Source of the DNA: an uncultured Armatimonadia bacterium | Lineage (GTDB): Bacteria; Armatimonadota; Zipacnadia; CAVVLO01 | Assembly: GCA_963749155.1 (NCBI GenBank) | Contig: CAVVLO010000001.1 | Coordinates: 512,001-576,000, forward strand | Direction: 5' to 3' | Length of the DNA stretch: 64,000 nt | Shown: in pieces, positions 1 through 64,000 of the stretch | How positions within the stretch are numbered: position 1 is the stretch's first letter | Layout of the letters: each line of letters opens with the position of its first letter | The notes under the pieces: model-generated | The model's input: only the letters and a program-made list of their open reading frames with translations | Databases searched by the model: none | What the model was told of the DNA's origin: nothing | Made by a program: the position numbers and the translations under genes

Positions 1-236
1 ATAAACAAGGCGCCACCGCAGGCATCGCGGATTGCTCGGACGGAGTCCAGATTGCGCGGGGCGCCTTCGAAGGCGCCTTCGAGGTCAACCACGTGCAGCC
101 ACTGGGCGCCCTCGGCAAGGAACTGGCGCGCGGGTTCAGTCGGATCGTCGGAGTAGACGGTCTTCTCGTCCAGCTTGCCCTCGCGCAGGCGGACGACCTG
201 GCCGGCGTAAAGGTCGATTGCGGGGATCACGAGCAT
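1..236 (-). CDS. hisA: HisA, phosphoribosylformimino-5-aminoimidazole carboxamide ribotide isomerase (5' part, runs off the window)
   Basis: Manual translation from ATG at 236: MLVIPAIDLYAGQVVRLREG...WLHVVDLEGAFEGAPRNLDSVRAI; overlaps the hisH stop. Confidence 0.92.
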   Translation of the reverse strand, partial: MLVIPAIDLYAGQVVRLREGKLDEKTVYSDDPTEPARQFLAEGAQWLHVVDLEGAFEGAPRNLDSVRAIRDACGGALF

Positions 237-853
237 TCTACGACAAGCCTCCTGAAGTTGGAGAGAAATTTGCGTCCTGCTTTTTGGCTCTTTTCGGGAT
301 GGAACTGGGTCGCATAGACGTTGCCGACCTGGATGGCGGAGCAGAAATCAAGGCCGTAATTTGTTTTGGTCAGTATGGCAGAGTCTTCTTCGGGCGCGCC
401 ATAAAAGGAATGCACGAAATAGAAGTATTCACTCGCCGGGATACCCTCAAACAAAGGCGAGGGATGCGCAAGGGTGAGTTGGTTCCAGCCCATATGCGGG
501 ACGTTGAGGCCGGGCGGGAAGCGGACTACGCTGCCTTTGAGGAAGGCAAGGCCCTCTTCCTGGCTGCCCAGTTCTTCACTGCGTTCAAAAAGGAGTTGCA
601 ACCCGAGGCAGATGCCCAGGAAAGGGCGGTTCTCGGCAAGCACCTGCTGGAGAGGCTCGAAGAGGCCGTATTCTTTCAGGTTGCGGCAAGCATCGGCAAA
701 AGCGCCAACGCCTGGCACGACAACCGCATCGGCCGCGAGCACAAGGGCCGGGTCACTGGTGATGCGCGCATCAAAGCCCACCTCGAGCAGGGCGTGCTCG
801 ACGCTGAGCAGATTGGCCATACCATAATCTACGACGGCGACAAGTTTCGCCAT
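227..853 (-). CDS. hisH: Imidazole glycerol phosphate synthase glutaminase subunit
   Basis: VVDYGMANL, PGVGAF, GICLGLQ, VPHMGWN, YFVHSF, QFHPEKS; start ATG at 853 within ORF 227..1099. Confidence 0.95.
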   Translation of the reverse strand: MAKLVAVVDYGMANLLSVEHALLEVGFDARITSDPALVLAADAVVVPGVGAFADACRNLKEYGLFEPLQQVLAENRPFLGICLGLQLLFERSEELGSQEEGLAFLKGSVVRFPPGLNVPHMGWNQLTLAHPSPLFEGIPASEYFYFVHSFYGAPEEDSAILTKTNYGLDFCSAIQVGNVYATQFHPEKSQKAGRKFLSNFRRLVVECS

Positions 854-870
854 AACAGTGATTCTCCTCG

Positions 871-904
871 CAAAGGAAAGGGGCAGGGGAGTCGCCCCTG
901 CCCC
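871..904 (-). terminator. Probable intrinsic terminator after the iolB operon
   Basis: Perfect 10-bp stem ggggcagggg/cccctgcccc followed on the minus strand by tttccttt. Confidence 0.55.
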
Positions 905-930
905 GGAACTCCTGGCTCGATTGTAACAGA

Positions 931-1779
931 TTAAACGAACTGGGACAGGTGGTCGAGGCCGCGGACAAAGCCTTCTTCGCGCGTCTGGGAGCTGTCCTCG
1001 TGCTCGATGGAGAGGACGCCGTCGTATTTGTTGCGACGCAGGGCGCCGACATAGCGGCCCCAGTGGATTTCGCCAAAGCCGGGAATGACATAGCGCCACC
1101 AGCCGCGGCCCTGGTTGCCCAGGTAAGCGAGCTTGCTGTGGTTGATTTCTACGTCCTTGGCATGGGTATGGAAGATGCGCGAGGCAAGCAGGTCAACGGC
1201 CATCAGGTGGTCTATGCCCTGATGGACCAGATGGCTCGGGTCATAGTTGAGGCCGAAGTTGGCATGCGGGACGGTGGCGAAGAGCTGCTCGAACTGGTTT
1301 AGGCCGCAGATATTGGTGGCAAACCAGTTCTCAAGGGCGATCTTGATATTCTTCTCGCCAGCATAATCGCAAAGCTCGGGGAAGAGTCCCCTGGCTGACG
1401 CCTCGATGGTCTGCTCGCGGCTCTTGCCAGCGTGGGGCATACCGGCGAGAGTGCAGACGATGCCGACGCCAAGCAAAGCGGCAGAATCCACAACCTGCTT
1501 CAGGCTCGCGAGGACTTTCTGCTGTTCGGCGGGGTCTTCGGGTGTGGTATTGCAGTAGCAGGCGAGGCTGGAGATGCCAATCTGGCACTCTCCAAGTTTG
1601 GTGATGATGCGTTCGGCATCAGCCTGGGTGAAAGTGGCGGTATCGATGTGGCGGGCGCCTGGGCCGCAAGCGACCTCAAGCATGTCGAAGCCTTCGCCCC
1701 CATCACCTACGCCGGCCCATTCGATGACCTGCTCAAGATCGGTGTCGCCAAAGGGAGCGGTAAGAAGACCAATCTGCAT
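931..1779 (-). CDS. Sugar phosphate isomerase/epimerase, xylose-isomerase-like TIM barrel (IolE/MocC-like clade)
   Basis: Metal motifs ALEN, NYDPSH, HTHAKD, SIEHED; GGAGG RBS before ATG 1779. Confidence 0.85.
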   Translation of the reverse strand: MQIGLLTAPFGDTDLEQVIEWAGVGDGGEGFDMLEVACGPGARHIDTATFTQADAERIITKLGECQIGISSLACYCNTTPEDPAEQQKVLASLKQVVDSAALLGVGIVCTLAGMPHAGKSREQTIEASARGLFPELCDYAGEKNIKIALENWFATNICGLNQFEQLFATVPHANFGLNYDPSHLVHQGIDHLMAVDLLASRIFHTHAKDVEINHSKLAYLGNQGRGWWRYVIPGFGEIHWGRYVGALRRNKYDGVLSIEHEDSSQTREEGFVRGLDHLSQFV

Positions 1780-1792
1780 TACAATTCCTCCG

Positions 1793-2785
1793 TTAGATCG
1801 ATTTACGATTTTTCCACACATCAGGGTTCACGAGATTTTCGGGACGCTCACCCTTCAGTGCGGCCAGCAAGTTTTCGGCGGCCATCACGGCCATCCTGTT
1901 TCTTGTCGCGTGAGAAGCTGAACCAATGTGCGGGACTATAAGACAGTTGGGCAAACTGAGCAAGGGGTCATCGGGCGCAATTGGCTCGGGATCGGTGACA
2001 TCCAGAGCGGCGTAGGCGATTTCGCCGGACTTCAGAGCCTCGTAAAGGGCGACCTGATCAACTATCTGGCCCCGGGCAGTATTTATCAGCACAGCGGTAG
2101 ATTTCATTTGTTTGAACTGGGCAGCGCCGAGGAGATGGCGAGTTTCGTCATTGAGAGGGGTGTGCAGAGTGATGAAATCACTCTCCTCCAGCACCCGTTC
2201 GAGAGGCGCCCATTCGAGGCCCATCATCGCTTCGAATTCTTCTTTGCGGGTGCGGTTGGTGTAGAGCACCTTCATATCGAAACCTCGGGCGCGTTTAGCC
2301 ATCTCGAAGCCGATGCGGCCAAGGCCTACGATGCCCAGGGTGGCGTGGTGGACATCCCAGCCCAGGAAGGTGCGCGGCCCCCAGGTCTTCCACTTGCCTG
2401 CGCGGACATAATCATAGCCTTCGGCAAGCCGGCGGGCGGAAGCCATAAGGAGCGACCAGGCCAGATCGGCGGTGGTCTCGCTTAGGACACCTGGCGTGTT
2501 GCAGACGAGGATGCCCCGCGCGGTCGCATCAGGCACCGAGATGTTGTCGTAGCCAACCGCGTAATTGCTGACGACCTTGAGCGAAGGCGCGGCGTCCAGA
2601 AGGGCGGCGTCAATCTTGTCGGTGAGCAAGGAGAGCAGCCCTTCAGCTTCGGCAAGGCCGGCAAGCAGCGCTTCGCGAGAAGGGGGCAATTCTTCCGGCC
2701 AGACCTGGACGTCGCAGTCCTGCTTAAGCAGGTCAAGGCCTGGCTCGGGGATGAGCCGGGTTACGAAAACTTTGGGCTTTGCCAT
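1793..2785 (-). CDS. D-2-hydroxyacid dehydrogenase (glyoxylate reductase/D-glycerate dehydrogenase family)
   Basis: AVGYDNI, NTPGVL, GLGRIG, INTARG, LDVTDPEP, PHIGSA. Confidence 0.92.
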   Translation of the reverse strand: MAKPKVFVTRLIPEPGLDLLKQDCDVQVWPEELPPSREALLAGLAEAEGLLSLLTDKIDAALLDAAPSLKVVSNYAVGYDNISVPDATARGILVCNTPGVLSETTADLAWSLLMASARRLAEGYDYVRAGKWKTWGPRTFLGWDVHHATLGIVGLGRIGFEMAKRARGFDMKVLYTNRTRKEEFEAMMGLEWAPLERVLEESDFITLHTPLNDETRHLLGAAQFKQMKSTAVLINTARGQIVDQVALYEALKSGEIAYAALDVTDPEPIAPDDPLLSLPNCLIVPHIGSASHATRNRMAVMAAENLLAALKGERPENLVNPDVWKNRKSI

Positions 2786-2788
2786 AGG

Positions 2789-3727
2789 TCAGTCCTCCTC
2801 AAGCAGTTGCCAGGCAGCTTCCAGAACGCGCCGGTTGTCGGCCAGCAGGAGCCAGGGATCCTGGCCGGGCACCGGCTTGACCTCGAAGGAGAGGGTTGGG
2901 CGACGGGTAGCATAGTCACGTTCAGGATAGCCGATAGCAAGCAGGGCGCTCAGGAAATCGGCCACTTCTTCGACATCGTTCTCGCTGCCAGGATAACCGA
3001 AAGGTGGATGATAGTCTCCGTAAAGGGGCGAGGCCTCATCGCGCATAAGGCAATTGCCGATATGGAGATGGGTAAGGAAGGGTGCGGTAGTCTCCAGAGC
3101 GTGATGAGGGGATTCTCCAAGGAGCGGCAGATGACTGAGGTCAACCAGCAAACCGAAATTATCCACGCGGGCCGTGACCTCGGCGGCCAGTTCAGCGGCG
3201 GCAGTTGAAGGGCCGATAAGGCTCTTCTTGTCGATGGTGTCATCGAAGGTCTCGAGTTCGAGACAAAGTGGCTGGCTGGGGTCGGGTGAGACTTCCACTG
3301 CATATTCGGCAAGTTCAGAAAGGGAATCGATAAGGGCGACGCGAGCCTGGTCTCGGGCAGCGGAGTCAGTGCCTTCAAGTGGCCCACTCAGCACGGCAAG
3401 CCCTTTTGCGCCTAGCCGGGAGGCTTGCTCGAGGTCGCGTTTGATGGTGTCCACGGACTGCTGGCGAAGCGAGGCGTCCAGCGAATTGAGATTGAGCTTC
3501 TGGCTTAGCAGCGTGTACTGGGAGCCAACAAGCAAGTCGATGTGAGAGCCAGCAAACAGGGCGGCAACCTGGGCTTCGACCTGGGGCGAGGCGATAGCTT
3601 TCAGTTCGATACAGCCCCAGTAAGGGTCGAGGGCCAGGCGCTGAAGGCTCTCGAGCAGAGAGCCATCGTCTTCGCGGGCTTCAGGAAAGGCCATAAAATG
3701 CACGAGGCCAATTTGGAGATTGGTCAT
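2789..3727 (-). CDS. Sugar phosphate isomerase/epimerase family TIM-barrel protein
   Basis: LVHFMAFP N-terminus, LETFD, VDLSHLP, HLHIGNC, LSFEV; paralog of the N-domain at 58491. Confidence 0.8.
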   Translation of the reverse strand: MTNLQIGLVHFMAFPEAREDDGSLLESLQRLALDPYWGCIELKAIASPQVEAQVAALFAGSHIDLLVGSQYTLLSQKLNLNSLDASLRQQSVDTIKRDLEQASRLGAKGLAVLSGPLEGTDSAARDQARVALIDSLSELAEYAVEVSPDPSQPLCLELETFDDTIDKKSLIGPSTAAAELAAEVTARVDNFGLLVDLSHLPLLGESPHHALETTAPFLTHLHIGNCLMRDEASPLYGDYHPPFGYPGSENDVEEVADFLSALLAIGYPERDYATRRPTLSFEVKPVPGQDPWLLLADNRRVLEAAWQLLEED

Positions 3728-3728
3728 A

Positions 3729-4527
3729 TCAGGCGCCCGCCTCCTTTACCCAGGTATGGGCCGGGTCGTCTTTGGGACGCATTACCCGGCCTTCACCCGC
3801 AAGCACCCAAAAATAATAAAGCTCGTAACCGCCGGCGGCGGAAACAGGATGATAACCTTTGGGGATTACCATAGTGTCGCCCTCTTCTACACAGAAAGTC
3901 GCATCGAGTGAGCGATCATCGGTGTAGATACGTTGCAGGCCGAAGCCCTGAGAGGGATTCAGGCGATAATGATAGACCTCTTCGAGTTTGACTTCATCGG
4001 GAGGATTCTCGAAGTCGTGTTTATGAGGGGGATAGCTGGACCAGTTGCCTGGGGGATTGAAAGTCTCGCCAAGGATGAGATGGTCAGCCTGGATATTATC
4101 GAGCATAAGGTCATGGACATGGCGGGTCCAGTTGCCTCGGCCCACCTCACGGATACCTACCTCGGCAGGGCTTACGAACTGGACAGGATGACGATTGGTG
4201 GCCGGGGCCGAGCAGACCAGCACCTCACAGGCAGTATGGGCTTCCGCGCGCCAGGCGCTGCCAAGCGGGACGTAGAGGGCGGTCGCAGGGCCGTCGAAGA
4301 CAGTAGCGCGCGAGCCAACTTTTTCGAATCTGGTATCGTCGGCCGAGAGGGTAACCTGGCCAGAAAGGACCACCAGGGCGGTTTCGATGCCTTCTGTAGA
4401 TTGGCCGAAGGACTCGCCCGCCTCAAGCAGAAGCTGACCGAGGGAGAGATATTTCAAGGTCCGCGCACTCGGGACAGACAAGAGTTTGGAAGCCCTTCCT
4501 GGGGCTGGCTTTGCGCAGTAGTTCCAT
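3729..4527 (-). CDS. iolB: 5-deoxy-glucuronate isomerase (IolB/KduI family), one frameshift near 4458
   Basis: GNWSSYPPHKHD, LEEVYHY, PKGYHPV. The N-terminus MELLRKASPRKGF (RBS GGGAGG, ATG 4527) lies in another frame. Confidence 0.9.
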
Positions 4528-4682
4528 ATAGATGCCTCCCTTGGCAGGTGGAAGGCCCTGATTAACAAGGGCCAAAGCAAGACTTAAGCATAGCAAGAGG
4601 GCCTCCTGCAAGGGTGTTGTCAACTACCTAAGGAAGAACTGGGTAATAAAGAGGAGAAAAGCAGGAATGTCGGAAAAGGGAG

Positions 4683-4711
4683 TTGACCCAACAGGGAGGT
4701 GGTGCTATTAT
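4683..4711 (+). promoter_or_regulatory. sigma70-type promoter for rpoBC
   Basis: TTGACC-17 nt-TATTAT with extended -10 TG. Confidence 0.65.
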
Positions 4712-4949
4712 CGATCGGCCTGCAGCGTGAGCTGCAGGCGAGGGGTACAGATTTATCGCAATCGCAAAGGAGCGCTGAGAAAGCGTCGATCAGCAAGCGT
4801 GGCCAGTGCAGAGGATGCATTGGGCACGATATGCTTGTTGCGCGCTAGGGGCGCTCATTTTGCGCGTGATTTGGCATACTGGACCTGGGGCCGCTGACAT
4901 AGGGGCTAAGGGTACAGGCCAATTAGGCTTCCTCTGAGGTGAAGAGTCT

Positions 4950-7900
4950 GTGGATGTAAAACAGGCGGCGGTTCAGCTCCGTGATCAAATAGCGAGCCGT
5001 GGCATCACAAGACTTGCTCCCCCTGACCTGATTGCAATCCAGGTCGATTCGTACAAATGGTTTCTAGAGACAGGTATCCACGAGGTACTCGAGAGCTTTT
5101 CGCCTATCGAGGACCTTAACGGAAACCTGCAGATCCATTTTCTCGATTATCATCTGGAAGATCCAAAGCACAGTGTCGAGGAGTGCAAGTCGCGCGACCT
5201 GATGTATGAAGCGCCTTTGAAGGTAAAGGTACGCTTCGTAAACAAGGCCGTAGACGAAGAAAAGGAAAGCGAGATCTACCTGGGCGATGTCCCGCTGATG
5301 ACCCCGAAGGGCACCTTTGTGGTCAACGGCGCGGAGCGCGTGGTGGTTTCGCAGCTTATCAGGTCGTCGGGGGTTTACTTCGACCAGAGCCTGGACATAA
5401 GCGGCGAGGAGATATACAGCGGGCAGATCATCCCTCGGGAAGGCTCCTGGCTGGATATCACTTCGGATGCGCGCAAGGTCATATCGGCGCGTATCGCCCA
5501 GACAAAGAAAGTGCCTATAACCGTTATCCTGAGAGCTTTCGACGCGCTGCCTGGCGCTGATCCTGTGGCGCACGCAATCGAGTCGGTAGACCCGGTCGTC
5601 GAGCAACTGGTGGGGCGTGTTTGCGCCAAGACCGTCAGTGACAAGGTAACAGGCGAGGTTATCGTCGAAGAGGGCGAAGTCATCGACGCCGAACTGGCGC
5701 GCAAGCTAGAAGCTGCGCTGGGCAGTGGGATGGAAGCCGGCGAGCCCGAAAAGCTTGGGGCGCATGATCCTGCTCTCGTAGGACGCAAAGCCGACGAGAC
5801 AATTGTAGCCAAAGACACCGGCGAAGTGATTGTTGAAGCGGGCGAAGTAATCACTGACGAGCTGGCTGAGCAAATCAAGGCCGCTCTGACCAAGTCCAAG
5901 AAAGTCTCGGTTGTTGGCCAGCTGGAGCGCCCGAAGATAGAGGTTGAGGTGCTGACGGCTAATCTGGCCGGTCATACAGCCGCCGAGACCATCGTGGAAA
6001 AGGACAGTGGCGAGGTTCTGGTCGAGAAGGGGCAGGTAATTGATGTCGCACTCGCCAGCAAGCTCGAAGAGAAGCTGGGCGCCCGGACCGAGTATGCCGA
6101 GATGGAGAAATTCGGGGCGCATGATCCGGCTCTGGTGGGACGCAAGTCGGTCGAGACAATAGTCGCCAAGGACAGCGGCGAGGTATTGGTCGAGGCAGAA
6201 CAGGAGATTACTGAAGAACTCCTGGAGAAGCTGACAGCAGCTTTTAGCAAGTCGAAGAAGATTGCAGTGTTTGGCGCAGCGACAGAGATCGCCGCCACAA
6301 CTATACATATATATAGCAAGGTCGAGCATAAGCGCGGCCGGCCGGTAAAAATCAAGGTCTACAAGGAACGCGTGCGCACGAGCACCACGGGCGACTTGCT
6401 GGCTTTCTTCGGCAGCAAGCGCAAGGTCTATGGCAACCAGATTGAAGATCTGGTGGGTCAGCGGCCAACCGATCCGGTGCTCTCAGAGTCGGGCAAGGTC
6501 ATCGTAGAAGCTTATGAGAAGATGACGGAGCCGCAGGCCAAGCGCGTTGCCTCACTCGGACTGAAGGAACTCGAAGTTGTAGACGTCGATGAGTATATCG
6601 ACGCGACCCTCGAGGCTGATCCTTGCCGCAACTCCGATGAGGCGCTGATGGAGATCCACAAGCGGGTGCGTCCTGGCGACCCACCGAGCCGGGACGAGGG
6701 GCGCAATATCCTGCGCAACTTCTTCATCGACCAGAAACGTTATGACCTGGGACGAGTTGGACGGTTCAAGATCAACGAGAAGCTGCGGCATTTCGAAGAT
6801 CCGCGACTCGGCCTGGATGAGCCAATTGACTCTGGGGTGCGTACGGTAACCAAGCAGGATCTGCTTACACTGGTCAGCTATATGATCAGCATGAGCAGAG
6901 GCGAGGGGCAGCCGGACGACATCGACCATCTGGCCAACAAACGCGTACGCGCAGTCGGCGAGTTGCTGCAGGACCAGTTCCGGCTGGGAATGCTGCGCAT
7001 CGAGCGAGTAGCGCGCGAGCGGATGAACACGATGGAGCCTGACAAGATCACTCCGCAGGCGGTCATCAGCGTGAAGCCTTTGGACGCGGCTATTCAGTCG
7101 TTCCTTTCGAGTGGGCAGCTTTCCCAGTATATGGACCAGGTCAACCCGCTGGCAGAGCTGAACCACCGGCGCCGGTTGTCGGCACTTGGGCCTGGCGGCC
7201 TTTCGAGGCAAAGCGCCAAACTGGAAGTCCGCGACGTTCACAGTTCGCATTATGGCAGGCTGTGCCCGGTAGAGACGCCAGAAGGGCCGAACATCGGCCT
7301 TATTGGTTCGCTGGCGCTGTACGCCAAGCTGGACGAGTTTGGATTCATCCTGACCCCTTATGTAAGGGTAGAGAAAGGTCGGGTAACGGATGATGTGACC
7401 TACCTGTCGGCTGGCGTAGAAGAAGAAGCGAAGATCGCTCCCGCGGATGCGCCGGTGGATGAGGAAGGCTATCTGACAGACAAGCTGGTGACGGTGCGGT
7501 TCGGAGAGAAGTTCCCGAAGGTCAACCGGGAAGAAGTCGAGTATATGGACGTATCGCCCGCGCAGGTATTCAGCATAGGCGCCGGGCTGATCCCGTTCCT
7601 TGAGAACGACGACCCGATCCGGGGCCTGATGGGCTCGAACATGCAGAAGCAGGCCGTGCCGCTGGTAAAGACCGCTCGTCCGTATATCCATACAGGCGTG
7701 GAAGAGCGCGCCGCAAGAGATGCCCGGTCGGTTGTCGTAGCGCAGGAAAATGGCGTTGTGACGGACGTGGACGCGAACCGGATCGTCGTGACCGACGTGC
7801 AGGGCAAGCGCCATCTATACAGGCTGGAGAACTTCCTGAGGACAAACCAGGCGACTTGCGTGAACGAGAGGCGCCTGGTGCAGAAGGGCCAGAGGGTGCG

Positions 7901-9548
7901 CGCAGGCGATGCGCTGGCAGATGGGCCGGCAATCAGCGAAGGCGAGCTCGCGCTCGGGCGCAACCTGCTTGTGGCGTTCATCCCGTGGGAAGGCTTCAAC
8001 TACGAGGACGCGATTGTGCTGTCAGAGCGCATGGTGCGCGATGACGAGTTGACATCGGTCCATATCGAAAAATACGAGATCGAGGCGCGCGACACCAAGC
8101 TTGGGCCCGAGGAAATGACTCGGGAGATCCCCAACGTAGGTGAGGATGCGCGGCGCAACCTCGATGAGCGTGGAATCATCCGGCCAGGCGCCGAGGTCGG
8201 CCCGCAGGACATCCTGGTAGGCAAGGTGGCTCCCAAGGGGCAGACCGAGCTTACCGCCGAGGAAAAACTTGTCATTGCGATCTTCGGCAAGAAAGCTGAA
8301 GAGATGCGCGATGTGTCCTTGCGTATGCCGCACGGCGAATATGGCAAGGTCATCAGCGTGACGGTGTTCTCGCGGTACAAGTATCACTGCCGCAGGTGCA
8401 AGGAGCAGTTTGCTTTCTCGAAGGAAGCCGAGGGGCAGATGTGCCCGAACTGCGGGGGCGACCTGGAAGAAGAAATCCGGGACGAGTTGCCCCCGGGCGT
8501 GAACCAGTTGGTGCGCGTCTTCGTTGCCCAGGAGCGTCACGTGATGGTGGGCGACAAGATGGCAGGGCGCCACGGCAACAAGGGCGTCATCTCGACCATC
8601 GTGCCAATCGAGGATATGCCTTATCTGGGCAACGGGCAGCAGTTGGATATCGTGCTGAACCCACTGGGCGTTCCGACTCGAATGAACGTTGGGCAGGTGC
8701 TGGAGACGCATCTGGGTCTGGTGGCGCATGAGTTCGGGCTGCGGTTCGAGACCCCGATATTCAGCGGAGCCACCGAGGCTGAAATCAAGGATGCACTGGC
8801 TCTGACGTCGAGGAAGATGCTGGGCGAGTTCCTGCGGGAGCATCTGCAAGAGTTTGGCATCGATATGCCAGTCCAAGTAGAAGACTATGACGAGATGAAG
8901 GCGTTATTGCCGAAACTGCTGGCTGACTATAGTGGCGAGGAGCTAGAGACTCTGGCTACCAAGCTTGCTGTTTCAGTCGAACTCACTGAAAGCGGCGATA
9001 ACAAAGTGCTGATAAAAGGCCTTTGCGATATGGCTTTTGCAAATGCCGAGAGCAGATGCGGATTCGATCCCGAGACAGGCAGGTTCACGCTGTATGACGG
9101 GCGCACTGGGCGTCCGCTGGACCAGCCAGTCGTGTGCGGCAACATCTATATGATGAAACTGCACCATCTGGTCGACGACAAGATCCACGCTCGTTCGACT
9201 GGCCCTTACTCGCTTGTTACGCAGCAACCACTGGGCGGCAAGGCGCAGTTCGGTGGCCAGCGGTTCGGCGAGATGGAGGTGTGGGCGCTGGAGGCCTATG
9301 GCGCGGCGCACACCCTGCAGGAACTGCTAACGATCAAGTCAGACGATGTGGAAGGACGCACGAGGACCTATGAGGCGATCGTGAAGGGCGAGAACATCCA
9401 GGAGCCTGGAGTGCCAGAGTCATTCAAGATTCTGGTGAAGGAACTGCAGGCGCTCGGACTCGAGGTCGCAGTAGAAAGCGCCGAGGGTACCGACATCGAG
9501 CTGAAAGAACTCGACGACGAGACAGCCGACTACCGCTTCATGCACTAA
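4950..9548 (+). CDS. rpoB: RNA polymerase beta subunit with large insertions
   Basis: SQYMDQVNPLAELNHRRRLSALGPGG, ETPEGPNIGLI, GDKMAGRHGNKG, GGQRFGEMEVWALEAY; 1532 aa. Confidence 0.99.
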   Translation: MDVKQAAVQLRDQIASRGITRLAPPDLIAIQVDSYKWFLETGIHEVLESFSPIEDLNGNLQIHFLDYHLEDPKHSVEECKSRDLMYEAPLKVKVRFVNKAVDEEKESEIYLGDVPLMTPKGTFVVNGAERVVVSQLIRSSGVYFDQSLDISGEEIYSGQIIPREGSWLDITSDARKVISARIAQTKKVPITVILRAFDALPGADPVAHAIESVDPVVEQLVGRVCAKTVSDKVTGEVIVEEGEVIDAELARKLEAALGSGMEAGEPEKLGAHDPALVGRKADETIVAKDTGEVIVEAGEVITDELAEQIKAALTKSKKVSVVGQLERPKIEVEVLTANLAGHTAAETIVEKDSGEVLVEKGQVIDVALASKLEEKLGARTEYAEMEKFGAHDPALVGRKSVETIVAKDSGEVLVEAEQEITEELLEKLTAAFSKSKKIAVFGAATEIAATTIHIYSKVEHKRGRPVKIKVYKERVRTSTTGDLLAFFGSKRKVYGNQIEDLVGQRPTDPVLSESGKVIVEAYEKMTEPQAKRVASLGLKELEVVDVDEYIDATLEADPCRNSDEALMEIHKRVRPGDPPSRDEGRNILRNFFIDQKRYDLGRVGRFKINEKLRHFEDPRLGLDEPIDSGVRTVTKQDLLTLVSYMISMSRGEGQPDDIDHLANKRVRAVGELLQDQFRLGMLRIERVARERMNTMEPDKITPQAVISVKPLDAAIQSFLSSGQLSQYMDQVNPLAELNHRRRLSALGPGGLSRQSAKLEVRDVHSSHYGRLCPVETPEGPNIGLIGSLALYAKLDEFGFILTPYVRVEKGRVTDDVTYLSAGVEEEAKIAPADAPVDEEGYLTDKLVTVRFGEKFPKVNREEVEYMDVSPAQVFSIGAGLIPFLENDDPIRGLMGSNMQKQAVPLVKTARPYIHTGVEERAARDARSVVVAQENGVVTDVDANRIVVTDVQGKRHLYRLENFLRTNQATCVNERRLVQKGQRVRAGDALADGPAISEGELALGRNLLVAFIPWEGFNYEDAIVLSERMVRDDELTSVHIEKYEIEARDTKLGPEEMTREIPNVGEDARRNLDERGIIRPGAEVGPQDILVGKVAPKGQTELTAEEKLVIAIFGKKAEEMRDVSLRMPHGEYGKVISVTVFSRYKYHCRRCKEQFAFSKEAEGQMCPNCGGDLEEEIRDELPPGVNQLVRVFVAQERHVMVGDKMAGRHGNKGVISTIVPIEDMPYLGNGQQLDIVLNPLGVPTRMNVGQVLETHLGLVAHEFGLRFETPIFSGATEAEIKDALALTSRKMLGEFLREHLQEFGIDMPVQVEDYDEMKALLPKLLADYSGEELETLATKLAVSVELTESGDNKVLIKGLCDMAFANAESRCGFDPETGRFTLYDGRTGRPLDQPVVCGNIYMMKLHHLVDDKIHARSTGPYSLVTQQPLGGKAQFGGQRFGEMEVWALEAYGAAHTLQELLTIKSDDVEGRTRTYEAIVKGENIQEPGVPESFKILVKELQALGLEVAVESAEGTDIELKELDDETADYRFMH
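5607..6590 (+). repeat. Tandem BBM2-like modules inside rpoB, including a 357-nt duplication
   Basis: GAHDPALVGRK..ETIVAKD.GEV.VEA occurs at about 5751 and 6108; five LxGxxxxxxIVxxxxGEVIVE-type units. Confidence 0.8.
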
Positions 9549-9588
9549 GTGCGGAAGCGGGGAGTGCAGCATATAGAGGTGACCGGAA

Positions 9589-12500
9589 TTGGCTGAGACC
9601 ACAAGCAAAGGCGCGGCGACGAATTTTGAGGCGCTGAGGGTCGGGCTGGCTTCGCCCGACATAATCAAGTCATGGTCGCGCGGCGAGGTCAAGAAGCCTG
9701 AAACCATCAACTACCGGACCTTCCGTCCGGAGCGCGATGGGTTGTTCTGCGAGAAGATATTTGGCCCAACGAAGGATTACGAGTGCTATTGCGGCAAGTA
9801 TAAGAAGCACAAGTTCCGTGGCATTATCTGCGACAAGTGCGGAGTGGAAGTTACCACCTCGCGGGTGCGGCGTCGGCGGATGGGCCATATCGAGCTTGCG
9901 GCGCCGGTGGCACATATCTGGTATCTGAAGGGCGTGCCCAGCCCGATTGCCTTGCTGCTGGACGTATCAGCGCGCGATCTGGAGAAGGTAGTCTACTTTG
10001 GCGCGAGTATTGTGACCCACCTGGACAGGGAAGCGCTCAATGCGATCTTCCCGCAGCTTAGCGCAGCGGTAGATGAGGAAGTCGAGAAGCTTAAAGGCCT
10101 GCTCGAGCAACGCGAGCAGAGGATGCTCGAAGAGATGGAGAACTTCCTCAGCGTGCGCGAAGACCTCGAGGGCGAGGACTTTGCGGAGCTGGCTAACGTT
10201 GTAGATGCCGAGGACGCAGGACTAATCGAAGCAGAAGTCGTCGTCGATGAGGAAGCAGAAGAGGAAGAAGAAGAAGAACTGGACCTGCATGAAGAGCCGG
10301 TGGCGGTCCTGCCGCGGAGCGTAGATGAAGAAGACGAAGATGAAGACTCTCCAATGCTCGGTGAGGAAGAGGGAGTCTTCGATACTTCGGTAGATGATTT
10401 CTTTGGGTCGCTGTCCCAGGATGACCTGCTGGATGACGACACCGTGCGCGAGGAAACCAGCAAGCGGCTGGATGATGAGCGGCGCGAAACCGAAGAAGAA
10501 ATTGACGGGCTGCGCGATGGGTTGGAACTGCTGGCCGAAATCCAGCTCAAGGATCTGCTGAACGAGGAAGACGTCCGCAAGCTGGATTCGGTGCTGGATG
10601 TCATCACCGAGCGGCTGGACAGAGATCCTGAGGCGTTGTTCTGCGCCAAGATGGGCGCGGAGGCGCTGCTCGATCTGCTTCACGAAGTGGATCTGGAGTC
10701 GCTGTCGCGCGAGCTTGACAAGGATGTTGACGAGACTTCCGGAGCCAAGCGGGTGCGGGCTATCAAGCGGTTGCAACTGGTGAACTCGCTACGCGATTCG
10801 CGCAACCGACCCGAATGGATGATTATGACGGTAATGCCTGTCATGCCGCCGGACCTGCGCCCGATGGTGCAGCTCGATGGTGGGCGGTTCGCAAGTTCGG
10901 ACCTGAACGATCTGTACAGGCGGATAATCAACCGCAACAACCGGCTGAAGCGCATTATCGAGATCCGGGCGCCCAGGTCGATTGTTAACCATGAGAAGCG
11001 GTTGCTGCAGGAAGCTGTAGATGCGCTGATAGACAACAGCCGCAGGTCGCGGCCAGTTACAGGGCCCAACAAGCGGGCGCTGAAGTCGCTTTCCGATATG
11101 CTGAAGGGCAAGGAAGGGCGCTTCCGCAAGAACCTGCTGGGCAAGCGCGTGGACTATTCGGGTCGGTCAGTTATCGTAGTCGGGCCGCACCTCAAGCTGC
11201 ATCAGTGCGGGCTGCCGAAGGATATGGCGCTGGAGCTTTTCAAGCCTTTCGTAATCAAGAAACTGGTAGAGCAGAATTTCACGACCAACATCAAGACGGC
11301 CAAGCGGATGATTGACCGGGGGCAGCCCGAGGTTTGGGACGCGCTCGAGGAGATCATTGAAGATCATCCCGTGTTGCTGAACCGCGCGCCTACGCTGCAC
11401 AGGCTGGGCATCCAGGCCTTCGAGCCGCAACTGGTCGAGGGCAAGGCTATCCAGGTCCACCCGCTGGTCTGCCATGGTTACAACGCAGACTTCGACGGCG
11501 ACCAGATGGCAGTGCACGTGCCGCTTGGGGCGGACGCGCAGGCCGAAGCGCGCATCCTGATGCAGGCTCGCGAGAATATGTTTGGCCCTGCAGGCGGCGC
11601 GCCAGAAGCTGCGCCTCTGTATGACATAGTGCTGGGCTGTTATTACATCACGCAGGAAAGCCAGCGGCAGAAGGACAAACCGAAACTTATGTCCAGCACG
11701 GAAGAGGCTGTACTTGCCTACGAGCTGGGCCATCTGGACGTACACGAATTCGTGCAGTGCCCGATTGAAGAGATCGAGATCAGCTTCAAAGACGGCCGGA
11801 AGAAATTTGCGCCTCGGCGCGAGGCTTTCTGGTCGATCCAGAGGGCTGGGACCGAACTTTTCGAGCAAGGGCTGCTGCGCGTTGGAGAAGAATACGAGAT
11901 AACGGTGGATCCGAAATCGGAGCCGACCGAATATGAGGCGCTGGGCATCTACGGCAAGGTTTCAGAGATGGCCGACGAGGTGCGCCTGGCGCTCACGACC
12001 GAAGTAAGCAGCGAGCTGGTTAAGGCCGACCCGGTGAAGCTCGTGGGCCAGACTCTGGCCGACGATTACAAGGACGCAGAGGGTGAGACGGTCTTTGTTT
12101 CAGGCACGGTGCTGGATGAAGAGACCGCGCCCAAGCTTGTCGAGCTGGTAGGCTCTCGCAAAAAAGTATCGGTCCGCCGGACGACCCAGGCTTATAACGA
12201 AGAGCAGCACCGCAGCGAAAGGTGCAGACTGAAGCTGCAGCGCACAATTGACGAGTTGTTCCGCAAGGAGCTGCTGCCGGAGAAGGGCAAGGCGAATATC
12301 AAGCTGGTAACCCAGCCCCAGGTCACGACAACTGGCCGGGTGCTGTTCAACCGGCTGCTGCCACTGTGCCTCAGGTTCAAAGACAAGCCGGCAGACAAGA
12401 AGCTGCTCTCGGACCTGACAAAAGAATGCCACAGCATCTTCGGAGTACCTCGCACTGCCGCGATGCTGGACGACATAAAGGACGCGGGGCTAAAGTTCGC

Positions 12501-14862
12501 GACGACCGCGGGGCTATCGATCTCGATGGCGGATATGTCGATCGCTTCCGAGCGCGACGAGATCATCGAGCGCACGCAGAAGGAAGTTGACAAGATCAAC
12601 CGCGACTATCGCCGCAGAATCATCAGCGATGGTGAGCGTCAACTGCGCGTGCTGAACCTGTGGCTCAAGGCGCGTAACCAGGTCGCAGACGACATTATGC
12701 AAAAGGTCAGCAAGTTCAATCCGCTGTACCTGATGCTTTCATCCGGCGCCCGAGGCAACAAGAACCAGCTTACGCAGCTCGCCGGGATGCGCGGTCTGAT
12801 GTCCGACCCGCGCGGCAATTTCATTGAGGACTTGCCGGTAAAATCGAACTTCCACGAAGGGCTTGGACTGCTTGAGTACTTCGTGTCAACTCACGGAGCG
12901 CGCAAGGGTGTAGCCGACACGGCGCTTCGCACAGCGGACGCAGGTTACCTGACGCGGAAGCTCGTAGACGTTGCGCAGGATGTAATGGTGCGCGAGCATG
13001 ATTGCGGCACCGTAAATGGCTTCACCGTAGAGCCTATCTTCGAGGAAGATGTCCACTGCTCGCAGTGCGGGACCCTCGACCTGAAGCGGATCAGCAATGA
13101 GGAAGGGCATATCATATGCCAATCCTGCGGAGCTGACCTGGGCGAACACGACGACGACAAGATCGAAGAGCTGGAAGAGCGGCTGTTCGGTTGCGTGGCG
13201 GCAGAAGATATAGTTCATCCTGAAACAGGCGAAGTGCTTGTCGAGCGCAACAAGATCATCTGGGAAGATGACGTTAAGGTTGTCGTGGACTCGGGCCTGG
13301 TTCAGGTAAAAGTGCGTTCGCCACTTACCTGTGAAACTACTGCAGGGGTTTGCACCTTGTGTTACGGACTGGACCTTTCGAGGCGCCAGCTTGTGCGCGA
13401 GGGCGAAGCAGTTGGTATCGTAGCGGCCGAGTCCATCGGCGAGCCAGGCACGCAGCTCACACTGCGCACCTTCCATACTGGTGGCGTCGCAGAGCAGTAT
13501 ATTACTGGTGTAGCGGACGTCCGGGGCAGAGTGCAGCAGATTTTGCGGCAGATCCGAGAGGATATGGAAGAGACCTCGGCGGGTACCAACCGCGAACAGC
13601 GCAGCACCTATCAGCGGGTGGTAAAGGTACTGGAGAACCCAGTTGGCGGCCTGCTGCGAATCATCGAGCTGTTCGAAGCGCGCAAGCCGAAGGGCCAGGC
13701 TATCATCTGCGACCTGGATGGTTTTATCGAGGACATCGTGCCGGCCGGCGCTTATCGTACAGTAACGCTGCGTTCGATACTCGAGGTTGCGCCAGAGCTT
13801 TCTGAACTGGCCAAGGGCGAGCGGCTCTGCGAGGATGCAGTGTCGCCGGTTAATGGCAAGACGATAATGAAGGTTGGCGACAAGCTGACCGATTCCAATA
13901 TCTTCTCGCTGATCACGGCAGGCGTGAAGAACGTAACCATCAGGAAGGAATATATCGTGCCGTTCCGAGGCAAACTGCAGGTAGTCAAGGGGGAGAAGGT
14001 CTCTGCGGGTACACGTATTACGCAAGGGCCACTGGAGCCCCGGATGCTGCTGAAGTTGCGGGGCCTGGACGGCGTGAGGGCTTATCTCGTGCGCGAAATC
14101 CAGGCGGTGTATCGCAGCTATAACATCCGCATCAATGACAAACATCTCGAATGCGTCATCAGGCAGATGCTGAAGAAGCGCAAGGTAGTCGAGCGGGGTG
14201 GCACACGCTTCCTGCCTGGCGAGCGACTGGACCAGTGGGTGCTCGAAGGCGAGAACCAGTCGATGCGCGAGCAGGGATTGCACGAAGCCACAGCCGAGTT
14301 CCAGTTGATGGGAATTACGGACGCCGCGCTGGCAAGTGACTCGTTCCTGTCGGCGGCTTCCTTCCAGAAGACGACGAAGGTGCTGACGGATGCGGCGCTT
14401 GCGGCAAGAAGGGATACACTGGAAGGGCTGAAGGAGAACGTCATAATCGGCCGGCTCATACCGGCTGGGACGGGCGGGAAGCAGTATAAGGGGATTAAGA
14501 CGCGCAGGGCGGACGGAGTCGAGGAAATACCGGCCGATCTGCTGCGCGAGCCGCTTGTCGAGACCAGCGAGCTTGAAGAGCTTGAGAAGCTAATGGTGGG
14601 CGCTACCGGCAGCGAGGAGATCGCTCGGGAAGTGCTTGGAGAAGGCTTCGAAGGTGATGACGGCGAAGAGCTGGATCTCGATGCGCTCGGACTTAAGGCT
14701 CTGGACGAAGACGAGCTGCCGGAAAATGAGGCAGATGACCTGCTTGGGGAGTTCCATGCAGTCGCTGAAGAGGAAGAAGAAGAGCTTGATTTGGAGCTTG
14801 GAGCAAGCGGCGAAACGGAAGAAGAAGAGCCAGAGCAGGAAGAAGGCCTAATCGAAGAGTAG
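9589..14862 (+). CDS. rpoC: RNA polymerase beta' subunit with large insertions and an acidic tail
   Basis: [10 protein letters not shown]-terminal Zn cysteines, [39 protein letters not shown]; 1757 aa. Confidence 0.99.
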
Positions 14863-14884
14863 AACGAATTACGAGTAAAAGGCG

Positions 14885-14922
14885 GGCGTCGTGGAGGAAA
14901 GGCCTTCACGGCGCCTTTTTTT
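14885..14922 (+). terminator. Intrinsic terminator of rpoBC
   Basis: 13-bp stem ggcgtcgtggagg/ccttcacggcgcc plus T7. Confidence 0.85.
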
Positions 14923-14934
14923 GCCTTTGCGGCA

Positions 14935-14963
14935 TTGACAGGCAAGCAGGGTTATGGTATCTT
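14935..14963 (+). promoter_or_regulatory. sigma70-type promoter of the ribosomal superoperon
   Basis: TTGACA-17 nt-TATCTT with extended -10 TG. Confidence 0.75.
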
Positions 14964-14968
14964 CACGA

Positions 14969-15130
14969 CCGCTGTTCTACGGCCTGAGTAGCTTGTGGAA
15001 CCGAGTGGAAGGAGACCCGTCATTGCAGTTGAGGGCCACTCAAACTGGTAGCAGTCCAGATCCCTGAGAAGGGGATAGGGCAGAATGCGCCGTTTGAGGC
15101 CCCCTGCGAAGGCGGGGGGTCTTTATTTTG
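14969..15130 (+). promoter_or_regulatory. Candidate attenuator leader upstream of rpsL
   Basis: Terminator hairpin 15096-15123 plus U-rich tail; competing helices 15033-15045/15092-15102 and 15003-15008/15036-15041. Confidence 0.6.
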
Positions 15131-15151
15131 AGTAGCACCGGAGGGTACTTG

Positions 15152-15568
15152 ATGCCAACTATTGGGCAGCTAGTTCGCAAGCCCAGGCGTACGCCGGCGA
15201 AGAAAATACGGAACAAGGCACTGTTGATTCGGTTCAACTCTTTGAAGAACCGGTCGGCGCTAACCGAGGGCGCACCGCAGAAGCGCGGAGTGTGCACGAA
15301 GGTGTGGGCAGACAAGCCCAAAAAGCCGAACTCGGCTTTGCGGAAGCTGGCCCGCGTGCGGCTGACGAACCGGGAAGAGGCAACCGCCTATATCCCCGGT
15401 ATCGGGCACAACCTGCAGGAGCACTCGGTAGTGCTTATCCGCGGCGGGCGCGTCAAGGACCTGAACTCGGTCAAATATCACATCGTGCGGGGCGTGCTGG
15501 ATGCGGCTGGGGTAAACAACCGCAAGCGCGGACGTTCGAAGTACGGCACCAAGAGACCCAAGGCATAA
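15152..15568 (+). CDS. rpsL: 30S ribosomal protein uS12
   Basis: [39 protein letters not shown]. Confidence 0.98.
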
Positions 15569-15637
15569 GCAGCGCTCATCTTGCATTGAGCCAGAATGAA
15601 AGCCGAGCGATAAAGTCGCTCGAACGGAGGGATACCT

Positions 15638-16108
15638 GTGTCTCGCAGGGCTCCAGCGGAACGTAGAGAGGTAGCTCCTGATCCGGTATACGGCAGCAGG
15701 ATGCTTTCCAAGATGATTAACTACCTGATGGAAGACGGCAAAAAGAGCAAGGCCGAGAAGATCGTCTACACGGCCTTTGAGATCATGGCGCAGCGCACCA
15801 AGAGCAATCCGCTCGAGGTATTCAGCAAGGCCATGCGCAACTTGATGCCGACCCTCGAGGTGCGCTCCAGGCGCGTCGGAGGACAGAGCTATCAGGTGCC
15901 AGTAGAAGTACGTCCCTCGCGCAAACTGTGCCTGGCCACTCGGTGGCTGCTTAACGCAGCCCGCGCCCGGAAGGGCAGGCCGATGGCAGAGAAGCTCGCG
16001 ATGGAATTGATGGACGCGGCGAACGGCGCCGGAGAAGCAATGAAGAAGCGTGAAGACACGCACCGGATGGCTGAATCGAACCGCGCCTTTGCGCATTATC
16101 GGTGGTAA
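15638..16108 (+). CDS. rpsG: 30S ribosomal protein uS7
   Basis: [36 protein letters not shown]. Confidence 0.98.
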
Positions 16109-16165
16109 TGAGGAGGAAGCTTCGACCAAAGCAACGATCGCTTTGATTTGAGCAACTAGGCAGGA

Positions 16166-18274
16166 ATGAGCACCAATAGTCGGACAAAAACGAGTACCAG
16201 GCGAACTGACGAGATGTCACGGGAAGTAGAGCTAGGCAAGGTCAGAAATATCGGAATCGCCGCGCATATTGACGCGGGGAAGACGACAACGACTGAGCGT
16301 ATCCTCTTCTACACCGGCAAGGCACATCGTATCGGTGAGGTAGATGACGGCACCGCGACCATGGATTACATGGCGCAGGAGCAGGAACGCGGCATTACGA
16401 TTACCTCCGCGGCAACCACCACAGAGTGGCGTGATTGCCAGGTCAATATAATAGACACTCCAGGCCACGTAGATTTCACCCTCGAGGTCGAGCGCGCACT
16501 GCGCGTGCTGGACGGGATGGTTGCTGTCTTCTGCGCGGTCGGCGGAGTACAACCCCAGTCCGAGACAGTATGGCGGCAGGCCAACAAGTATCGCGTGCCA
16601 CGCATCGCCTACATCAACAAGATGGACCGGACAGGGGCAGATTTCCACGAAGTTTTGCACCAGATGCGCGACAGGCTGCAGGCTAACGCAGTAGCCATCC
16701 AGGTGCCAATCGGCGAGGAAGAAACCTTTCTTGGGATGATTGACCTCGTCGAAATGCGGGCGCATATCTACCTCGACGACCTTGGGACCAAGCGTAGCAA
16801 CGAGGAGATCCCTCAGGATATGCTTATGTTCGCGGAAGCATACCGCGAAGCGCTCGTTGACAAGCTCTCAGAAATTGACGAAGACATCCTGACCAAGTAT
16901 GTACAAGGCGAAGAGATCTCGGCGGACGACCTTAAATCAGCCATCAGGAAAGGCGTGCTGGCCAATGTGCTAGTGCCCGTACTGTGCGGTACCTCCCTGA
17001 AGAATAAAGGCGTCCAGCCAGTCCTCGATGCAATCGTAGATTATCTCCCCTCTCCTGAAGATGTGCTTCCAGTCACTGGACAGCATCCTGTGACGGGGGA
17101 AGAAGTCATACGCGAAGCTGACGATGAGGCGCCTTTCTCGGGGCTCATTTTCAAGCTGCTTACTGACGAATATGTCGGTCGCCTGGCTTTCGTACGCACT
17201 TATTCGGGCGTGCTGAAAAAGGGTTCGGCCGTTCACAATCCGCGCACTGGCAAGATGGAGCGCGTAGGCCGGTTGCTGCGGATGCATGCCAACCGGCGCG
17301 AGGATATCGAAGCAGCCTATACTGGCGACATTGTCGCGGTGCTGGGTTTCAACGAGATCGCAACGGGCGACACAGTCTGCGAGCGGAATCATCCTGTCTT
17401 GCTCGAGCAGATGAGCTTCCCCGAGCCGGTCATCAGTCAGGCCATCGAGCCAAAGACCAAGGCCGACCTGGACAAGCTGATGAACGCGCTCGAGAAACTG
17501 TCAGCCGAGGATCCGAGCTTCAGGTTCGGGGTAGATTCGGAGACAGGCCAGCTCGTGATGTCGGGCATGGGCGAGCTGCACCTTGAGATCATGCATGACC
17601 GCCTGGTGCGCGAGTATGCGGTGGCCGCAAGTGTCGGCAAGCCGCAGGTGGCGTATCGGGAGACCGTGTCACGGACCGCGACGGTGGAAGAGCGTTATGT
17701 TAAGCAGACCGGCGGGCGGGGTATGTTCGCCCAGGTCGAGCTGAAGCTGGAACCGAAGGCCGACGGTGGCTTCGAGTTCGTGAGCGCAATCACCGGTGGG
17801 GCCATCCCGAGGGAATATATCGCTCCGGTCGAGGCTGGCATTCGCGAAGGCCTGGCCAGCGGCGTGCTGGGCGGCTATCCAGTCATCAACGTGAAAGCGA
17901 CGCTGATGGACGGGCGCATCCACGAAGTGGACTCGAACGAGATGGCCTTCCGCATCTGCGCCACTATCGCGACAAAGGAAGCTTTGCGGAAAGCAGGTTC
18001 CATACTGCTAGAGCCGCTGATGAGTCTGGAGATTGTAGGGCCCGAGGAGTTCCTGGGCGAGGTAATCGCCGACTTGAACTCGAGACGGGCGGAAATCCAG
18101 GGTATGGAACAGGGCAGTGGTGGCCAGCGCATCGTAAAGGCCGTCGCTCCGCTGTCCGAGATGTTTGGATATGCGACCGACTTGCGGAGCCGTACGCAGG
18201 GCAGGGCAACGTTCACAATGACGCCCTCGCACTACGCTCCGGTGCCTCATAACCTACTTGACAAGCTGGTCTAG
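16166..18274 (+). CDS. fusA: Elongation factor G (str-operon copy; alternative start 16214)
   Basis: [34 protein letters not shown]. Confidence 0.98.
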
Positions 18275-18306
18275 GACAGGCCGCAGGTGAGTGGAGGAAA
18301 TAACTA

Positions 18307-19509
<1,203 letters not shown>

Positions 19510-19569
19510 GCACGCAACTGGCAGCAAGCAACCTGGCAGTAAGCAACGATAAGCAAAAGGGGTTCGGCA

Positions 19570-19887
19570 ATGGCGATAGCACGCAAGATGCGTATAAAGC
19601 TGCGGAGTTTCGACCATAAGCTACTTGATCAGTCAGCGCAGAAGATCGTGGCTGCGGCGACAGAGTCGGGAGCAAGGGTGGCAGGACCAGTGCCGCTGCC
19701 CACCGAGAAGCGCGTGTATTGCATCGTGCGGCCGACGGCGCTTGGACGCAGCGAACGCAGCATGGAGCATTACGAACTGCGCACTCACAAGCGGCTGGTT
19801 GACATCATCGAGCCGACGCAGCAGACAATCGAGTCGCTTATGCGGCTGGAGCTGCCTGGCAGCGTTGAGATCGAGATCAAGCAGTAA
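19570..19887 (+). CDS. rpsJ: 30S ribosomal protein uS10
   Basis: RIKLRSFDH, GPVPLPT, RTHKRLVDI. Confidence 0.96.
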   Translation: MAIARKMRIKLRSFDHKLLDQSAQKIVAAATESGARVAGPVPLPTEKRVYCIVRPTALGRSERSMEHYELRTHKRLVDIIEPTQQTIESLMRLELPGSVEIEIKQ

Positions 19888-19923
19888 GGCCTGTTCGAAC
19901 CCAAAAGGATAGAGTGAGCGGCT

Positions 19924-20562
19924 ATGGCACAGCCCAAGTTGGCAACCAGATTCTTACTCGGCAAGAAAGTCGGGATGACGAGTATCTTCGCTGAAGACGG
20001 ACGCGTAGAAAACGTGACCGTAATCGAAGCTCCGGCTTCGGTGGTACTTCGGCGGAAGACCAAGGAATCAGATGGTTATTCGGCAGTACAGCTCGCCTTC
20101 GGTGAAGTAAAAGAGCAGCGGCTTACGAAGCCATTGCAGGGCGTATACAAGCACGCCGCAGTCGCGCCGAAGCGGACAATCCAGGAGTTCCTGGTACCCG
20201 AGGACGCAGAGTTCTCGATGGGGCAGGAGCTTACCGTGGAGCTGTTCAAGCCTGGCGATGTTATCGCGGTTACGAGCACGAGCAAGGGCAAAGGCTTCCA
20301 GGGCGTCATCAAGCGCTGGAACCACGCATGCGGCCCAATGACGCACGGCTCGAAGTCGAAAAGACGCGCAAAGTCGCAGGGCTCCACCGACGCCGGGCGC
20401 GTATTTCCCGGATTGCATCGCCCGGGTCATATGGGGCATGCCCAGGTTACCCAGGACGGACTGATGGTAGTAGCGGTGGATGCGGAGCTTAACGTGGTAA
20501 TGGTACGGGGTTCCGTGCCTGGGCCGAGCGGCAGTCTCGTGAAGCTGCGCGCGGCGAAGTAA
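19924..20562 (+). CDS. rplC: 50S ribosomal protein uL3
   Basis: GKKVGMT, DGYSAVQ, SKGKGFQGVIKRW, GSVPGP. Confidence 0.97.
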   Translation: MAQPKLATRFLLGKKVGMTSIFAEDGRVENVTVIEAPASVVLRRKTKESDGYSAVQLAFGEVKEQRLTKPLQGVYKHAAVAPKRTIQEFLVPEDAEFSMGQELTVELFKPGDVIAVTSTSKGKGFQGVIKRWNHACGPMTHGSKSKRRAKSQGSTDAGRVFPGLHRPGHMGHAQVTQDGLMVVAVDAELNVVMVRGSVPGPSGSLVKLRAAK

Positions 20563-20584
20563 GGATTCGCGGGAGGCAGTAGAA

Positions 20585-21217
20585 ATGCCAGAGCTAGCAG
20601 TTATGAATAAAGAGGGCAAAGAGACGAGCAAGGTGCAGGTCTCGGATGCGGTATTTGACGCACCGCTGCACCAGCAAGCCGTCTACCTGGCCGTAAAGAG
20701 AGTTCTCGCGAGTCAGCGGGCAGTGACTTCTTCGACGAAGACGCGGGCAGAGGTCAGAGGCGGCGGGCGCAAGCCTTTCCGTCAGAAGGGGACCGGCCGT
20801 GCTCGGCAGGGAAGCATCAGAGCTCCGCACTGGGTCGGCGGTGGCGTAACCTTTGGCCCGAAGCCTGACCGTAACTACGAGATCAAGCTGCCCAAGAAAG
20901 TTTATTGGCTGGCTATGCGTTCGGTGTTGTCCGAAAAACTGCGGCAGGGCGAACTGCTCGTGGTGGATGAGCTGAAGCTGGAAGCCATCAAGACCAGGGA
21001 GATCTCCACACTGCTGCAGCAGTTGCTCGGCGAGAAGGCAGGCAACGTGCTGGTAGTGCTCGAGGGGCGCGATGATATCGTCGAGAAATCGGCGCGCAAC
21101 CTTCCCTGGGCTCAGGTGCGCGCATCCTATGCCACCAGCGTCTATGACCTGCTGAAATATGACAATGTCGTGATGACCACTGCAGCGTTGCAGAAGCTCG
21201 AGGAGGCATGCAGCTAA
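20585..21217 (+). CDS. rplD: 50S ribosomal protein uL4
   Basis: [16 protein letters not shown]. Confidence 0.98.
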
Positions 21218-21516
21218 TGAAAGGCCTCGACTCCTATACAGTAATCGTGGCGCCAGTGTTGACTGAGAAGTCAGTAAATATGGCGCGGGAATCAAGCAAG
21301 TACACTTTTCGGGTAGCACCGACGGCGAACAAGATACAGATCGCCAAGGCCATCGAAGAAATCTTCAATGTGGACGTGACCCAGGTAAACACGCTGAAGG
21401 TACTTGGGAAAGAGCGCAAGCAGAACTTCAAAAGTCATGGCAAAACACCTGACTGGAAGAAGGCTATCATAACGCTCAAGCCCGGCCAGACGATTGACTT
21501 GTTCGAGGGCCTGTAA
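21217..21516 (+). CDS. rplW: 50S ribosomal protein uL23
   Basis: PVLTEKS, ANKIQI, WKKAII; TAATG overlap with rplD. Confidence 0.96.
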   Translation: MKGLDSYTVIVAPVLTEKSVNMARESSKYTFRVAPTANKIQIAKAIEEIFNVDVTQVNTLKVLGKERKQNFKSHGKTPDWKKAIITLKPGQTIDLFEGL

Positions 21517-21548
21517 TCGGGGTCCAGTCCCCATGAGGAGCCAAAGCA

Positions 21549-22378
21549 ATGGGCGTCAAAAAGTATAAGCCGACAACACCGTCGCGCAGGTACATGACGG
21601 GCTCGACCTTCGAAGAGATTACGAAGTCGAAGCCCGAGAAGAAACTGCTGAAGGCGCAGAAGAGCAATGCCGGACGCAACAACACCGGAAAGGTGACGGT
21701 GCGTCATCAGGGCGCAGGCGTGAAGCAGCGTTACCGGTTAGTAGACTTCAAACGCGACAAGGACGGCATGCCCGCCAAAGTTGCGGCAATCGAGTACGAT
21801 CCTAACCGGTCGGCGCGCATCGCCCTTCTGCATTATGAAGACGGAGAAAAGCGCTACATCATAGCGCCGGAAGCGCTTCGGGTTGGGATGAAGGTAGTGT
21901 CGGGCGCGGATGCCCCCATCGAGGTAGGCAACACGCTACCTCTGTCGGCTATCCCGCTGGGCCAGCTCGTTCACGCAATCGAGTTGCAGCCTGGACGGGG
22001 CGCGCAGATGGCGCGTTCGGCCGGGGCCGAGGCTCAGGTAGCCGCGAAGGAAGGCAAATATGCCACCCTTCGGCTTCCCTCTGGCGAAATGCGCATGGTG
22101 CTTCAGACCTGCAAGGCAACGCTGGGAAGAGTCGGCAACGCCGATCATGAGATTCTGGTAGACGGCAAGGCTGGACGGGCACGGTGGCGCGGTCGTCGGC
22201 CCGCAGTACGAGGCGTAACAATGAACCCAGTGGACCATCCACATGGCGGCGGCGAGGCCAAAGCGCCAATCGGCCGGCGGCTCCCGTGTCGCCAACTGGG
22301 GTGCCCGCTCTTGGATACAAGACGCGCAAGCCCAAGAAGGCCTCTGACAAGTTCATTATTCGCCGGCGCAAGAAGTAA
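21549..22378 (+). CDS. rplB: 50S ribosomal protein uL2, frameshift near 22277 (probable sequence error)
   Basis: [24 protein letters not shown]. The C-terminus [26 protein letters not shown] is in the adjacent frame. Confidence 0.96.
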
Positions 22379-22407
22379 GCGGGGCTGACCCTGCGGAGGT
22401 GTCATAA

Positions 22408-22695
22408 GTGGCTCGTTCGATGAAGAAAGGCCCGTTTGCCGATTTGCATCTGCTTGCGAAGGTACGCAAGCTGAATGAAACAGGCGGCAAGGACATTATC
22501 AAGACCTGGTCGCGCAGGAGCACCATCTTCCCCGAGATGGTCGGCCATACAATGGCAGTCCATGACGGGAAGAAGCACGTGCCGGTATTCGTGACCGAGA
22601 ATATGGTCGGGCACAAGCTTGGAGAATTCGTGCCTACACGGCATTTTCGGGGTCACGCTGGGAGCAAGTCCGAGCGCACCTCGAGAATGAAGTAG
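22408..22695 (+). CDS. rpsS: 30S ribosomal protein uS19
   Basis: [28 protein letters not shown]. Confidence 0.98.
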
Positions 22696-22726
22696 AGGCA
22701 GGCCACCTGCGAAGGGGTGTTTTACG

Positions 22727-23368
22727 TTGGCTGAAGTAAAAGCAACAGGAAAGTTTCTCAGAGGGTCGGTTTTCAAGGTGCGGCCTGTGCTGAGCGCTAT
22801 AAAAGGGATGCCTGTACGCGAGGCTAAAGCAAGCCTGGCCTATATGGGCGGCAAAGGCGCGGAGTTGGCACTGAATGTGCTGACCTCGGCAAGCGCCAAC
22901 GCGGTGGAGAACGCCGGGGCCGAGGAGTCTGCTCTGGTGGTAAAGAACGCCTTTGCAGATGAAGGCGTCACCATCAAGCGTATGCGTTTTCGCGCATATG
23001 GCAGGGCTGACCGCATCGCAAAGCGCACTTGTCACATCACGATAGTGGTGGATGAGGACGAGGAGCGCAAGGCGAAGCTGGAAGAGAAGGCCAAAGCCAA
23101 GGCGAAGGCCGCGAAGGCGACTCCCGCAAAGGGCGAGAAGAAGGCGTCTGAAAAGGCGCCCGAGGCAGAAGCCCCTGTGAAGAAAGGCCGCAAGACGAAG
23201 GCTGAAGCGCCTGTAGCCGAAGAGCCGCAGGTCGAGGCCCAGGAGCCTGAAGAGATTGTAACCGACATCGAAGAAGTCGGCGCCGACATCGAAGAGGTCG
23301 AAGAGGCCCCCGAGATGGAGCAGGCGGAAGGCGACGAGTCGGAGAGCGACAAGCAGGAAGGAGCCTAA
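22727..23368 (+). CDS. rplV: 50S ribosomal protein uL22 with about 100-aa C-terminal extension
   Basis: [24 protein letters not shown]; operon position. Confidence 0.95.
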
Positions 23369-23369
23369 G

Positions 23370-24167
23370 ATGGGTCAGAAGGTAAATCCGATCGGGTTCA
23401 GACTGGGGCAGACGCAATATTGGCGGGGACGCTGGTTTACCAGCCGCGACTATTGGAAGTCTTTGCTCGAGGATTACAGCGTGCGCAAGCACATCAGGAG
23501 CAAGCTGGCCGGGGCTGGACTCGCCGATATCATTATAGAACGGCATGGTGGAGACCGGCTACGCGTTACGATCATGAGTTCGCGTCCTGGGGTCATAATT
23601 GGCCGGCGCGGGCAGGGGATCGACGATATGCGGCTCGAGCTGGAGCGGCAGGTCAACAAGCGCGTGAACCTGACGGTAGAAGAGATCCGCGATCCTGACT
23701 TGAACGCTCAGCTTGTGGCGGATTCGATTGCCAGCAGCATCCAGCGTCGGGTTTCGTTCAGGCGCGCTATGCGCCAGGCTATCCAGCGGACGATGCGCCG
23801 CGGGGCAAAAGGCGTGCGCGTACGCTGCGCGGGCAGACTGGGCGGGGCTGAAATCGCCCGGGACGAGTCAGCCATGGAAGGCAGTGTGCCTCTCAGCACT
23901 CTGCGCGCTGATATCGATTATGCGGTGGGCGTCGCTCGCACGACCTACGGGCCCATCGGTGTAAAGGTTTGGATTTACAAGGGCGATGTGGCTTCGGAGA
24001 AAGAACAGCGCAAGCTGGCGAAGCTGCGCGCAGAAAAGGCACGTATTAAGGCCGAAGAGGCAGCGATCGCTGCGGCTGACGCAGAGGGAGAGGCAGAGGA
24101 GATGGCCGGGTTCGAGCAGGCCGTCGAGGAAGCCGAAGTGTTTGAGCAGACCGGCGATGAAGAGTAA
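23370..24167 (+). CDS. rpsC: 30S ribosomal protein uS3
   Basis: [38 protein letters not shown]. Confidence 0.98.
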
Positions 24168-24188
24168 TCGGCAGACAGGTGAACCAGT

Positions 24189-24611
24189 ATGCTAATGCCC
24201 AAAAGAACCAAATACAGGAAGATGCACCGGGGCAGTATCGCCGGTAACGCGCATCGCGGTACGAAGCTGTTGAACGGAGATATCGGACTGCGCGCAGTTG
24301 AACGCGGGATGATCACCTCGGCGCAGATCGAGTCGGCGCGTATAGCCATAACTCGCGCAGTAAAGCGTGGGGGAAAGATGTGGATCAATATCTTCCCGCA
24401 CAAGGTTATGACAGCGCGGGCGGCAGAGACTCGAATGGGCGGCGGCAAGGGCGCGCCGGACCATTGGGTAGCCGTGGTTAAGCCAGGACGCATTATGTTT
24501 GAGCTGGGTTCGGTTACGGACGAGCTCGGACATGAAGCTATGAGGCGCGCGGCGCACAAGCTCCCTATCAAGTGCAAGGTTGTGACTCGGGAGGATGAGG
24601 ACCGTGGCTAA
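24189..24611 (+). CDS. rplP: 50S ribosomal protein uL16
   Basis: [33 protein letters not shown]. Confidence 0.98.
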
Positions 24612-24810
24612 GAGCCAGGGTACGGCCGAGTTCGGCCAGATGACAGTAGAGGAGCTGCAGCGGGCGGCGAAAGAGAAGCGCGCCGACCTGTTCGAGCTGA
24701 GGCGCCAACTGGTGATGCAGCGGCTGGATAATAATCAGCGCATCAAGCAGACAAAGCGCGAACTGGCGCGGCTCCTGACAATCATTCGGCAGAAGGAAAC
24801 CGCCCAGTGA
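24595..24810 (+). CDS. rpmC: 50S ribosomal protein uL29
   Basis: [14 protein letters not shown]; position after rplP. Confidence 0.92.
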
Positions 24811-25085
24811 GCGGGCGAGGGAGAGTGGCTCCAGAGATGGCCGTCAAGACTACCAAAGAGGGCGTTGTCGTAAGCGACAAGATGGACAAGACCGTAGTGG
24901 TCGAAGTCGAGCGGCTTGTGGCGCACCCCAAGTATAAGAAGATCATGCGGCATACCAAGAAGTATCATGCGCATGACGAGAACAACGAATGTCGTATGGG
25001 CGATCGCGTGCGTCTCGAGTCGACTCGGCCGCTTTCGAAGACGAAGTGCTGGCGAGTAAGCGAGATCATCGACCGGAAGGCATAA
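24807..25085 (+). CDS. rpsQ: 30S ribosomal protein uS17
   Basis: [29 protein letters not shown]. Confidence 0.97.
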
Positions 25086-25118
25086 GAGTAGTAGCAGACC
25101 TGGCAAGGAGGCAACGCG

Positions 25119-27203
25119 TTGAAGGTTTATGAAACCGACAAGCTACGCAACCTGATCGTTGCAGGCCACCGGGGCGCAGGCAAGACCTCGCTGGTGGAAG
25201 GTATGCTCTTCGCGACGGGCGGCAGTACCCGCCTTGGACGCGTTGAAGAGGGCACTTCTACCTGTGATTACAGCCCCGAGGAGATAGACAGGAAGATAAG
25301 CATCCAGTCGGCACTGGCTTATGTCGAGACCGACGGATGCAAGGTCAACCTGATTGACACCCCTGGGTTTGGTGAATTGCTGGGCGAGGTTATTTCTACA
25401 ATAGCCGCCGCGGATGCGCTGCTTCTTGTTTTGGACGCTACAGGCGGCGTCGAAGTGATGACCGAGCAGGTCTGGAACCTGGCCCAGGCCAAGTCGGCAC
25501 CCAGTGTTGCTTTCGTTAACAAGCTGGACAAAGAGAACACCGATTTCGACGCATCGCTTGCGCAGTTGAAAGAGGCTTTTCAGGGCGTCACTTTCGCGCC
25601 TGCGGTCATCCCGATGGGCACTGCGGCTGACTTCAAAGGGGTCGTAGACGTACTGAGCGGGAAGGCTTATACCTTCGCGGGTGGCAAGGAGACCGAGGGG
25701 CCAGTGCCTGCCGAATACGCTGACGCGATGGCGACGGCAAAGGAAGCCCTGACGGAAGCGGCGGCCGAAGGCGACGACGACTTGCTCGAGAAGTACCTGG
25801 AAGAGGGCGAGCTTACCGAAGCCGAACTGCTTAAGGGCCTGGGAGCCGCAGTCGCGGCTGGGAAGGTCTGTCTGGTGTTCGGCGGCAGCGCTTACAACAA
25901 CAGTGGCACGCTGGCTCTGTTGAAGGGCCTGGTTAAGTGGATCCCTTCGCCTGACAAACTGCCGGCCATAAAGGCCACGAAGGTAAATGGCGATACCGAG
26001 GTTGAGCTGGCGCCCTCTGGCAGTTCGCCACTTACGGCCCTGGTTTTCAAGACTATCGTAGACCCGGTCGTCGGACGTGTCAGTTATCTGCGCGTCTTCA
26101 CGGGCGAGCTTTCGAGCGATGTAGCCCTGTATAACGCAAGCAAGAGCGGGTCAGAGCGACTCAGCCAGATTCTGGTACTGAAAGGCAAGAACCAGGATAC
26201 GGTCGTAAAGGCAGTGGCTGGCGATATTGTCGCAACCACCAAGCTCGATGATACCGAGACGGCTGATACACTTTGCGCGCAGGACCACCAGATGACGCTG
26301 CCCCGGATGGAATATCCGGAGCCTTTCGCGAGTCTGGCAATCAACTGCGCGAATCGCGCTGATGAAGAGAAAGTCAGCGATACGCTGAACAAGTTGCAGA
26401 AGGAAGATCCTTCTTTCCGCGCATATCGCAATCATGAGACCGAAGAGTTGCTGGTAGCAGGCCTCGGGAGCTTGCACCTGGACGTCATAGTTGATAAACT
26501 CAGGCGTCGCTCCAAGGTCGAGGTCAACACGACACCGCCGAAGGTCGCTTACCGCGAAACCATCCGCAAACGGGTAGAGGTCGAGGGGAAGCACAAGAAA
26601 CAAACCGGCGGACGTGGCCAGTTCGGGCACGTGTGGGTTCGGTTCGAGCCGCTGCCGCGCGGTGGCGGGTTCGAGTTCGAGGATGCAGTCGTGGGAGGCT
26701 CCGTGCCTCGTCAGTTCATTCCCGCAGTGGAGAAGGGCCTCGCAGAGGTCCTGCCTAAAGGCGTGCTTGCGGGATTCCCGACAGTGGATGTAAAGGCGAC
26801 TTTGTACGATGGCTCGAGCCATGCGGTTGACTCTTCGGAGTTGGCTTTCAAGCTGGCCGCTCATCTGGCTTTCAGGAAGGGCATAATGGAAGCCGATCCA
26901 GTGCTGCTTGAACCGATCAGTTATGTCGAGGTCACGGTGCCCGAGGAGTTTATGGGCGATGTGATGGGCGACTTTAACGGACGGCGTGGCCGGATCCTGG
27001 GAATGGAACCACAAGGCAACAAGCAGATCGTGAAGGCCATGGTGCCGCTGTCCGAACTTGGGATGTACAGCGCGGACCTCACCAGCAAGACGGGTGGCAA
27101 GGGTCACTTCATGATGAGGTTTGATCATTACGACGAAGTGCCGGCCCACCTGGTCCAGCACATCATCGAGCAGCACAAGAAGGATCAGGAAGAAGCCGAA
27201 TAA
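25119..27203 (+). CDS. fusA2: Second elongation factor G (EF-G II/EF-G2-like)
   Basis: GHRGAGKT, RKISI, DTPGF, NKLD, KQTGGRGQFGHV, HAVDSSELAF; TTG start with AAGGAGG RBS. Confidence 0.93.
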   Translation: MKVYETDKLRNLIVAGHRGAGKTSLVEGMLFATGGSTRLGRVEEGTSTCDYSPEEIDRKISIQSALAYVETDGCKVNLIDTPGFGELLGEVISTIAAADALLLVLDATGGVEVMTEQVWNLAQAKSAPSVAFVNKLDKENTDFDASLAQLKEAFQGVTFAPAVIPMGTAADFKGVVDVLSGKAYTFAGGKETEGPVPAEYADAMATAKEALTEAAAEGDDDLLEKYLEEGELTEAELLKGLGAAVAAGKVCLVFGGSAYNNSGTLALLKGLVKWIPSPDKLPAIKATKVNGDTEVELAPSGSSPLTALVFKTIVDPVVGRVSYLRVFTGELSSDVALYNASKSGSERLSQILVLKGKNQDTVVKAVAGDIVATTKLDDTETADTLCAQDHQMTLPRMEYPEPFASLAINCANRADEEKVSDTLNKLQKEDPSFRAYRNHETEELLVAGLGSLHLDVIVDKLRRRSKVEVNTTPPKVAYRETIRKRVEVEGKHKKQTGGRGQFGHVWVRFEPLPRGGGFEFEDAVVGGSVPRQFIPAVEKGLAEVLPKGVLAGFPTVDVKATLYDGSSHAVDSSELAFKLAAHLAFRKGIMEADPVLLEPISYVEVTVPEEFMGDVMGDFNGRRGRILGMEPQGNKQIVKAMVPLSELGMYSADLTSKTGGKGHFMMRFDHYDEVPAHLVQHIIEQHKKDQEEAE

Positions 27204-27239
27204 CGGCTTCGACTGGTTCGGTCGAGGAGAGGACTAGCA

Positions 27240-27608
27240 ATGATCGTGCCAATGACCAGGTTGAAGGTCGCAGATAACTCTGGGGCGCGTGAGATACTTT
27301 GCATCGGCGTGGTCGGGAAGGGTACAACGATCAAAGCTGGCGTTGGAGATATCATCTCGGCCGCGGTAAAAGTAGCGACGCCCAACGGGCAAGTGCAGGC
27401 CGGTACCGTGGTGCACGCCACGATAGTAAGGATGAAGGACCGGATCAGGCGTCCTGACGGGACTTATATCAGATTCGACGAAAACGCGGCGGTGTTGATC
27501 GACAAGGATGGTAATCCGCTGGGAACGCGCGTATTCGGGCCAGTAGCCCGCGAACTGCGCGAGCGGAACTATATGAAGATCATCTCGCTGGCGCCAGAGG
27601 TGCTGTAA
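27240..27608 (+). CDS. rplN: 50S ribosomal protein uL14
   Basis: [35 protein letters not shown]. Confidence 0.98.
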
Positions 27609-27609
27609 G

Positions 27610-27963
27610 GTGAAGGCTCCGAAGACCAAGATTGAGAAGCCGAAGCTGCGCAAGGGCGATACGATAGTCGTCATCGCCGGACGCGACAAGGGCGAGCGCG
27701 GCAAAGTATTGAAAGTCGACCAGGAAAGCAGTCGGGTACTGGTCGAGGGCGTGAATATGGTGAAGAAGCACCAGCGCGCCAGCGGGAAAATCCAGCAGGG
27801 CGGCATAATTGACAAGCCGGCGACCCTGGATATCTCTAACGTACAGCTTGTATGTCCCTCTTGTGGCAAGGCGACGCGGGTAACGCGCGCCAAGAACGAT
27901 GAGGGGCATTCAAATCGGGTATGCCGCAAGTGCAGCGAGACAGTGGACCAGGCCGAGGGTTAA
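27610..27963 (+). CDS. rplX: 50S ribosomal protein uL24
   Basis: KOW motif KGDTIVVIAGRDKG, VEGVN, SNVQL; CxxC..CxxC. Confidence 0.97.
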   Translation: MKAPKTKIEKPKLRKGDTIVVIAGRDKGERGKVLKVDQESSRVLVEGVNMVKKHQRASGKIQQGGIIDKPATLDISNVQLVCPSCGKATRVTRAKNDEGHSNRVCRKCSETVDQAEG

Positions 27964-27991
27964 GCCAGGCCTAGCAGCGAGGGTGTAAGAG

Positions 27992-28567
27992 ATGAGCGAA
28001 GCTAAGGAAAGCCTTTCCAGCAAGCCGCGATTGAAGGCCAAGTACGATGAAGTCATCGCAGCGAAGCTGACAGAGCAGTTCGGTTACCCGAACCTGATGG
28101 CTGTACCGCGTCTGACTAAAATCGTGGTAAGCATGGGCCTGAGTGAAGCGCGGGAGAATCCGGATGTTGTGGATCACGCCGCTACTCAGCTCGGTATCAT
28201 CACCGGCCAGAAGCCGGCAGTGCGCAAGGCAAAGAAGTCGGTAGCGGCTTTCCGCGTGCGCCAGGGGATGTCCATCGGGGCCGTAGTCACAATGCGCGGG
28301 CCACGTATGTGGGAGTTTTTCGATCGGTTGCTGACAGTAGCGCTACCACGTATCCGGGACTTCCGGGGTCTGGAAAGCAACTCTTTCGACGGGCGAGGCA
28401 ATTATTCGTTCGGACTGCGGGAGCAGACAATCTTCCCTGAAATTGATTTCGACCGGATCGATCAGGTCCGTGGGATGAATATCACCGTCGTAACGACGGC
28501 GAAGACCGATGAAGAAGCTCGGGCACTGTTGCTCGAGCTGGGGATGCCCCTGCAAAAGGGGAGCTAA
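27992..28567 (+). CDS. rplE: 50S ribosomal protein uL5
   Basis: [28 protein letters not shown]. Confidence 0.98.
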
Positions 28568-28585
28568 GGTCCGGAGGGAGTTCAA

Positions 28586-28771
28586 GTGGCGAAGAAGGCA
28601 CTGAAGATCAAGGCGGAAGCCAAGCCCAAGTTCAAGGCGCGCGGGTACAACCGATGCAAGCTGTGTGGAAGGCCGCATGGATATATGCGAGATTTCGGCC
28701 TTTGCCGTATCTGTTTCCGCGAAGGCGTCAACTGGGGACTCATCCCCGGCGTAACCAAGGCGAGCTGGTAA
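28586..28771 (+). CDS. rpsN: 30S ribosomal protein uS14, short zinc-binding type
   Basis: [25 protein letters not shown]. Confidence 0.97.
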
Positions 28772-28840
28772 GCAATGAGGACTGAAAACAAGGGCATCAC
28801 GCTTGGAGTATCCAAGGGTAAAGTGCGCAGTAGCAAGCCG

Positions 28841-29239
28841 ATGAAGGTCACTGACCCAATCGCTGATATGCTGACGCGGATCCGCAATGGCTTTCGGGCA
28901 GATCACGAGACGGTAGAGATGCCGAACTCGAAGCTGAAGGAATCCATCGCGAAAGTACTTCACGCCGAGGGTTACATCGACCGGTACCAGGTAGTGCCTG
29001 GCAAAGGTTCGGGTACCCTGCGGATCAAGTTGAAGTATATGGAGAACAGCGTAAGCGTAATCGACGGGATCGAGCGGGTCAGTAAAAGCGGCAAGCGTAT
29101 CTTCGCCGGTAAAGGCAAGATGCCGAAAGTACTGCAGGGGCTCGGTATTCTGATAGTAACCACCTCCTCTGGCGTGATGAGCGATCGAGAGGCCCGGGCA
29201 AAGGGCATCGGTGGCGAGATCCTCGCCAAGGTTTGGTAG
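28841..29239 (+). CDS. rpsH: 30S ribosomal protein uS8 (alternative start 28775)
   Basis: TDPIADMLTRIRN, GLGI, GIGGEIL. Confidence 0.97.
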   Translation: MKVTDPIADMLTRIRNGFRADHETVEMPNSKLKESIAKVLHAEGYIDRYQVVPGKGSGTLRIKLKYMENSVSVIDGIERVSKSGKRIFAGKGKMPKVLQGLGILIVTTSSGVMSDREARAKGIGGEILAKVW

Positions 29240-29250
29240 GAGGAGTAGAT

Positions 29251-29796
29251 ATGTCTCGTATAGGGCAAATGCCTATTGAGATACCAGGCGGTGTGCAAGT
29301 GACCATCGAGGGTCAGCATATCGCGGTAAAAGGGCCGAAAGGCCAGCTCGAGCGCGTAGTGCCCGAGCCGATCCAGGTCGTGCAGGAAGGTTCAGTGCTG
29401 ACGCTGGTGCGTCCGGACGATGAGCAGAACAGCAAGGCCCTGCACGGGCTGAGCCGGACCCTCGTTGCCAACCTGGTAGCAGGCGTGACGACTGGATTCC
29501 GCAAGTCGCTTGAACTGCACGGGAAGGAGTTCCGCGCTGAAGTGCGCGGTTCCAGCCTGGTGATGGATTTGGGATTCAGCCATGAGGTAGTTTACGAACC
29601 CGCAAGCAACTGCAGCTTCGAAGTGCAGGGGCAGAACCCAATACTGATCCACATAAACGGGATCGATCGGGAAGTCGTGGGCCAGACGGCAGCGACAATC
29701 CGGGCCAGAAAAAAGCCTGAGCCTTACAAGGGCAAAGGGCTGCGCTACCAGGGCGAAGTCGTCCGTCGCAAGGCGGGCAAGGCAGGCGCTCGGTAA
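29251..29796 (+). CDS. rplF: 50S ribosomal protein uL6
   Basis: MSRIG, VKGPKG, LGFSH, PEPYKGKG. Confidence 0.97.
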   Translation: MSRIGQMPIEIPGGVQVTIEGQHIAVKGPKGQLERVVPEPIQVVQEGSVLTLVRPDDEQNSKALHGLSRTLVANLVAGVTTGFRKSLELHGKEFRAEVRGSSLVMDLGFSHEVVYEPASNCSFEVQGQNPILIHINGIDREVVGQTAATIRARKKPEPYKGKGLRYQGEVVRRKAGKAGAR

Positions 29797-29828
29797 CAGG
29801 GGACAGAGTCGGTACAGGGGTGTGCCAG

Positions 29829-30197
29829 ATGGCAAGCATAAAGTCGCGAAATGAATTAAGGAAAATCCGTCAGGACCGCGGTCGGCGGAAGATCAAGGGA
29901 ACGGCCGAGCGGCCTCGGATTTGTGTATACAAGAGCCTGAAGGCGCTGTATGTACAGGTCATAGACGATGAAGCCGGGCACACGCTGATGGGGCTGACAA
30001 CTGGCGCAGGCGAGTTGAAGGACGGGCTGGAAAGCCTGACTAACCTGGCTGCCGCCGAGAAACTTGGCGAGGCAGTAGGGGCCAAACTCATCGAGCGCGG
30101 GATCACCGCAGTGGTGTTCGACCGCAGTGGCTACAAGTTCCATGGGGCCGTAAAGGCGATCGCCGATGCAGCGCGCAAAGCTGGCGTGCAGTTCTAA
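29829..30197 (+). CDS. rplR: 50S ribosomal protein uL18
   Basis: [24 protein letters not shown]. Confidence 0.97.
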
Positions 30198-30220
30198 TCG
30201 GCCAGAGCAGGAGGCAGACA

Positions 30221-30421
30221 ATGGCTGCTAAGGCAGGCAAACAAATAAAAGTCACGCTGGTACGCAGTGTCATTGGGCATACGAAATCCCAGAAAGACAC
30301 CGTACGCGCGCTTGGACTTGGAAAAATCAGTTCGAGTCGAGTGCTGCCGGACAGTCCGGCAGTGCGCGGGATGATCAACAAGGTACATCACCTTGTTGAG
30401 GTCTCGGAAGTCGGAAGCTAG
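30221..30421 (+). CDS. rpmD: 50S ribosomal protein uL30
   Basis: [27 protein letters not shown]. Confidence 0.96.
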
Positions 30422-30453
30422 CAAAGCTCCCAGGACCCGGAGGTGCTCCACAG

Positions 30454-30911
30454 GTGAAACTGCACGAGATAAAACCCGTAGAGGGAAGCATAAAGAAGAA
30501 GATGAGGGTCGGGCGCGGTCCCTCCAGCGGCAAGGGCAAGACGTCCGGTCGCGGTATGAAGGGTCAGCACGCCCACGGGCAGGTGCCGCAGGGATTTGAA
30601 GGCGGCCAGACTCCGATGTCGATGCGACTGCCGCTCAAGCGTGGCGTAAGCCGCGCGCAGCATAACCTGGGGATCTTCCGTAAGGACGTAGCTGTGGTTA
30701 ACATCAGCAAGCTGGCCCGGTTCGAGGCTGGCGCGACGGTTACACCCGAGGAACTCTACGCCCTGAATATGGCGCGTCGCACGAAAGACGGCGTCAAGAT
30801 ACTGGGGAACGGCGAACTTTCCATAGCGCTGAACGTGAAAGCGCAGGCGATCTCCAAGGTGGCCAAGGAGAAGATAGAGGCGGCGGGTGGCACCGTCGAG
30901 GTGATTAGCTG

Positions 30912-30912
<1 letters not shown>
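30454..30912 (+). CDS. rplO: 50S ribosomal protein uL15
   Basis: RVGRG, GKTSGRG, GFEGGQTP, KILGNG. Confidence 0.97.
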
Positions 30913-32902
<1,990 letters not shown>

Positions 32903-32928
32903 GACCGGGGCAGCTTGGGGATGAAGGT

Positions 32929-33687
32929 ATGCCCAGGTCGGAAAAGCCGGTAATCAAGCGGCCAGAAGAGCTTCAAGCAATGAGAGAAAGCGGCAGGCTG
33001 CTAGCGCGGACTTTTGAGGCGCTTGCTGATTTGATAAAGCCCGGGGTGACCACCCGGGAGCTGGACAGCTTTGTTGAGAACTATATAGCGCTCGGGGGCG
33101 GCAGGCCATCGTTCAAGGGATACAACGGTTATCCCGCGGCAATCTGCGCTTCACCCGAAGAGGTAGTGGTCCACGGGATTCCCGATGACCGACCTCTGGT
33201 CGAAGGCCAGATAATTGGTATCGACATCGGAGTAGAGCTGCGAGGTTGGCACTCTGACTCGGCGCGGACCTATGCAGTGGGCCAGATCAGCCAAGAGGCC
33301 GAGCGGTTGATGAAGGTCACGAAGCAGTCGCTCGAGGCCGGGATAGCACAAGCAGTGGTCGGGGCGCAGGTTGGCGATATAGGCGAGGCTGTCGAGGCGG
33401 TAGTAGAGCAGGCAGGTTATTCAGTAGTCCGAGACCTGGTCGGGCATGGGATAGGCCGTCATTTGCATGAAGCGCCCGAAGTGCCGAATTTCAAGGTGCG
33501 AGGGCGAGGGATAAGGCTCGAAGCCGGTATGACACTGGCGATAGAGCCAATGGTAAATGAAGGCGGCTGGCAGGTGCAGGTTGGCCCGGATGGGTGGACA
33601 ATCCGCACTAAAGACGGTAAACTGTCGGCTCATTTCGAGCATACAGTCGCGATAACTGAGGAGGGGCCTTGGGTCCTCACTTGTTGA
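32929..33687 (+). CDS. map: Methionine aminopeptidase type I
   Basis: VVHGIP, DSART, GHGIG, HEAP, IEPM, AHFEHT. Confidence 0.97.
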   Translation: MPRSEKPVIKRPEELQAMRESGRLLARTFEALADLIKPGVTTRELDSFVENYIALGGGRPSFKGYNGYPAAICASPEEVVVHGIPDDRPLVEGQIIGIDIGVELRGWHSDSARTYAVGQISQEAERLMKVTKQSLEAGIAQAVVGAQVGDIGEAVEAVVEQAGYSVVRDLVGHGIGRHLHEAPEVPNFKVRGRGIRLEAGMTLAIEPMVNEGGWQVQVGPDGWTIRTKDGKLSAHFEHTVAITEEGPWVLTC

Positions 33688-33707
33688 GTGAGGGCAGGCC
33701 GTAGTGG

Positions 33708-33926
33708 ATGCCCAAAGAAAAGCCGATCCGAGTCGAAGGGGTCATCACAGAGACGTTACCCAACGTCATGTACCGGGTGCGACTCGATAACGGCCACGAG
33801 TTGATCGCGCACGTGTCGGGCAAGATGAGGATGAGGTATATCCGCATCGTGAAAGGCGACCGGGTAAGTGTAGAGATGAGCCCTTACGACATAACAAAGG
33901 GACGCATCGTCTGGCTTCACAGGTAA
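33708..33926 (+). CDS. infA: Translation initiation factor IF-1
   Basis: ETLPN, SGKMR, GDRV, SPYD. Confidence 0.98.
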
Positions 33927-33968
33927 AAGGAAGCAACCGCCCGAGAAGGCGTTTAGGAGTGGCAAGCA

Positions 33969-34082
33969 ATGAAAGTACATTCGGCAGTAAAGGTACGCTG
34001 TGACAGGTGCAAGATTGTAAAGCGGCGGGGAGTAGTGCGGGTTATCTGCACCAATCCTCGGCACAAGCAGCGACAGGGATAG
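33969..34082 (+). CDS. rpmJ: 50S ribosomal protein bL36 (not in ORF track)
   Basis: Manual translation [37 protein letters not shown]. Confidence 0.97.
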
Positions 34083-34103
34083 GCACGTTGGAGGTGCACT
34101 GGT

Positions 34104-34487
34104 TTGGCGCGTATCGCGGGAATTGACCTTCCGAACCACAAGCGGGTAGAGATCGCCCTGACGTATATCTACGGGATAGGGCGCTCCAGGTCGCTGGAGA
34201 TAATGGCGCAGGCCGGGATCGACCGGGCCGCAAAGGTCGAGTCGCTGACCGACGACGACCTTACCCGGGTCAGAGAGATCCTCGAACGGGACTATATGAT
34301 CGAGGGAGATCTTCGGCGTCAGGTAACACAGAATATCAAGCGACTGATCGAGATCGGTTGTTATCGGGGCGTGCGACACAAGATTGGACTGCCAGTACGC
34401 GGGCAGCGGACTCGGACTAATGCGCGGACTCGCAAGGGTCGCAAACGCACAGTCGCGGGCAAGAAGAAGGCCCCGGGCAAGAAGTAA
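34104..34487 (+). CDS. rpsM: 30S ribosomal protein uS13
   Basis: [24 protein letters not shown]. Confidence 0.98.
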
Positions 34488-34516
34488 AGGCGCCAGGCAG
34501 GTATTAGGAGGACGAA

Positions 34517-34912
34517 ATGGCCAGGAAGCAAGTCAGTCGCGGAGCCAAGAAGAAGACACGCGTGCAGTCGCCACTGGGGCGCGCAGTCATCAAGGCTAGC
34601 TTCAACAACACGATAATTACGATGACAGATACGACAGGTAATGTCATCTCGTGGGCCAGCGGCGGCACCGTAGGATATCAGGGAAGCCGGAAGGGATTCC
34701 CGTTTGCGGCGCAGCTAGCGGCAGAGCAGGCAGCAAAGAAGGCAATGGATGCTGGACTGCGGAAGGTGGATGTCGTGATGCGCGGGCCTGGCCCCGGTCG
34801 CGAGACAGCCTTCAGGACGCTGCAAAGCTCCGGGCTTGAGATCGCGAGCGTGAAGGACGTAGCAAGTATTCCGCACAATGGTTGCCGCCCCAAGAAGCGG
34901 CGTCGCATATAG
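34517..34912 (+). CDS. rpsK: 30S ribosomal protein uS11
   Basis: [22 protein letters not shown]. Confidence 0.98.
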
Positions 34913-34929
34913 GGTTGGAGGTGCGCTAG

Positions 34930-35557
34930 ATGGCCAGGTACACTGGGCCAGTCTGCAGGCTGTGCAGGAGAGAAAGCCAGAAGTTGTTCCTTAAGGGGAG
35001 CCGCTGCTTCACCGAGAAGTGCGCTTATGAGCGTCGTCAGACGGCGCCAGGGATGCACGGCGACTGGAAGCGCAAGCCGAGCGAATATGGGATCCGGCTG
35101 CGCGAGAAGCAGAAGCTTCGCCGCGTTTACGGCCTGCTTGAGAAGCCGTTCCGCAACCTTTTTGAGAAAGCAAGCCGCAAGGCGGGCGTAACCGGTGAGA
35201 TATTCCTCGGGATGCTCGAGCGACGGCTGGATAATGTAATATTCAGGCTTGGGTTCGCAAATAGTCGCAACCAGGCCCGTCAGATGGCGCGTCACGGGTT
35301 CTTTACAGTAAATGGTAGCAAGGTCGAACATTCCTTCCTATCAGTTGCGCCCTGGTGATGTTGTCGCTTTGAGCGATCGCGGGAAAAAATCGCCACTGGT
35401 CAGCGGTATCCTGGAAGTCGGCGGTACTGCCGCGGTGCCAGGCTGGCTGGCAGCGGATATGCCGAACCTGCGCGGACAAGTAGTAGAGATGCCCGGCCGC
35501 GCCCAGATAGACGTACAAGTCAACGAGCAGCTCGTCGTTGAGTTCTATTCGAGGTAA
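34930..35557 (+). CDS. rpsD: 30S ribosomal protein uS4 (zinc type), frameshift near 35326
   Basis: [42 protein letters not shown] in the next frame. Confidence 0.96.
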
Positions 35558-35592
35558 GTGAACTGCCCGAGCTTTCAGGAGAGTGGTAGAAG

Positions 35593-36567
35593 TTGGCGGA
35601 AATCGTGCCAGAGATAACCTGGCTGGAAGCTGGAAAGCATCGTGGCAAGTGCGTCGTGGAGCCTCTGGTGAGAGGCTATGGGACTACGCTTGGGAATGCG
35701 CTCAGGCGCATCCTGCTTTCGCAGATAACCGGCGCGGCCATCGCAGCGATGAAGCTGGAAGGCATACAGCATGAATTTGCCACAGCGCCCGGAATGCGCG
35801 AAAGCGCGCTGGAGTTCATGCTCAATGTGAAGAAAGTGGCCTTCCGGGCCAAAGGCACCGGCGAATGGACTTGCAGCGTGTATGCGAGAGGCGAGGGCGA
35901 GGTGCTGGCTGGCGACATTAAGACGCCGCCGGATCTCGAGATCGTGAATCCCGAGTTGCACCTGATGACGCTGACTGCTGAGGAAGCCGTGCTGGACGCC
36001 GAGTTCATCGTGCGGACTGGTAAAGGCTATTGCCCATCGGAAGACCATACGGACTTGCCGAAGAATCAGATAGGGGTAATCCCTGTTGATAGCATTTTCA
36101 GTCCGGTAACCGGGGCCAATGCCATAGTAGAGCCCACCCGAGTAGGGCGCGATACGAACTATGACAGGCTGGTGCTGGATGTCACAACTGATGGCTCCAT
36201 GACGCCAGAAGAGGCAGTAGATGCCGCAGCCAAAGACTTGCTGAAGCATCTGCGTATCTTCCTGACCGTTAGCGGCGCGCCACTTTCAGCGGAAGAAGGC
36301 GGGCTTGGTCTGGGCGATGGGGACGTAACTCGCAGGCGTATCGAGGATATGGGCTTCTCGCAGCGGGCTTTCAACTGCCTGCAGAGAGAGGGTATTGAGA
36401 CTCTTGGCGCGCTAATGCAGAAGAGTGAACCTGATTTGATGGCGATGAAGAACTTCGGCAGGAAGTCGCTCGATGAGGTTATCGAGAAGCTGAACGAACT
36501 GGGACTCAGCCTGAAGAGCGAAGAAGGTCCTGCTGTCGAAGAGGCGCCTGATTACATCGAAGAATGA
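35593..36567 (+). CDS. rpoA: RNA polymerase alpha subunit
   Basis: GYGTTLGNALRRILLS, DSIFSPV, NFGRKSL. Confidence 0.98.
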   Translation: MAEIVPEITWLEAGKHRGKCVVEPLVRGYGTTLGNALRRILLSQITGAAIAAMKLEGIQHEFATAPGMRESALEFMLNVKKVAFRAKGTGEWTCSVYARGEGEVLAGDIKTPPDLEIVNPELHLMTLTAEEAVLDAEFIVRTGKGYCPSEDHTDLPKNQIGVIPVDSIFSPVTGANAIVEPTRVGRDTNYDRLVLDVTTDGSMTPEEAVDAAAKDLLKHLRIFLTVSGAPLSAEEGGLGLGDGDVTRRRIEDMGFSQRAFNCLQREGIETLGALMQKSEPDLMAMKNFGRKSLDEVIEKLNELGLSLKSEEGPAVEEAPDYIEE

Positions 36568-36597
36568 GCTGCGCTAGCGGCCTTGAGGTGATATGCA

Positions 36598-37221
36598 GTG
36601 AGACACAGGGTTAGAACAAATTCGCTTGGCAGGGCTGGGGATCAGCGGGACGCAATGCTGAAGCACCTGGTACGCGGTCTGATAGAGCATGGGAAGGTCG
36701 AGACCACAATACTGCGCGCCAAGCGCGCCCGGCCGATAGCCGAACGCCTTGTCACCTATGGCAAGAGAGCGCAGCTAGCGATGCAGGTCGCGGCGGCAAC
36801 CGAAGCCATGATGCAGTCAGCCAAGGAGAAGAGCGATGCCTCGGCGACCGCCAAACAGGCGGACGCGCTGGCCACTTTGCTCCAGGATGCGGTAGCGGGG
36901 ATGACCGAGGGCACTGCCAAGCGCAACCGGGCCGAGCAGGCCAGGGTATGGGCCGAGGAAGTTTCTGCCAAAGCGAAGGCCGGAGAGCTTGATGAGGCTA
37001 TCGCGCTGATTCGGTTGATTTGGGTCTACGGCAGCGGGACCAATGTTGCGCTGAGGCGGCAGGCTCGGAAGCTGCTTGGCGATGAGAAACTGATCAAGCA
37101 CCTTTTCGAAGAGATGGCGCCCGAGTATATGGATCGCAACGGCGGTTACACACGGATTACGCGCACTGGGCTGAGGCGTGGCGATTCAGCTCAAAAGGCC
37201 GTGCTGGAGTTCGTAGAGTAA
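36598..37221 (+). CDS. rplQ: 50S ribosomal protein bL17 with about 90-aa internal insertion
   Basis: MRHR..LGR, ETT, RNGGYTRI, RRGDSA; 207 aa. Confidence 0.95.
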   Translation: MRHRVRTNSLGRAGDQRDAMLKHLVRGLIEHGKVETTILRAKRARPIAERLVTYGKRAQLAMQVAAATEAMMQSAKEKSDASATAKQADALATLLQDAVAGMTEGTAKRNRAEQARVWAEEVSAKAKAGELDEAIALIRLIWVYGSGTNVALRRQARKLLGDEKLIKHLFEEMAPEYMDRNGGYTRITRTGLRRGDSAQKAVLEFVE

Positions 37222-37228
37222 ACCCGTT

Positions 37229-37960
37229 ATGAAAGTGAAGCTGGTGCTCGAATATGACGGCACCGACTTCCGAGGCTCCCAGCGTCAGAAGGACGCCAGG
37301 ACCGTCCAGCAAACGCTGGAAGAAGCTATAAGCGCTGTTTGGCAATTCGAACCCAGGTTACACCTGGCAGGCAGGACCGACGCAGGAGTGCATGCGCGCG
37401 GTCAGGTGGCCGACTTCGAGCTACCGCTGGAGCTTCCCCCTCGGCGGATCAAGCTGGTGCTGAATCAGCATCTGCCATCCGATTTGAGGGTAAGGAGAGC
37501 GGAGAGAGCAGAGCCAGACTTCCACAGCCGGTTCGATGCGGTGCGGAAGACCTATGGATATTATCTGTGGCTTGCGAGAAGGCTGCCAATAAGCCAGGCC
37601 AGGTATGTCTATCAGCCTGAAGAGGCACCAAATCTCGAGGCGCTGTCACAAGCTTTGAGGCTATTCGAGGGAGAGCATGATTTCCTCGGCTATTCCAGGA
37701 GCGGTTCAGGCGAATCGAGTTCGGTGCGCAGGCTGGAGCGAGTCCGGTTTTTCCCCGTAAGGGGTGGCCTGCTGATTACGCTGACAGGGCCAGGCTTTCT
37801 GAGGAATATGGTCAGGATGCTGGTTGGAGCGGGGCTCGAAGTTGCGATGGGCAAGGCCACTAGCGCAGAGCTTGCGGAAAGGCTGGAGCATCCTGTCAGG
37901 CAAGGTCGCAGAGCCGTGGCACCCGCAAAAGGTTTATGGCTGCTTGGGATTCGATATTGA
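37229..37960 (+). CDS. truA: tRNA pseudouridine(38-40) synthase
   Basis: YDGTDF, AGRTDAGVHA, FLRNMVR, APAKGL. Confidence 0.96.
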   Translation: MKVKLVLEYDGTDFRGSQRQKDARTVQQTLEEAISAVWQFEPRLHLAGRTDAGVHARGQVADFELPLELPPRRIKLVLNQHLPSDLRVRRAERAEPDFHSRFDAVRKTYGYYLWLARRLPISQARYVYQPEEAPNLEALSQALRLFEGEHDFLGYSRSGSGESSSVRRLERVRFFPVRGGLLITLTGPGFLRNMVRMLVGAGLEVAMGKATSAELAERLEHPVRQGRRAVAPAKGLWLLGIRY

Positions 37961-37993
37961 ACCAGGTTATCAGGTTGAGGTTGGAGGCAAGAA

Positions 37994-38434
37994 ATGGTAT
38001 TGCATCAGAGGACTCCGTCAGCGAAAGCTGCTGAGCTTGGAGACAAGTGGCATATAATCAGCGCCAAAGGGCAAACGCTAGGCCGTATGGCCAGCCGTAT
38101 CGCCCTGGTGCTGAGGGGCAAACACAAGGCTACTTTCACTCCGCATGCTAATTGCGGCGATCATGTCGTCGTCATAGACGCAGAGCAGTTGGTAGTTACC
38201 GGCAACAAGCTCGCTGACAAGATTTATTATCGCACCAGCGGGCGGCCAGGTGGTTTGAAAGAGACGACGCTGCAGACGATGATGCAGAAGGATCCAGCTC
38301 GGGTCATCCAGATGGCCGTTAAAGGTATGCTGCCTCACAACCGGCTGGGGCGCGAGATTATTAAAAAGCTTAAGGTCTACGTGGGATCCGAGCATCCGCA
38401 TGAAGCCCAGCAGCCTGAACCCCTGGAGCTGTGA
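37994..38434 (+). CDS. rplM: 50S ribosomal protein uL13
   Basis: LGRMAS, LRGKHK, AVKGMLP, HPHEAQQP. Confidence 0.98.
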   Translation: MVLHQRTPSAKAAELGDKWHIISAKGQTLGRMASRIALVLRGKHKATFTPHANCGDHVVVIDAEQLVVTGNKLADKIYYRTSGRPGGLKETTLQTMMQKDPARVIQMAVKGMLPHNRLGREIIKKLKVYVGSEHPHEAQQPEPLEL

Positions 38435-38445
38435 GGAGAGAAAAC

Positions 38446-38835
38446 ATGGCTGAACTTTTTTATGGAACTGGTAGAAGGAAGACCGCAGTCGCTCGCGTGT
38501 GGGTTGGCGAGGGCGAAGGCGATATGACGATTAACGCCAAGAGTCCGGAAGAATATCTGTGCCGCGATTTGCTGGTCCAGATGGTCAACGCGCCGCTTAA
38601 GGTCGTTGGGATGACTGACCGGATTGTGGTAAAGGCAAGCGTTGCCGGAGGCGGCGTCGCTTGTCAGGCTGGCGCGGTGCGCCACGGGATCGCAAGAGCC
38701 CTGGTTGCCCTTGATCCGGCACTGCGCGTGCCACTGAAGAAGGCAGGCTACCTTACTCGCGACCCGCGCGAGAAGGAACGCAAGCATGCTGGATGCCATC
38801 GCGCCCGGCGTGGAAAGCAGTTCTCCAAGCGCTAA
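38446..38835 (+). CDS. rpsI: 30S ribosomal protein uS9
   Basis: GTGRRKTAVARV, QAGAVRHGIARAL, LTRDPR, QFSKR. Confidence 0.98.
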   Translation: MAELFYGTGRRKTAVARVWVGEGEGDMTINAKSPEEYLCRDLLVQMVNAPLKVVGMTDRIVVKASVAGGGVACQAGAVRHGIARALVALDPALRVPLKKAGYLTRDPREKERKHAGCHRARRGKQFSKR

Positions 38836-38871
38836 TCAGGCAGACGCGCAAGCGTTTGAGGAAGCATACAG

Positions 38872-38910
38872 ACCAGGCGACGGTCCTTTTGGGCCGCCGC
38901 TTGGTTTTTT
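38872..38910 (+). terminator. Intrinsic terminator ending the ribosomal superoperon
   Basis: accaggcgacggtcc/gggccgccgcttggt stem plus T-run. Confidence 0.8.
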
Positions 38911-38926
38911 CATGCAGGTTGTATAA

Positions 38927-39712
38927 TTGATGAATATGAAAGAAGAAGCTTCGCCAAAAGGGCTAAGACGACTGGCGTGGGGGCTGACAATCGCAGCTCT
39001 GGGCATGTGGCTGCTGCTTGCGTTTTCGCTGCCGCTAAGGGCGCCTCATGCCAGTGAAGCCAGATTTGTGGTGGACTCACAAGGCGCGACGACCGAGAGA
39101 CCGGGCAAAGTCGGTGTCGCGGTTGCCAAAAGGCAGATCGTCATCCACGAGAGAGCAACTGACGACTCAGGTGTCATAGGGAAAGCGGCTGAAGGCGAAC
39201 AATTGATGACAGTCTCCACTAGCGCTGGCTGGACGTCGGTAGTGTGGGATGGGCACCTCGCCTGGGCCAGGTCAGAGGAACTGGAAAATACCGGCCTGCA
39301 GCTTGCAGTCGGAGCGCCTTCGACCGCCCAGAGGAAAGCTGCCGAAAGGCTCGTTGCCGAGGCGCATACCTGGCTCGGGACGGAATATGTGTGGGGCGGC
39401 CAGTCGAAGCAAGGCGCGGACTGCAGTGGGTTCATACAAACACTTTTCGCGAAGCACGGAGTAAAACTGCCGCGCACGACAGGGCCTCAGGCAAGAGTGG
39501 GTTTTCCCGTAACCTTGAAGGAACTGGAACCTGGCGACAGGCTCTGCTTCAATTACAGCGACCATGTGGATCATGTAGGGCTGTATATCGGGGGACACAA
39601 ATTCATCCACGCCTTTGGATCAGCGAGGCGAGTGGTCATCTCTTCGCTGCTGGACCCGCGCTTCAGCCACCCCTTTGTCGGGGGAAGGCGCGACTTGCTC
39701 CCATCGGATTAA
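38927..39712 (+). CDS. Exported SH3 + NlpC/P60 peptidoglycan hydrolase
   Basis: Hydrophobic N-terminus, SH3b-like segment, YVWGG, DCSGF, HVGLY, FIHA. Confidence 0.9.
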   Translation: MMNMKEEASPKGLRRLAWGLTIAALGMWLLLAFSLPLRAPHASEARFVVDSQGATTERPGKVGVAVAKRQIVIHERATDDSGVIGKAAEGEQLMTVSTSAGWTSVVWDGHLAWARSEELENTGLQLAVGAPSTAQRKAAERLVAEAHTWLGTEYVWGGQSKQGADCSGFIQTLFAKHGVKLPRTTGPQARVGFPVTLKELEPGDRLCFNYSDHVDHVGLYIGGHKFIHAFGSARRVVISSLLDPRFSHPFVGGRRDLLPSD

Positions 39713-41073
39713 CGGTTGCGCCAGGCGGCGACGGCCGCCTCCCAGACTTCTCTCACTGACACGCCAGCCTCAGCAGCCAGGCGCTTGCAGTCTTCAAACT
39801 CGGGTGCAGCGTGAAGCACTTCCTCCCCGAGCATACCTGCCTTCACCTTTACCTGACCATAGGGCGTTGTAACGTCGTGGAAGATGCGGTCCAGGCAGAC
39901 ACGTTGGACGCGCTGCAGGCGGACGCCCAAGGTCGTAGTGTCGCGCAGCAGCACGTCAATTGCCTCGGTAGTTTTGTCGGGAGAAACCAGGACTGAGAGT
40001 AGAAGCCCCTGGCGTTGCTTCTTCATCATTACAGGGGTGGTGAAGACGTCGCGCGCGCCAAGAGTGAACAGTTTATCGAGGACAGGTTCGAAAAGCTCGG
40101 GATTCATGTTGTCGAGTTCGGTCTCGAGCAAATCAAGTTCGCGCAGTTCCAGGGTGGCAGGCGCTTCATCATCGCCGAGTATCAGGCGCAAGACATTAGC
40201 GGTATCGGGCAGGTCTTTGGTTCCGGCTCCATAGCCAACGCCAGCCACTTTTACTGGCGCCAGTGGGCCGAAGTCTGAAACCAGGGTCGCGATAATCGCT
40301 GCCCCTGTAGGGGTAAGCACTTCAAAAGTGTAATCGGTCTTGCGTAGCGGCAGACCGCGCATCAACAGCAAAGTAGCTGGCGCAGGAAGGGGCATCGGCC
40401 CATGCTGAGTTTTGGCGACGCCGCCAAAAGTGGGCAGAGGACTCGAAGTGAAGCGCTCGATACCCAGGTGCGCGAAGCCGGCCGCGGCCCCCACGATATC
40501 GGCGATAGAATCCCAGGCGCCCACCTCGTGGAAGTGGACCTCTTCAGGCGTTGTGCCGTGGACTTTCGCTTCTACCTCGGCGATACGGTCGAAGATGGCC
40601 AGCGCCAACTGCTGCACGCGCTCTGGAAGAGAGGCGCCAGTGAGCAGCTCGCGGATCACTTTATATGACCGGCCATGGCCTTCGTCTCCGTGGGAGTGGC
40701 CAGCCTCCTCATGAGGGTGCTCGTGAGGGTGCTTATGATTATGGTCATGGCTGTGGTCATGCCCGTGGTCATGGCTGTGGTCATGGCTGTGGTCATGCCC
40801 GTGGTCATGGTCATGGTTATGGGTATGAGTATGACCTTCCTGGTCGTGCGGGTGATGGTGGGGCTCGGGCTCTGAGCCAGGCCAGGAGACGTGGACCGAG
40901 GTCGCACTGATACCATGCTTCACAACTTTTTCGGCTGAGAGCTTCAACTCCTCCAGGCCCATAAGGTGGAGGGGCTCGGTCAGGACTTCAAGCGGGACGC
41001 CCAGGTCAACCAGGGCGCCCAGTATCATATCGCCACTTGCGCCGGCGAAACAATCGAAATGAAGAGTCTTCAT
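39709..41073 (-). CDS. larC: Nickel pincer cofactor nickel-insertion protein LarC
   Basis: DCFAGASGDMILGAL, His-rich linker, VHFHEVGAWDSIADI, PAPAT, TPTGAA, PEFED. Confidence 0.95.
   Translation of the reverse strand: MKTLHFDCFAGASGDMILGALVDLGVPLEVLTEPLHLMGLEELKLSAEKVVKHGISATSVHVSWPGSEPEPHHHPHDQEGHTHTHNHDHDHGHDHSHDHSHDHGHDHSHDHNHKHPHEHPHEEAGHSHGDEGHGRSYKVIRELLTGASLPERVQQLALAIFDRIAEVEAKVHGTTPEEVHFHEVGAWDSIADIVGAAAGFAHLGIERFTSSPLPTFGGVAKTQHGPMPLPAPATLLLMRGLPLRKTDYTFEVLTPTGAAIIATLVSDFGPLAPVKVAGVGYGAGTKDLPDTANVLRLILGDDEAPATLELRELDLLETELDNMNPELFEPVLDKLFTLGARDVFTTPVMMKKQRQGLLLSVLVSPDKTTEAIDVLLRDTTTLGVRLQRVQRVCLDRIFHDVTTPYGQVKVKAGMLGEEVLHAAPEFEDCKRLAAEAGVSVREVWEAAVAAWRNR
40700..40860 (-). repeat. 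Short tandem repeats encoding the (HD/HS/HG)n His-rich linker of LarC
   Basis: Repeated gtggtcatggct-type 12-mers. Confidence 0.85.
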
Positions 41074-41093
41074 CCAGTCCTCCAGAAAAACCT

Positions 41094-41855
41094 TCAGGCC
41101 TTGTCAATTAGCGAGGCAAAATAGCCCGCCCCGAAACCATTGTCGATGTTGAAAACGGATATCCCAGTCGCACAAGAATTGAGCATCGCGAGCAGTGCGG
41201 CGAGTCCACCGAAGCTGGCGCCATAACCTACGCTGGTTGGCACTGCGAGCACTGGGACTGAGACGATGCCACCCAGGACACTTGGCAGCGCGCCTTCCAT
41301 TCCCGCCACGGCGATAAGGACCGAGGCGCCAGTAAGGACCTCAATATGACTTATCAGTCGATGGATGCCCGCAACCCCGACATCATAAATACGCTCTACC
41401 CGGTGACCGGTAAGCTCTGCGGTGACAGCGGCTTCTTCTGCAACCGGGATATCGGTCGTTCCACCGGTACACACGGCGATGTAACTCGTTCGCGCAGAAA
41501 CATCAGGCCAGGTTTCTCCCTCTGGGAAAGCGACCAGGATGCGCGCCTCCTGGCGATATTCGGCGCCTGGCACCTGGGCCTGAATCTGCTCTGCCATTTC
41601 AGAACTGACGCGCGTCGCCATCGCAACGCTGCCGTGGGTGACCATCCGCTGCATCAATATTGCGACTTGCTCCGGGGTCTTGCTCTGGGCAAAGATGACC
41701 TCGGGGAAGCCCCTGCGCAGATGACGGTGATGGTCGAGTTTGGCGAAACCAAGCTCTTCATACGGCACCTTGCGTAGTTTTTCGAGCGCCTCTTCAGAGG
41801 ACAAGGCGCCAGACTTTACGGCCTCGAGCAGGGCTCTTAGTTTCTCCTCCTGCAT
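41094..41855 (-). CDS. larB: Nickel pincer cofactor biosynthesis protein LarB
   Basis: DHHR..GFPEVIF, DVGVAGIHRL, AGMEGALPS, PTSVGYG, NIDNGFGA. Confidence 0.95.
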   Translation of the reverse strand: MQEEKLRALLEAVKSGALSSEEALEKLRKVPYEELGFAKLDHHRHLRRGFPEVIFAQSKTPEQVAILMQRMVTHGSVAMATRVSSEMAEQIQAQVPGAEYRQEARILVAFPEGETWPDVSARTSYIAVCTGGTTDIPVAEEAAVTAELTGHRVERIYDVGVAGIHRLISHIEVLTGASVLIAVAGMEGALPSVLGGIVSVPVLAVPTSVGYGASFGGLAALLAMLNSCATGISVFNIDNGFGAGYFASLIDKA

Positions 41856-41972
41856 TGGCGACTCCTTTGGTCGAAGTATTTGGTTGTTCCAGGTAGTCTA
41901 TTGAAGCCGGGCCAGATTATCAACTGCAACAGGAAAAGGAGGGCCAAGTCAGGAAAAAGCTTGCGCAGGGCC

Positions 41973-42001
41973 TTGAGGGGAGCGCGCGTCAGTGTTATAA
42001 T
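41973..42001 (+). promoter_or_regulatory. Promoter of the tRNA cluster
   Basis: TTGAGG-17 nt-TATAAT, extended -10 TG, GC-rich discriminator. Confidence 0.75.
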
Positions 42002-42010
42002 CGCTCGCGC

Positions 42011-42106
42011 GGAGAGATGGCTGAGTACGGTCGAAAGCGATCCCCTGCTAAGGGATTACGGGGGCTAAAACCTCCGTCGTGGGTTCAAATCCCACTCTCT
42101 CCGCCA
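42011..42106 (+). tRNA. tRNA-Ser(GCT)
   Basis: GGAGAGA acceptor arm, anticodon arm atccc-ctGCTaa-gggat, long variable arm, GGTTCAAATCC, CCA. Confidence 0.96.
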
Positions 42107-42114
42107 GATAACGC

Positions 42115-42191
42115 GCGCCCATAGCTCAGCTGGATAGAGCGGATGACTACGGATCATCAGGCCAGGGGTTCAAATCCTCTTGGGCGCGCCA
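42115..42191 (+). tRNA. tRNA-Arg(ACG)
   Basis: GCGCCCA/TGGGCGC, gatga-ctACGga-tcatc, GGTTCAAATCC, CCA. Confidence 0.97.
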
Positions 42192-42207
42192 CTTTCCCCT
42201 CCACCAA

Positions 42208-42283
42208 GGCCCCGTAGCTCAGGGGATAGAGCAGCACCCTCCTAAGGTGCGTGTCGCAGGTTCGAGTCCTGTCGGGGCCTCCA
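42208..42283 (+). tRNA. tRNA-Arg(CCT)
   Basis: GGCCCCG/CGGGGCC, gcacc-ctCCTaa-ggtgc, GGTTCGAGTCC, CCA. Confidence 0.96.
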
Positions 42284-42287
42284 CCAG

Positions 42288-43190
42288 TTAGTCCTGTTCA
42301 GTTTCGCTTCCCACCCAGTTTACTCGCGGTGTCGCCTTGCGCACAGCGCGGCGCGGGGAGTGCTTTTCATAGCCCACCAAAAGGCAGACAGCGGTCTTGT
42401 GACCTGCAGGGATGCCGACCGCCTTCCGTAGCGAACTGTCCTGGTTGAAGGCAGGGGGGATAAGCCCCACAAAGAGCGTCCCAAGTCCATGCGCGTGCGC
42501 CTGGAGCATAGCCTGGGTAGCGGCAATCCAGCAGTTGGCCTCCCAGGCAACCAGGTTGTCGGGCGCATGAAAGAGCAGCAGGGCAGGCGCTCCCCAGGCA
42601 ACCATATCTTGCTGGCGCTTGTCCCAGGCCTCGAGCATTGGGGCGATGAAGGGCACGAGGCGCTTTTTCATTTCAGCGGATTGCTTGCCGACCATCAGGC
42701 GAGTCAGAGGCGCCGCCAGGGGATTCTTGAACAGCTTCACCATCAGGCCAAGCAGCTTGTAGAAAGCTGGCAGCAACTTCTCGACTTCGGCGCGCGTGGG
42801 AATTACGGTTATCCCCATTGGGAAGGGCGGCATTCCGACTGGCGCCAGATAGGCCGCCTCACAGACAGATTCGAGTATTTCGCGCGGGACGGGCTTTGCG
42901 CTGTAAGTGCGACAGGAACGCCGGCGCAGCAGCAGCGCCTTTAGTGCCTCGGGAGCGCAGGAAGGGGTTTCAACTTCTTCCAGCGAGCTTGCTGGCAGTC
43001 CCTCGAGAGTGAGCGCGTTCACCGGACAGACCGCAAGGCACCAGCCGCAGTGGAAACAATTTTCGGAGGCCTTGTCAGTGAAGCGGGCGACCGGCTTGCC
43101 GTTCTCTTCGACCAATTCGAGGGCTTCAAAGACGCACATCCTGACGCAGGCGCCGCATCCAAGGCAGGCATCACTTATCGACCAGGACAT
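42288..43190 (-). CDS. Nitroreductase family protein with N-terminal 2x[4Fe-4S] ferredoxin domain
   Basis: CLGCGACVRMC, CFHCGWCLAVCP, RRSCRTY, AHAHGLGT; RBS before ATG 43190. Confidence 0.9.
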   Translation of the reverse strand: MSWSISDACLGCGACVRMCVFEALELVEENGKPVARFTDKASENCFHCGWCLAVCPVNALTLEGLPASSLEEVETPSCAPEALKALLLRRRSCRTYSAKPVPREILESVCEAAYLAPVGMPPFPMGITVIPTRAEVEKLLPAFYKLLGLMVKLFKNPLAAPLTRLMVGKQSAEMKKRLVPFIAPMLEAWDKRQQDMVAWGAPALLLFHAPDNLVAWEANCWIAATQAMLQAHAHGLGTLFVGLIPPAFNQDSSLRKAVGIPAGHKTAVCLLVGYEKHSPRRAVRKATPRVNWVGSETEQD

Positions 43191-43218
43191 AATTCTCTCC
43201 TTTGGCGAAGGCTTCTCT

Positions 43219-44757
43219 TTAGCGCTGCCAGTATAGGCCTGTCCCGAAAGTCGTGTCACCCTCCCGGTGCTGGCCGAGGAGCATCAAAGCCAGGCTCGGG
43301 GTAAGCTGGTATTTGAGCATCGCCTGGATGATGGCCTCGTTGGGATCCCACATACGCGCTTCGAGGGCAAGCTGACGGCTGAGCTGCTGATAATAAGAAG
43401 CCCCGAATTCACCGCTGAATACTCCGACCTTGGCCAGCCCCTTGCCAAGTGGCAGGCCAGCCTGGAGATCCAGCTTGACTCCCTCGCCCAGGTCGCTGGC
43501 GCCCAAAGACAGCAGCCCCTTTGGCGATCCAATATCCAGTCCAAGGCGCGTCTGATACAGGTCCTCATCGAAGTTGTAGAGGCTCTCAAGGCGCGGCGTC
43601 ACTCTGAGAGAAAGGGTCGAGTCAAGGGTCGAACGAGCCTTGCCGGTGAGTTCCTGCACATCGGCGCTGGCTTTGGCGGCTGCGGCACTGGCCTCCTCGA
43701 CATTGCGCAAGGTTGAAGAGAGCCGGCTCTTGTTGTCTGGATCGACAACCAGTTCGCGCAGTTCGGTGGTCATCGCCTGGATGTCTTTGGCAGCGGTGGC
43801 AATAGTGGATGAGGCATCCTCCACATTATGAGCCGACCTCACGCCAGAGGAAGATATCTCCGACAGGTCGCCTTCGAACTGAGGATTGGTAACCAGTCTG
43901 GCCACTTTGTCTGCGGTCTCGTCGAGTTTGGCAGTAGCCGAGCGCATATTGGCGAAGGTGGCTTTCAGGTCGGTATCAAGCCCAGGATCACCGAGTTGGG
44001 CTTCGAGTGCATTAGTGGTCCGTTCGATAGAGGCCGAAGCCTCCTTGATAGACAGGGCAGAGTCTACCAAGGCCGTGCTGAGAGTAGGATCGCCTACCAG
44101 TTTGCTGGCGCTGCTGGCCGCTCGTTCGATGTGCCTGGCCGCCACTTCGATGCTGTCTAGTGTGTTTTCCAGATCGCTTTGTTTTGCCTGGACTGTAGCT
44201 TTCAGGACAGCAGTCATCACATCAATATTCTTTGTGGCGCCGACCATATGCTTTGCCATAGAGCCAAGAGAGCCTTTTACTTCCTCACTGCCGATGACTT
44301 CCGCCAGAGAACCCAGGACTTCCTCGACTCTCCCCACTACGGCAAGAATCTGAGGCGTGAAATCCTCAAGGGTGACAGGCGGGATACCCTCTATCTCATC
44401 GCCGGACTTCAAGAGATTCTTCGGGTTATCGGTGGGAGTGACAGTGACGTAGCTCTCGCCCAGGAGCGTTGGGATCTCGACAGTGAAACGATATTCTTCG
44501 TAAAGAGGGACATCCGAAGTTATGCGCAGGATGGCGACAGCCTTGCCATCCTCGAGCTTCAGCTTCTCGACATGACCTATCCCGATGCCCGAGATGCGCA
44601 CTCGGGCCCCAGAGCCGAGTCCGGCCACATTGTCGAATTTTACATAGAGGGGCCAGCCTTTCTCTTTACTAGACAGGCTTCCCCCCCACCAGAGCATCCC
44701 CACGAGCATTGCGAGGGCGCAAAGGGTGACAATACCCACTTTGATTTCGTTCGTCAT
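43219..44757 (-). CDS. mlaD: Long MlaD/MCE protein: TM anchor, MCE domain, helical rod, C-terminal beta-rich domain
   Basis: NEIKVG TM, FDNVAGLGSGARVRISGIGIGHV, LLGESYV; helical middle; ends FGTGLYWQR. Confidence 0.88.
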   Translation of the reverse strand: MTNEIKVGIVTLCALAMLVGMLWWGGSLSSKEKGWPLYVKFDNVAGLGSGARVRISGIGIGHVEKLKLEDGKAVAILRITSDVPLYEEYRFTVEIPTLLGESYVTVTPTDNPKNLLKSGDEIEGIPPVTLEDFTPQILAVVGRVEEVLGSLAEVIGSEEVKGSLGSMAKHMVGATKNIDVMTAVLKATVQAKQSDLENTLDSIEVAARHIERAASSASKLVGDPTLSTALVDSALSIKEASASIERTTNALEAQLGDPGLDTDLKATFANMRSATAKLDETADKVARLVTNPQFEGDLSEISSSGVRSAHNVEDASSTIATAAKDIQAMTTELRELVVDPDNKSRLSSTLRNVEEASAAAAKASADVQELTGKARSTLDSTLSLRVTPRLESLYNFDEDLYQTRLGLDIGSPKGLLSLGASDLGEGVKLDLQAGLPLGKGLAKVGVFSGEFGASYYQQLSRQLALEARMWDPNEAIIQAMLKYQLTPSLALMLLGQHREGDTTFGTGLYWQR

Positions 44758-45563
44758 AAAACCTCATCTCGCGCCAGAAGACTCTCTTCAACTGGCCCTG
44801 CGGGCTTACCAGTCAGGAACTGATAAACAAAGGGGTCAGGTGAAGCTCGTAACTCCTCGCTCGTACCGAAGAAGCGAGGCCTACCCTGATGCAACAACAT
44901 AATCTTGTCGGCATATTCGAGCGCGGTCTGGATATAATGCGTCACAACGACAGAGGTTACCCCGAGACGGCGCTTAAGCTCATCCACCAGTTTGTCTATC
45001 GTACTGCCGATGATGGGATCAAGACCAGCGGTTGGCTCATCGTAGAGCAAAAGGCTGGGCTCCATCACAAGTGACCGGGCGATGGCAGCGCGCTTGCGCA
45101 TCCCGCCGCTCAGTTCATCGGGATACTTGGTATCGACATCGGACAAGCCCACCAGTTGCAATTTATCGTGAACCCGGTCGGCCAATTCACTTTTGGAAAG
45201 GCGCAGATGCTGGACAAGGGGGAAAGCGACATTCTGGAAGACCGTTAGAGAATCGAACAGAGCGGCGCCCTGGAAGACATAGCCGGTCTGCAAGCGGAGC
45301 TTGTATAACTCATCGCGGCTCAGACTGGCCAGCGACTTGCCCTGGACCAGAACTTCTCCGCATTGGGGCTTGACCAGGCCGTTGAGACAGCGAAGCAAGG
45401 TAGTTTTGCCACAGCCGGACATCCCGATTACCATCAGGCTGGAGCCAGGGGGCACCTCGAAGCTCACATCACTCAGCACCTGCTGGCCGCCATAACTGAA
45501 GCAGAGATTTTTAACGGCGACGACAGGCGCCTCCGGTTTGATTGTCAGTCCATCAGAACCCAC
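44754..45563 (-). CDS. mlaF: MlaF-type ABC ATPase (start uncertain)
   Basis: GMSGCGKT, FQGAALFDSL, ELSGGMRKRAAIAR, LYDEPTAGLDP. Confidence 0.92.
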   Translation of the reverse strand: MGSDGLTIKPEAPVVAVKNLCFSYGGQQVLSDVSFEVPPGSSLMVIGMSGCGKTTLLRCLNGLVKPQCGEVLVQGKSLASLSRDELYKLRLQTGYVFQGAALFDSLTVFQNVAFPLVQHLRLSKSELADRVHDKLQLVGLSDVDTKYPDELSGGMRKRAAIARSLVMEPSLLLYDEPTAGLDPIIGSTIDKLVDELKRRLGVTSVVVTHYIQTALEYADKIMLLHQGRPRFFGTSEELRASPDPFVYQFLTGKPAGPVEESLLARDEVL

Positions 45564-46327
45564 AGCACATACCCCAGGAAGAAATTGACTATGAAGACTT
45601 GAACAATGTTCAGGACCACCGAAGAGGTAACGGCCTTGCCTACTCCCCGGGCGCCTTTGGAAGCGCCCAGTCCTCTCTCGCAAGAAGTGATGGCTATGAT
45701 GAAGCCAAAGACCGCGCCTTTGAAAAGACCTTTCAACGTGTCATCGAAAATCAGCTTCTCCTGGACGCCTTCCCAGAAACTGTAAGGATTGACGCCCTGA
45801 GTGACGGAGACGATATAAGCGCCGTAGATGCCAGCCAGATATGCGAAAGAGGTCAGCACCACCATCATCGTGACGCAGGCGATAAGGCGCGGTACGACGA
45901 GGTAGCGGACAGGATCGATGGCCAGAGATTCAAGCGCGTCCACTTGCTCGGTGACCTTCATCGTGCCAAGCTCGGCCGCTATGCTGGCCCCAACGCGAGC
46001 TGCGACAACGACCGCCGCAATGGTGGGGCCAAGCTCGCGCAATACTGTCAGCGCAACGCCCTTTCCAACATAGCTCTGTGCCCCAAGCTGGACAATCATC
46101 AGCACTGTGTGCAAGGCCATTACCGCGCCGGTGAAACCGACGGTGAGCATCACCAGGGGGATAGAGTTGGCGCCGACATGGGCCATCTGGTTGATGGTCT
46201 CCTGGCCACCCAGCTGACCGCGAGCAATCCAGGCGAAGGCGCGCCCGGTGAGGGTAACCGAACGCCCAACGAAGGTAAGCCCCGCGATGACGAAATGCCC
46301 AAGCTGGCCCACGAGGTGCTTAATCAT
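45545..46327 (-). CDS. mlaE: MlaE-type ABC permease
   Basis: RELGP, AELGTMKVTEQVDAL, YLVVPR, GARGVGKAVT. Confidence 0.94.
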   Translation of the reverse strand: MIKHLVGQLGHFVIAGLTFVGRSVTLTGRAFAWIARGQLGGQETINQMAHVGANSIPLVMLTVGFTGAVMALHTVLMIVQLGAQSYVGKGVALTVLRELGPTIAAVVVAARVGASIAAELGTMKVTEQVDALESLAIDPVRYLVVPRLIACVTMMVVLTSFAYLAGIYGAYIVSVTQGVNPYSFWEGVQEKLIFDDTLKGLFKGAVFGFIIAITSCERGLGASKGARGVGKAVTSSVVLNIVQVFIVNFFLGYVLWVLMD

Positions 46328-48044
46328 TGGCAGCACCTCTTTGAGCTGAGCCGGCCAGGCCCAATAAAGGCGCAGGAGTTTCGAGCAGAACAAAATCGCC
46401 AGGGGCAGGAGTAAGGCCAGGCGCCCAGGGGTGATAGGCAACCCCTGCGGGCGCTTCTTCGCTTTCAAGCACTACGGGCTGACTTGCGGCATGTTCGGCT
46501 GAGAACAACCGGCGCAAGGCCCATTCTTCGGGAGTAATCCATTCGGCAAAAAGTTGATTGGCGCGAGTCAGCTTGCCAAGGCGGTTTAGATAATCAGCAG
46601 CATCGGCAGCCTTGCGGGCGGCTTCAAAGGCAAGCAGCTTGCCCTGGGCGAGCCAGGCGTCCTCGTCAAGGCAGGTGGCACCGGTAAGAGCCAGGACCAG
46701 ATTCGAGGCGCCGGCAGGGGGGAGTGGCGCGTCTAGCTGCCAGGTTTTGGGCCCAGCCGGGCTAAAGACCTCTAGTGTGACCGGAAGGCTGGCAGCACTT
46801 TTATTGCCAAGGTTGATTGTGGCAAGCTGGTAAGGGCGGACAGGCGGCTTTACTTTTGCGCGCAGATCAATAGAAGTGACATCTCCAGGGGGGCCCTCAA
46901 AGGCAAGTAGCTGCGCGAGCATTGGCGTGAGCCAGTTGGCGAAATCGGTTGTAAGGTCGCCAGGGGTGCTGAAGTTCAAGGGACAAGTGGCTTCACTGCC
47001 CGAGGCGAAGTGGACGACCAAGTCGCCCTCGCAGGCGCCAGGGCCAATTGCCATCCGCACGTTATCCAGCGCATCCAGCACCGCCGCGCCGGCAAGCACC
47101 GGAGTGTAAGGGCGATGCTTCACCAGGGACTGCCTGGCAACCCGGTCTCTTCCCAGAGTGGTATCGGAAGCGTAAACAGTCAGTTGAAGCTGGGCTGGGC
47201 CTTTGCCAGTGCGGCCAAGCAAGCCCCAGGGGCTGTCGAGCGAGATGGTTCCCTCGATACCCAGGCCTCCCCCGATTTTGAAAGGACCGCCTGTGCCGGG
47301 CAGGGTGGCGACAATCCAGGCAAGGCTGAAGGGCAGCTCGCAAGCGCCTTCCTGATATAAAGAGTGGCCAAAAAAGAGCGCCTGACCGCGCTCGGTCCAG
47401 GTGCAGGTGCCGAGTGACACGGCCTCCGAGTCACCGCTCATCAGCGAGACAGCCACGGCGGCGCCGGGTTTTAGTTCAGGCGCGCCAGCAGAAAGTGGCA
47501 CAGCGCCTTCAGCCTGGATGGGGAGCAATCCGGTGGCTTTGAGTTTGGGCGCGAAAGCTTCGTAGGCATGGCGTGAGAGCCGCCCAAGACAGACTGGTGA
47601 GGCGATAGGGAGGAGACCCTCAGGTCTCTGGGCAAGGCGGTCGTCCTCTAAAAGTCTCAGCATCAGGCGCGCTGGGGTAACATAAGCATAATGGGGGTCG
47701 CCCCCTGGGATGACATAAGCCAGGGCGCCAATCAATTCGCCGTCTACGTAAACGGGCGAGCCGCTCATACCGGCCGCGATGCCACCGAGAGCGTCAATGC
47801 GCTCGCCCGAGGCGCGGACAAGGATAAGGTCTTGCTCGGGATCGTCACCGGCAAGTATCTCGACGAGTTCGACGGGGAATTCTTCCACGGTGGCGCCGGA
47901 GAAGACAGTACGGGCAAGTCCTTGCTGACCAGGCCTGAGCTGGGAGACATCCAGTATGGCCCAGGTGGTCGAGGCGCTTGCCAGTATTAGCAGGCAAGTA
48001 TATAGCAGCAGGGCGCGAGTTAGCGCGCGCAAGGCGATTGCCAA
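46320..48044 (-). CDS. Exported SpoIVB-like peptidase S55 domain protein
   Basis: Signal peptide; GIAAGMSGSPVYVDGELIGAL; FFGH. Confidence 0.8.
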   Translation of the reverse strand: MAIALRALTRALLLYTCLLILASASTTWAILDVSQLRPGQQGLARTVFSGATVEEFPVELVEILAGDDPEQDLILVRASGERIDALGGIAAGMSGSPVYVDGELIGALAYVIPGGDPHYAYVTPARLMLRLLEDDRLAQRPEGLLPIASPVCLGRLSRHAYEAFAPKLKATGLLPIQAEGAVPLSAGAPELKPGAAVAVSLMSGDSEAVSLGTCTWTERGQALFFGHSLYQEGACELPFSLAWIVATLPGTGGPFKIGGGLGIEGTISLDSPWGLLGRTGKGPAQLQLTVYASDTTLGRDRVARQSLVKHRPYTPVLAGAAVLDALDNVRMAIGPGACEGDLVVHFASGSEATCPLNFSTPGDLTTDFANWLTPMLAQLLAFEGPPGDVTSIDLRAKVKPPVRPYQLATINLGNKSAASLPVTLEVFSPAGPKTWQLDAPLPPAGASNLVLALTGATCLDEDAWLAQGKLLAFEAARKAADAADYLNRLGKLTRANQLFAEWITPEEWALRRLFSAEHAASQPVVLESEEAPAGVAYHPWAPGLTPAPGDFVLLETPAPLLGLAGSAQRGAAND

Positions 48045-48127
48045 ACGGGGTCTCCTCCCTGTTGAAAAGGCATACTAAAGTATAGCAGTTTGTGTATTTT
48101 GCTGAGGAATTGAAAGGGCTGTTTCAA

Positions 48128-48157
48128 TTGACAGTGACAGAAAAGCGAAAGTATACT
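48128..48157 (+). promoter_or_regulatory. Putative promoter of the first histidine kinase
   Basis: TTGACA-18 nt-TATACT. Confidence 0.55.
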
Positions 48158-48237
48158 GCACCAGCGATGCCCACCCTAAGGCTCGCTGGATTTGGCACCG
48201 ATAACAATACCAGCGCCGACTGGTATGCGGAGTCTGG

Positions 48238-50283
48238 ATGAGTTATCTCGCCAACTGGCAAAGTTACACCTCGCTTGCACGACTCCTGAACGGCCTGGCT
48301 CTGGTTGTCGTGGCCCTTGTGGCCCAGTTCTCACCAGAGTTTTCCGGGCCGGGCTATGCAGTGCTGGGACTGCTGCTAGCGTACTTTGTCATCTCAGCAG
48401 CACCGCAACTGAGAACCCGGGTGCAAGCGAACGCGCTTTTCCTCATAGTAGACCTTCTGCTTGTCACTTTTGTTGCATACACCGCAGGGGGACTTTCCGG
48501 GCCAGTGCCAATCCTCTACGTGCTGCCAGTGATGACGGCGGCCTGGTTGTTCGCTGATCTGACCGCGCTGCTGTTTACCGCCCTTGCGCTACTTGGGCTG
48601 ATTGCCCTGTGCGGGCTGGGCGGCTGGCAACACTGGAGTTCGCTGGCAAGCTATATGATTGCAATCCTGGGCGCTACAGCCCTGGCATACCAGCCGGCCA
48701 GAGAACTCGGCAGGCGCCAACTTGAGCTCTCTGGCCTGCAAGAGTTGATGGTCGCGATAGTCTCAATCCCAAGTCTTGAAGACACCTTGCGCGAGCTTGT
48801 GATGACCATCGGCCTGATGCTGGGCAGCGACCAGTGCGTTTTCCTCGAATATGATGCAGCAGATGGCAAGCTGAAGGCGCTGGAGCCTGTACTGGGCCTG
48901 ACCGAAGAGGAAGTCCAGCGTTTCCAGGTGGCAGAGGCCGACACGCCCCTTATGCAGGCTTTCCACGAGGGCGAAGTGAGAAGCTGGCGGAGGGGAGAGG
49001 CGGCATCTGGAGCTTTTCGACAGCTAATGGAATCGCTGGAGGCGCGTGAGTTGCTGTGCGCGCCGCTGGAGTTTGAGAATACCGCCTTCGGCGTGGTCGC
49101 CTTGCTCAATCGCGAAGCGAGAGCTTTCGATCAATCGCAGACCCAGCTGCTGCGAGTACTGGCCACCCAGGCAGGAGTCATCCTCGAAATTGGCCGGCTG
49201 CATCGACTGGTGGCAGGCGAGCGCAGCAAGTTGTCGGCAGCGCTGCAGTCACTGTCGGGCGGCGTGCTGATGACTGATCCGGCTGGCCAGATAACGATGC
49301 TCAATCCACTTGCGGCCGCCTGGCTCGATTTGCAACCCCAACAAGCGATGGGCACCAGCTTCCGGGAGCTTGCCAGTATGGCTTTTGTAGGCTTGCTCGA
49401 AGAGAGTCTGGGTACGACAGATACTGTAGCGGGCGAAATCGAATTGAAGGCGGGGAAGCTGAAAACTTCGTGCAGGTGCGCGTTGACTCGATGGTAGATC
49501 CAGAGGGACGTGTCCTGGGCAAGGTCGCTGTGATGAACGATGTCACCGAACTCAGGCGCATCGAGCGGATGAAGACGGATTTCGTCTCGACCGTGTCGCA
49601 TGAGCTGAGGACGCCGCTTACCTCCATCAAGGCTTTTGCCAGGACGCTGCTACGTGAAGACGTCGAATGGCCCAGGCCCAAACAGGTCGAGTTCCTGCAC
49701 ATCATTGACACCCAGTGCGACCGGCTCGACGCGGCTAATCAGCGATCTTCTGGATATCTCGCGCATCGAATCGGGACGGGCGCTCAAGCTGCGCTGGGAT
49801 GAAGTAAACCTGGCGGACATACTGACCTCGGTAGCGGAAGAGCAGCGCTCTTACAGCGGAAGGCATGAACTGACTCTCGAACTGCCGGAGCAGCTGCCCA
49901 GAGTGGCGGCCGACCGGGACAAGGTTGCCCAGATAGCTACCAACCTGGTTTCGAACGCCATAAAGTATTCGCCAGCCGGAGGGCAAATCCACATCAAGGT
50001 AAGCGAAGAGAGCGACCGGCTGATTATATCGGTGCGAGATGAGGGGATAGGCATACCCGAAGACAAGCTTCCCAGCCTGTTCAGCCGGTTTTATCAAGTA
50101 GATTCGAGCAGCACGCGGAAGATTGGCGGGACAGGGATAGGGCTCTTTTTGGTGAAGCATCTGACCGAGGCCCATGGGGGAGAAGTCTGGGTAGAAAGTA
50201 CTCCGGAGGCCGGATCGACTTTCTACTTCAGTCTGCCCAAGCTAACAGTAGCCGAAAGAGAAGCCCAGTTATCAGAGGGTTAA
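48238..50283 (+). CDS. Membrane sensor histidine kinase (TM-GAF-PAS-HisKA-HATPase), frameshifts near 49454 and 49727
   Basis: Three overlapping ORFs join up: TM helices, [35 protein letters not shown]. Confidence 0.88.
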
Positions 50284-50320
50284 GGGCTCCAAACACGAAT
50301 TTCTTAAGTGGGCTGGCGCG

Positions 50321-50349
50321 TTGAACCTGCCCGGAGCTTATGCTATAAT
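50321..50349 (+). promoter_or_regulatory. Putative promoter of the second histidine kinase
   Basis: TTGAAC-17 nt-TATAAT with extended -10 TG. Confidence 0.65.
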
Positions 50350-50452
50350 CCCGGCGGCTGTAGGGCGGGGGGGCCGCTAGTTTGGCTGGCGTCCGCTCTA
50401 TCAGGGGCCGGGCCTGGATGCGTGTCCAGGGTTCCAGACAGGAGGAGTGGGC

Positions 50453-52200
50453 ATGTCAGATACCCAAGACCAGAGGGAACGTCTAGACGCCGAGATGGAT
50501 TCGCTTCGCAATCGGCTTTCGGAACTTGAGAAGGAGAAAAAAGTTCTCGAGCAGGAAGTGGCGTCTTCGAGCGGCCCCGCGGTCCCGACCACAATCACTA
50601 CCAGTGGCGAGCTTGAGCGTACCCTGGGCTCACTGGTGAGGCAGACGGCGCTGATACTCCAGGCGCAGAAATGTCTCATTCTCCTGCACGACCCCGAGAC
50701 CAACGATTTCTTCCCACAGAAACCAGCTTTGCGCATCCCCGACGAGCAGCTTCAGGCAGTCAAGCTGAAGGCAACCGAGGGCATCGGCGGCGAAGTATTC
50801 CGCACTCGCAAGCCTATCCTCATTGATGATGCAGTGGGCGATGAGCGGACGGTAAAAGAAAACGTCGCGCTGCTGGGAATCAAGACACTGGCCTGCGTAC
50901 CGCTGGTCGTAAAGAAACGCGATGAGACCCAGCGAGTGCTTGAAGAGCAGCCAATAGGCGTAATGTATGTCTTCAACAAGCGCGGCACACTGCCCTTTAC
51001 GCCCGAGGACGCGCGCCTCTTGAAGTTGCTGGCTGACAACGCGGCGGCGATAATTTCCAACGCGAGAGCTTTCATCGAGATAAGTGAAGAGAAGAAAGAA
51101 CTCGAAGCCACCCTCGAGTTAATGATGGCAGGCGTGATTTTCGTCCGCAGTAATGGGCGGATCGCTGTAATGAACGAAACCGCCAGAGCCGTCTTTGAAC
51201 TACCCGATACCAACCTCCAGGGCAAGCAGTATGCCGACATCGTCGAAGAGACCAAGGTCATCGAGATGATCCAGGCGACAATGGAGCAGGGTGAGGAGAA
51301 AAAAGAAGAGATCTCCTTCACCATGACCTTCCACGGGCAGCCTACTGAAAAATTCTATCAGGTGCAGACAGCGCCTGTGCGCGGTGAAAACGGCGAGGGT
51401 ATGGTCGGCGCCGTGGCCATCTTCAACGACATCACCGAGATCAGGACGCTCGAGCGGATGAAGACGGCTTTCGTGTCAACGGTCTCTCACGAGTTGCGCA
51501 CTCCGCTTACATCAATCAAGGGCTTCGTGTCTACACTGCTGTCGGACACCGAGGGCTTCTTCGATGGCGAAACCCGGGTAGAGTTCTACACAATTATCGA
51601 TCAGGAATGTGACCGGTCTGACCCGGCTTATCAGCGACCTCTTGAACGTGTCGCGTATCGAATCGGGCCGGGCGCTGCAGATAAACTGGAAGCGTTTCGA
51701 CACGCTGGAACTGGCCAAGAAAGTCGTCAGCGTTCAGAAGAGCTACACCGACAAGCACGAGTTGCAGATAGTCGCAAAGGGCGAGATTCCGCCCATAATG
51801 GCCGATCCCGACAAGGTAGACCAGATTCTGACCAACCTGGTCAATAACGCGATCAAGTATTCACCAGAGGGCGGCACCATAACCGTGACCATAGAGCGTC
51901 AGGGCGATGCACTTCGTTATGCCGTAACTGATCAGGGCATGGGCATCCCACCTGAGCATCTGGACAAGGTATTCGACCGGTTCCATCGGATCGACAATGC
52001 CGACACACGGAAGGCGGGCGGCACAGGGATCGGGCTTTACCTGGTCGAAGCATCTGGTCGAGGCCCACGGGGGCAAGATCTGGGTAGAGAGCGATACTGG
52101 CAAGGGCTCTTCCTTTATCTTTGAACTGCCTGTGACACCGCCCAAAGAGATCCTGGAGCAGGACGAAGTGGCAAACCAGCAGCGCAACGCCGAAGGTTAA
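50453..52200 (+). CDS. Cytoplasmic histidine kinase (coiled coil-GAF-PAS-HisKA-HATPase), frameshifts near 51617 and 52046
   Basis: GAF with NK..F motif, [41 protein letters not shown]. Confidence 0.88.
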
Positions 52201-52225
52201 GGAAATACGAACGGGAACTTATTAG

Positions 52226-52256
52226 AGGCTCCCGGCTTGCCGGGAGCCTTCTGGTT
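52226..52256 (+). terminator. Strong hairpin, possible terminator after the kinase
   Basis: Perfect 10-bp stem aggctcccgg/ccgggagcct; weak U-tract. Confidence 0.55.
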
Positions 52257-52281
52257 TAGAAAGGAAAGAAGGTAGATAACG

Positions 52282-52789
52282 ATGGGCGCGGAAGACAGCG
52301 GCTGGAAGCAGCTTCGGGTGGCGCTGGCGAGTGATCATGCTGGATACGAGCTGAAGCAGGCACTGGCTCAGTATCTCCAAAGAGAAGGGCTGGAGGTTGT
52401 CGATTGCGGCGCCTACAGTAGCGAATCCACAGATTATCCCGACTGGGCATACAAGGCCTGCAAGCTGGTTATCACAGGCGAGTCGGACAGGGCGATTCTG
52501 ATTTGCGGCACCGGGCATAGGGATGAACCTGGCAGCCAACAGCTTGCCAGGCATTACCGCGGCTCATTGCAATGAAGAATACTCGGCGCGTTGCTCGAGG
52601 TCGCACAACAACGCCAATGTGCTTACAATGGGCGCCCGTGTGGTTGGCACCGGACTGGCTGCCTCAGTTGCGCAGGCCTGGCTTTCCACAGAATATAGCC
52701 ACTGCCCTCGACATACGCGCAGGTTGGCAAAGATCGGAGAACTGGCCGGACGGCTGGCAAAGGAAACAGGCTCCTCGGAGGGAGAGTAG
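52282..52789 (+). CDS. rpiB: Ribose-5-phosphate isomerase B, frameshift near 52514
   Basis: SDHAG, DYPD, ICGTG then HNNANVL, GARVVG, RHTRR in the next frame. Confidence 0.93.
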
Positions 52790-54047
52790 ATGAGCAAGCT
52801 TAACGACTTTGACCCTGAGATCGCCCAGGCAATCGAGCTTGAACTCGGTCGGCAGCGGGGCAACCTGGAACTTATCGCCTCGGAGAACTTCGTTGACGAG
52901 GCAGTACTTGAAGCCCAGGGCTGCATAATGACCAACAAGTATGCTGAAGGGGTATCCCGGACGGCGCTATTATGGCGGGTGCCAGTTTGTCGATATCGCC
53001 GAGCAGTTGGCCATCGACCGCGCCAAGGAGCTTTTCGGGGCCGAGCATGCCAATGTGCAGCCTCATTCAGGCACACAAGCGAATATGGCCGTATACTTTA
53101 CGCTGCTGAAGCCTGGCGACACCATCCTGGGCATGAACCTGGCTCATGGCGGGCATCTCTCGCATGGCAGCCCGCTCAACTTTTCGGGATTCCTCTACAA
53201 CGTGGTGCCTTACGGCGTCAGCCCCGAGACTGAGACAATTGATTATGACCAGCTTGCGGCCCTGGCGGACGAACATAAACCGAAGCTGATTGTAGCTGGA
53301 GCAAGCGCTTATCCAAGAGTCATCGATTTTGAGAAGTTCCGTCAGGTGGCGGATTCGGTAGGGGCCGTGTTTATGGTGGATATGGCCCATATCGCCGGAT
53401 TGGTCGCAGCGGGAGAACACCCCTCACCTGTGCCGCATGCGCAGTTCGTGACCACGACGACCCATAAAACCTTGCGCGGGCCGCGCGGTGGTATGGTGCT
53501 CTGCACTGAAGAATATGGCGCGCAGCTCAACAAGATGGTATTGCCCGGGATGCAGGGCGGGCCGCTTATGCATATTATCGCGGCCAAGGCCGTGTGTCTG
53601 AAGCAGGCGATGACGTCGGAGTTCAAGACTTACCAGAAGCAGATCAAGCTGAATGCGGCGGCACTGGCTTCGGCGTTGCAGGCTCTTGGATACAGACTGG
53701 TCAGCGGCGGGACGGACAACCACCTTATGCTCGTGGACCTGACGGCCAAGGGCATCACCGGCAAGCAGGCGGAACTGGCCCTCGATGAGGTACGCATTAC
53801 CGTAAACAAGAATATGATCCCCTTCGACCAGCAGAAGCCTCTGGTAACCTCGGGTGTCCGTATCGGTACGCCGGCGCTTACCACGAGAGGGATGAAGGAA
53901 ACCGAAATGGCCGAGGTGGCCGAGTGTATCGATATGGCGCTGTCGAATCTCGAGAGCGAGGCGGTTGCCAATCAGGTCAGAGCCAAGGTCGGGGCCTTGT
54001 GTGACAGGTTCCCCCTTTATCAAGACATGAGCTACACAGCGGACTGA
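52790..54047 (+). CDS. glyA: Serine hydroxymethyltransferase, frameshift near 52950
   Basis: LIASEN, TNKYAEG / [35 protein letters not shown]. Confidence 0.97.
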
Positions 54048-54049
54048 CA

Positions 54050-54580
54050 ATGGAACGAATCGGCTGGGACAGGTACTTTATGAAGATAGCCGAGGTCGTG
54101 GCGGAGCGTTCTACCTGCCTGCGACGGCAGGTTGGCGCGGTGCTGGTGAAGGACAAGCAGATCCTCGCTACAGGCTATAACGGAGTGCCAAAGGGCCTGC
54201 CACATTGCGAGGAAGTCGGTTGTCTGCGCGCCCAGCTCAAGGTGCCCTCAGGCCAGCGCCACGAACTGTGCAGAGGCCTGCATGCCGAGCAGAATGCGAT
54301 TATCCAGGCGGCGGTGCATGGCATCTCGATAGCCGGAGCTGTGGCGTATGTCACCATCACTCCATGTGTCGTATGCGCCAAGATGCTCATCAACGCCTCA
54401 GTAGGCACAATAGTGGTCTCGGAGTTTTATGCTGATAAACTGGCTTTAGCGATGCTGCAGCAGGCCGGAGTGGCGTTGTTCCGGCTGGACGAGCAAGACC
54501 AGAGAATCGATGTGCTAAGCGGATTCCAGCCCGGAGAGCTGGAAAGGGAAGCAGTGGGAGAAGTTGAACGAACTGAGTAG
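54050..54580 (+). CDS. dCMP deaminase/ComEB family protein
   Basis: [27 protein letters not shown]. Confidence 0.92.
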
Positions 54581-55526
54581 TGAAGCGCTGGCTTTGCTTG
54601 CGGGCGCGCTGGCAGTCATGCTGGCCTGGCTATTAACTCCGCGAGTGCGAGAGTTTGCTATCCGTCATGGTGTGGTGGATATGCCTGGCGAGCGGCGGGT
54701 GCATACGGTGCCCATCCCGAGACTGGGTGGGGCAGCTATCGTGCTGGCGCTAGTGGCAACCGTAGCTATTTTGTATGCAGCTGGCGGGCTGCAACTCGAT
54801 GCGCGACTGGCTGGAATCCTGCTTGGGGCCTTAATAGTGGCAGCGGTAGGCGCCTTCGATGACGCTTTCCAGATGCGCGCACTGCACAAGTTGGTATTCC
54901 AGCTTGCAGCGGCCTCGGTCGCGGTCGCGCTGGGCGTAAAGATAGACTTCCTCAGCAACCCCTTTGGGCCAGATCCCATATATCTCGGCTGGCTTGCCTG
55001 GCCTGCCAGTATTGCGTGGCTGGTGTTCATCACCAACACGGTCAATCTGATAGACGGGCTGGACGGGCTGGCGGCTGGAGTTTCGGCAATCGCAGGCACG
55101 ACGATGGCTTTCATCGCTCTGGCCTGGGGACAGCCGGCTGTGGCTATCCTCTGCGCGGGGCTCGCAGGCTCCTGCGTTGGTTTCCTGAGATATAACTTCA
55201 ATCCGGCGCGCATCTTTATGGGCGATTCGGGGGCGTATTTCCTGGGCTTTGTGCTGGCTGGCGCAGCGGTTATCGGTCCCTTCAAGACCGCGGCTTTTGT
55301 GTCTATCCTGGTGCCAATGCTGGCGCTCGGGGTGCCAATCGCAGACGTGCTGTTTGCGATAGTCAGGCGCGTCGTACAGCGCAGGCCTATCTTTGGGGCG
55401 GACAAGGGCCATATCCATCACAGGTTGCTCGAACGGGGGATGTCCCACCGCAACGCGGTGCTTGCTATCTATCTGATGACTTTTGCGCTTTCCTTGCTGG
55501 CGCTGCTGATAGCGCGACCCAGCTAG
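54564..55526 (+). CDS. Undecaprenyl-phosphate GlcNAc-1-P transferase (TagO/WecA family)
   Basis: [35 protein letters not shown]. Confidence 0.93.
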
Positions 55527-55544
55527 GAGGGCGGGGCGGATTAG

Positions 55545-56708
55545 ATGAAAAAGATTCTCCTCTCGTTCGGAACCCGGCCTGAAGCCATCAAGCTCGCGCC
55601 AGTTATCAAAGCCTTGCAGGATTCGGGCGACCTCCAACCTGTTGTGGCGGTAACAGCGCAACATCGCCAGATGCTCGATCAGGCGCTCGAAGCCTTCGGT
55701 ATCGTGCCAGACTTCGACCTGGACGTGATGGTGCAGGGGCAGAGCCTCGAATACCTGACAAGCAAGGTCCTTGAGACTTTTGCGCCTGTTGTAGAACAGG
55801 TGAAGCCCGATGCGGTAGTGGTGCAGGGCGACACGACCAGCAGCTTCGTATGCGCGCTGGGGGCTTTCTACAAACAAATCCCTGTGGGCCATGTTGAGGC
55901 TGGGCTGCGCACTGACACGCTTTACAATCCCTTCCCCGAAGAAGCGAACCGGCGGCTTACGACCAGACTCGCGAATCTGCATTTTGCCCCTACAGCCTGG
56001 GCAAAGGCGAATCTGCTGGCGGAGAAAGTCGAGGCGTCCAGTATTTTTGTGACTGGGAATACAGTCGTTGACGCCCTCAGAACCATCGCCGCACAAGACC
56101 TGGAGCCTTCCGAGCCCCAAGTTAAGCAGGCAATTGCTGAATCAGAGGGCAAACGGATGCTGCTTGTCACGCTGCACAGGCGCGAGAACCTGGGCGAGCC
56201 GATGCGAGAGATCTGCGAGGCCGTGAAAACACTGCTCTTGCGTTTCCCCGATGTGCAACTGGTCTTCCCAATGCATCTCAACCCGAAAGTGCGCGAGGTA
56301 GTGACCTCGGTACTCGCAGGACTATCGAACGCGACCTTGATTGAGCCTCCGGCCTATCTCGATTTCGTACAATTGCTCAAGCAAGCCCATCTGGTGCTGA
56401 CTGATTCAGGTGGGGTGCAGGAAGAGGGGCCAGGCTTTGGCAAAGCGGTGCTGGTGGCGCGCGAGACAACCGAGCGTCCCGAAGGCGTGGAGGCTGGCGT
56501 GGCGCGGCTGGTGGGCCATTCTGGGCAGGTTATCCTTGCGGCAGCAAGCGAGTTGCTCTCAGATGAAGTGGCCTATCAACAGATGGCCAGGACGGCCAGT
56601 CCCTATGGAGATGGGCAAGCAAGTCAGCGCATCGTAGAAATTTTGCGCTGGTATTTTGACCAGAACCTTCCCAGGCCAATAGATTTCGAGCCTGGCCTAG
56701 AGGCCTGA
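55545..56708 (+). CDS. wecB: UDP-GlcNAc 2-epimerase (non-hydrolysing)
   Basis: FGTRPEAIKLAP, QGDT, HVEAGLR, HRREN, TDSGGVQEE, PYGDG. Confidence 0.96.
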   Translation: MKKILLSFGTRPEAIKLAPVIKALQDSGDLQPVVAVTAQHRQMLDQALEAFGIVPDFDLDVMVQGQSLEYLTSKVLETFAPVVEQVKPDAVVVQGDTTSSFVCALGAFYKQIPVGHVEAGLRTDTLYNPFPEEANRRLTTRLANLHFAPTAWAKANLLAEKVEASSIFVTGNTVVDALRTIAAQDLEPSEPQVKQAIAESEGKRMLLVTLHRRENLGEPMREICEAVKTLLLRFPDVQLVFPMHLNPKVREVVTSVLAGLSNATLIEPPAYLDFVQLLKQAHLVLTDSGGVQEEGPGFGKAVLVARETTERPEGVEAGVARLVGHSGQVILAAASELLSDEVAYQQMARTASPYGDGQASQRIVEILRWYFDQNLPRPIDFEPGLEA

Positions 56709-56753
56709 CTTTTTTTAGGCTTTCAGATTAAGTGGTAGTCCGATCCCCGTACT

Positions 56754-57137
56754 CTAGCCGAACTCCTTGGCGCAAAGCTTCATAATGTCAGTTGCGCCTA
56801 CCAGCCCTTCGAGCCTGCGGCCTGGCGAGACAACTGGCACAGTGTGCTGGCCGGTTGTTGCAATGATGCGGATAACCTCGCCAAGTGAGGTGTGCTCTGT
56901 CACTACCTGGAAGTCTTTGTTCATAATCTCGTTGATTTTCTTGTAGCGACTGCCGGCTTTTACCAGGTCGATCTCGGTCACCAGACCAATCACGAGGCCT
57001 GTCTCATCACAGACTGGCAGCACTACAGTGTTGTGTTCGGCCATAAGGTGGACGGCATCTTTTACAAGGGCTTCTGGACGACACATAGCGGGATTCCTGC
57101 TTACAATCTCACTCACGGGGGTATCAAGACGGATCAT
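56754..57137 (-). CDS. CBS-pair domain protein
   Basis: LPVCD..GLVTEIDL and VPVV..GLVGATDI; GGAGG RBS. Confidence 0.85.
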   Translation of the reverse strand: MIRLDTPVSEIVSRNPAMCRPEALVKDAVHLMAEHNTVVLPVCDETGLVIGLVTEIDLVKAGSRYKKINEIMNKDFQVVTEHTSLGEVIRIIATTGQHTVPVVSPGRRLEGLVGATDIMKLCAKEFG

Positions 57138-57221
57138 CTGCTACCTCCTCCGCAACCTCGACTAGAGACTGATTATTATTATACCACCGAGTTTTGATTT
57201 CAAAGGTAACTCTTAAACAAG

Positions 57222-57250
57222 TTGACGCGGGCTGACGCCTCTCTTACAAT
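57222..57250 (+). promoter_or_regulatory. Putative promoter of the aminotransferase/fusion operon
   Basis: TTGACG-17 nt-TACAAT. Confidence 0.65.
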
Positions 57251-57276
57251 CGAACAACGCTACCTGGGGGACGAGG

Positions 57277-58467
57277 ATGCGCTACGCAAGCAGGCTGAGC
57301 CGACTCGGGACCGAGACGGCCTTTGATGTACTCGATCAGGTAAAGGCACTGGAAGCACAGGGCGAGAGCATAGTCAGCTTCGCGCTGGGCGAGCCGGATT
57401 TCGACACCCCAACCAATATACGAGAAGCTGCCAAGCGCGCTCTCGATGAAGGTAAAACCCATTATTCTCCCTCTGCGGGACTGCCGGAGCTGCGCGAGCG
57501 ATTGGCCGTTTATATGGAACGAACCCGCGGGGTGCCTGTCAGTCCCGCAGAAATCGTTGTCACTCCAGGGGCTAAAAAGATAATCCTCGACACAATGCTG
57601 GCCTGCGTCAACGAGGGCGAGCGAGTCCTTTATCCAAGCCCCGGCTATCCCATTTACGAATCTATCGCCAGCTTTGTCGGCGCTGAAGCTTGCCCAGTGC
57701 CTATGGATCCGGATACCGGTTTTGGCTTCAACCTGGATGAACTGCGTCGCCTGATTACGCCGAATGCGCGATTACTAGTTTTGAACTCGCCCCAGAACCC
57801 CACTGGTGGAGTGCTTGCGCCAGGAGAGATCGAGGTCATCGCCAAGCTGGCGGTTGAACACGACCTTTGGCTGCTTTCAGATGAGGTTTATGGCCGACTT
57901 TGCTATGACGGAGAGGCGCTGAGTCCAGCGAGCATCCCCGGACTTAAAGAACGCGTCATCGTGCTGGATGGGGCGAGCAAGACTTATGCAATGACAGGCT
58001 GGCGGGTAGGCTGGGCGATGTGCAACCCCGAGCTTGCCCAGCAGCTGGCCAAACTGGTTACGAACGCAGATTCCTGCACCTCGACTTTCAGCCAATGGGC
58101 AACCCTTGAGGCCCTTGACGGGCCCCAGGAGGAAGCCGACTATATGCGGCAGGAGTTTCAGGCGCGGCGAGAGCTGATAGTTGCGGGATTGAACTCGATT
58201 GAAGGCATCCAGTGTCAAAGCCCAAAGGGCGCCTTTTACGTCTTCCCCGAGGTGACGGAAGCCTGCAGGGCGAAAGGTTTCCGCAGCTCGAGGGAGTTGC
58301 AGAATTATCTGTTATTCGAAGGCAAGGTGGCAGTGTTGCACCGAGAGTGCTTCGGTCGCAAACTGCCAGGCGAGAGTCGCGAGTTCATCAGACTTTCTTA
58401 CGCGACCAGCAGGCAGCAGATTGAAGCGGGACTCGAACGTATCGAGCGAGCCCTGCGCCGGCGCTAA
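57277..58467 (+). CDS. PLP-dependent class I/II (aspartate-type) aminotransferase
   Basis: GEPDFDTP, NSPQNPTG, SDEVY, SKTYAMTGWRVG, GAFY, RLSYA. Confidence 0.93.
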   Translation: MRYASRLSRLGTETAFDVLDQVKALEAQGESIVSFALGEPDFDTPTNIREAAKRALDEGKTHYSPSAGLPELRERLAVYMERTRGVPVSPAEIVVTPGAKKIILDTMLACVNEGERVLYPSPGYPIYESIASFVGAEACPVPMDPDTGFGFNLDELRRLITPNARLLVLNSPQNPTGGVLAPGEIEVIAKLAVEHDLWLLSDEVYGRLCYDGEALSPASIPGLKERVIVLDGASKTYAMTGWRVGWAMCNPELAQQLAKLVTNADSCTSTFSQWATLEALDGPQEEADYMRQEFQARRELIVAGLNSIEGIQCQSPKGAFYVFPEVTEACRAKGFRSSRELQNYLLFEGKVAVLHRECFGRKLPGESREFIRLSYATSRQQIEAGLERIERALRRR

Positions 58468-58490
58468 AGGCGCCAGGCCGGAGGAGCAAG

Positions 58491-60525
58491 ATGGCACTCG
58501 AAAAGAATATCCTGACCCTCGTTCACTTTATGGCCTACCGAGGCCCGCGTCATAATGACAGCGTGGCTCGGGGCGAGGCGCCGCGCGACTACCTGATGGA
58601 TTCGTTCAAGAAGGTACTCGCGGACGAATACTTCGGTGGGATTGAAGTTACGCATATCAAAGATAGCAAAACGCGCGCCGAGGCCGCCGAGTTGCTTGCC
58701 TCCTCAGGTAAACAGGTTATCTTTTCCGCCCAGCCTGTACAGCTTATAAATGAAGACAAGCTGGTTCACGAGGCTGATATCAGTTGCATCGACAATGTCG
58801 AACGCGCCAAGGCCGTGCAGCGGTTGATGGGGCTGGTGGATGAAGCCTATGAGATGGGCGCCCGTGCCTTTGGGGTTATCTCGGGCACCGATTATGGCAC
58901 CTCGGAGGGGCTGGGGAAGCGCGGCGAGGCCAAACGAGCCCTGGCGCGCAGCCTGAACGAGCTGGCGACTTTCATCAAAGAGCGGGGTGAGTCGCGCGGC
59001 CTTGAGCCAATGACTCTGGTGCTGGAGCTGTTCGACCGGTTGCCCTATCCAGGCTGCAAGAATCAACTTATCGGCCCTACCCCTGATGCGGTGGAAGTAG
59101 CCGAACTGGTCAGGCATCTCTACGGGCAAGAAAAATTCGGCCTACTCTATGACCTTTCCCATATGCCCCTGCTGAATGACCTGGGTTTCGAAGGCGAGAC
59201 GCCGGACGCGCTCCGGAGCCTGTCTCCCTTCCTTGCGCATATCCATATCGGCAACTGCGTGAAGGACAGAGAGGACGCCAACTTCGGCGATAGCCATGTC
59301 CGGGCTCGACTATCCTGGCGCGGCGAACGACCGGGACGCGCTGGCCTGGTTTGTGCAGGTGCTGGCGGAGATCGGCTATGAGGGCGCGATCGGGTTTGAG
59401 GTCTCTCCACGCGGTGAAGAGCTGGTAGAGAGCGTCCTCGATGTCGCGAAGGCCTGGTTCAATGAAGCGAAGGCGCGGATAGACGTCAACTATGCGCTGG
59501 GGCCTTTCGTGTACCACAATCGCACCTTTCTGCCGGACGAGCTATTCGGAAAATTGACCGAGCTGCGTGTCAGCAGGCCGGATGCGATAAACGAAGCGGC
59601 GGCGGCGCGCGTAAGACGCACCAGGCTGGCTGGAGAGGACGGCAAGCTGCTGGTGCTGGCTGCGGACCATCCCGCTCGGCGAGTCACAGGAGTAGGGCCT
59701 GAACCGTATGCGATGGCAGACAGGCAGGAATATCTCGGGCGGATCGCGCGTGTGATGACCAGCCCGTGGTGCGATGGGTTGATGGGCACGCCCGATGTCA
59801 TTGAAGAGGCGCTGCTGCTGGACCTGCTGGTGCGCGAGAAGACTGGCAAAGGTTTTCTGGATGGCAAAATACTGATCGGCAGTATGAACCGTTCGGGCCT
59901 GCTTGGCGCCGAATTCGAAATGAAAGATATGATTACGGCTTATGATGCCGAGTGGATAGAGCGGATGGGGCTGGATGGGGGCAAAGTACTTTTCCGCCTG
60001 GACCTCGAAAGCAGATACTCGATACGCACGATGATGATGCTGGCGCCGGAAATCAAGAAGCTGCAGTTGAAGGGGTTCCCAATTTTTATCGAGCCACTGC
60101 CGGTCAGGCGCACGAGTCATGGGTATGAGACCGTGATGGAGCCTGGCGAACTGGCCCGCATGGCAGGGGTGGCGGCGGCCCTGGGGGGCACGACAGCTAC
60201 CAGCTGGCTCAAGCTGCCTTATGTTGAAGACTTTGACTTGGTGGCCCAATCTACTACTTTGCCGATTCTGCTGCTTGGTGGAGCTGCTCTGGAAAATCCA
60301 CTCAAGACAGTTGAGAGCTTCGAGAAAGGACTTGGTATCGCAAGTAATATCCGGGGCGCAATGGTTGGGAGAAATGTGCTCTTCCCGGGGTATGATGACC
60401 CTCGAGCGGTCAGCAAAGCCATATGGGGACTCATCCACGAGGGGTGGGGCTCGGAGCGCGCAGTGCGCGAACTGGCAGCTGAGCGGGGCGTTGAACAGGA
60501 ATTTCTTTCAAGCATTTTATTGTGA
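58491..60525 (+). CDS. Fusion of sugar isomerase/epimerase TIM barrel and Cgl0159-like class I aldolase barrel, frameshift near 59300
   Basis: N-domain matches the paralog at 2789 and continues across the frameshift; C-domain has AADHPAR, GSMNRSGL, WLKLP, LLLGG, VGRN. Confidence 0.78.
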
Positions 60526-60623
60526 TATACGCAGGAGACCAGACTTAGTCACCGAACAGGATTGCCGTAGGCAGTTATATCGGGTAAAATTAGGTGACTT
60601 CGCTGATAAGGGGGCGCCAGTAA

Positions 60624-62083
60624 ATGACCGCCAATAGTAGAGGCGCGCGCGGTGCGCGCTGCCGTAATGCTCTGGTGGGACTCGCACTTGTGCTGCTCGC
60701 AACCCTTGCTGGAGCGGCTTTCGCCGATAGCGTTGCCCTTTTCGGCGAAGGGCGGGGATCCGTGTGACCCCGGGCTCCTGGGGTAACGGGACCGCTCAAG
60801 AGAGCAAGACCACATTCAAGAACAAGCCCGCGCTCGAAATTGTGAGCACGTCTTTCTATGCGGGTGGCTACCTCAAGTTTTCTCCCTCGGTTGATCTGAC
60901 GGCTTATGCCGCGGATGCCAACAACTCGGCTATCGAGTTAATCCTGAGGCCCAAGCTGGCTCCAGCGGCAACTAGCGGCTTTGGCACGATGGGACCGATG
61001 CCCGGTGGCGCGATGATGCCTGGTGGCGCTGGGATGATGCCGGGTGGCGCGATGATGCCCGGTGGCGCAATGATGCCAGGTGGCGCGATGATGCCGGGTG
61101 GCGCTGGAATGATGCCCGGTGGCGCGATGATGCCCGGCGGCGCAATGATGCCCGGAGCGGCTGGAGGCAACACCGCTGCTGGCGCGATGATGCCAGGTGG
61201 CGCGATGATGGGTGGAATGCCTGGCATGATGCCCGGTGGCGCGATGATGGGTGGCGCACCTTCCATCTCAATGGGCATGATGCCTGGTATGATGCCTGGC
61301 GGAATGGCCGGTGGAGGCGCTCCTGGTATTTCAATGGGCGGAATGCCTGGTATGGGCGGTATGCCCGGTATGCCTGGCATGGGCGGCGCTGGTGGCACAA
61401 GTGCTGGGATGCCGAGTCTGCCTGGGATTACCACGCAGATAGTTAACCGCGGAATAAATATCCGCTCCTTCCGGGTAGTCCTCGTCTTCGAGACGGTCGT
61501 AATGGAAGCTACCGGCATCGATCTGGCTGAGGGGCTCATCAGGGCCGATGGCTGGATTAGCTACCAGATCCCGCTTGCCGAATTTGGCGCAACCAAGGCT
61601 ACTGGCCAGCTCAAACTGAAAGGTATCGTCCTGGCGACCGACAAGTCGGGCACGCTCGAACTTGGTCAGGTGCGCGCTATCCACGACACAGATCCGCTGG
61701 ATATCTACGCGGGCTGGGACATCACCACGAAGCAGGGTGAGGAAGTCACGCTCAAAGCCAGCACCACGGCAGATGCGGGACGCTTCCCGGTTGCCTGGGA
61801 TCTGGACAGCATCGATGGGCTTTCGGCTGATAAACCCGGCGCGGTTGTGAAATACGCTTTCACAATGCCTGGCACTTATCTGGTCACTGCAATGATTGAA
61901 GACCCAGGAGCTCAGAGGCTGCGCCAGACCGATCGGATAAAAGTGACTGTAAAGCCGGATCCGGAATGGGTCCAGCGGCAGATGCAGGCCCAGGGTTACG
62001 GTGGATACGGCATGATGGGCGGTATGATGATGCCGGGCATGATGCCAGGAATGATGCCGGGGGCGGGTACTCGCGACCGGTAA
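60624..62083 (+). CDS. Secreted protein with Met/Gly/Pro repeat insert and PKD-like domain, frameshift near 60752
   Basis: Signal peptide MTANSRG..LVGLALVLLATLAGAAFA-DS from ATG 60624 joins ORF 60764; PKD-like WDLD..Y.F..PGTYLVT. Confidence 0.75.
60990..61400 (+). repeat. 18/21-nt tandem repeats encoding AMMPGG/GMPG
   Basis: gcgatgatgcc(n)ggtggc units with synonymous third-position variation. Confidence 0.9.
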
Positions 62084-62150
62084 GCTGCCAATCGTGAAGT
62101 CGCGGCGAAAGAGCAGTTCTCAATCGTCGCTCGCAGGACAATCAAAAAGG

Positions 62151-62187
62151 GGCCTTCCCACCGTGCCATATGTGGGAAGGCCTTTTT
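62151..62187 (+). terminator. Intrinsic terminator directly upstream of pyrC
   Basis: 11-bp stem ggccttcccac/gtgggaaggcc plus T5; A-run on the 5' side. Confidence 0.8.
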
Positions 62188-62205
62188 ATGGACTGAAAAG
62201 AAGCT

Positions 62206-63504
62206 ATGGGCGAGTTGCTGCTGAGTCAGGTCAGATTGGTGGAGGCGGGTGGCCCCGCGACTGAGCCCCGCGCTGTAGGTATCCAGGCGGGGAAACTGGT
62301 CAGTTTGGACTCATCGGCCAGGTCAGCAGCGTCCGAGCGCACACTCGAGTGCAGGGGAGCCTGGCTTTTGGCAGGGCTTACGGACTTGCATGTGCATCTG
62401 CGCGATTTCGAACAGGCATATAAGGAGACCGTCCGCGGAGGTTTGCGGGCTGCGGCAATCGGCGGCTTTACTCGCGTGGCCGCAATGCCCAACACAGTGC
62501 CTCCTCTTGCTACTGACGAACTTGCACGGGAATACGTGGCCAAAAGAGATGTGTGCCAACCCTCGCCAGAACTGCTTTTGCTTGCGGCAGCTTCCGATGC
62601 TGAAGGTAAATTGGTCGATCCTGCAATATGGGCCGGCTCCCAGGTGGCGGGTATATCAGATGATGCGCGTCCAGTGGTCGGGCTAGAGGGCTTTGAAAGC
62701 TGGCTAGCGAAGGTAAGGCGGGCAGGATACAGGTTCTACTGCCACCTGGAAGATAAAAGTCTGAGCGGCCAGGGAGTGCTGGACAGTTCGACCTCGGAGC
62801 GATTTGGGGTGGCCGGATTTACGCGACTGGCCGAAACCACACAGGCAGGCGAGTTGCTTGCGGTTGCAGAACGCACTGGGGCGAAGGTGCATATCACTCA
62901 TGTCAGTTGCCGCGAGACGCTTGAGCTGATACGGCAGGCTCGCGGGCGCGGGGTGGATGTAACTTGCGAGGCCTGTCCGCATCATTTCACACTGAGCACT
63001 GAGGACATCGAACCGGACAGGGCGCAGCTCTACAAGATGGCTCCGCCACTGCGCACCCCGGATGATGTTGAAGCGCTGGTGGAGGGCCTTGCAGACGGGA
63101 CGATTGATGCGATAGCGACCGACCACGCGCCTCATACGGCTGAAGAAAAAGCGAAACCGCTGGCTGAGGCGCCTTTCGGTATCACTGGACTGGAAGTGGC
63201 GCTGAGTCTCACCTGGCGACTTGTAGAACAGAGGGACTCAGGTCCAGAAGACGTGGCCAGGTTGCTCTCGGCAGGGCCGGTGCGAGTGCTTGGTCTACCT
63301 GAGCCAAGGCTTGCGGTGGGCGAGCCGGGAGACTTGACGCTTTTCTCGCCAGATTTCGAGTGGACCTTCGATGCGGCCCAGGTGGGGGGTAAAGCTACCA
63401 ACAGCCCCTTCTTCGGGCGCAGCCTGAAGGGCAAGCCTATACTGACAATTGTGAAAGGCGAAATCGTGTACCAAGAGGAAAGGTTCTTCGATGGCAGGCA
63501 CTAA
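62206..63504 (+). CDS. pyrC: Dihydroorotase (long type)
   Basis: DLHVHLR, MPNTVP, HITHVS, EACPHH, KMAPPLR, IATDHAPH. Confidence 0.94.
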   Translation: MGELLLSQVRLVEAGGPATEPRAVGIQAGKLVSLDSSARSAASERTLECRGAWLLAGLTDLHVHLRDFEQAYKETVRGGLRAAAIGGFTRVAAMPNTVPPLATDELAREYVAKRDVCQPSPELLLLAAASDAEGKLVDPAIWAGSQVAGISDDARPVVGLEGFESWLAKVRRAGYRFYCHLEDKSLSGQGVLDSSTSERFGVAGFTRLAETTQAGELLAVAERTGAKVHITHVSCRETLELIRQARGRGVDVTCEACPHHFTLSTEDIEPDRAQLYKMAPPLRTPDDVEALVEGLADGTIDAIATDHAPHTAEEKAKPLAEAPFGITGLEVALSLTWRLVEQRDSGPEDVARLLSAGPVRVLGLPEPRLAVGEPGDLTLFSPDFEWTFDAAQVGGKATNSPFFGRSLKGKPILTIVKGEIVYQEERFFDGRH

Positions 63505-64000
63505 GCAGAAAGGCTGGCTGGCTCTGGAAGACGGCACGGTATTCGAGGGCCTGGGATTCGGCGCCGAGGCCACCCGATGCGGTGAAGTCGTATTCAATAC
63601 GGGGATGTGCGGGTATCAGGAGATACTCACCGACCCCTCCTATTGCGGTCAGATAGTGACTATGACGGCCGTACAGATAGGCAACTATGGGACAAACTTC
63701 CAGGATTTCGAGTCGCGCAGTCTTTTCCTCGACGGATTTGTGGTGAAAGAAGCAAGCCCCCTTGTCTCGAACTGGCGCTCGGACTGCTCGCTGGACGAAC
63801 TGCTGAAGCTCTATAACGTGCCTGGAGTTGAAGAGGTAGATACACGCAAGCTGACTCGCCATCTGCGTATGCAGGGCGCGATGCGCGGCTGTATCGCAGT
63901 GGGCGAGTGGAATCCTGACGAACTGGTTGACCGTGCCAAGGCCTCTCCCAGTATGCAGGGCAGAGAACTCGCCTCGCAGGTTAGCTGTGCCGCTCCTTAT
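63491..64000 (+). CDS. carA: Carbamoyl-phosphate synthase small subunit (5' part, runs off the window)
   Basis: Manual translation LALEDGTVFEG, GEVVFNTGMCGYQEILTDPSY.GQIV, IGNYG, DTRKLTRHLR. Confidence 0.95.
   Translation, partial: MAGTKQKGWLALEDGTVFEGLGFGAEATRCGEVVFNTGMCGYQEILTDPSYCGQIVTMTAVQIGNYGTNFQDFESRSLFLDGFVVKEASPLVSNWRSDCSLDELLKLYNVPGVEEVDTRKLTRHLRMQGAMRGCIAVGEWNPDELVDRAKASPSMQGRELASQVSCAAPY

Follow-up and report, generated by a model that had tools for sequence, protein, structure and literature searches.

Terminator-type leaders in front of rpsL have been in print since 2005-2010 (PMC2965389, in its passages on rpsL). As recounted there, Merino and Yanofsky predicted attenuators upstream of rpsL in 24 species, and Naville and Gautheret (2010, Genome Biol 11:R97) characterised them as a “multiform rpsL-leader”; in the same passages (PMC2965389), these leaders have no common structure among lineages and no assigned ligand, with S7 as a guess. 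In E. coli, the S10 leader combines NusA-dependent attenuation mediated by uL4 with translational control (summarised in part of PMC3616713), and uS7 represses the str operon at an operator in the intercistronic region of rpsL and rpsG (outlined in parts of PMC10931766 and PMC3616713). The regulatory RNAs for uL4 and uS7 known from E. coli are described as narrowly distributed in the corresponding part of PMC3616713.

Here, we report on a 64,000-nt stretch of bacterial DNA (hereafter, the window), in which a structured leader precedes rpsL at the head of a long chain of genes for the translation machinery. Like the published rpsL-leader attenuators (as characterised in the rpsL passages of PMC2965389), this leader occupies the 5′ UTR of rpsL on the gene's own strand, with an intrinsic terminator near the start codon and a predicted alternative antiterminator, and the operon head is rpsL-rpsG-fusA-tuf. 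It differs from them in that it occurs in another lineage, has no sequence or structure match in Rfam at E <= 10, and stands before an operon that continues into the S10, spc and alpha genes.

With Rfam 15 at the gathering threshold, the whole window yielded three tRNAs only (42011-42280) and nothing in the leader. Two rpsL-leader attenuators are included in Rfam, as rpsL_psuedo and rpsL_ricks. When the cut-off was relaxed to E <= 10 on 14860-15200, nine weak matches appeared, all far below gathering score and to unrelated sRNAs, with no ribosomal protein leader among them; in the 20 rpsL loci of relatives that were scanned, out of 29, no family attained its gathering score. A sequence-only reading of the window had recognised no known riboswitch or ribosomal protein leader here, which the scans bear out, and had called the attenuator new. 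The latter stands insofar as the form found in the window matches no described family; the kind, an rpsL-leader attenuator, is already published, such attenuators having been predicted before (PMC2965389, rpsL passages).

The E. coli S10 leader, as outlined in part of PMC3616713, is of similar size and also places a terminator hairpin just before a long ribosomal protein operon. It is subject to feedback by an operon product (PMC3616713, same part), and the same feedback is proposed below for the window. However, it precedes rpsJ, whereas the leader in the window precedes rpsL; it also has a narrow distribution in Gammaproteobacteria, and no match to it occurs here. The gap between tuf and rpsJ in the window is 60 nt, and our pattern scan called no promoter in it. 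The E. coli uS7 operator controls the same genes by feedback from an operon product (PMC10931766 and PMC3616713, in the parts dealing with it), but it is translational, is situated in the rpsL-rpsG spacer and involves no terminator, whereas the element in the window lies upstream of rpsL and looks transcriptional.

Anatomy and predicted folding of the rpsL leader

The features of the leader are listed in Table 1, together with the genes discussed below. The promoter that the sequence-only reading had placed upstream of rpsL was recovered by the pattern scan, with TG before the -10 element, and from its position the transcript is predicted to start at about 14969-14971. That reading had also described a leader of about 180 nt that ends in a 12-bp hairpin and TATTTT before the rpsL ribosome-binding site, and both its coordinates and its sequences proved correct. 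Near the leader, the sole other strong terminator on the + strand found by the pattern scan is that of rpoC, which shields the rpsL promoter against upstream transcription. The RpoC protein itself is unusually long (1757 aa) and has a strongly acidic tail. Since merely 28 nt lie between the hairpin and the rpsL ATG, where a promoter cannot fit, rpsL can be transcribed only via the terminator hairpin. The 16-codon ORF across the terminator is probably fortuitous.

Table 1. Predicted leader elements and genes of the window (positions are counted from its first nucleotide)
Feature	Position	Strand	Basis
rpoC	9589-14862	+	
rpoC intrinsic terminator: 14-bp stem (14884-14916) and run of T	14884-14923	+	Pattern scan
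Promoter, sigma-70-type, TTGACA-17-TATCTT with TG extension	14935-14963	+	Pattern scan, 10/12 consensus match
5′-terminal hairpin: P1 (14969-14973 with 15004-15008) stacked on P2, loop 14984-14990	14969-15008	+	
Antiterminator, 5′ strand	15010-15041	+	Minimum-energy pair list, shuffle control
Anti-antiterminator hairpin	15012-15041	+	Prefix folds to 15095 and terminator-enforced fold
Central domain of small hairpins, closed by CAAAC/GUUUG	15042-15095	+	Folding
16-codon ORF across the terminator	15085-15135	+	ORF survey of 69 leaders
Intrinsic terminator: 12-bp stem with 8 G-C pairs, GAAG loop, TATTTT tail	Hairpin 15096-15123, element to 15129	+	
rpsL ribosome-binding site, GGAGGG	15140-15145	+	Sequence read
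rpsL (uS12, 138 aa), first gene of the chain	15152-15568	+	TIGR00981, 188.4 bits
Co-directional chain, rpsG to NlpC/P60 gene	15638-39712	+	Short gaps
fusA	16166-18274		
uL22 gene (213 aa)	22727-23368	+	
Second EF-G-like gene (694 aa)	25119-27203	+	
adk, two overlapping ORFs	32248-32902	+	Pfam ADK positions 2-51 and 50-150
rpsD (uS4), called at 142 aa, and the gap before rpoA	34930-35593	+	
ORF overlapping the rpsD region	35312-35557		
uL17 gene (207 aa)	36598-37221	+	
Cluster of three tRNAs	42011-42280	+	

The leader folds with a predicted energy of -79.1 kcal/mol (z = -3.43), which none of 200 shuffled sequences attained. For 14969-15131, the fold of minimum energy (-74.7 kcal/mol) corresponds to the antiterminator, not the terminator: it consists of the 5′-terminal hairpin, the small hairpins in the centre and a long-range helix of 24 pairs between 15010-15041 and 15096-15123, which takes up both arms of the terminator and its loop. 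The central domain would bring the two strands of this helix together. Part of the same fold is the pairing of 15033-15045 with 15092-15102 that the sequence-only reading had put forward (11 pairs, -14.4 kcal/mol).

By itself, the terminator hairpin has an energy of -23.8 kcal/mol. When it is enforced, the antiterminator strand sits in the local anti-antiterminator hairpin and the fold reaches -69.0 kcal/mol, 5.7 kcal/mol worse than the antiterminator fold; at equilibrium, the terminator pairs have a probability below 1%. The 5′-terminal hairpin is present in the minimum-energy fold and in every prefix fold. In the prefix folds, the anti-antiterminator hairpin is the first to form, and it is displaced only once 15096-15108 emerges. 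The second competing pairing of the earlier reading, 15003-15008 with 15036-15041, is a perfect 6-bp complement, and enforcing it makes the terminator form (-68.1 kcal/mol).

As a control, we made 500 dinucleotide-preserving shuffles of the upstream leader (14969-15092). The margin of the antiterminator over the terminator, 5.7 kcal/mol in the native sequence, was 0.16 +/- 0.49 kcal/mol in the shuffles and reached 5.7 in none of the 500, and the terminator was part of the minimum-energy fold in 426 of them. The bare duplex energy is unexceptional (50 of the 500 shuffles were equal or better), and a loop-shuffle test of the antiterminator pairing gave p = 0.26 for this leader. Given the folding energies and the shuffle controls, the three-state logic holds as a prediction and does not simply follow from base composition. 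The attenuator logic of terminator, antiterminator and anti-antiterminator, as first proposed, is borne out by the folding and the shuffles, and its layout recurs before rpsL across the class (see below).

Natural variation was assessed in the contigs of four public runs with near-identical sequence, compared over 14800-15300. The 183-nt leader (14969-15151) has five changed positions and no indels in the four, and the absence of indels also speaks for a correct reading of the hairpin's homopolymer runs. Run X5 is unchanged in the leader and has one change in 15152-15300; X7 carries A15058T in the leader (covered to 15112) and no change downstream (covered from 15159). X10 has TGA>CAG at 14985-87 and X15, an RNA library, has T15120C (covered from 14987); these three and one changed leader positions compare with six and four changes, respectively, in the first 149 nt of rpsL (15152-15300). 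Four of the five changed leader bases are unpaired in the minimum-energy fold, TGA>CAG falling in the loop of the 5′-terminal hairpin and A15058T at an unpaired base. The fifth, T15120C, turns the G15099.U15120 pair of the terminator stem into G-C, and the hairpin goes from -23.8 to -26.5 kcal/mol. This variation is consistent with constraint on the leader but, with so few events, does not prove it. The X15 contig runs unbroken from 14987 through the terminator to about 1.3 kb past 15297, a weak hint at read-through transcripts that start near the predicted start; contigs carry no information on starts, ends or depth, and the library may contain DNA.

Recurrence of the layout before rpsL in the class

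The genome that contains the window is the sole member of its family, and its 40 nearest genomes are related to it at class level only. Among the matches listed in a search of genome contigs for closer relatives, S12 proteins of Bacillota, Chloroflexota and similar groups were found at 65-73% identity, and the best match of a metagenome scan had 57% identity over 58 aa. The class comprises 79 genomes, 75 of them with an rpsL match, and for each of the 74 relatives we inspected the 450-1500 nt that precede rpsL. A TTGAC-N17-20-TAnnnT promoter, followed 120-340 nt downstream by a C-run...G-run hairpin with a T-rich tail, was found in 69 of the 75 upstream regions (68 relatives and the window). 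Together with L019 and L023, which fall outside this rule by their variant hairpins and do have the promoter, 70 of the 74 relatives carry a promoter, a long leader and a C-run/G-run hairpin with T-tail before rpsL. In L136, the hairpin is present and no promoter was found by the pattern used, L124 is cut by the contig end, and in L155 and L018 the promoter-hairpin arrangement is absent.

The relatives' leaders are about 200-310 nt long: in all 28 relatives listed, a TTGAC-type promoter lies 200-310 nt before the hairpin. The distance from the hairpin to rpsL varies across the class leaders from 23 to 194 nt, and is 23-28 nt in the window, L002, L006 and L009. In an alignment of the terminator region of the 68 relatives (A3), the 3′ arm of the hairpin, GAGGGG, is nearly invariant; the 5′ arms did not align. 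In many relatives, the same alignment shows a conserved GCGUC(U/C) or GUGUC(U) motif after the U-tract.

In 44 of the 69 leaders, a regular expression found a 5′ domain of the form P1, AAGCG, P2, G[CU]GAACUG, P1′. Covariation was scored on an unfitted MAFFT alignment (A2) of 41 leaders, that is, the 44 minus L118, L119 and L132, which are off the motif spacing. Standard pairs occupy 73.3% of the cells of the 16 pairs, against 54.2% after shuffling, and the covariation score is 0.548, against 0.214 (0/500 shuffles as high in either case); when the partners were slid by 1-3 columns, the score dropped to 0.11-0.21. Fifteen of the 16 pairs have changed on both sides, compared with 14.0 in the shuffles, 113 of 500 of which were as high. 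RNAalifold found just four pairs in a MAFFT alignment of 19 full leaders; the relatives' structures were taken from subgroup folds and helices read by hand.

Searched with R1, the covariance model of this domain, 37 of the 79 class genomes contain exactly one match apiece (E <= 0.001), always just upstream of rpsL; among 151 genomes sampled from the phylum, R1 matched six class members and one marginal outsider. The domain, restricted to the class (loci L010-L030 and L111-L153) and without a match in Rfam, looks like an undescribed candidate ribosomal protein leader in its own right. R1 has no match in the window leader, its best matches elsewhere in the window being at E 0.15 or worse, and none in the whole genome of the window at E <= 1. 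A profile of the 68 relatives' leaders, built on a poor MAFFT alignment, likewise found no match at 14969-15130 with nhmmer (E <= 10).

A second conserved element of the relatives, the box AAGGGGGC or a variant of it, is located 46-84 nt ahead of the hairpin, with a sequence complementary to the hairpin's 5′ arm, GCCCCUC. The segment 5′ of this box matches the terminator loop of the lineage's own leader in families f4, f7a, f10, f13, f14, f15 and some of f11: GGUCAUCAGU with CUGAUGCC in f7a and f14, CGCAC with GGUGCG in f10, CAGCAAC with GUUGCUG in f13, and GCGUGCGAG with CUCGUGCGU in f15. The window has the same architecture, 15016-15028 matching 15104-15116.

When each family's own upstream segment was set against the terminators of the other families, the cognate duplex was better on average in 10 of 13 families, f11 being clearly reversed and f9 and f13 near zero; when the upstream segments of other families were set against its own terminator, the cognate one was better in 11 of 13, with f2 reversed. 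Shuffling of the loop only gave p < 0.05 in 10 of 69 leaders. Overall, the formal tests of antiterminator pairing across the class are weak and only moderately supportive. The terminator is the equilibrium state in 56 of the 69 leaders, unlike in the window, which is among the 13 where the antiterminator dominates, so the switch logic may differ between lineages.

The leader of the window thus agrees with the class-wide leader in its place, its promoter type, its C-run/G-run terminator stem with T-tail and an antiterminator strand extending into the loop of the terminator (like that of f7a and f14). It is, by contrast, the shortest (about 155 nt from transcript start to hairpin end), and it has neither the covarying P1/AAG-P2-AACUG/P1′ domain nor the AAGGGGGC box. 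As both the profile HMM and R1 miss it, we regard it as having the place, promoter type, terminator style and switch logic of the class, with detectable homology and the candidate sensor domain absent.

Proposed attenuation mechanism and its alternatives

The reading that we prefer, with belief and doubt about evenly balanced, is that the leader attenuates transcription of the rpsL-led cluster: by default it would be read through, and a factor, most probably one of the cluster's ribosomal proteins, would switch it to termination. RNA polymerase setting out from about 14970 would meet the strong intrinsic terminator (15096-15129) before it reaches rpsL. The competing helix (15010-15041 with 15096-15123) is predicted to be more stable and to swallow the terminator whole, which is why read-through is the predicted default. 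A trans-acting factor could stabilise the early hairpin (15012-15041) or the pairing of 15003-15008 with 15036-15041; the antiterminator strand would then be withheld, the terminator would form and transcription of the cluster would fall. The factor is most probably a ribosomal protein made from the cluster itself, acting by negative feedback. That it is a ribosomal protein is our leading guess, by analogy with uL4 at E. coli's S10 leader and uS7 at its str operon.

One candidate for the bound site was uS7-site mimicry, i.e., a likeness to the 16S h28/h29/h43 junction. The junctions of the relatives resemble stretches of the genome's own 16S rRNA around positions 920 and 1364, and in this region crosslinks of uS7, at U1240 and C1378, are documented (in the relevant part of PMC3548175). 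When the genome's own rrn operon was scanned with position weights, this by-eye likeness did not stand out: the 5′ motif scored best at 16S position 528, with the h28/h29 site third, and the 1364 site was not in the top six for the 3′ motif. The rRNA-mimic motifs are, moreover, absent from the window leader, and we retain the mimicry as a lead only.

A wider proposal, possible but in our view rather doubtful, is that this leader and those of the class form an unclassified riboregulator that gates some 37 translation genes (ribosomal proteins, EF-G, EF-Tu, SecY and RpoA) from a single point. What it would sense is a ribosomal component in free form, for instance uS7, uL4, uS10 or the 30S subunit. 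By our own comparison, the purine-rich boxes competing for the terminator's C-run look like ribosome-binding sites, which makes direct sensing of free small subunits conceivable.

As against the attenuator reading, the antiterminator could always win and the hairpin never usefully terminate, the structures serving the stability or processing of the mRNA; the 5′-terminal hairpin might shield the transcript, with the long helix as a possible site of the RNase III type. We judge such an unregulated leader unlikely. It would agree with an equilibrium fold that is the antiterminator, with terminator pairs below 1%, with a hairpin that begins at the predicted first base of the transcript, with the RNA-library contig that crosses the terminator, and with Rfam, HMM and R1 scans that recognised no sensor domain. 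However, 71 of 74 relatives, like the window, retain a full intrinsic terminator and its U-tract, which is hard to explain if it were unused; the T15120C variant strengthens the terminator stem, and a third, mutually exclusive hairpin restores the terminator.

That a small molecule (e.g., a nucleotide alarmone or a metal ion) shifts the balance between terminator and antiterminator seems quite improbable to us, since no known riboswitch class matches in Rfam, the window lacks the conserved domain of the relatives, and the ribosomal protein operon leaders examined to date bind proteins (according to the parts of PMC10931766 and PMC3616713 on these leaders). Yet the expression platform is of the usual riboswitch form, and the relatives' leaders do have a covarying domain with an invariant internal loop. 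We give very little credence to the idea that the unit from promoter to terminator is a small RNA (about 155 nt here and 250 nt in the relatives), with rpsL mRNA arising by read-through: this would suit the strong promoter and strong terminator, the terminator as equilibrium state in most leaders (56/69) and the single copy of R1 per genome (37/79), but the unit always lies directly upstream of rpsL on the same strand, and gaps of 23-28 nt between hairpin and rpsL (window, L002, L006 and L009) make rpsL depend on read-through.

Least probable of all is translation-coupled attenuation, in which ribosomes on the 16-codon ORF would melt the hairpin and read-through would report translation capacity: this ORF covers the whole terminator, stops 4 nt before the rpsL ribosome-binding site and has a purine-rich stretch upstream of its ATG, but an ATG ORF spans the hairpin in just 32 of 69 leaders, with peptide and spacing unconserved, and short ORFs are expected by chance in G+C-rich DNA. 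A leader peptide was rejected as well, as 37 of the 69 leaders have no such ORF and the peptides encoded by the other 32 are unrelated.

Little is known about the ways in which the synthesis of ribosomal proteins is balanced in bacteria outside the model groups. The class-wide leader, with its strong covariation and its occurrence once per genome, offers a defined RNA for ligand fishing, and the stripped-down leader of the window a minimal expression platform with which to compare it.

The gene cluster downstream of the leader

The chain that follows rpsL runs in the order rpsG, fusA, tuf, rpsJ-rpsQ, an EF-G paralogue, rplN-rplO (without rpsE), secY, adk, map, infA, rpsM, rpsK, rpsD, rpoA, rplQ, truA, rplM, rpsI and the NlpC/P60 gene. 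A simple scan found no strong + strand terminator in 20001-40000, and from the arrangement of the genes one unit of about 24 kb is plausible. The control over about 24 kb proposed by the sequence-only reading fits the co-directional run of genes, in which no strong + strand terminator was found between 15152 and about 39712; internal promoters are possible, e.g., in the 235-nt gap before rpoA. Here, the str, S10, spc and alpha genes all follow one promoter and one conditional terminator in a co-directional chain, so one RNA switch could set the whole translation capacity of the cell.

Several genes of the cluster are unusual. In addition to fusA, a second EF-G-like gene, with all five EF-G domains, lies between rpsQ (S17) and rplN (L14). 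The gene for uS5, rpsE, is absent between rplR and rpmD, which are separated by 24 nt (30197-30221). It is found on another contig (L186, G000 C5:317594-318055), where it has a TTGACA-18-TATAGT promoter of its own and a short leader that contains no terminator, and therefore does not share the attenuator. The split of adk into two overlapping ORFs is a frameshift, either real or an assembly error. In rpsD, the S4 domain is cut in the gene as called, which is followed by the 235-nt gap before rpoA; another frameshift may account for the shortening, and the ORF that overlaps this region has no Pfam match. The uL22 and uL17 proteins are about twice the usual length, and as the family domain covers only part of each, they carry lineage-specific extensions. 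The three tRNAs are clustered just beyond the ribosomal cluster.

Follow-up and report, generated by a model that had tools for sequence, protein, structure and literature searches.

How can a bacterial class live with a ribosomal protein uS12 that lacks the near-universal Pro90-Gly91 pair of the decoding site? This question is raised by rpsL, which was located by open reading frame (ORF) translation and family models at 15152..15568 (+ strand) of the window, i.e., the whole stretch of 64,000 nucleotides that was analyzed. The single-copy gene encodes a uS12 of 138 amino acids, a long form with a 14-residue N-terminal insertion. The protein scored 188.4 bits against the curated bacterial S12 model TIGR00981 (cut-off 112.95), residues 1-138 lying on profile positions 1-124, and 115.7 bits against PF00164 (cut-off 22.3). 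PF00164 had one match in the whole genome (G000; 4.17 Mb in 7 contigs, completeness score 100%, contamination 5.87%), indicating that rpsL is the sole S12 gene. Downstream on the + strand, rpsG (15638-16108), fusA (16166-18274), tuf (18307-19509), and rpsJ (19570-19887) all exceeded their curated NCBIfam cut-offs, and a long + strand ORF of 1757 residues upstream (9589..14862) was read from its translation as rpoC by sequence only. With this putative rpoC included, the order rpoC-rpsL-rpsG-fusA-tuf-rpsJ is an ordinary str-operon setting. The PKKPNSA loop with Lys42-Lys43 and the Lys87-Asp88 pair were also present, whereas the near-universal Pro90-Gly91-Val-Arg93 motif, which is no formal part of the models, was replaced by Asn-Ser-Val-Lys. 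Since the curated model was passed, the assignment to bacterial uS12 stands despite the missing Pro-Gly motif.

Other features were observed around rpsL. A G+C-rich hairpin followed by TCTTTATTTT (15099-15131) lies after the upstream ORF, ~20 bases ahead of the start of rpsL, and looks like a terminator or attenuator. The RpoC-like ORF has a strongly acidic insertion with runs of E and D at approximately residues 191-265 (window 10159-10383), and its C-terminal tail is acidic as well. EF-Tu contains a Cys-rich stretch of 14 residues, including four Cys, at residues 179-192 (window 18841-18882). This stretch could be a metal-binding knuckle; E. coli EF-Tu presumably has a Cys-free helix region at this place.

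Residues were numbered by alignment of uS12 with the annotated E. coli rpsL. The loop facing helix 44 (h44) reads D-L-N-S-V-K-Y instead of the canonical D-L-P-G-V-R-Y (15458..15478, + strand), the codons GAC CTG AAC TCG GTC AAA TAT encoding Asp103, Leu104, Asn105, Ser106, Val107, Lys108, and Tyr109. The span marked originally, 15449-15483, extends from Arg100 to Ile111. Within the loop, AAC TCG (15464..15469, +) encodes Asn105-Ser106, which correspond to Pro90-Gly91 of mature E. coli uS12 (P91 and G92 in gene numbering), and AAA (15473..15475, +) encodes Lys108, corresponding to mature Arg93 (gene R94). Lys102-Asp103 (15455..15460, +) are the equivalents of E. coli Lys87 and Asp88, the latter being the RimO target, and both were kept. 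Loop 1 (15302..15334, +; GTG TGG GCA GAC AAG CCC AAA AAG CCG AAC TCG) also departs from VYTTTPKKPNS. Here, Trp52 corresponds to mature Tyr37 (gene Y38), and Ala53, Asp54, and Lys55 to mature Thr38, Thr39, and Thr40 (gene T39, T40, and T41); Trp52 and Ala53 are class traits, and Asp54-Lys55 are restricted to G000 and its nearest relatives. Lys57-Lys58 (E. coli K42 and K43) were intact. At the sites used in resistance panels, the gene-numbered residues are thus K43, R86, K88, N91, and S92. These translations and alignments bore out the original prediction that KDLNSVKY replaces the Pro90-Gly91 loop and that loop 1 is changed too. Hereafter, mature E. coli numbering is used, and residues 90-91 are abbreviated as NS, NT, PA, PS, AG, or PG, with residue 93 appended where needed.

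The changes had been described as multi-base and in frame, with no single-base error, and this held for the codons and for the unchanged letters of independent contigs. Positions 15464-15469 were covered by contigs of four runs from four studies (three of DNA and one of an RNA library), and among the contigs listed no letter differed there; the comparison used contigs rather than raw reads, and the source sample itself may be among these runs. The whole stretch compared around rpsL was spanned by one contig of 2074 bases. In the RNA-library contig X16, from a ~96%-identical relative, synonymous changes at 15463, 15472, 15475, and 15481 flanked an unchanged AAC TCG, although such a library is no proof of transcription. 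We weighed these data against an artefact, which could be an error of sequencing or assembly, a chimeric contig, a pseudogene, or an extra copy in a genome that also has a canonical rpsL. Chimeras do occur among assembled S12 genes: the database protein P0004 was identical to a near relative at 92/92 positions through residue 92 and then at 32/46, with PGVRY, and in L301, a contig of 1402 bases, an N-terminal half of the short form is followed by a C-terminal half with NS. Loose ends reading CCGGGTGT... also began at 15463 in several runs. However, 35 genomes spread over 11 families have NS or NT, encoded by varying synonymous codons, 61 metagenome stretches carried the motif in frame in S12, and no long contig among those listed from the four studies had a change at either codon. 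Furthermore, the frame is intact, the curated model was passed, and the genome scored as 100% complete holds one S12 gene, so that the canonical second rpsL, named originally as a possible refutation, is absent. An artefact therefore has practically no chance of being the explanation; Asn-Ser was confirmed as real, being neither an error nor a spare copy.

P0004, the one close relative with PGVRY, was considered as a canonical allele and rejected as a mosaic gene. Its NS-type N-terminus is joined to a PG C-terminus and L301 shows the reverse, both on short contigs. In both, the lineage switches between loop 1 and the C-terminal loop, in or beside a highly conserved stretch of 15 residues, and they are most likely assembly chimeras. 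Short metagenome contigs can thus yield chimeric S12 genes in which the NS state is masked or falsely present, which is a warning for surveys.

The distribution of the loop was analyzed in G000 and its 40 nearest genomes, all of the same class and representing 13 families, with none of the 40 in the order or family of G000. Residues 90-91 were NS in 33 of the 41 genomes, NT in two (G002 and G010), PA in five (all four of genus g13 and G034), and PG in one, G005, which carries Lys93 and has a divergent S12 with changes at many positions that are fixed elsewhere. Thus, the altered loop is no peculiarity of G000 but is shared by its class. In a phylum-wide draw of 300 genomes, an S12 match was obtained in 287/301 (G000 included), and S12 was read in 67 genomes of 37 other families. 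Asn90 was found in 0/67 of these out-of-class genomes. In the 66 that could be read through residue 93 (the 67th sequence, L190, ends right after Pro90), 55 were PG-R, seven PG-K (families f16, f47, and f48), one PA-K (G127), one PS-K (G297), and two AG-R (G041 and G070). The nearest database proteins and one public NS locus bear NCBI names of Armatimonadota. When 241 million metagenome records were scanned for KDLN[S/T]VKYH, 62 stretches matched, of which 61 were S12 in frame and one was a chance non-coding match; loop 1 was visible in 60 of the S12 stretches and was the class-type V-W loop in 59, the exception being L301. The possibility raised at the outset that the variant is common therefore applied within the lineage, but not outside it (0/67 phylum genomes; class-type loop 1 in 59/60 metagenome matches). 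From these sequences, Asn90-Ser91 is best read as an old, inherited, class-wide trait and no fresh mutation.

Position 91 varied more widely. A search for related loci was read in the best 80 of 596 relatives, mostly Bacillota with one NS locus, a biased sample that gives no bacteria-wide frequency; 78 of the 80 were readable, and ten of them were non-PG, namely PSVKY or PAVKY in Chloroflexota, AGVRY in Saccharibacillus and Lysinibacillus, IGVRY in an uncultured Bacilli genome, and the single NS. Similarly, 121 database proteins (the query and its 120 nearest homologues) included 18 with PSVK, two with PAVK, one with PSVR, and one with SGVR. Because of these exceptions, Gly91 appears less frozen in Terrabacteria-type S12 than model organisms suggest, and Asn at position 90 is, on these samples, the unusual part of the loop.

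Single members of the sampled lineages showed further departures. In the public Limnocylindria metagenome-assembled genome locus L103, S12 reads GGRVPDLPAVKY, in which Pro stands in place of Lys87 and both G91A and R93K are present. In G005 (family f6; L128/L244 and L217), normally fixed S12 positions are changed (GHQLQEHH and LIQGGRTKDLPGVKYQ), loop 1 reads EVMVRG, and the helix-14 tetraloop of 16S rRNA is ACAA for UACG. In G004 (family f5; L012), S12 reads PTKPNSA, so that the classic streptomycin-resistance substitution, Lys42-to-Thr, occurs here naturally on top of NS-K.

Next, residues that change together with the loop were analyzed in an alignment of 108 sequences (107 genomes and E. 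coli). Asn90 was accompanied by Trp37 in 35/35, Lys93 in 35/35, Ala38 in 89%, and Phe58 in 80% (Phe58 is absent in G000), counts that are inflated by shared descent and do not represent independent events, since at most a few origins are sampled: the class, possibly f44 and f50, and Chloroflexota. Within the phylum, every non-Gly residue 91 was accompanied by Lys93. Trp37 was also found beside PG in f29 and f45, and Lys93 beside PG in f16, f47, f48, and G005, indicating that both can precede the loss of Pro-Gly. In the 121 database proteins, Lys93 was present in 61 of the 62 with a non-Gly residue 91, and Arg93 in all 59 with Gly91. The one exception, P0078, has PS with Arg93, so Lys93 is no absolute requirement for a non-Gly residue 91. 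Living relatives show PG-R, PG-K, PA-K, PS-K, and NS-K. The codon of Asn90 was AAC in 35/35, and that of Ser91 was TCG, TCC, or TCA, which points to synonymous change under a fixed residue; TCN is one step from GCN (Ala) and GCN one step from GGN (Gly), and AAC is two steps from CCN. The co-substitution counts, extant intermediates, and codons fit an order in which Arg93-to-Lys and Tyr37-to-Trp would have come first, Gly91-to-Ala or -Ser would have followed on this Lys93/Trp37 background, and Pro90-to-Asn would have come last.

The direction of change within the class was examined with two trees. In the 16S tree of 22 sequences, the PA genus g13 was sister to the NS genus g7 (support 99), within nodes of 86 and 99 that otherwise contained NS. 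In the tree of S7 and the EF-G N-terminus (55 taxa and 418 columns, with G013, G035, and G111 left out for short data), g13 (100) was again sister to g7 (100) at 94, within an NS/NT clade at 100. Within the well-supported clade, an NS ancestor requires two changes to PA (g13 and G034), and a PA ancestor requires four gains of NS. Loop 1 and the C-terminus of g13 S12 resemble those of its NS neighbours and thus do not point to a gene of foreign origin. The likeliest reading of g13 on these trees is therefore that Asn-Ser reverted to Pro-Ala, which would make the two states near-interchangeable on the class background. Several separate gains of NS, starting from PA, would be less parsimonious, although a return from AAC to CCN takes two base changes. 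The deep nodes were weak (34-60 in the 16S tree and 43-59 in the S7 and EF-G tree), so the early order of steps and the sister status of the out-of-class Lys93 families stay tentative; the latter stood beside or inside the class at support 43-45, and G005 (PG-K) paired with G000 at 88, both on long branches. The RpoC C-terminus was dropped as a third marker, as it adjoined rpsL in 31/58 loci. The 16S of G012 grouped with the PG outgroup (40 and 57) and has the outgroup's h44 sequence, yet its 351-357 stretch shows the class signature; this rRNA may be an assembly chimera. In g13 (G014, G026, and G019; L202, L205, and L206), covarying C1404U/G1497A was observed in an otherwise invariant P-site/decoding region of 16S rRNA.

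We then looked for compensation in 16S rRNA and RimO. The 16S alignment comprised both G000 copies (L191 and L192; G000:C2:764804-766336 and 1395033-1396565, outside the window), 17 further class genomes, four PG-bearing phylum genomes, and E. coli. Positions 8-22 (the U13-U14 area), 505-540 (the 530 loop), 883-920, 1395-1408, and 1492-1505 were canonical in the NS genomes. At 1409-1491, most relatives had A-U, whether NS or PG. The 1410-1490 pair, which adjoins Pro90, was A-U in G000 and G-C in most NS and PG relatives, and it was rejected as a compensating change because NS and PG lineages do not differ there. Thus, no decoding-centre compensation was found in the aligned class 16S sequences, contrary to the changes in h18, h27, and h44 that the original prediction had suggested looking for: the top of h44, h18, and h27 were all canonical. 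The expectation of compensating changes held for the protein (Lys93 and Trp37 in 35/35, Ala38 in 89%), but not for the decoding centre of the rRNA. RimO was present, with a gene at G000:C2:193907-195214 that scored 444 bits against TIGR01125 (cut-off 357), and Asp88 was kept. Because the 16S decoding core is canonical and RimO is present, any visible compensation lies within uS12.

RimO deserves attention in its own right, since the changed residues stand two and three positions past the modified Asp. The loop might have co-evolved with the methylthio modification of Asp88 in such a way that altered neighbours change or abolish recognition by RimO. In line with this, all four f5 genomes (G004, G011, G013, and G015; 90-98% complete) had only paralogue-level best matches of 259-283 bits against the cut-off of 357 and yet kept Asp88 and NS. 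RimO may have been lost in family f5, judging from these scores. However, RimO exceeded the cut-off in G000 and altogether in 34/41 class genomes, with NS, NT, PA, and PG members among them, and Asp88 was kept in every sequence examined. Moreover, of the seven genomes below the cut-off, the remaining three were two with contig-end fragments (G029 and G036) and G010, which is 83% complete. Both Asp88 and a RimO gene, as expected for a RimO-modified uS12, are thus present in G000 on a gene-level reading, and a loop shaped by RimO recognition seems very unlikely.

Taken together, these results argue for a working, single-copy uS12 from an uncultured Armatimonadota class, whose h44-packing loop was probably rebuilt stepwise and anciently and compensated inside the protein, NS being nearly equivalent to PA or PG in its own background. 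We consider this the likely explanation. The side chain of Asn has approximately the volume of Pro and therefore would not push on h44 as the bulky streptomycin-dependent substitutions do. Ser91 and Lys93 would re-pack the loop together with Trp37 and Ala38, which presumably lie on the strand neighbouring the Pro-Gly loop, after which the ribosome would decode normally. The decoding-centre rRNA would have stayed unchanged, with compensation confined to the protein. Near-equivalence of NS with PA or PG on this background would also explain the switching back in g13. The order of steps, the re-packing, and the near-normal accuracy are what we infer from sequence comparison.

Compensation confined to uS12 may, nevertheless, be too narrow a reading, as the class 16S rRNA differs at conserved positions (59, 330, 351, 352, 357 with 54, 962/973, 1417, and 1425) whose changes are possibly compensatory. 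The positions at which the class differed from all five PG references were 59, 69, 330, 351, 352, 962/973, 1417, and 1425. In particular, the near-universal GGAGGCAGCAG (E. coli 347-357) is GGAGTTAGCAT in the class, through G351U, C352U, and G357U, together with A59G. Of 24 class genomes read at this site, 23 have GGAGTTAGCAT, whatever residue 90 was (G034 has C at 351), and it was absent from five PG-bearing phylum genomes and E. coli. The Rfam structure line places 351-353 in the unpaired stretch that joins helices 14 and 5, and it shows that C54A compensates for G357U. In the two out-of-class Lys93 genomes that were read, G297 and G118, G351 and C352 were canonical with A353U, which is a common variant allowed for by degenerate 341F primers. 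By our reckoning, GGAGTTAGCAT would mismatch common 341F-type primers, and amplicon surveys may therefore under-count the class. These class-specific changes near helices 14 and 5 are a lead, confounded with phylogeny.

On this lead, the class might run a re-tuned tRNA selection in which the uS12 loop (Asn90, Ser91, Lys93, Trp37, and Ala38) is coordinated with G351U, C352U, A59G, and the 54-357 pair of 16S rRNA. The helix 14/helix 5 region is part of bridge B8, and we take it to be on the EF-Tu docking side of the shoulder. Growth of E. coli P90R at 30 °C no longer required streptomycin when the helix 14 loop was mutated (345-346, bridge B8; PMC3082907). If coordination of this kind were true, the class would correspond to a laboratory streptomycin-dependent mutant plus suppressor that arose in nature and is fully compensated; both its accuracy set-point and its response to aminoglycosides would be its own. 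We regard it as quite unlikely and continue with compensation inside the protein as the preferred reading.

The usual streptomycin contacts are Lys42, Lys87, and 16S U14, 526-527, and 913-915, and all of them are canonical in G000. This bears on whether NS-K may instead have been fixed as a restrictive, hyper-accurate state that makes the class intrinsically insensitive to streptomycin-type aminoglycosides from neighbours in soil, sediment, or sludge. Pro90 and Gly91 are indeed classic sites of streptomycin resistance or dependence, as originally stated and as reported for laboratory mutants in the available parts of two studies (PMC3884664; PMC3082907). Natural resistance alleles of rpsL, 43R and 88R, are also fixed in whole classes elsewhere, according to the available text of a recent screen (bioRxiv 10.64898/2026.06.09.731231). 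In addition, G004 carries the Lys42-to-Thr change, and the runs containing this DNA are metagenomes whose labels name wastewater, sediment, digester, sludge, soil, and cave. Nevertheless, beyond the canonical contacts, a substitution at Pro90/Gly91 is present here, but Asn and Ser are outside the eight curated resistance substitutions in the text available (43R/T/N, 86C, 88R/E, 91L, and 92D; bioRxiv 10.64898/2026.06.09.731231). One genus returned to Pro-Ala without leaving the sampled range of habitats, and no cultured member of the class was found. Fixation for intrinsic resistance is thus possible but unlikely, and a compensated, near-equivalent loop is still the reading that we prefer.

How substitutions at residue 90 act is known in part from laboratory mutants. 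Pro90 packs against h44 near C1490 and A1492 (PMC3884664; PMC3082907), and bulky side chains at residue 90 distort A1491-A1493 and the 1410-1415 register, so that the ternary complex stalls before its GTPase is activated; the defect is reversed by streptomycin or by C1490U, and the latter suppresses P90L dependence in Thermus (PMC3884664). In Thermus, small side chains at this position give a milder, resistant phenotype, and bulky ones collide with h44 (PMC3884664). The mutants named there are P90R/L and G91D in E. coli and, in Thermus thermophilus, P90L/W/R/E/M as streptomycin-dependent and P90G/A/C as streptomycin-resistant (PMC3884664; PMC3082907). The class uS12 resembles these mutants in that the same two residues of the same h44-packing loop are affected. 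However, the laboratory mutants are single steps in a wild-type background with a fitness cost, whereas in the class both residues, Arg93, and Tyr37/Thr38 are changed and fixed class-wide. Neither Asn nor Ser occurs in this set of named substitutions (PMC3884664; PMC3082907), and position 1490, the site of the rRNA suppressor, is not specifically changed in the class 16S. Pro90 and Gly91 are among the textbook "untouchable" residues of the decoding site, where substitutions in laboratory organisms bring streptomycin resistance or dependence and alter accuracy, yet a whole bacterial class lives without them. The natural series of PG-R, PG-K, PA/PS-K, and NS-K, together with one reverted genus, offers a means of asking which changes make others tolerable, i.e., of studying epistasis at the decoding site.

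Clade-wide natural variants provide the closer comparison. In the text available of the natural-allele screen, 88R occurred in 70/70 Planctomycetia screened, and 43R and 88R in Sphingomonadales, Rickettsiales, and Coriobacteriia; its panel covered 43R/T/N, 86C, 88R/E, 91L, and 92D only, and the string "Armatimonad-" is absent from its main text (bioRxiv 10.64898/2026.06.09.731231). Fixed-list screens for "intrinsic" rpsL resistance therefore miss lineages such as the NS class. As in the class uS12, a normally frozen decoding-site residue is replaced clade-wide in these lineages, but they are hit at Lys42 and Lys87, both of which are intact in G000. The Chloroflexota uS12 with PSVKY or PAVKY, found in 5/80 loci (best 80 of 596; titles Chloroflexia, Limnocylindrales, Anaerolineaceae, and Limnocylindria), shares the changes of Gly91 and Arg93 with the class, but unlike the class keeps Pro90 and a canonical loop 1 (VRTMT). 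No published description of an Asn90-Ser91 uS12 was found in the literature searched. Thus, as far as the sources available reach, clade-wide natural variants of uS12 are already known for Lys42 and Lys87, and the Asn90-Ser91 state appears to be new.

Follow-up and report, generated by a model that had tools for sequence, protein, structure and literature searches.

A second elongation factor G of the EFG II subfamily encoded within the str-S10-spc ribosomal protein cluster of Armatimonadota

In the 64,000-nt stretch of an uncultured Armatimonadota genome analyzed here (the window), a second elongation factor G gene lies between rpsQ and rplN, inside the cluster that encodes the ribosomal proteins. 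The locus raises two questions: whether this arrangement is real, and what an EF-G paralog made in such a place would do. No EF-G duplicates are more widespread in bacteria than the EFG II proteins, or EF-G2, whose role is described as still unknown (PMC4342817). The three members that have been studied differ from each other in behavior, and gene context has so far contributed little, since these genes are stand-alone.

An intact EF-G paralog between rpsQ and rplN

The EF-G2 gene (25119..27203, + strand) is an intact frame of 2085 nt with a TTG start and a product of 694 aa, whose N-terminus agrees with those of its relatives (MK.Y...RN). Pfam assigns all five EF-G domains (GTP_EFTU, EF-G_D2, EFG_III, EFG_IV, and EFG_C), and together with sequence matches to PDB entries these already fix the predicted fold; NF009381 ("elongation factor G") gives the top NCBIfam score, 884 bits. 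Along the + strand, the P-loop GHRGAGKTS is encoded at 25164-25190, the switch I motif RKISI, which stands for the canonical RGITI, at 25290-25304 (residues 58-62), the G3 motif DTPGF, which stands for the canonical DTPGH, at 25356-25370, the G4 motif NKLD at 25518-25529, and the domain IV loop KHKKQTGGRGQF at about 26586-26624. Over 19 EF-G2 sequences of the class, 104 columns are invariant, and domain IV is the best conserved part of the protein. Third codon positions hold 21 of the 23 strain differences among those listed inside the gene. Judged from its undisturbed frame, its mostly third-position strain differences, and the invariant columns of its product, EF-G2 is a functional gene. The original prediction of a full-length paralog separated from rpsQ and rplN by 33 and 36 nt is thus borne out.

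The surrounding str-S10-spc-alpha cluster is contiguous (15128..37221, + strand), as read from NCBIfam matches and open reading frame (ORF) lists, and a strong terminator-like hairpin lies ahead of rpsL at 15096-15123. Its order is rpsL, rpsG, fusA, tuf, rpsJ, rplC, rplD, rplW, rplB, rpsS, rplV, rpsC, rplP, rpmC, rpsQ, EF-G2, rplN, rplX, rplE, rpsZ, rpsH, rplF, rplR, rpmD, rplO, secY, adk, map, and infA, followed by three ORFs at the places of rpmJ, rpsM, and rpsK, then rpsD, an ORF at the place of rpoA, and rplQ. The four ORFs, all on the + strand, are assigned by position alone: a 37-aa frame at the usual rpmJ place (33969-34082), and frames at the usual rpsM (34104-34487), rpsK (34517-34912), and rpoA (35593-36567) places. 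Apart from the insertion, this is the textbook rpsL-to-rplQ order of the canonical bacterial cluster, from which the locus differs in the extra translational GTPase gene between rpsQ and rplN; in other Armatimonadota, the extra gene lies between rplE and rpsZ. In this genome, rpsE is absent from its usual interval between rplR and rpmD. The nearby rpsD and adk genes are split by frameshifts, which are probable indel errors of the assembly; the EF-G2 frame is nonetheless intact.

The canonical EF-G gene of the cluster, fusA (16166..18274, + strand), comes after rpsL and rpsG, 7 kb upstream of EF-G2. Its product is of the EFG I type, scores 1025 bits against TIGR00484, has intact motifs including NKMD, and shares 38% identity with EF-G2. 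On the near side, rpsQ (S17; 24807..25085, + strand) matches TIGR03635 at 118 bits from residue 15, and its true start is likely the ATG at 24837 rather than 24807. The 33-nt spacer that follows (25086..25118, + strand) carries the strong ribosome-binding site that had been predicted, an AGGAGG Shine-Dalgarno sequence at 25106-25111 that stands 7 nt ahead of the TTG start; no unusual fold was found in this spacer (z +0.46). Downstream of EF-G2, the 36-nt spacer (27204..27239, + strand) contains the Shine-Dalgarno-like sequence GAGGAGAGG at 27224-27232 and leads into rplN (L14; 27240..27608, + strand; TIGR01067, 161 bits), the first gene of the spc block.

Subfamily signature and descent

By its residues, the protein belongs to the known EFG II (EF-G2) subfamily of EF-G. 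Margus, Remm, and Tenson (2011; PMC3150367), to whom Armatimonadota genomes were unavailable, list the "type I" positions that distinguish EFG I from EFG II as A19G, T28L, T64S, I316T, A360G, and G379K/R in Thermus EF-G numbering. When read from alignments, all six are found in the EFG II state: G16, the Gly for Ala that opens the P-loop; L25, the Leu after GKT[ST]; S61, the Ser for the Thr of RGITI; and in domain II, the Thr of FKT (canonical FKI/FKL), the Gly of KGK (canonical HAN), and the Lys of TTKL (canonical VLGF/VVGL). The subfamily also replaces the monovalent-cation-binding Asp of the P-loop by Gly (Atkinson 2015, PMC4342817), as is found here (GHRGAGKT against the canonical AHIDAGKT), and the basic domain IV loop HKKQTGG and the five-domain layout are likewise shared with it. 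According to PMC3150367, EFG II is always accompanied by another EF-G, mainly the EFG I of the str operon; the window's own genome has exactly two EF-G genes, fusA and EF-G2.

The original prediction had pointed to RKISI and to the Phe of DTPGF. Both motifs are present, but they belong to the ordinary EFG II signature and are not peculiar to this gene, and the protein is therefore not new. The G2 consensus of translational GTPases, RGITI, is absent from EF-G2 as it is from EFG II, and relatives in the class read R-x-[IVML]-S-[IV]. At the position of the catalytic His, all 77 Bacillota relatives carry Tyr or Phe and all 19 class relatives carry Tyr; in nearly all sampled relatives, the residue found there is Tyr, Phe, Asp, or Glu.

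Several narrower or different assignments were considered. The DTPGF, RKISI, and GHRGAGKT motifs and the position of the gene between rpsQ and rplN keep EF-G2 out of canonical EF-G, even as it scores 704 bits against the EF-G equivalog TIGR00484, above the cut-off of 659; EF-G2 is in this respect less diverged than typical EFG II members and differs from them also in lying within S10-spc. Membership in two EF-G2 families was rejected on scores below the cut-offs, namely 594 bits for NF009377 ("EF-G-like protein EF-G2"; cut-off 890) and 568 bits for the Bacteroidota EF-G2 model NF058620 (cut-off 1000), the latter placing it outside the orthologue group of Bacteroides thetaiotaomicron EF-G2. A tetracycline-type ribosomal protection protein was rejected in the same way (NF012153, Tet(M)/Tet(O)-type, 298 bits; cut-off 775). 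The spdEFG1 and spdEFG2 types of Spirochaetes, Planctomycetes, and delta-proteobacteria, of which spdEFG1 is described in PMC3150367 as having a three-residue KDG insertion in switch I, were also set aside, as switch I of EF-G2 has neither gap nor insertion relative to canonical EF-G and the spdEFG score likewise stays under its cut-off.

In both phylogenetic trees, the canonical EF-G rows, all with DTPGH, split from the rest with 100% support, and EF-G2 falls on the EFG II side. The EFG II backbone is poorly supported, and both free trees leave the window's EF-G2 unplaced inside the subfamily. Its best identity is 52%, to a metagenome-assembled genome (MAG) of Bacillota. Horizontal replacement from Bacillota finds no support, because constraining the window to group with its class improved the likelihood by 29.8 lnL over that of the free quick tree (p-AU 0.77). 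Placing all Armatimonadota EF-G2 in one clade cost 1.09 lnL (p-AU 0.49), for a group defined after the tree had been seen. The rejection of a single clade of all embedded copies (AU p 0.0004) came from a mis-specified test, whose group lacked the stand-alone rows L296 and L133; these two nest firmly within the clade of copies located between L5 and S14. Vertical inheritance within Armatimonadota is thus part of the explanation favored below and, on these sequence comparisons, is judged rather probable jointly with the whole of it.

Conservation of the arrangement and evidence for co-expression

The S17-EF-G2-L14 order was found in all 19 loci of the window's class, and likewise in each of 20 loci whose titles name Armatimonadota, WS1, or Zipacnadia. 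Among 121 Armatimonadota genomes, EF-G2 lies directly upstream of L14 in 36, 0.9-1.4 kb downstream of L14 in 43, and 3.5 kb downstream in 1. The downstream site corresponds to L5-EF-G2-S14 (rplE-EF-G2-rpsZ) in the four of four loci inspected and in five further named loci. Each position is kept through a set of families, the S17-L14 site in the window's class and in several families of the phylum besides, and the L5-S14 site in other families. Embedding is not universal within the phylum: the adjacency is absent in 41 of the 121 genomes, and among named loci of Fimbriimonadales some stand by themselves. Outside Armatimonadota, no EFG II locus had a ribosomal protein gene as neighbor among 80 loci from Bacillota and 80 from diverse phyla (0/160), in keeping with the expectation that these genes normally stand alone. 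The survey called for by the original prediction therefore shows the rpsQ-EF-G2-rplN order to be recurrent in class and phylum. The concern that the arrangement might already be documented as widespread holds only by half: it is widespread in Armatimonadota genomes, but literature searches found no published description of EF-G2 inside a ribosomal protein cluster. In the available portion of PMC3150367, EFG I alone is linked with a conserved gene context, that of the str operon; none with ribosomal proteins is given for EFG II. The wiring of EF-G2 into the cluster appears to be new.

Both junctions are spanned by DNA contigs in the short-read runs X1 (records 3 and 5) and X2 (records 26 and 32), which come from two different studies. 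Some contig joints leap over roughly 2680 nt (for example from 24892 to 27572); their sides measure only 20-34 letters with low likeness, and they are read as the adjacent S17-L14 genes of other organisms, uninformative for this genome. The EF-G2-to-L14 gap measures 12-76 nt over 40 loci. An artefact, whether a misassembly, a chimeric bin, or a gene that is independently transcribed and there by accident, could draw on the probable indels in rpsD and adk and on a CheckM-type contamination of 5.87% for this genome; we regard it as highly improbable. Misassembly, which the original prediction had named as a way in which it could fail, is ruled out by the contigs of two studies over both junctions, and dozens of independently assembled related loci show the same order, so that this part of the artefact reading is already largely refuted. 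Independent transcription would have to fit a promoter and a terminator into gaps that leave scant space for them.

Promoter- and terminator-like sites were sought by a consensus scan over 15000-34900. On the + strand, none fell in either EF-G2 gap, as predicted, where the promoter part covers only a sigma-70-type consensus and Armatimonadota promoters are uncharacterised; totals over the scanned region were at the level of shuffled sequence (7 vs 7.5 and 19 vs 17.1). A stem-loop spans the EF-G2 stop codon (27182..27219, + strand; inner stem 27192-27198 with 27204-27210), with a minimum free energy (MFE) of -31.1 and z of -3.04, or -4.05 in a second computation. It is not a canonical intrinsic terminator because no U-tract follows. 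No comparable fold at z < -2 was found in 37 of 39 relatives; the hairpin is specific to this lineage and might act on the transcript through attenuation or processing. No conserved regulatory RNA turned up at the junctions: Rfam gives only three tRNAs in the window, and the stop-codon hairpin lacks conservation.

RNA-library contigs span the EF-G2/rplN junction in X18 (record 14, 26081-27320) and X19 (record 22, 26808-27492). On the rpsQ side, record 9 of X18 extends from rpmC and rpsQ 17 nt into EF-G2. Parts of the stretch lack RNA-contig cover in X19, from which no conclusion is taken. The RNA contigs were assembled from metatranscriptome libraries of one study, derive from strains 96-98% identical to the window, and may contain DNA; they cannot prove a single transcript and are taken as a weak hint of co-transcription. 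The codon adaptation index (CAI) of EF-G2 (0.708) is close to that of fusA (0.705), with 34 background ORFs at 0.639 +/- 0.042, a gap of only about 1.6 sd to an unfiltered background. Given the tiny gaps, the phylum-wide conservation, the fusA-like codon usage, and the RNA contigs over EF-G2/rplN, co-expression with the ribosomal proteins, as originally proposed, is the most economical reading, and it suggests that EF-G2 is made together with ribosomes and not only under stress.

Candidate roles of EF-G2

The explanation that we favor, and consider somewhat probable, is a vertically inherited EFG II member that is embedded in the str-S10-spc cluster, made together with ribosomes, and altered in hydrolysis. 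EF-G2 would lack a separate promoter and terminator and would share a polycistronic mRNA with the ribosomal proteins, its translation being driven by a strong ribosome-binding site of its own; synthesis from this polycistron would then rise and fall with ribosome production, beside canonical EF-G. The predicted protein retains the phosphate-binding P-loop, both the DxxG and the guanine motif, and domains II to V, with a domain IV tip that is very conserved and more basic. From these retained features, GTP binding, use of the ribosomal factor site, and placement of domain IV in the decoding centre would be expected for a member of this family. Its predicted G domain has Phe for the catalytic His, Gly for the monovalent-cation Asp of the P-loop, and no RGITI switch I, and because of these three losses canonical ribosome-activated GTP hydrolysis is probably weak or absent. 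Our best guess, by analogy, is a slow translocase or a factor specific to a ribosome state, poor in GTP hydrolysis or independent of it. In Armatimonadota, it would be constitutive beside EF-G rather than a starvation-induced substitute.

The solved EFG II members temper this picture. EF-G2 scores 634 bits against canonical Thermus EF-G, above the 474, 454, and 437 bits for EF-G-2 of Thermus thermophilus (PDB 1wdt), EF-G2 of B. thetaiotaomicron (7uvp/8dmf), and EF-G2 of Mycobacterium smegmatis (9k0z), respectively. Being closer to canonical EF-G than they are, it seems mildly diverged and might retain more canonical activity. The Thermus protein (1wdt/2dy1) is likewise EFG II with no RGITI and an aromatic residue for the catalytic His; in the alignment this is the Tyr of DAPGY, whereas here it is Phe, which has no hydroxyl group. 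As PMC3150367 reports, citing Connell et al., Thermus EF-G-2 binds and hydrolyses GTP and supports poly(Phe) synthesis, so loss of the His is no proof of loss of the GTPase. The M. smegmatis protein (9k0z/9k10) shares the replaced His and the altered P-loop and switch I, but it is much more diverged, matching in two stretches and with GPSGG where GHRGAGKT is retained here. The Bacteroides EF-G2 gene is starvation-induced and stands alone. Its product in B. thetaiotaomicron, likewise an EF-G paralog, carries out slow translocation without GTP hydrolysis, according to what citing papers say of it. For M. smegmatis EF-G2, with Tyr for His, the report (bioRxiv 10.64898/2026.05.25.727771) describes no ribosome-dependent GTPase and no recycling activity, and a non-essential, stress-associated gene, a role that differs from the ribosome-coupled context here.

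That mycobacterial protein is the model for an alternative in which EF-G2 binds the non-rotated 70S ribosome or the 50S subunit without GTP hydrolysis and would dampen or protect translation under stress or in hibernation, its place in the cluster being neutral, through insertion at a permissive operon boundary, and its control coming after transcription. The shared subfamily signature (no His, no RGITI) fits this account, as do the location of both insertion sites at gene boundaries in a long cluster and the lineage-specific stop-codon hairpin, from which it appears that local mRNA structure can vary by lineage. We nevertheless think it unlikely: two in-cluster positions, each kept over many families, argue for selection on co-expression and not neutrality, and the strong Shine-Dalgarno sequence, the fusA-like codon usage, and the low score to the M. 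smegmatis protein beside that to canonical EF-G also speak against it. The original prediction had preferred a housekeeping or assembly role to a stress role; on gene context, such a role is a candidate.

An assembly or quality-control role in which EF-G2 would partly replace TypA/BipA could explain why it is made with the ribosomal proteins, and we hold it to be quite unlikely. TypA was not found in the window's genome, which is 100% complete, nor in any of 10 genomes of the class (its own included); across the phylum, 70 of 121 genomes have it, distributed as 8 of 36 with the S17-L14 type, 28 of 44 with the L5-S14 type, and 34 of the remaining 41. Yet these counts are phylogenetically non-independent, both states being common to whole families, 36 genomes combine an embedded EF-G2 with TypA, no EFG II member is known in assembly, and domain IV, the part that EF-G2 conserves best, is absent from TypA. 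Less probable again is a division of labor with EF-G as in Borrelia, mitochondria, and Pseudomonas, one protein translocating and the other recycling with RRF. Two EF-Gs are co-encoded in a single cluster, RRF is present in the genome, and other EF-G pairs are on record as dividing their functions (bioRxiv 10.64898/2026.05.25.727771 and PMC3150367). However, the known pairs are spdEFG or EFG I and not EFG II, the recyclers retain the His and the GTPase, and M. smegmatis EF-G2, itself an EFG II member, is unable to recycle; switch I of EF-G2 has no KDG insertion, and the canonical fusA here is fully intact.

Returning to the favored explanation of a co-made, hydrolysis-altered EFG II factor, the two conserved in-cluster sites imply that selection in Armatimonadota favors making EF-G2 together with ribosomes. 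The phylum offers a natural experiment in which EF-G2 is locked into the ribosomal protein cluster at either of these sites, and what EF-G2s are for can now be tested in cultured members with an embedded gene. A bolder version, which we put forward tentatively, is that EF-G2 belongs to the core ribosome regulon of Armatimonadota: read from the S10-spc polycistron at one of two alternative sites, each retained over phylum-scale time, it would be constitutive and roughly proportional to ribosomes, serving either as a second translocase with poor GTP hydrolysis or as an obligatory ribosome partner, and it may partly cover for TypA/BipA where that factor is lost. If true, this would overturn the view of EF-G2 as an accessory stress or starvation factor and provide the first natural system with hydrolysis-free translocation as a housekeeping function. 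For annotation, the arrangement breaks the rpsQ-rplN adjacency assumed by operon and synteny tools, and because EF-G2 scores above the EF-G equivalog cut-off, pipelines will annotate two "fusA" genes.

EF-G2 and the EFG II subfamily

The EF-G2 gene (25119-27203, + strand) is a 2085-nt open frame with a TTG start that encodes 694 aa and lies between rpsQ (S17; ends at 25085) and rplN (L14; begins at 27240). The original prediction had described an EF-G paralog set off from these neighbors by gaps of 33 and 36 nt, with a strong ribosome-binding site, no evident promoter or terminator, an RKISI switch I motif, and Phe in place of the catalytic His; this was confirmed in every detail. Both gap lengths were read directly, as were, on the + strand, AGGAGG 7 nt ahead of the TTG, RKISI (25290-25304), DTPGF (25356-25370), and, within the same gene, the P-loop GHRGAGKTS and the G4 motif NKLD. 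In a consensus scan of 15000-34900, neither spacer had a promoter-like or terminator-like site on the + strand, and such sites were overall about as numerous as in shuffled sequence.

All EF-G domains were recovered with Pfam (GTP_EFTU with the G' insert, EF-G_D2, EFG_III, EFG_IV, and EFG_C). The top NCBIfam model was NF009381 "elongation factor G" (884 bits), and the protein scored over the TIGR00484 EF-G cut-off (704 versus 659 bits) and under those of the two curated EF-G2 models, NF009377 (594 versus 890 bits) and NF058620 (568 versus 1000 bits). Membership in the tetracycline-protection group was rejected (298 bits against a cut-off of 775). The canonical fusA (16166-18274), which lies 7 kb 5' of the paralog, reached 1025 bits on TIGR00484 and carries NKMD; the two products share 38% identity from end to end, with no large gaps.

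According to Margus, Remm and Tenson (PMC3150367), EFG II is defined by a diverged G domain, loss of RGITI, six positions that differ from EFG I, the canonical subfamily (A19G, T28L, T64S, I316T, A360G, and G379K/R), and heightened conservation of loop I in domain IV. Our alignments show G, L, S, T, G, and K at these six sites of the window protein, whose domain IV loop I reads KHKKQTGGRGQF. Atkinson (PMC4342817) further gives EFGII a Gly for the cation-binding P-loop Asp, and GHRGAGKT places Gly there. Canonical EF-Gs, all DTPGH, were split from the remaining sequences with 100% support in both trees, with the paralog on the EFG II side. Judged by sequence, the paralog thus belongs to EFG II on every feature testable here. 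It is a mild member, scoring 634 bits to canonical Thermus EF-G versus 474, 454, and 437 to three solved EFG II proteins.

Absence of the catalytic His is the rule of the EFG II family. The residue after DxPG was Tyr in 37 and Phe in 40 of 77 Bacillota loci, Tyr in all 19 loci from the class of the window, and Tyr (52), Phe (5), Asp (14), Glu (2), Val (1), or His (2) in 76 loci from diverse phyla; the 60 Armatimonadota paralog rows of the tree set had Tyr, Phe, Gly, or Leu, and never His. The Mycobacterium smegmatis EF-G2, with Tyr at this position, is described in a preprint as having neither ribosome-dependent GTPase nor recycling activity (bioRxiv 10.64898/2026.05.25.727771), and the B. thetaiotaomicron EF-G2, as represented in citing papers, translocates slowly without hydrolysis. 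Thermus EF-G-2 (1wdt), although it too has Tyr there (DAPGY), is reported in PMC3150367 to hydrolyze GTP and support poly(Phe) synthesis. Some lineages with the S17-EF-G2-L14 order have a nonaromatic residue, Leu or Gly, at the catalytic position (L263 of genome G100, family f40; L265; L273), and the embedded copy of family f40 is unusually diverged, scoring 505 bits against the window protein. The guanine-specificity motif, NKxD by norm and NKLD in the window protein, is degenerate in the class relatives L086, L091, L094, L095, and L098 (NKMA, SKMT, TKLE, AKMT, and TKLD, respectively), so nucleotide specificity may be relaxed in parts of the clade.

Gene order within Armatimonadota and beyond

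A relative of the paralog was present in 40 of 40 same-class genomes (12 families). The proposed synteny survey for rpsQ-EF-G2-rplN returned the arrangement, in the same order and strand, in 19 of 19 same-class loci fetched. A named-record search gave it in all 20 loci whose titles point to the phylum (Armatimonadota, Armatimonadia, candidate division WS1, or "Candidatus Zipacnadia"), one of which is truncated just upstream of EF-G2.

At phylum scale, 121 evenly sampled genomes were searched with the paralog and with L14, and the match coordinates were compared; the arrangement counts rest on the best 150 of 221 matches. Among the matches listed, EF-G2 lay immediately 5' of L14 in 36 genomes from 15 families; the match edges were 11-111 nt apart in 34 of these, with wider gaps of 328 and 675 nt in the other two. 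In 43 genomes (18 families) it followed L14 on the same strand at a distance of 0.9-1.4 kb, and in one it lay 3.5 kb 3' of L14. The order rplN-rplX-rplE-EF-G2-rpsZ-rpsH, which places the gene between L5 and S14, was found in all four downstream-kind loci inspected and in five further named Armatimonadota loci. Again among the matches listed, no EF-G2/L14 adjacency was seen in 41 of the 121 genomes, some of which carry a stand-alone EF-G2 on a different contig. A single EF-G match was seen in families f16, f25, and most of f38. Five loci titled Fimbriimonadales, Fimbriimonas, or Armatimonadetes also have a stand-alone gene. In most of Armatimonadota, then, EF-G2 occupies one of two alternative positions within the S10-spc cluster.

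Outside the phylum, the expectation that EF-G II genes normally stand alone held: no ribosomal-protein, secY, adk, map, or infA neighbor was found at 80 Bacillota EF-G2 loci (4-kb flanks) or at 80 loci (1.5-kb flanks) spread over about 20 other phyla, and a set of 70 non-Armatimonadota loci yielded none save one infA match on the opposite strand. Neither S17 nor L14 stood beside the gene in the 54 other named-record loci (Binatia, Solirubrobacterales, candidate phyla radiation, and others). The 12 of these loci in which the gene is followed by S10 and/or L3 hold canonical fusA.

In a FastTree phylogeny of 104 rows, one clade held 22 of 23 S17-L14 copies and another 22 of 23 L5-S14 copies, each with support of 96. 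The latter clade also took in four stand-alone copies, a copy 2.5 kb beyond L5, and one metagenome-assembled genome, and the long branch of the window itself stayed on the unresolved backbone. A quick IQ-TREE tree (50 rows) gave the same picture with weaker support. In approximately unbiased (AU) tests, holding the window with its class was 29.8 lnL better than the free tree (p 0.77), and joining all Armatimonadota copies in one clade cost 1.09 lnL (p 0.49); a first version of the latter test was rejected because it had omitted the nested stand-alone rows. These results are compatible with a single ancient EFG II gene of the phylum, which would have shifted once between the two cluster sites and was sometimes relocated outside the cluster or lost. 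Deep EFG II branches are described as erased by Margus et al. (PMC3150367).

We found no description of this operon embedding in full-text literature searches or in the parts of EFG II papers that were examined; supplements of those papers may list gene contexts. The protein is an ordinary additional member of a known, poorly understood subfamily. The embedding reveals no new mechanism but gives the EF-G2 question a clear, testable handle.

Transcription and candidate function

Misassembly at the junctions had been named as an explanation that would undo the arrangement. Assembled contigs of public sequencing runs were aligned to 24600-27800. Run X1, in which 0.89 of the sampled words occur and which may be the source sample, has contigs spanning 24963-25650 (record 3) and 25653-27602 (record 5), and X2, from a different study, has contigs spanning 24912-25282 (record 26) and 27102-27800 (record 32). 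Both junctions are thus bridged in two studies, and misassembly does not account for the gene order. Among the strain differences listed, from a table with 142 further rows, third codon positions accounted for 21 of 23 inside the EF-G2 gene, which indicates purifying selection.

As to the proposed check of RNA-seq continuity, contigs from two metatranscriptome libraries of a third study (X18 record 14, 26081-27320; X19 record 22, 26808-27492), 96-98% identical to the window, crossed the EF-G2-to-rplN junction. On the rpsQ side, a contig covering rpmC through rpsQ (X18 record 9) ended 17 nt into EF-G2. Because DNA can be present in such metatranscriptome assemblies, which do not establish that the genes share one transcript, these contigs are a weak hint of co-transcription.

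Further indications came from the genes themselves. The EF-G2-to-L14 spacer measured 12-76 nt in 40 loci, which leaves too little room for both a promoter and a terminator, and each gene has a Shine-Dalgarno sequence of its own. Codon usage of EF-G2 matches that of fusA and the ribosomal proteins (codon adaptation index 0.708, 0.705, and 0.59-0.77, respectively; background of 34 other long window ORFs, 0.639 ± 0.042). Given the short spacers, the lack of consensus signals in them, the separate Shine-Dalgarno sequences, and the fusA-like codon usage, EF-G2 is most likely read from the ribosomal-protein polycistron, and its output would then follow ribosome synthesis. The identity and wiring of EF-G2, taken jointly, are held with high confidence. 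A stable stem-loop without a U-tract behind it spans the EF-G2 stop codon (27182-27219; z -3.0 and -4.05) and is missing in 37 of 39 relatives; it could serve transcript stabilization, processing, or attenuation in the lineage of the window.

EF-G2 would be expected to bind GTP, since the P-loop Lys and Thr, DxxG, and NKLD are kept. By analogy with its family, it would reach the factor site with a domain IV tip that is highly conserved and more basic, and the sarcin-ricin loop would not activate hydrolysis in the canonical way. Our working model, advanced tentatively and at somewhat less than even confidence, is a slow translocase or ribosome-state-specific factor with poor GTP hydrolysis, acting constitutively beside EF-G.

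The genome of the window contains LepA, ribosome recycling factor, and two tuf genes; searches of this 100% complete genome for TypA/BipA and RF3 gave none above the cut-off. TypA was detected in 70 of the 121 phylum genomes but in none of the 10 class genomes that were sampled, among them that of the window. By arrangement among the matches listed, TypA occurred in 8 of 36 S17-L14, 28 of 44 L5-S14, and 34 of 41 remaining genomes, and EF-G2 was embedded in 44 of the 51 genomes without TypA; these counts are not phylogenetically independent, as relatives share both traits. The TypA distribution is the sole hint toward an "assembly" role of EF-G2, and we treat it as a lead, not as evidence.

The surrounding cluster and genome

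The genome (4.17 Mb, 7 contigs, 5.87% contamination) has only two EF-G genes, fusA and EF-G2. The contiguous run in the window comprises rpoB-rpoC, a strong terminator-like hairpin (15096-15123), rpsL, rpsG, fusA, tuf, rpsJ, rplC, rplD, rplW, rplB, rpsS, rplV, rpsC, rplP, rpmC, rpsQ, EF-G2, rplN, rplX, rplE, rpsZ, rpsH, rplF, rplR, rpmD, rplO, secY, adk, map, and infA. Downstream of infA are a 37-aa ORF and two ORFs where rpmJ, rpsM, and rpsK usually stand (by position only), and the cluster ends with rpsD, an ORF at the usual place of rpoA (35593-36567; by position only), and rplQ.

The universal place of rpsE (S5) is between rplR and rpmD. Here only 23 nt separate rplR (ends at 30197) from rpmD (starts at 30221), and the sole S5 match of the genome lies on another contig (G000:C5:317594-318055, locus L304; 199 bits, over the cut-off). 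In other Armatimonadota loci the rplR-rpmD gap is about 500-700 nt and presumably holds rpsE.

Two genes of the cluster are split between frames: rpsD (34930-35557; 34930-35358 covers model positions 1-130 and 35312-35557 covers 125-202) and adk (32248-32902; 32248-32433 covers 1-56 and 32384-32902 covers 54-213). Because rpsD is an essential, single-copy gene, its split is most likely an assembly indel error, and the adk split is probably a second one within 3 kb. The long frame of EF-G2 is intact despite these nearby splits.

Three ribosomal proteins are unusually long and carry extensions: L22 (22727-23368; 213 aa, model matched at residues 7-108), S3 (23370-24167; 265 aa, residues 1-209), and L17 (36598-37221; 207 aa, best match from residue 124 only). 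A second tuf-like gene lies outside the window (G000:C1:937229-938086; open frame of 406 aa); it and the str-cluster tuf (18307-19509) score identically in the LepA and TypA scans, so the two are probably near-identical copies. Rfam matches in the window consisted of three tandem tRNA genes (42011-42280).

Follow-up and report, generated by a model that had tools for sequence, protein, structure and literature searches.

In this Armatimonadota genome, the spc operon lacks rpsE, the gene for ribosomal protein uS5. The absence is real, and it reflects relocation rather than loss. Throughout the class an intact, single-copy rpsE lies away from spc, and this is probably the outcome of an ancestral duplication under a promoter of its own followed by deletion of the operon copy. 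The window, meaning the whole stretch of DNA that was analysed, is 64,000 nucleotides long. Few gene orders in bacteria are as stable as rplR-rpsE-rpmD. In the window, rpsE is not found between rplR and rpmD, and the junction reads as follows.

29251..29796, forward strand: rplF (uL6), upstream spc gene; ORF translation, single copy in the genome
29829..30197, forward strand: rplR (uL18), normally followed by rpsE; TIGR00060, 111.9 bits (cut-off 87.85)
30198..30220, forward strand: spacer of 23 nt in the usual rpsE slot, with no rpsE remnant; sequence and tblastn
30209..30214, forward strand: Shine-Dalgarno-like AGGAGG, 6 nt 5' of the rpmD start; read from the sequence
30221..30421, forward strand: rpmD (uL30), directly after rplR; TIGR01308, 88.5 bits (cut-off 44.65)
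30454..30912, forward strand: rplO (uL15), downstream spc gene; ORF translation, single copy

The rplR stop codon TAA occupies 30195-30197 and the rpmD start codon ATG begins at 30221. A preliminary description of this DNA had reported the missing gene and the short gap with its ribosome-binding site, and both the sequence and a contig from a separate sequencing run agree with it. It had also stated that no uS5 ORF is recognisable in the window. In accordance with this, tblastn with 68 uS5 proteins found no uS5 remnant in the window (best E 0.027), and the ten best rows all lie away from the rplR-rpmD junction. The remaining S10/spc/alpha genes are all among the window ORFs, named by translation, again as described before, and their order is kept. 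Three of them carry frameshifts in the assembly: rplB (22277), adk (32416), and rpsD (35326). A one-base difference that restores the frame is present for each of the three in contigs from two or three other runs. These frameshifts are likely to be assembly errors, because the contigs of the other runs keep the frame.

Such indel errors near the junction and an assembly contamination of 5.87% speak for the reading that rpsE was truly lost or dropped through assembly collapse. The 609-nt contig from run X2 covers 30099-30698 with 3 differences and crosses the rplR-rpmD junction without a gap; it is the sole junction-bridging piece among the 32 matches listed. Run X1 has zero cover over 29816-30366 and is thus neutral on this point. 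The same rpsE-less junction is seen in 60/60 spc loci of relatives, and a collapsed assembly is therefore excluded. An intact rpsE that groups with those of class relatives is present on another contig, C5, and true loss is refuted by it. Loss or collapse is thus extremely improbable.

C5:317561-318067 (locus L003:10062-10568), forward strand: rpsE (uS5), outside the window; TIGR01021 and both Pfam domains
C5:317487-317516, forward strand: predicted rpsE promoter; promoter scan

The C5 gene encodes 168 amino acids, starts with GTG, has no internal stops, and is single-copy. Both uS5 Pfam models (PF00333 and PF03719) match at full length and at one place in the genome, and TIGR01021 scores 199.1 bits against a cut-off of 164.05. 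Relocation, which the preliminary description had considered most likely, is thereby confirmed. The tetranucleotide profiles of C5 and C1, another contig of the assembly, correlate with r 0.995, and the neighbouring genes prs, rplY, and pth are each single-copy. C5 is assigned to this genome because of its composition, its single-copy neighbours, and the placement of its uS5 in the tree, which rule out a contaminant contig. Judging from its single copy and its conservation, the uS5 made from the relocated gene presumably becomes part of the 30S subunit and works there.

The gene order on C5 is prs, rplY, pth, and then rpsE, all on the same strand, with rpsE starting 57 nt past the pth stop codon. 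The predicted sigma-70 promoter of rpsE, TTGACA-18-TATAGT (11/12), overlaps the end of pth. The promoter scan at this locus called 4 promoter-like sites in 5 kb, two of them at 11/12, versus 1.7 expected. The earlier suggestion of a separately regulated uS5 is supported as far as this predicted promoter goes. In this genome, terminators were called neither in the pth-rpsE interval nor directly past rpsE, and rpsE may therefore also receive read-through from the prs promoter.

The prs-rplY-pth locus was considered as a conserved new home and rejected. No match to Pth, bL25, or Prs is found within 1.5 kb of uS5 in 28/28 relatives, nor within about 0.9 kb in 20/20 further loci. The setting is therefore particular to this lineage. 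One member each of a uS5 and a bL25 sequence cluster lists an 18,993-nt contig, a hint that a near relative has this link too. A search for close relatives with DNA found only distant uS5 loci (6 in genome contigs and 4 in metagenome contigs). The uS5 of this genome has no acidic C-terminal tail; most class uS5 proteins have acidic, Ala/Glu-rich C-terminal tails of up to more than 100 residues.

All relatives compared are of the same class and belong to families and orders other than those of this genome. The class sample comprises 79 genomes, 73 of which have a uS5 match; the other six are 76-93% complete. Among the first 30 relatives, 28 have a uS5 match, and in those 28 there is no uL6, uL18, uL30, uL15, SecY, or Pth within 1.5 kb of it. 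In 26 of the 30, rpmD is present and always immediately after rplR, with rpsE absent in 26/26. The other four, of genus g13, have rplR followed by rplO, again without rpsE (4/4 rplR loci). Both uS5 and uL18 matches were found in 41 of 48 further class genomes, and they are on different contigs in 41/41. At 30 further rplR loci, rpsE is absent from all 30, and the next gene is rpmD in 22 and rplO in 8. Thus the total of relatives' spc loci without rpsE is 60/60. No second copy of rpsE was found in any genome searched. The new neighbours of rpsE are common only to members of one family or to two genomes.

Outside the class, both genes are present in each of 110 other Armatimonadota genomes, drawn from 32 families, and rplR is just upstream of rpsE in 109, as compared by eye from match coordinates (largest gap between matches 841 nt). 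The remaining genome, G139, keeps rpsE-rpmD-rplO-secY and has rplR near the end of another contig. This is a different break from the class relocation.

The spot vacated by rpsE shows a further change in part of family f7. Its genera g13, g167, and g168 have rplR followed by rplO with no uL30 match there, and rpmD was not found anywhere in the four g13 genomes searched (4/4). The absence of rpmD in part of f7 is likely to be a second loss from the same spot.

The relocation interrupts a very stable gene order; such a break is rare, and this one is likely to be ancient. An older survey of S10/spc/alpha gene order (Coenye and Vandamme 2005) may bear on novelty. No published report of rpsE outside spc, or in Armatimonadota, was found in a search whose coverage of subscription journals is incomplete. 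The available part of Brandis 2021 (PMC8046335) lists 163 cluster changes in 204 genomes, and the genes leaving the cluster there are rplJL, rpsN, rpmJ, secY, map, and rpsD. There is no rpsE among the 163 events of its Table S6, which is confined to Gammaproteobacteria and Bacilli. The relocation is a variant of this known escape of single genes from the ribosomal cluster. As in the single-gene deletions of that study, as far as its available text describes them, an essential gene leaves, the operon and its neighbours stay intact and close up, and a copy is present elsewhere, here as the uS5 match in 73/79 class genomes. There are differences too. The rpsN and rpmJ cases of Brandis 2021 (PMC8046335, available part) involve old paralogue pairs, whereas no second copy of class rpsE was found; in contrast to those events, the rpsE move has become fixed throughout a class, and no new neighbour of the gene is constant. 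In the preliminary description, a normal relocated copy would reduce the case to a simple rearrangement; the move is more than a one-genome event and marks the whole class. New here are a predicted self-contained rpsE cassette, an enriched leader hairpin, and a failed test of compensation for uS12.

The 29 class uS5 sequences fall on one side of a branch (support 99/93), with this genome deepest under a midpoint root. As class uS5 forms one clade, one old event is the simplest reading. In the proposed sequence of events, one class ancestor would have duplicated rpsE under a separate promoter, and the operon copy would then have been deleted, with rplR and rpmD closing up. Duplication followed by deletion is the route given for rplJL and secY in the available text of Brandis 2021 (PMC8046335). 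For the duplication step, no two-copy genome was found among those searched.

A rival reading is a transfer: the class ancestor would have taken up a foreign rpsE and then lost the operon copy, a xenologous replacement of the kind shown for rpsN in the available part of Brandis 2021 (PMC8046335). When 16 non-Armatimonadota rows were added to a quick tree of 12 class rows and 18 other rows of the phylum, the class remained one group (SH-aLRT 91) and stood beside Chloroflexota-labelled and unnamed, Chloroflexota-like sequences (90, unstarred). In addition, class uS5 has no His at E. coli position 25, which is present in 28/35 other Armatimonadota. However, most outside rows in that tree had been picked by their likeness to this protein, and the other Armatimonadota do not form one clade in it either. 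Forcing all Armatimonadota together was not rejected (p-AU 0.136), and a vertical origin and an old transfer are not separated by this test. In the deep-branching uS5 of this genome, the loop also still ends in "LRW", as it does in families f28, f30, f33, and f14, which argues against a foreign source. Transfer is thus unlikely, and duplication with deletion is preferred.

At its new places, each rpsE copy is predicted to be a self-contained unit with a sigma-70 promoter, a short leader, and often a terminator. A promoter score of at least 9 was obtained upstream of rpsE in 25/29 loci of the first set and in 19/20 held-out loci (44/49). The 20 held-out loci represent 7 families, of which three are new, and the twentieth locus is cut by a contig end. 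In 26/29 first-set loci, at most 1/30 shuffled sequences matched the promoter score. A terminator-like hairpin within 110 nt past the rpsE stop codon is seen at 25/49 loci, versus 0/49 coding controls; this genome is not among the 25. Such a unit would explain why different neighbours are tolerated in each family. The stand-alone gene would yield working uS5 at a housekeeping level, uncoupled from its former operon neighbours.

Many rpsE leaders begin with a GC-rich hairpin. Under a strict definition (at least 7 bp, at least 6 of them G-C, start within 12 nt of the predicted transcript start), it is present in 18/28 first-set leaders, G012 being left out as no promoter was found there, and in 12/19 held-out leaders (30/47). 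It is present in 0/37 other promoters and in 3/19 leaders of rpsO, rpsT, rpsB, and rpmE from five genomes. The other promoters come from 40 plus-strand controls from four genomes, out of 152 matches, after 3 tRNA-flagged ones were dropped. Over the first 36 nt, the folding energy has a median of -15.5 and -15.1 kcal/mol in the two rpsE sets and -5.9 and -10.4 kcal/mol in the two control sets. The counts are inflated by related genomes, and as kin are not independent, the hairpin p-values are overstated. The strict hairpin failed in families f1, f4, f6, f9, and f12, and in this genome. The stem letters vary between families while pairing is held, and downstream of the stem come a U-rich stretch and then the Shine-Dalgarno site; the anchored table of stem pairs was selected for pairing and is hence circular. 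There is no invariant column in two leader alignments, in which MAFFT left the stems unaligned and gave no usable covariation test. Rfam returned 4 weak matches for 16 rpsE loci, all below the gathering score.

Hairpins at the 5' end have a known role in stabilising mRNA. The hairpin seen in most relatives most likely acts in this way, by shape alone, as a 5' stabiliser. Feedback by uS5 is a live alternative. Free uS5 would bind the hairpin of its own leader and block translation, replacing the coupling of the operon. The enrichment of the strict hairpin over both controls and the pairing kept between families point in this direction, and so does the leader of this genome, whose predicted pairing covers both the Shine-Dalgarno site and the start codon (-19.1 kcal/mol, z -3.0, 2/200 shuffles as good). 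The first five uS5 residues, whose codons take part in this pairing, are identical in two relatives of 81-82% identity, and the next five mostly differ. There is also a precedent in the stand-alone rplY of E. coli, described as autoregulated in the available part of PMC10931766. Against feedback, only 8/29 leaders fold with z <= -2 over 60 nt, and the short common hairpin leaves the Shine-Dalgarno site uncovered. The five families without the strict hairpin, the lack of an invariant column and of a gathering-level Rfam match, the circular stem table, and the kinship behind the p-values also count against it. Feedback control of the stand-alone rpsE is thus rather unlikely. The same grade applies to a broader proposal, in which rpsE would be a mobile, self-controlling cassette whose uS5 binds its own 5' hairpin, the first uS5-responsive leader, in a class that also carries uS12 and 16S changes.

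The resemblance to stand-alone genes with autoregulatory ribosomal leaders (for example rplY in E. coli; Eckert and Weinberg 2020, PMC7247131, available part) lies in a predicted own promoter, a short structured leader, and a single gene. In contrast to those leaders, the rpsE leader has no conserved sequence and no Rfam match at the gathering score. The word rpsE is absent from the available main text of PMC7247131 and of PMC10931766.

The preliminary description had further proposed that a divergent uS5 could offset an unusual uS12 in the same genome.

15443..15478, forward strand: uS12 loop Asn-Ser-Val-Lys, corresponding to Pro91-Gly92-Val-Arg94 of E. coli (Met = 1); sequence comparison

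In favour of this offset, in which the relocated and divergent uS5 would have evolved to balance a hyper-accurate uS12, both traits map to one class. The exact uS12 Lys94 pattern is found in 28/29 class genomes and in 1/232 others, and misses may also stem from other changes within the pattern. At E. coli positions 91-92, the 24 class sequences read Asn-Ser in 18, Asn-Thr in 2, and Pro-Ala in 4, that is, an Asn- or Thr-type loop in 20/24, and all have Lys94. Among uS12 matches with NCBI names, three are labelled Armatimonadota, two with the loop of this genome. In the laboratory, uS12 P90 and G91 mutants are streptomycin-dependent or streptomycin-resistant, according to the available part of PMC3884664. 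In uS5, the near-invariant G28 is Ala in this genome, its cluster, and two relatives of 81-82% identity only; G28 to Asp in E. coli causes miscoding, cold sensitivity, and spectinomycin resistance (PMC2440530, available part).

However, a single shared branch is a single event and gives no correlation, and the two traits are separable. The loop is Pro-Gly in G005 and Pro-Ala in genus g13 and G262, yet their rpsE is relocated, and G093 reads Pro-Ala-Val-Lys with rpsE still in spc. Pro-Ser-Val-Lys occurs in 18/120 uS12 phmmer matches, two of them labelled Chloroflexota, and three Chloroflexota-labelled or similar matches read Pro-Ser. The uS5-uS4 interface gives no support either. The uS5 residues G104 and R112 (E. 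coli, Met = 1), which we take to be the classic ram sites at this interface, are unchanged in 29 class rows, and uS4 has 0 class-specific changes at conserved sites in 19 class rows (the split gene of this genome excluded). The class changes in uS5 instead gather around loop 2, for which PMC13361928 (available part) gives context. Asp19 is present in 28/29 rows, with Arg34, and the two may form a cross-strand pair. The combination of Asp19 and Arg34 also occurs in 13 phmmer matches outside this lineage, whereas G28A is confined to the lineage of this genome. Besides, relocation of a gene by itself leaves fidelity unchanged. The offset is very unlikely. The uS5 relocation and the uS12 change share a branch, and a required pairing of the two is not supported.

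Two further ideas were tried and rejected. Loss of RimO as the cause of the uS12 loop change is contradicted by RimO above the cut-off in 5/5 genomes. Compensation through the decoding site of 16S rRNA is contradicted by the 1409-1491 A-U pair, which is also common outside the class. No class-specific 16S position in h18, h27, or the A site is among the positions listed.

Several observations on the small subunit are added here. The 16S changes A59G, C330U, G351U, and C352U (E. coli numbering) are found in 20/20 class sequences, the rows including contig C2 of this genome, versus 0/11 other Armatimonadota, and the 962-973 pair is flipped in most class sequences. These class changes may reflect a tertiary contact that co-varies in the shoulder of the small subunit, and they may be a signature of the class. 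RsmG, the 16S m7G527 methylase, has no match above the cut-off in class genomes G014 and G024 and is present in G000, G008, and G093. At uS5 R29, Asp or Gln is found in families f5, f9, and f12. In G011 and G015, uS4 is of a different, cysteine-free type and is encoded away from the spc cluster, on other contigs.

That ribosomal proteins are made in equal amounts is usually explained by operon coupling. A class that has long run rpsE alone offers a natural test of the need for this coupling and of what takes its place. In addition, the rpsE-less junction cleanly marks the class, and marker sets based on contigs will overlook uS5 in class genomes. If the leader does bind uS5, it would be a new control element of ribosomal protein and RNA; without such binding, the relocation would be a tidy but modest evolutionary trait.

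Compared with the canonical ribosomal cluster, all other genes of the cluster are in the usual order in this window, whereas rpsE is gone and a second EF-G gene (25119-27203) lies between rpsQ and rplN, a feature shared with several other Armatimonadota. The second EF-G gene is at this position in 4/4 class clusters and 4/6 other Armatimonadota clusters read; in the other two, it is between rplE and rpsN. bL17 (36598-37221) is interrupted by a long internal insertion rich in Ala, and uL22 (22727-23368) ends in a long Lys/Glu-rich tail.
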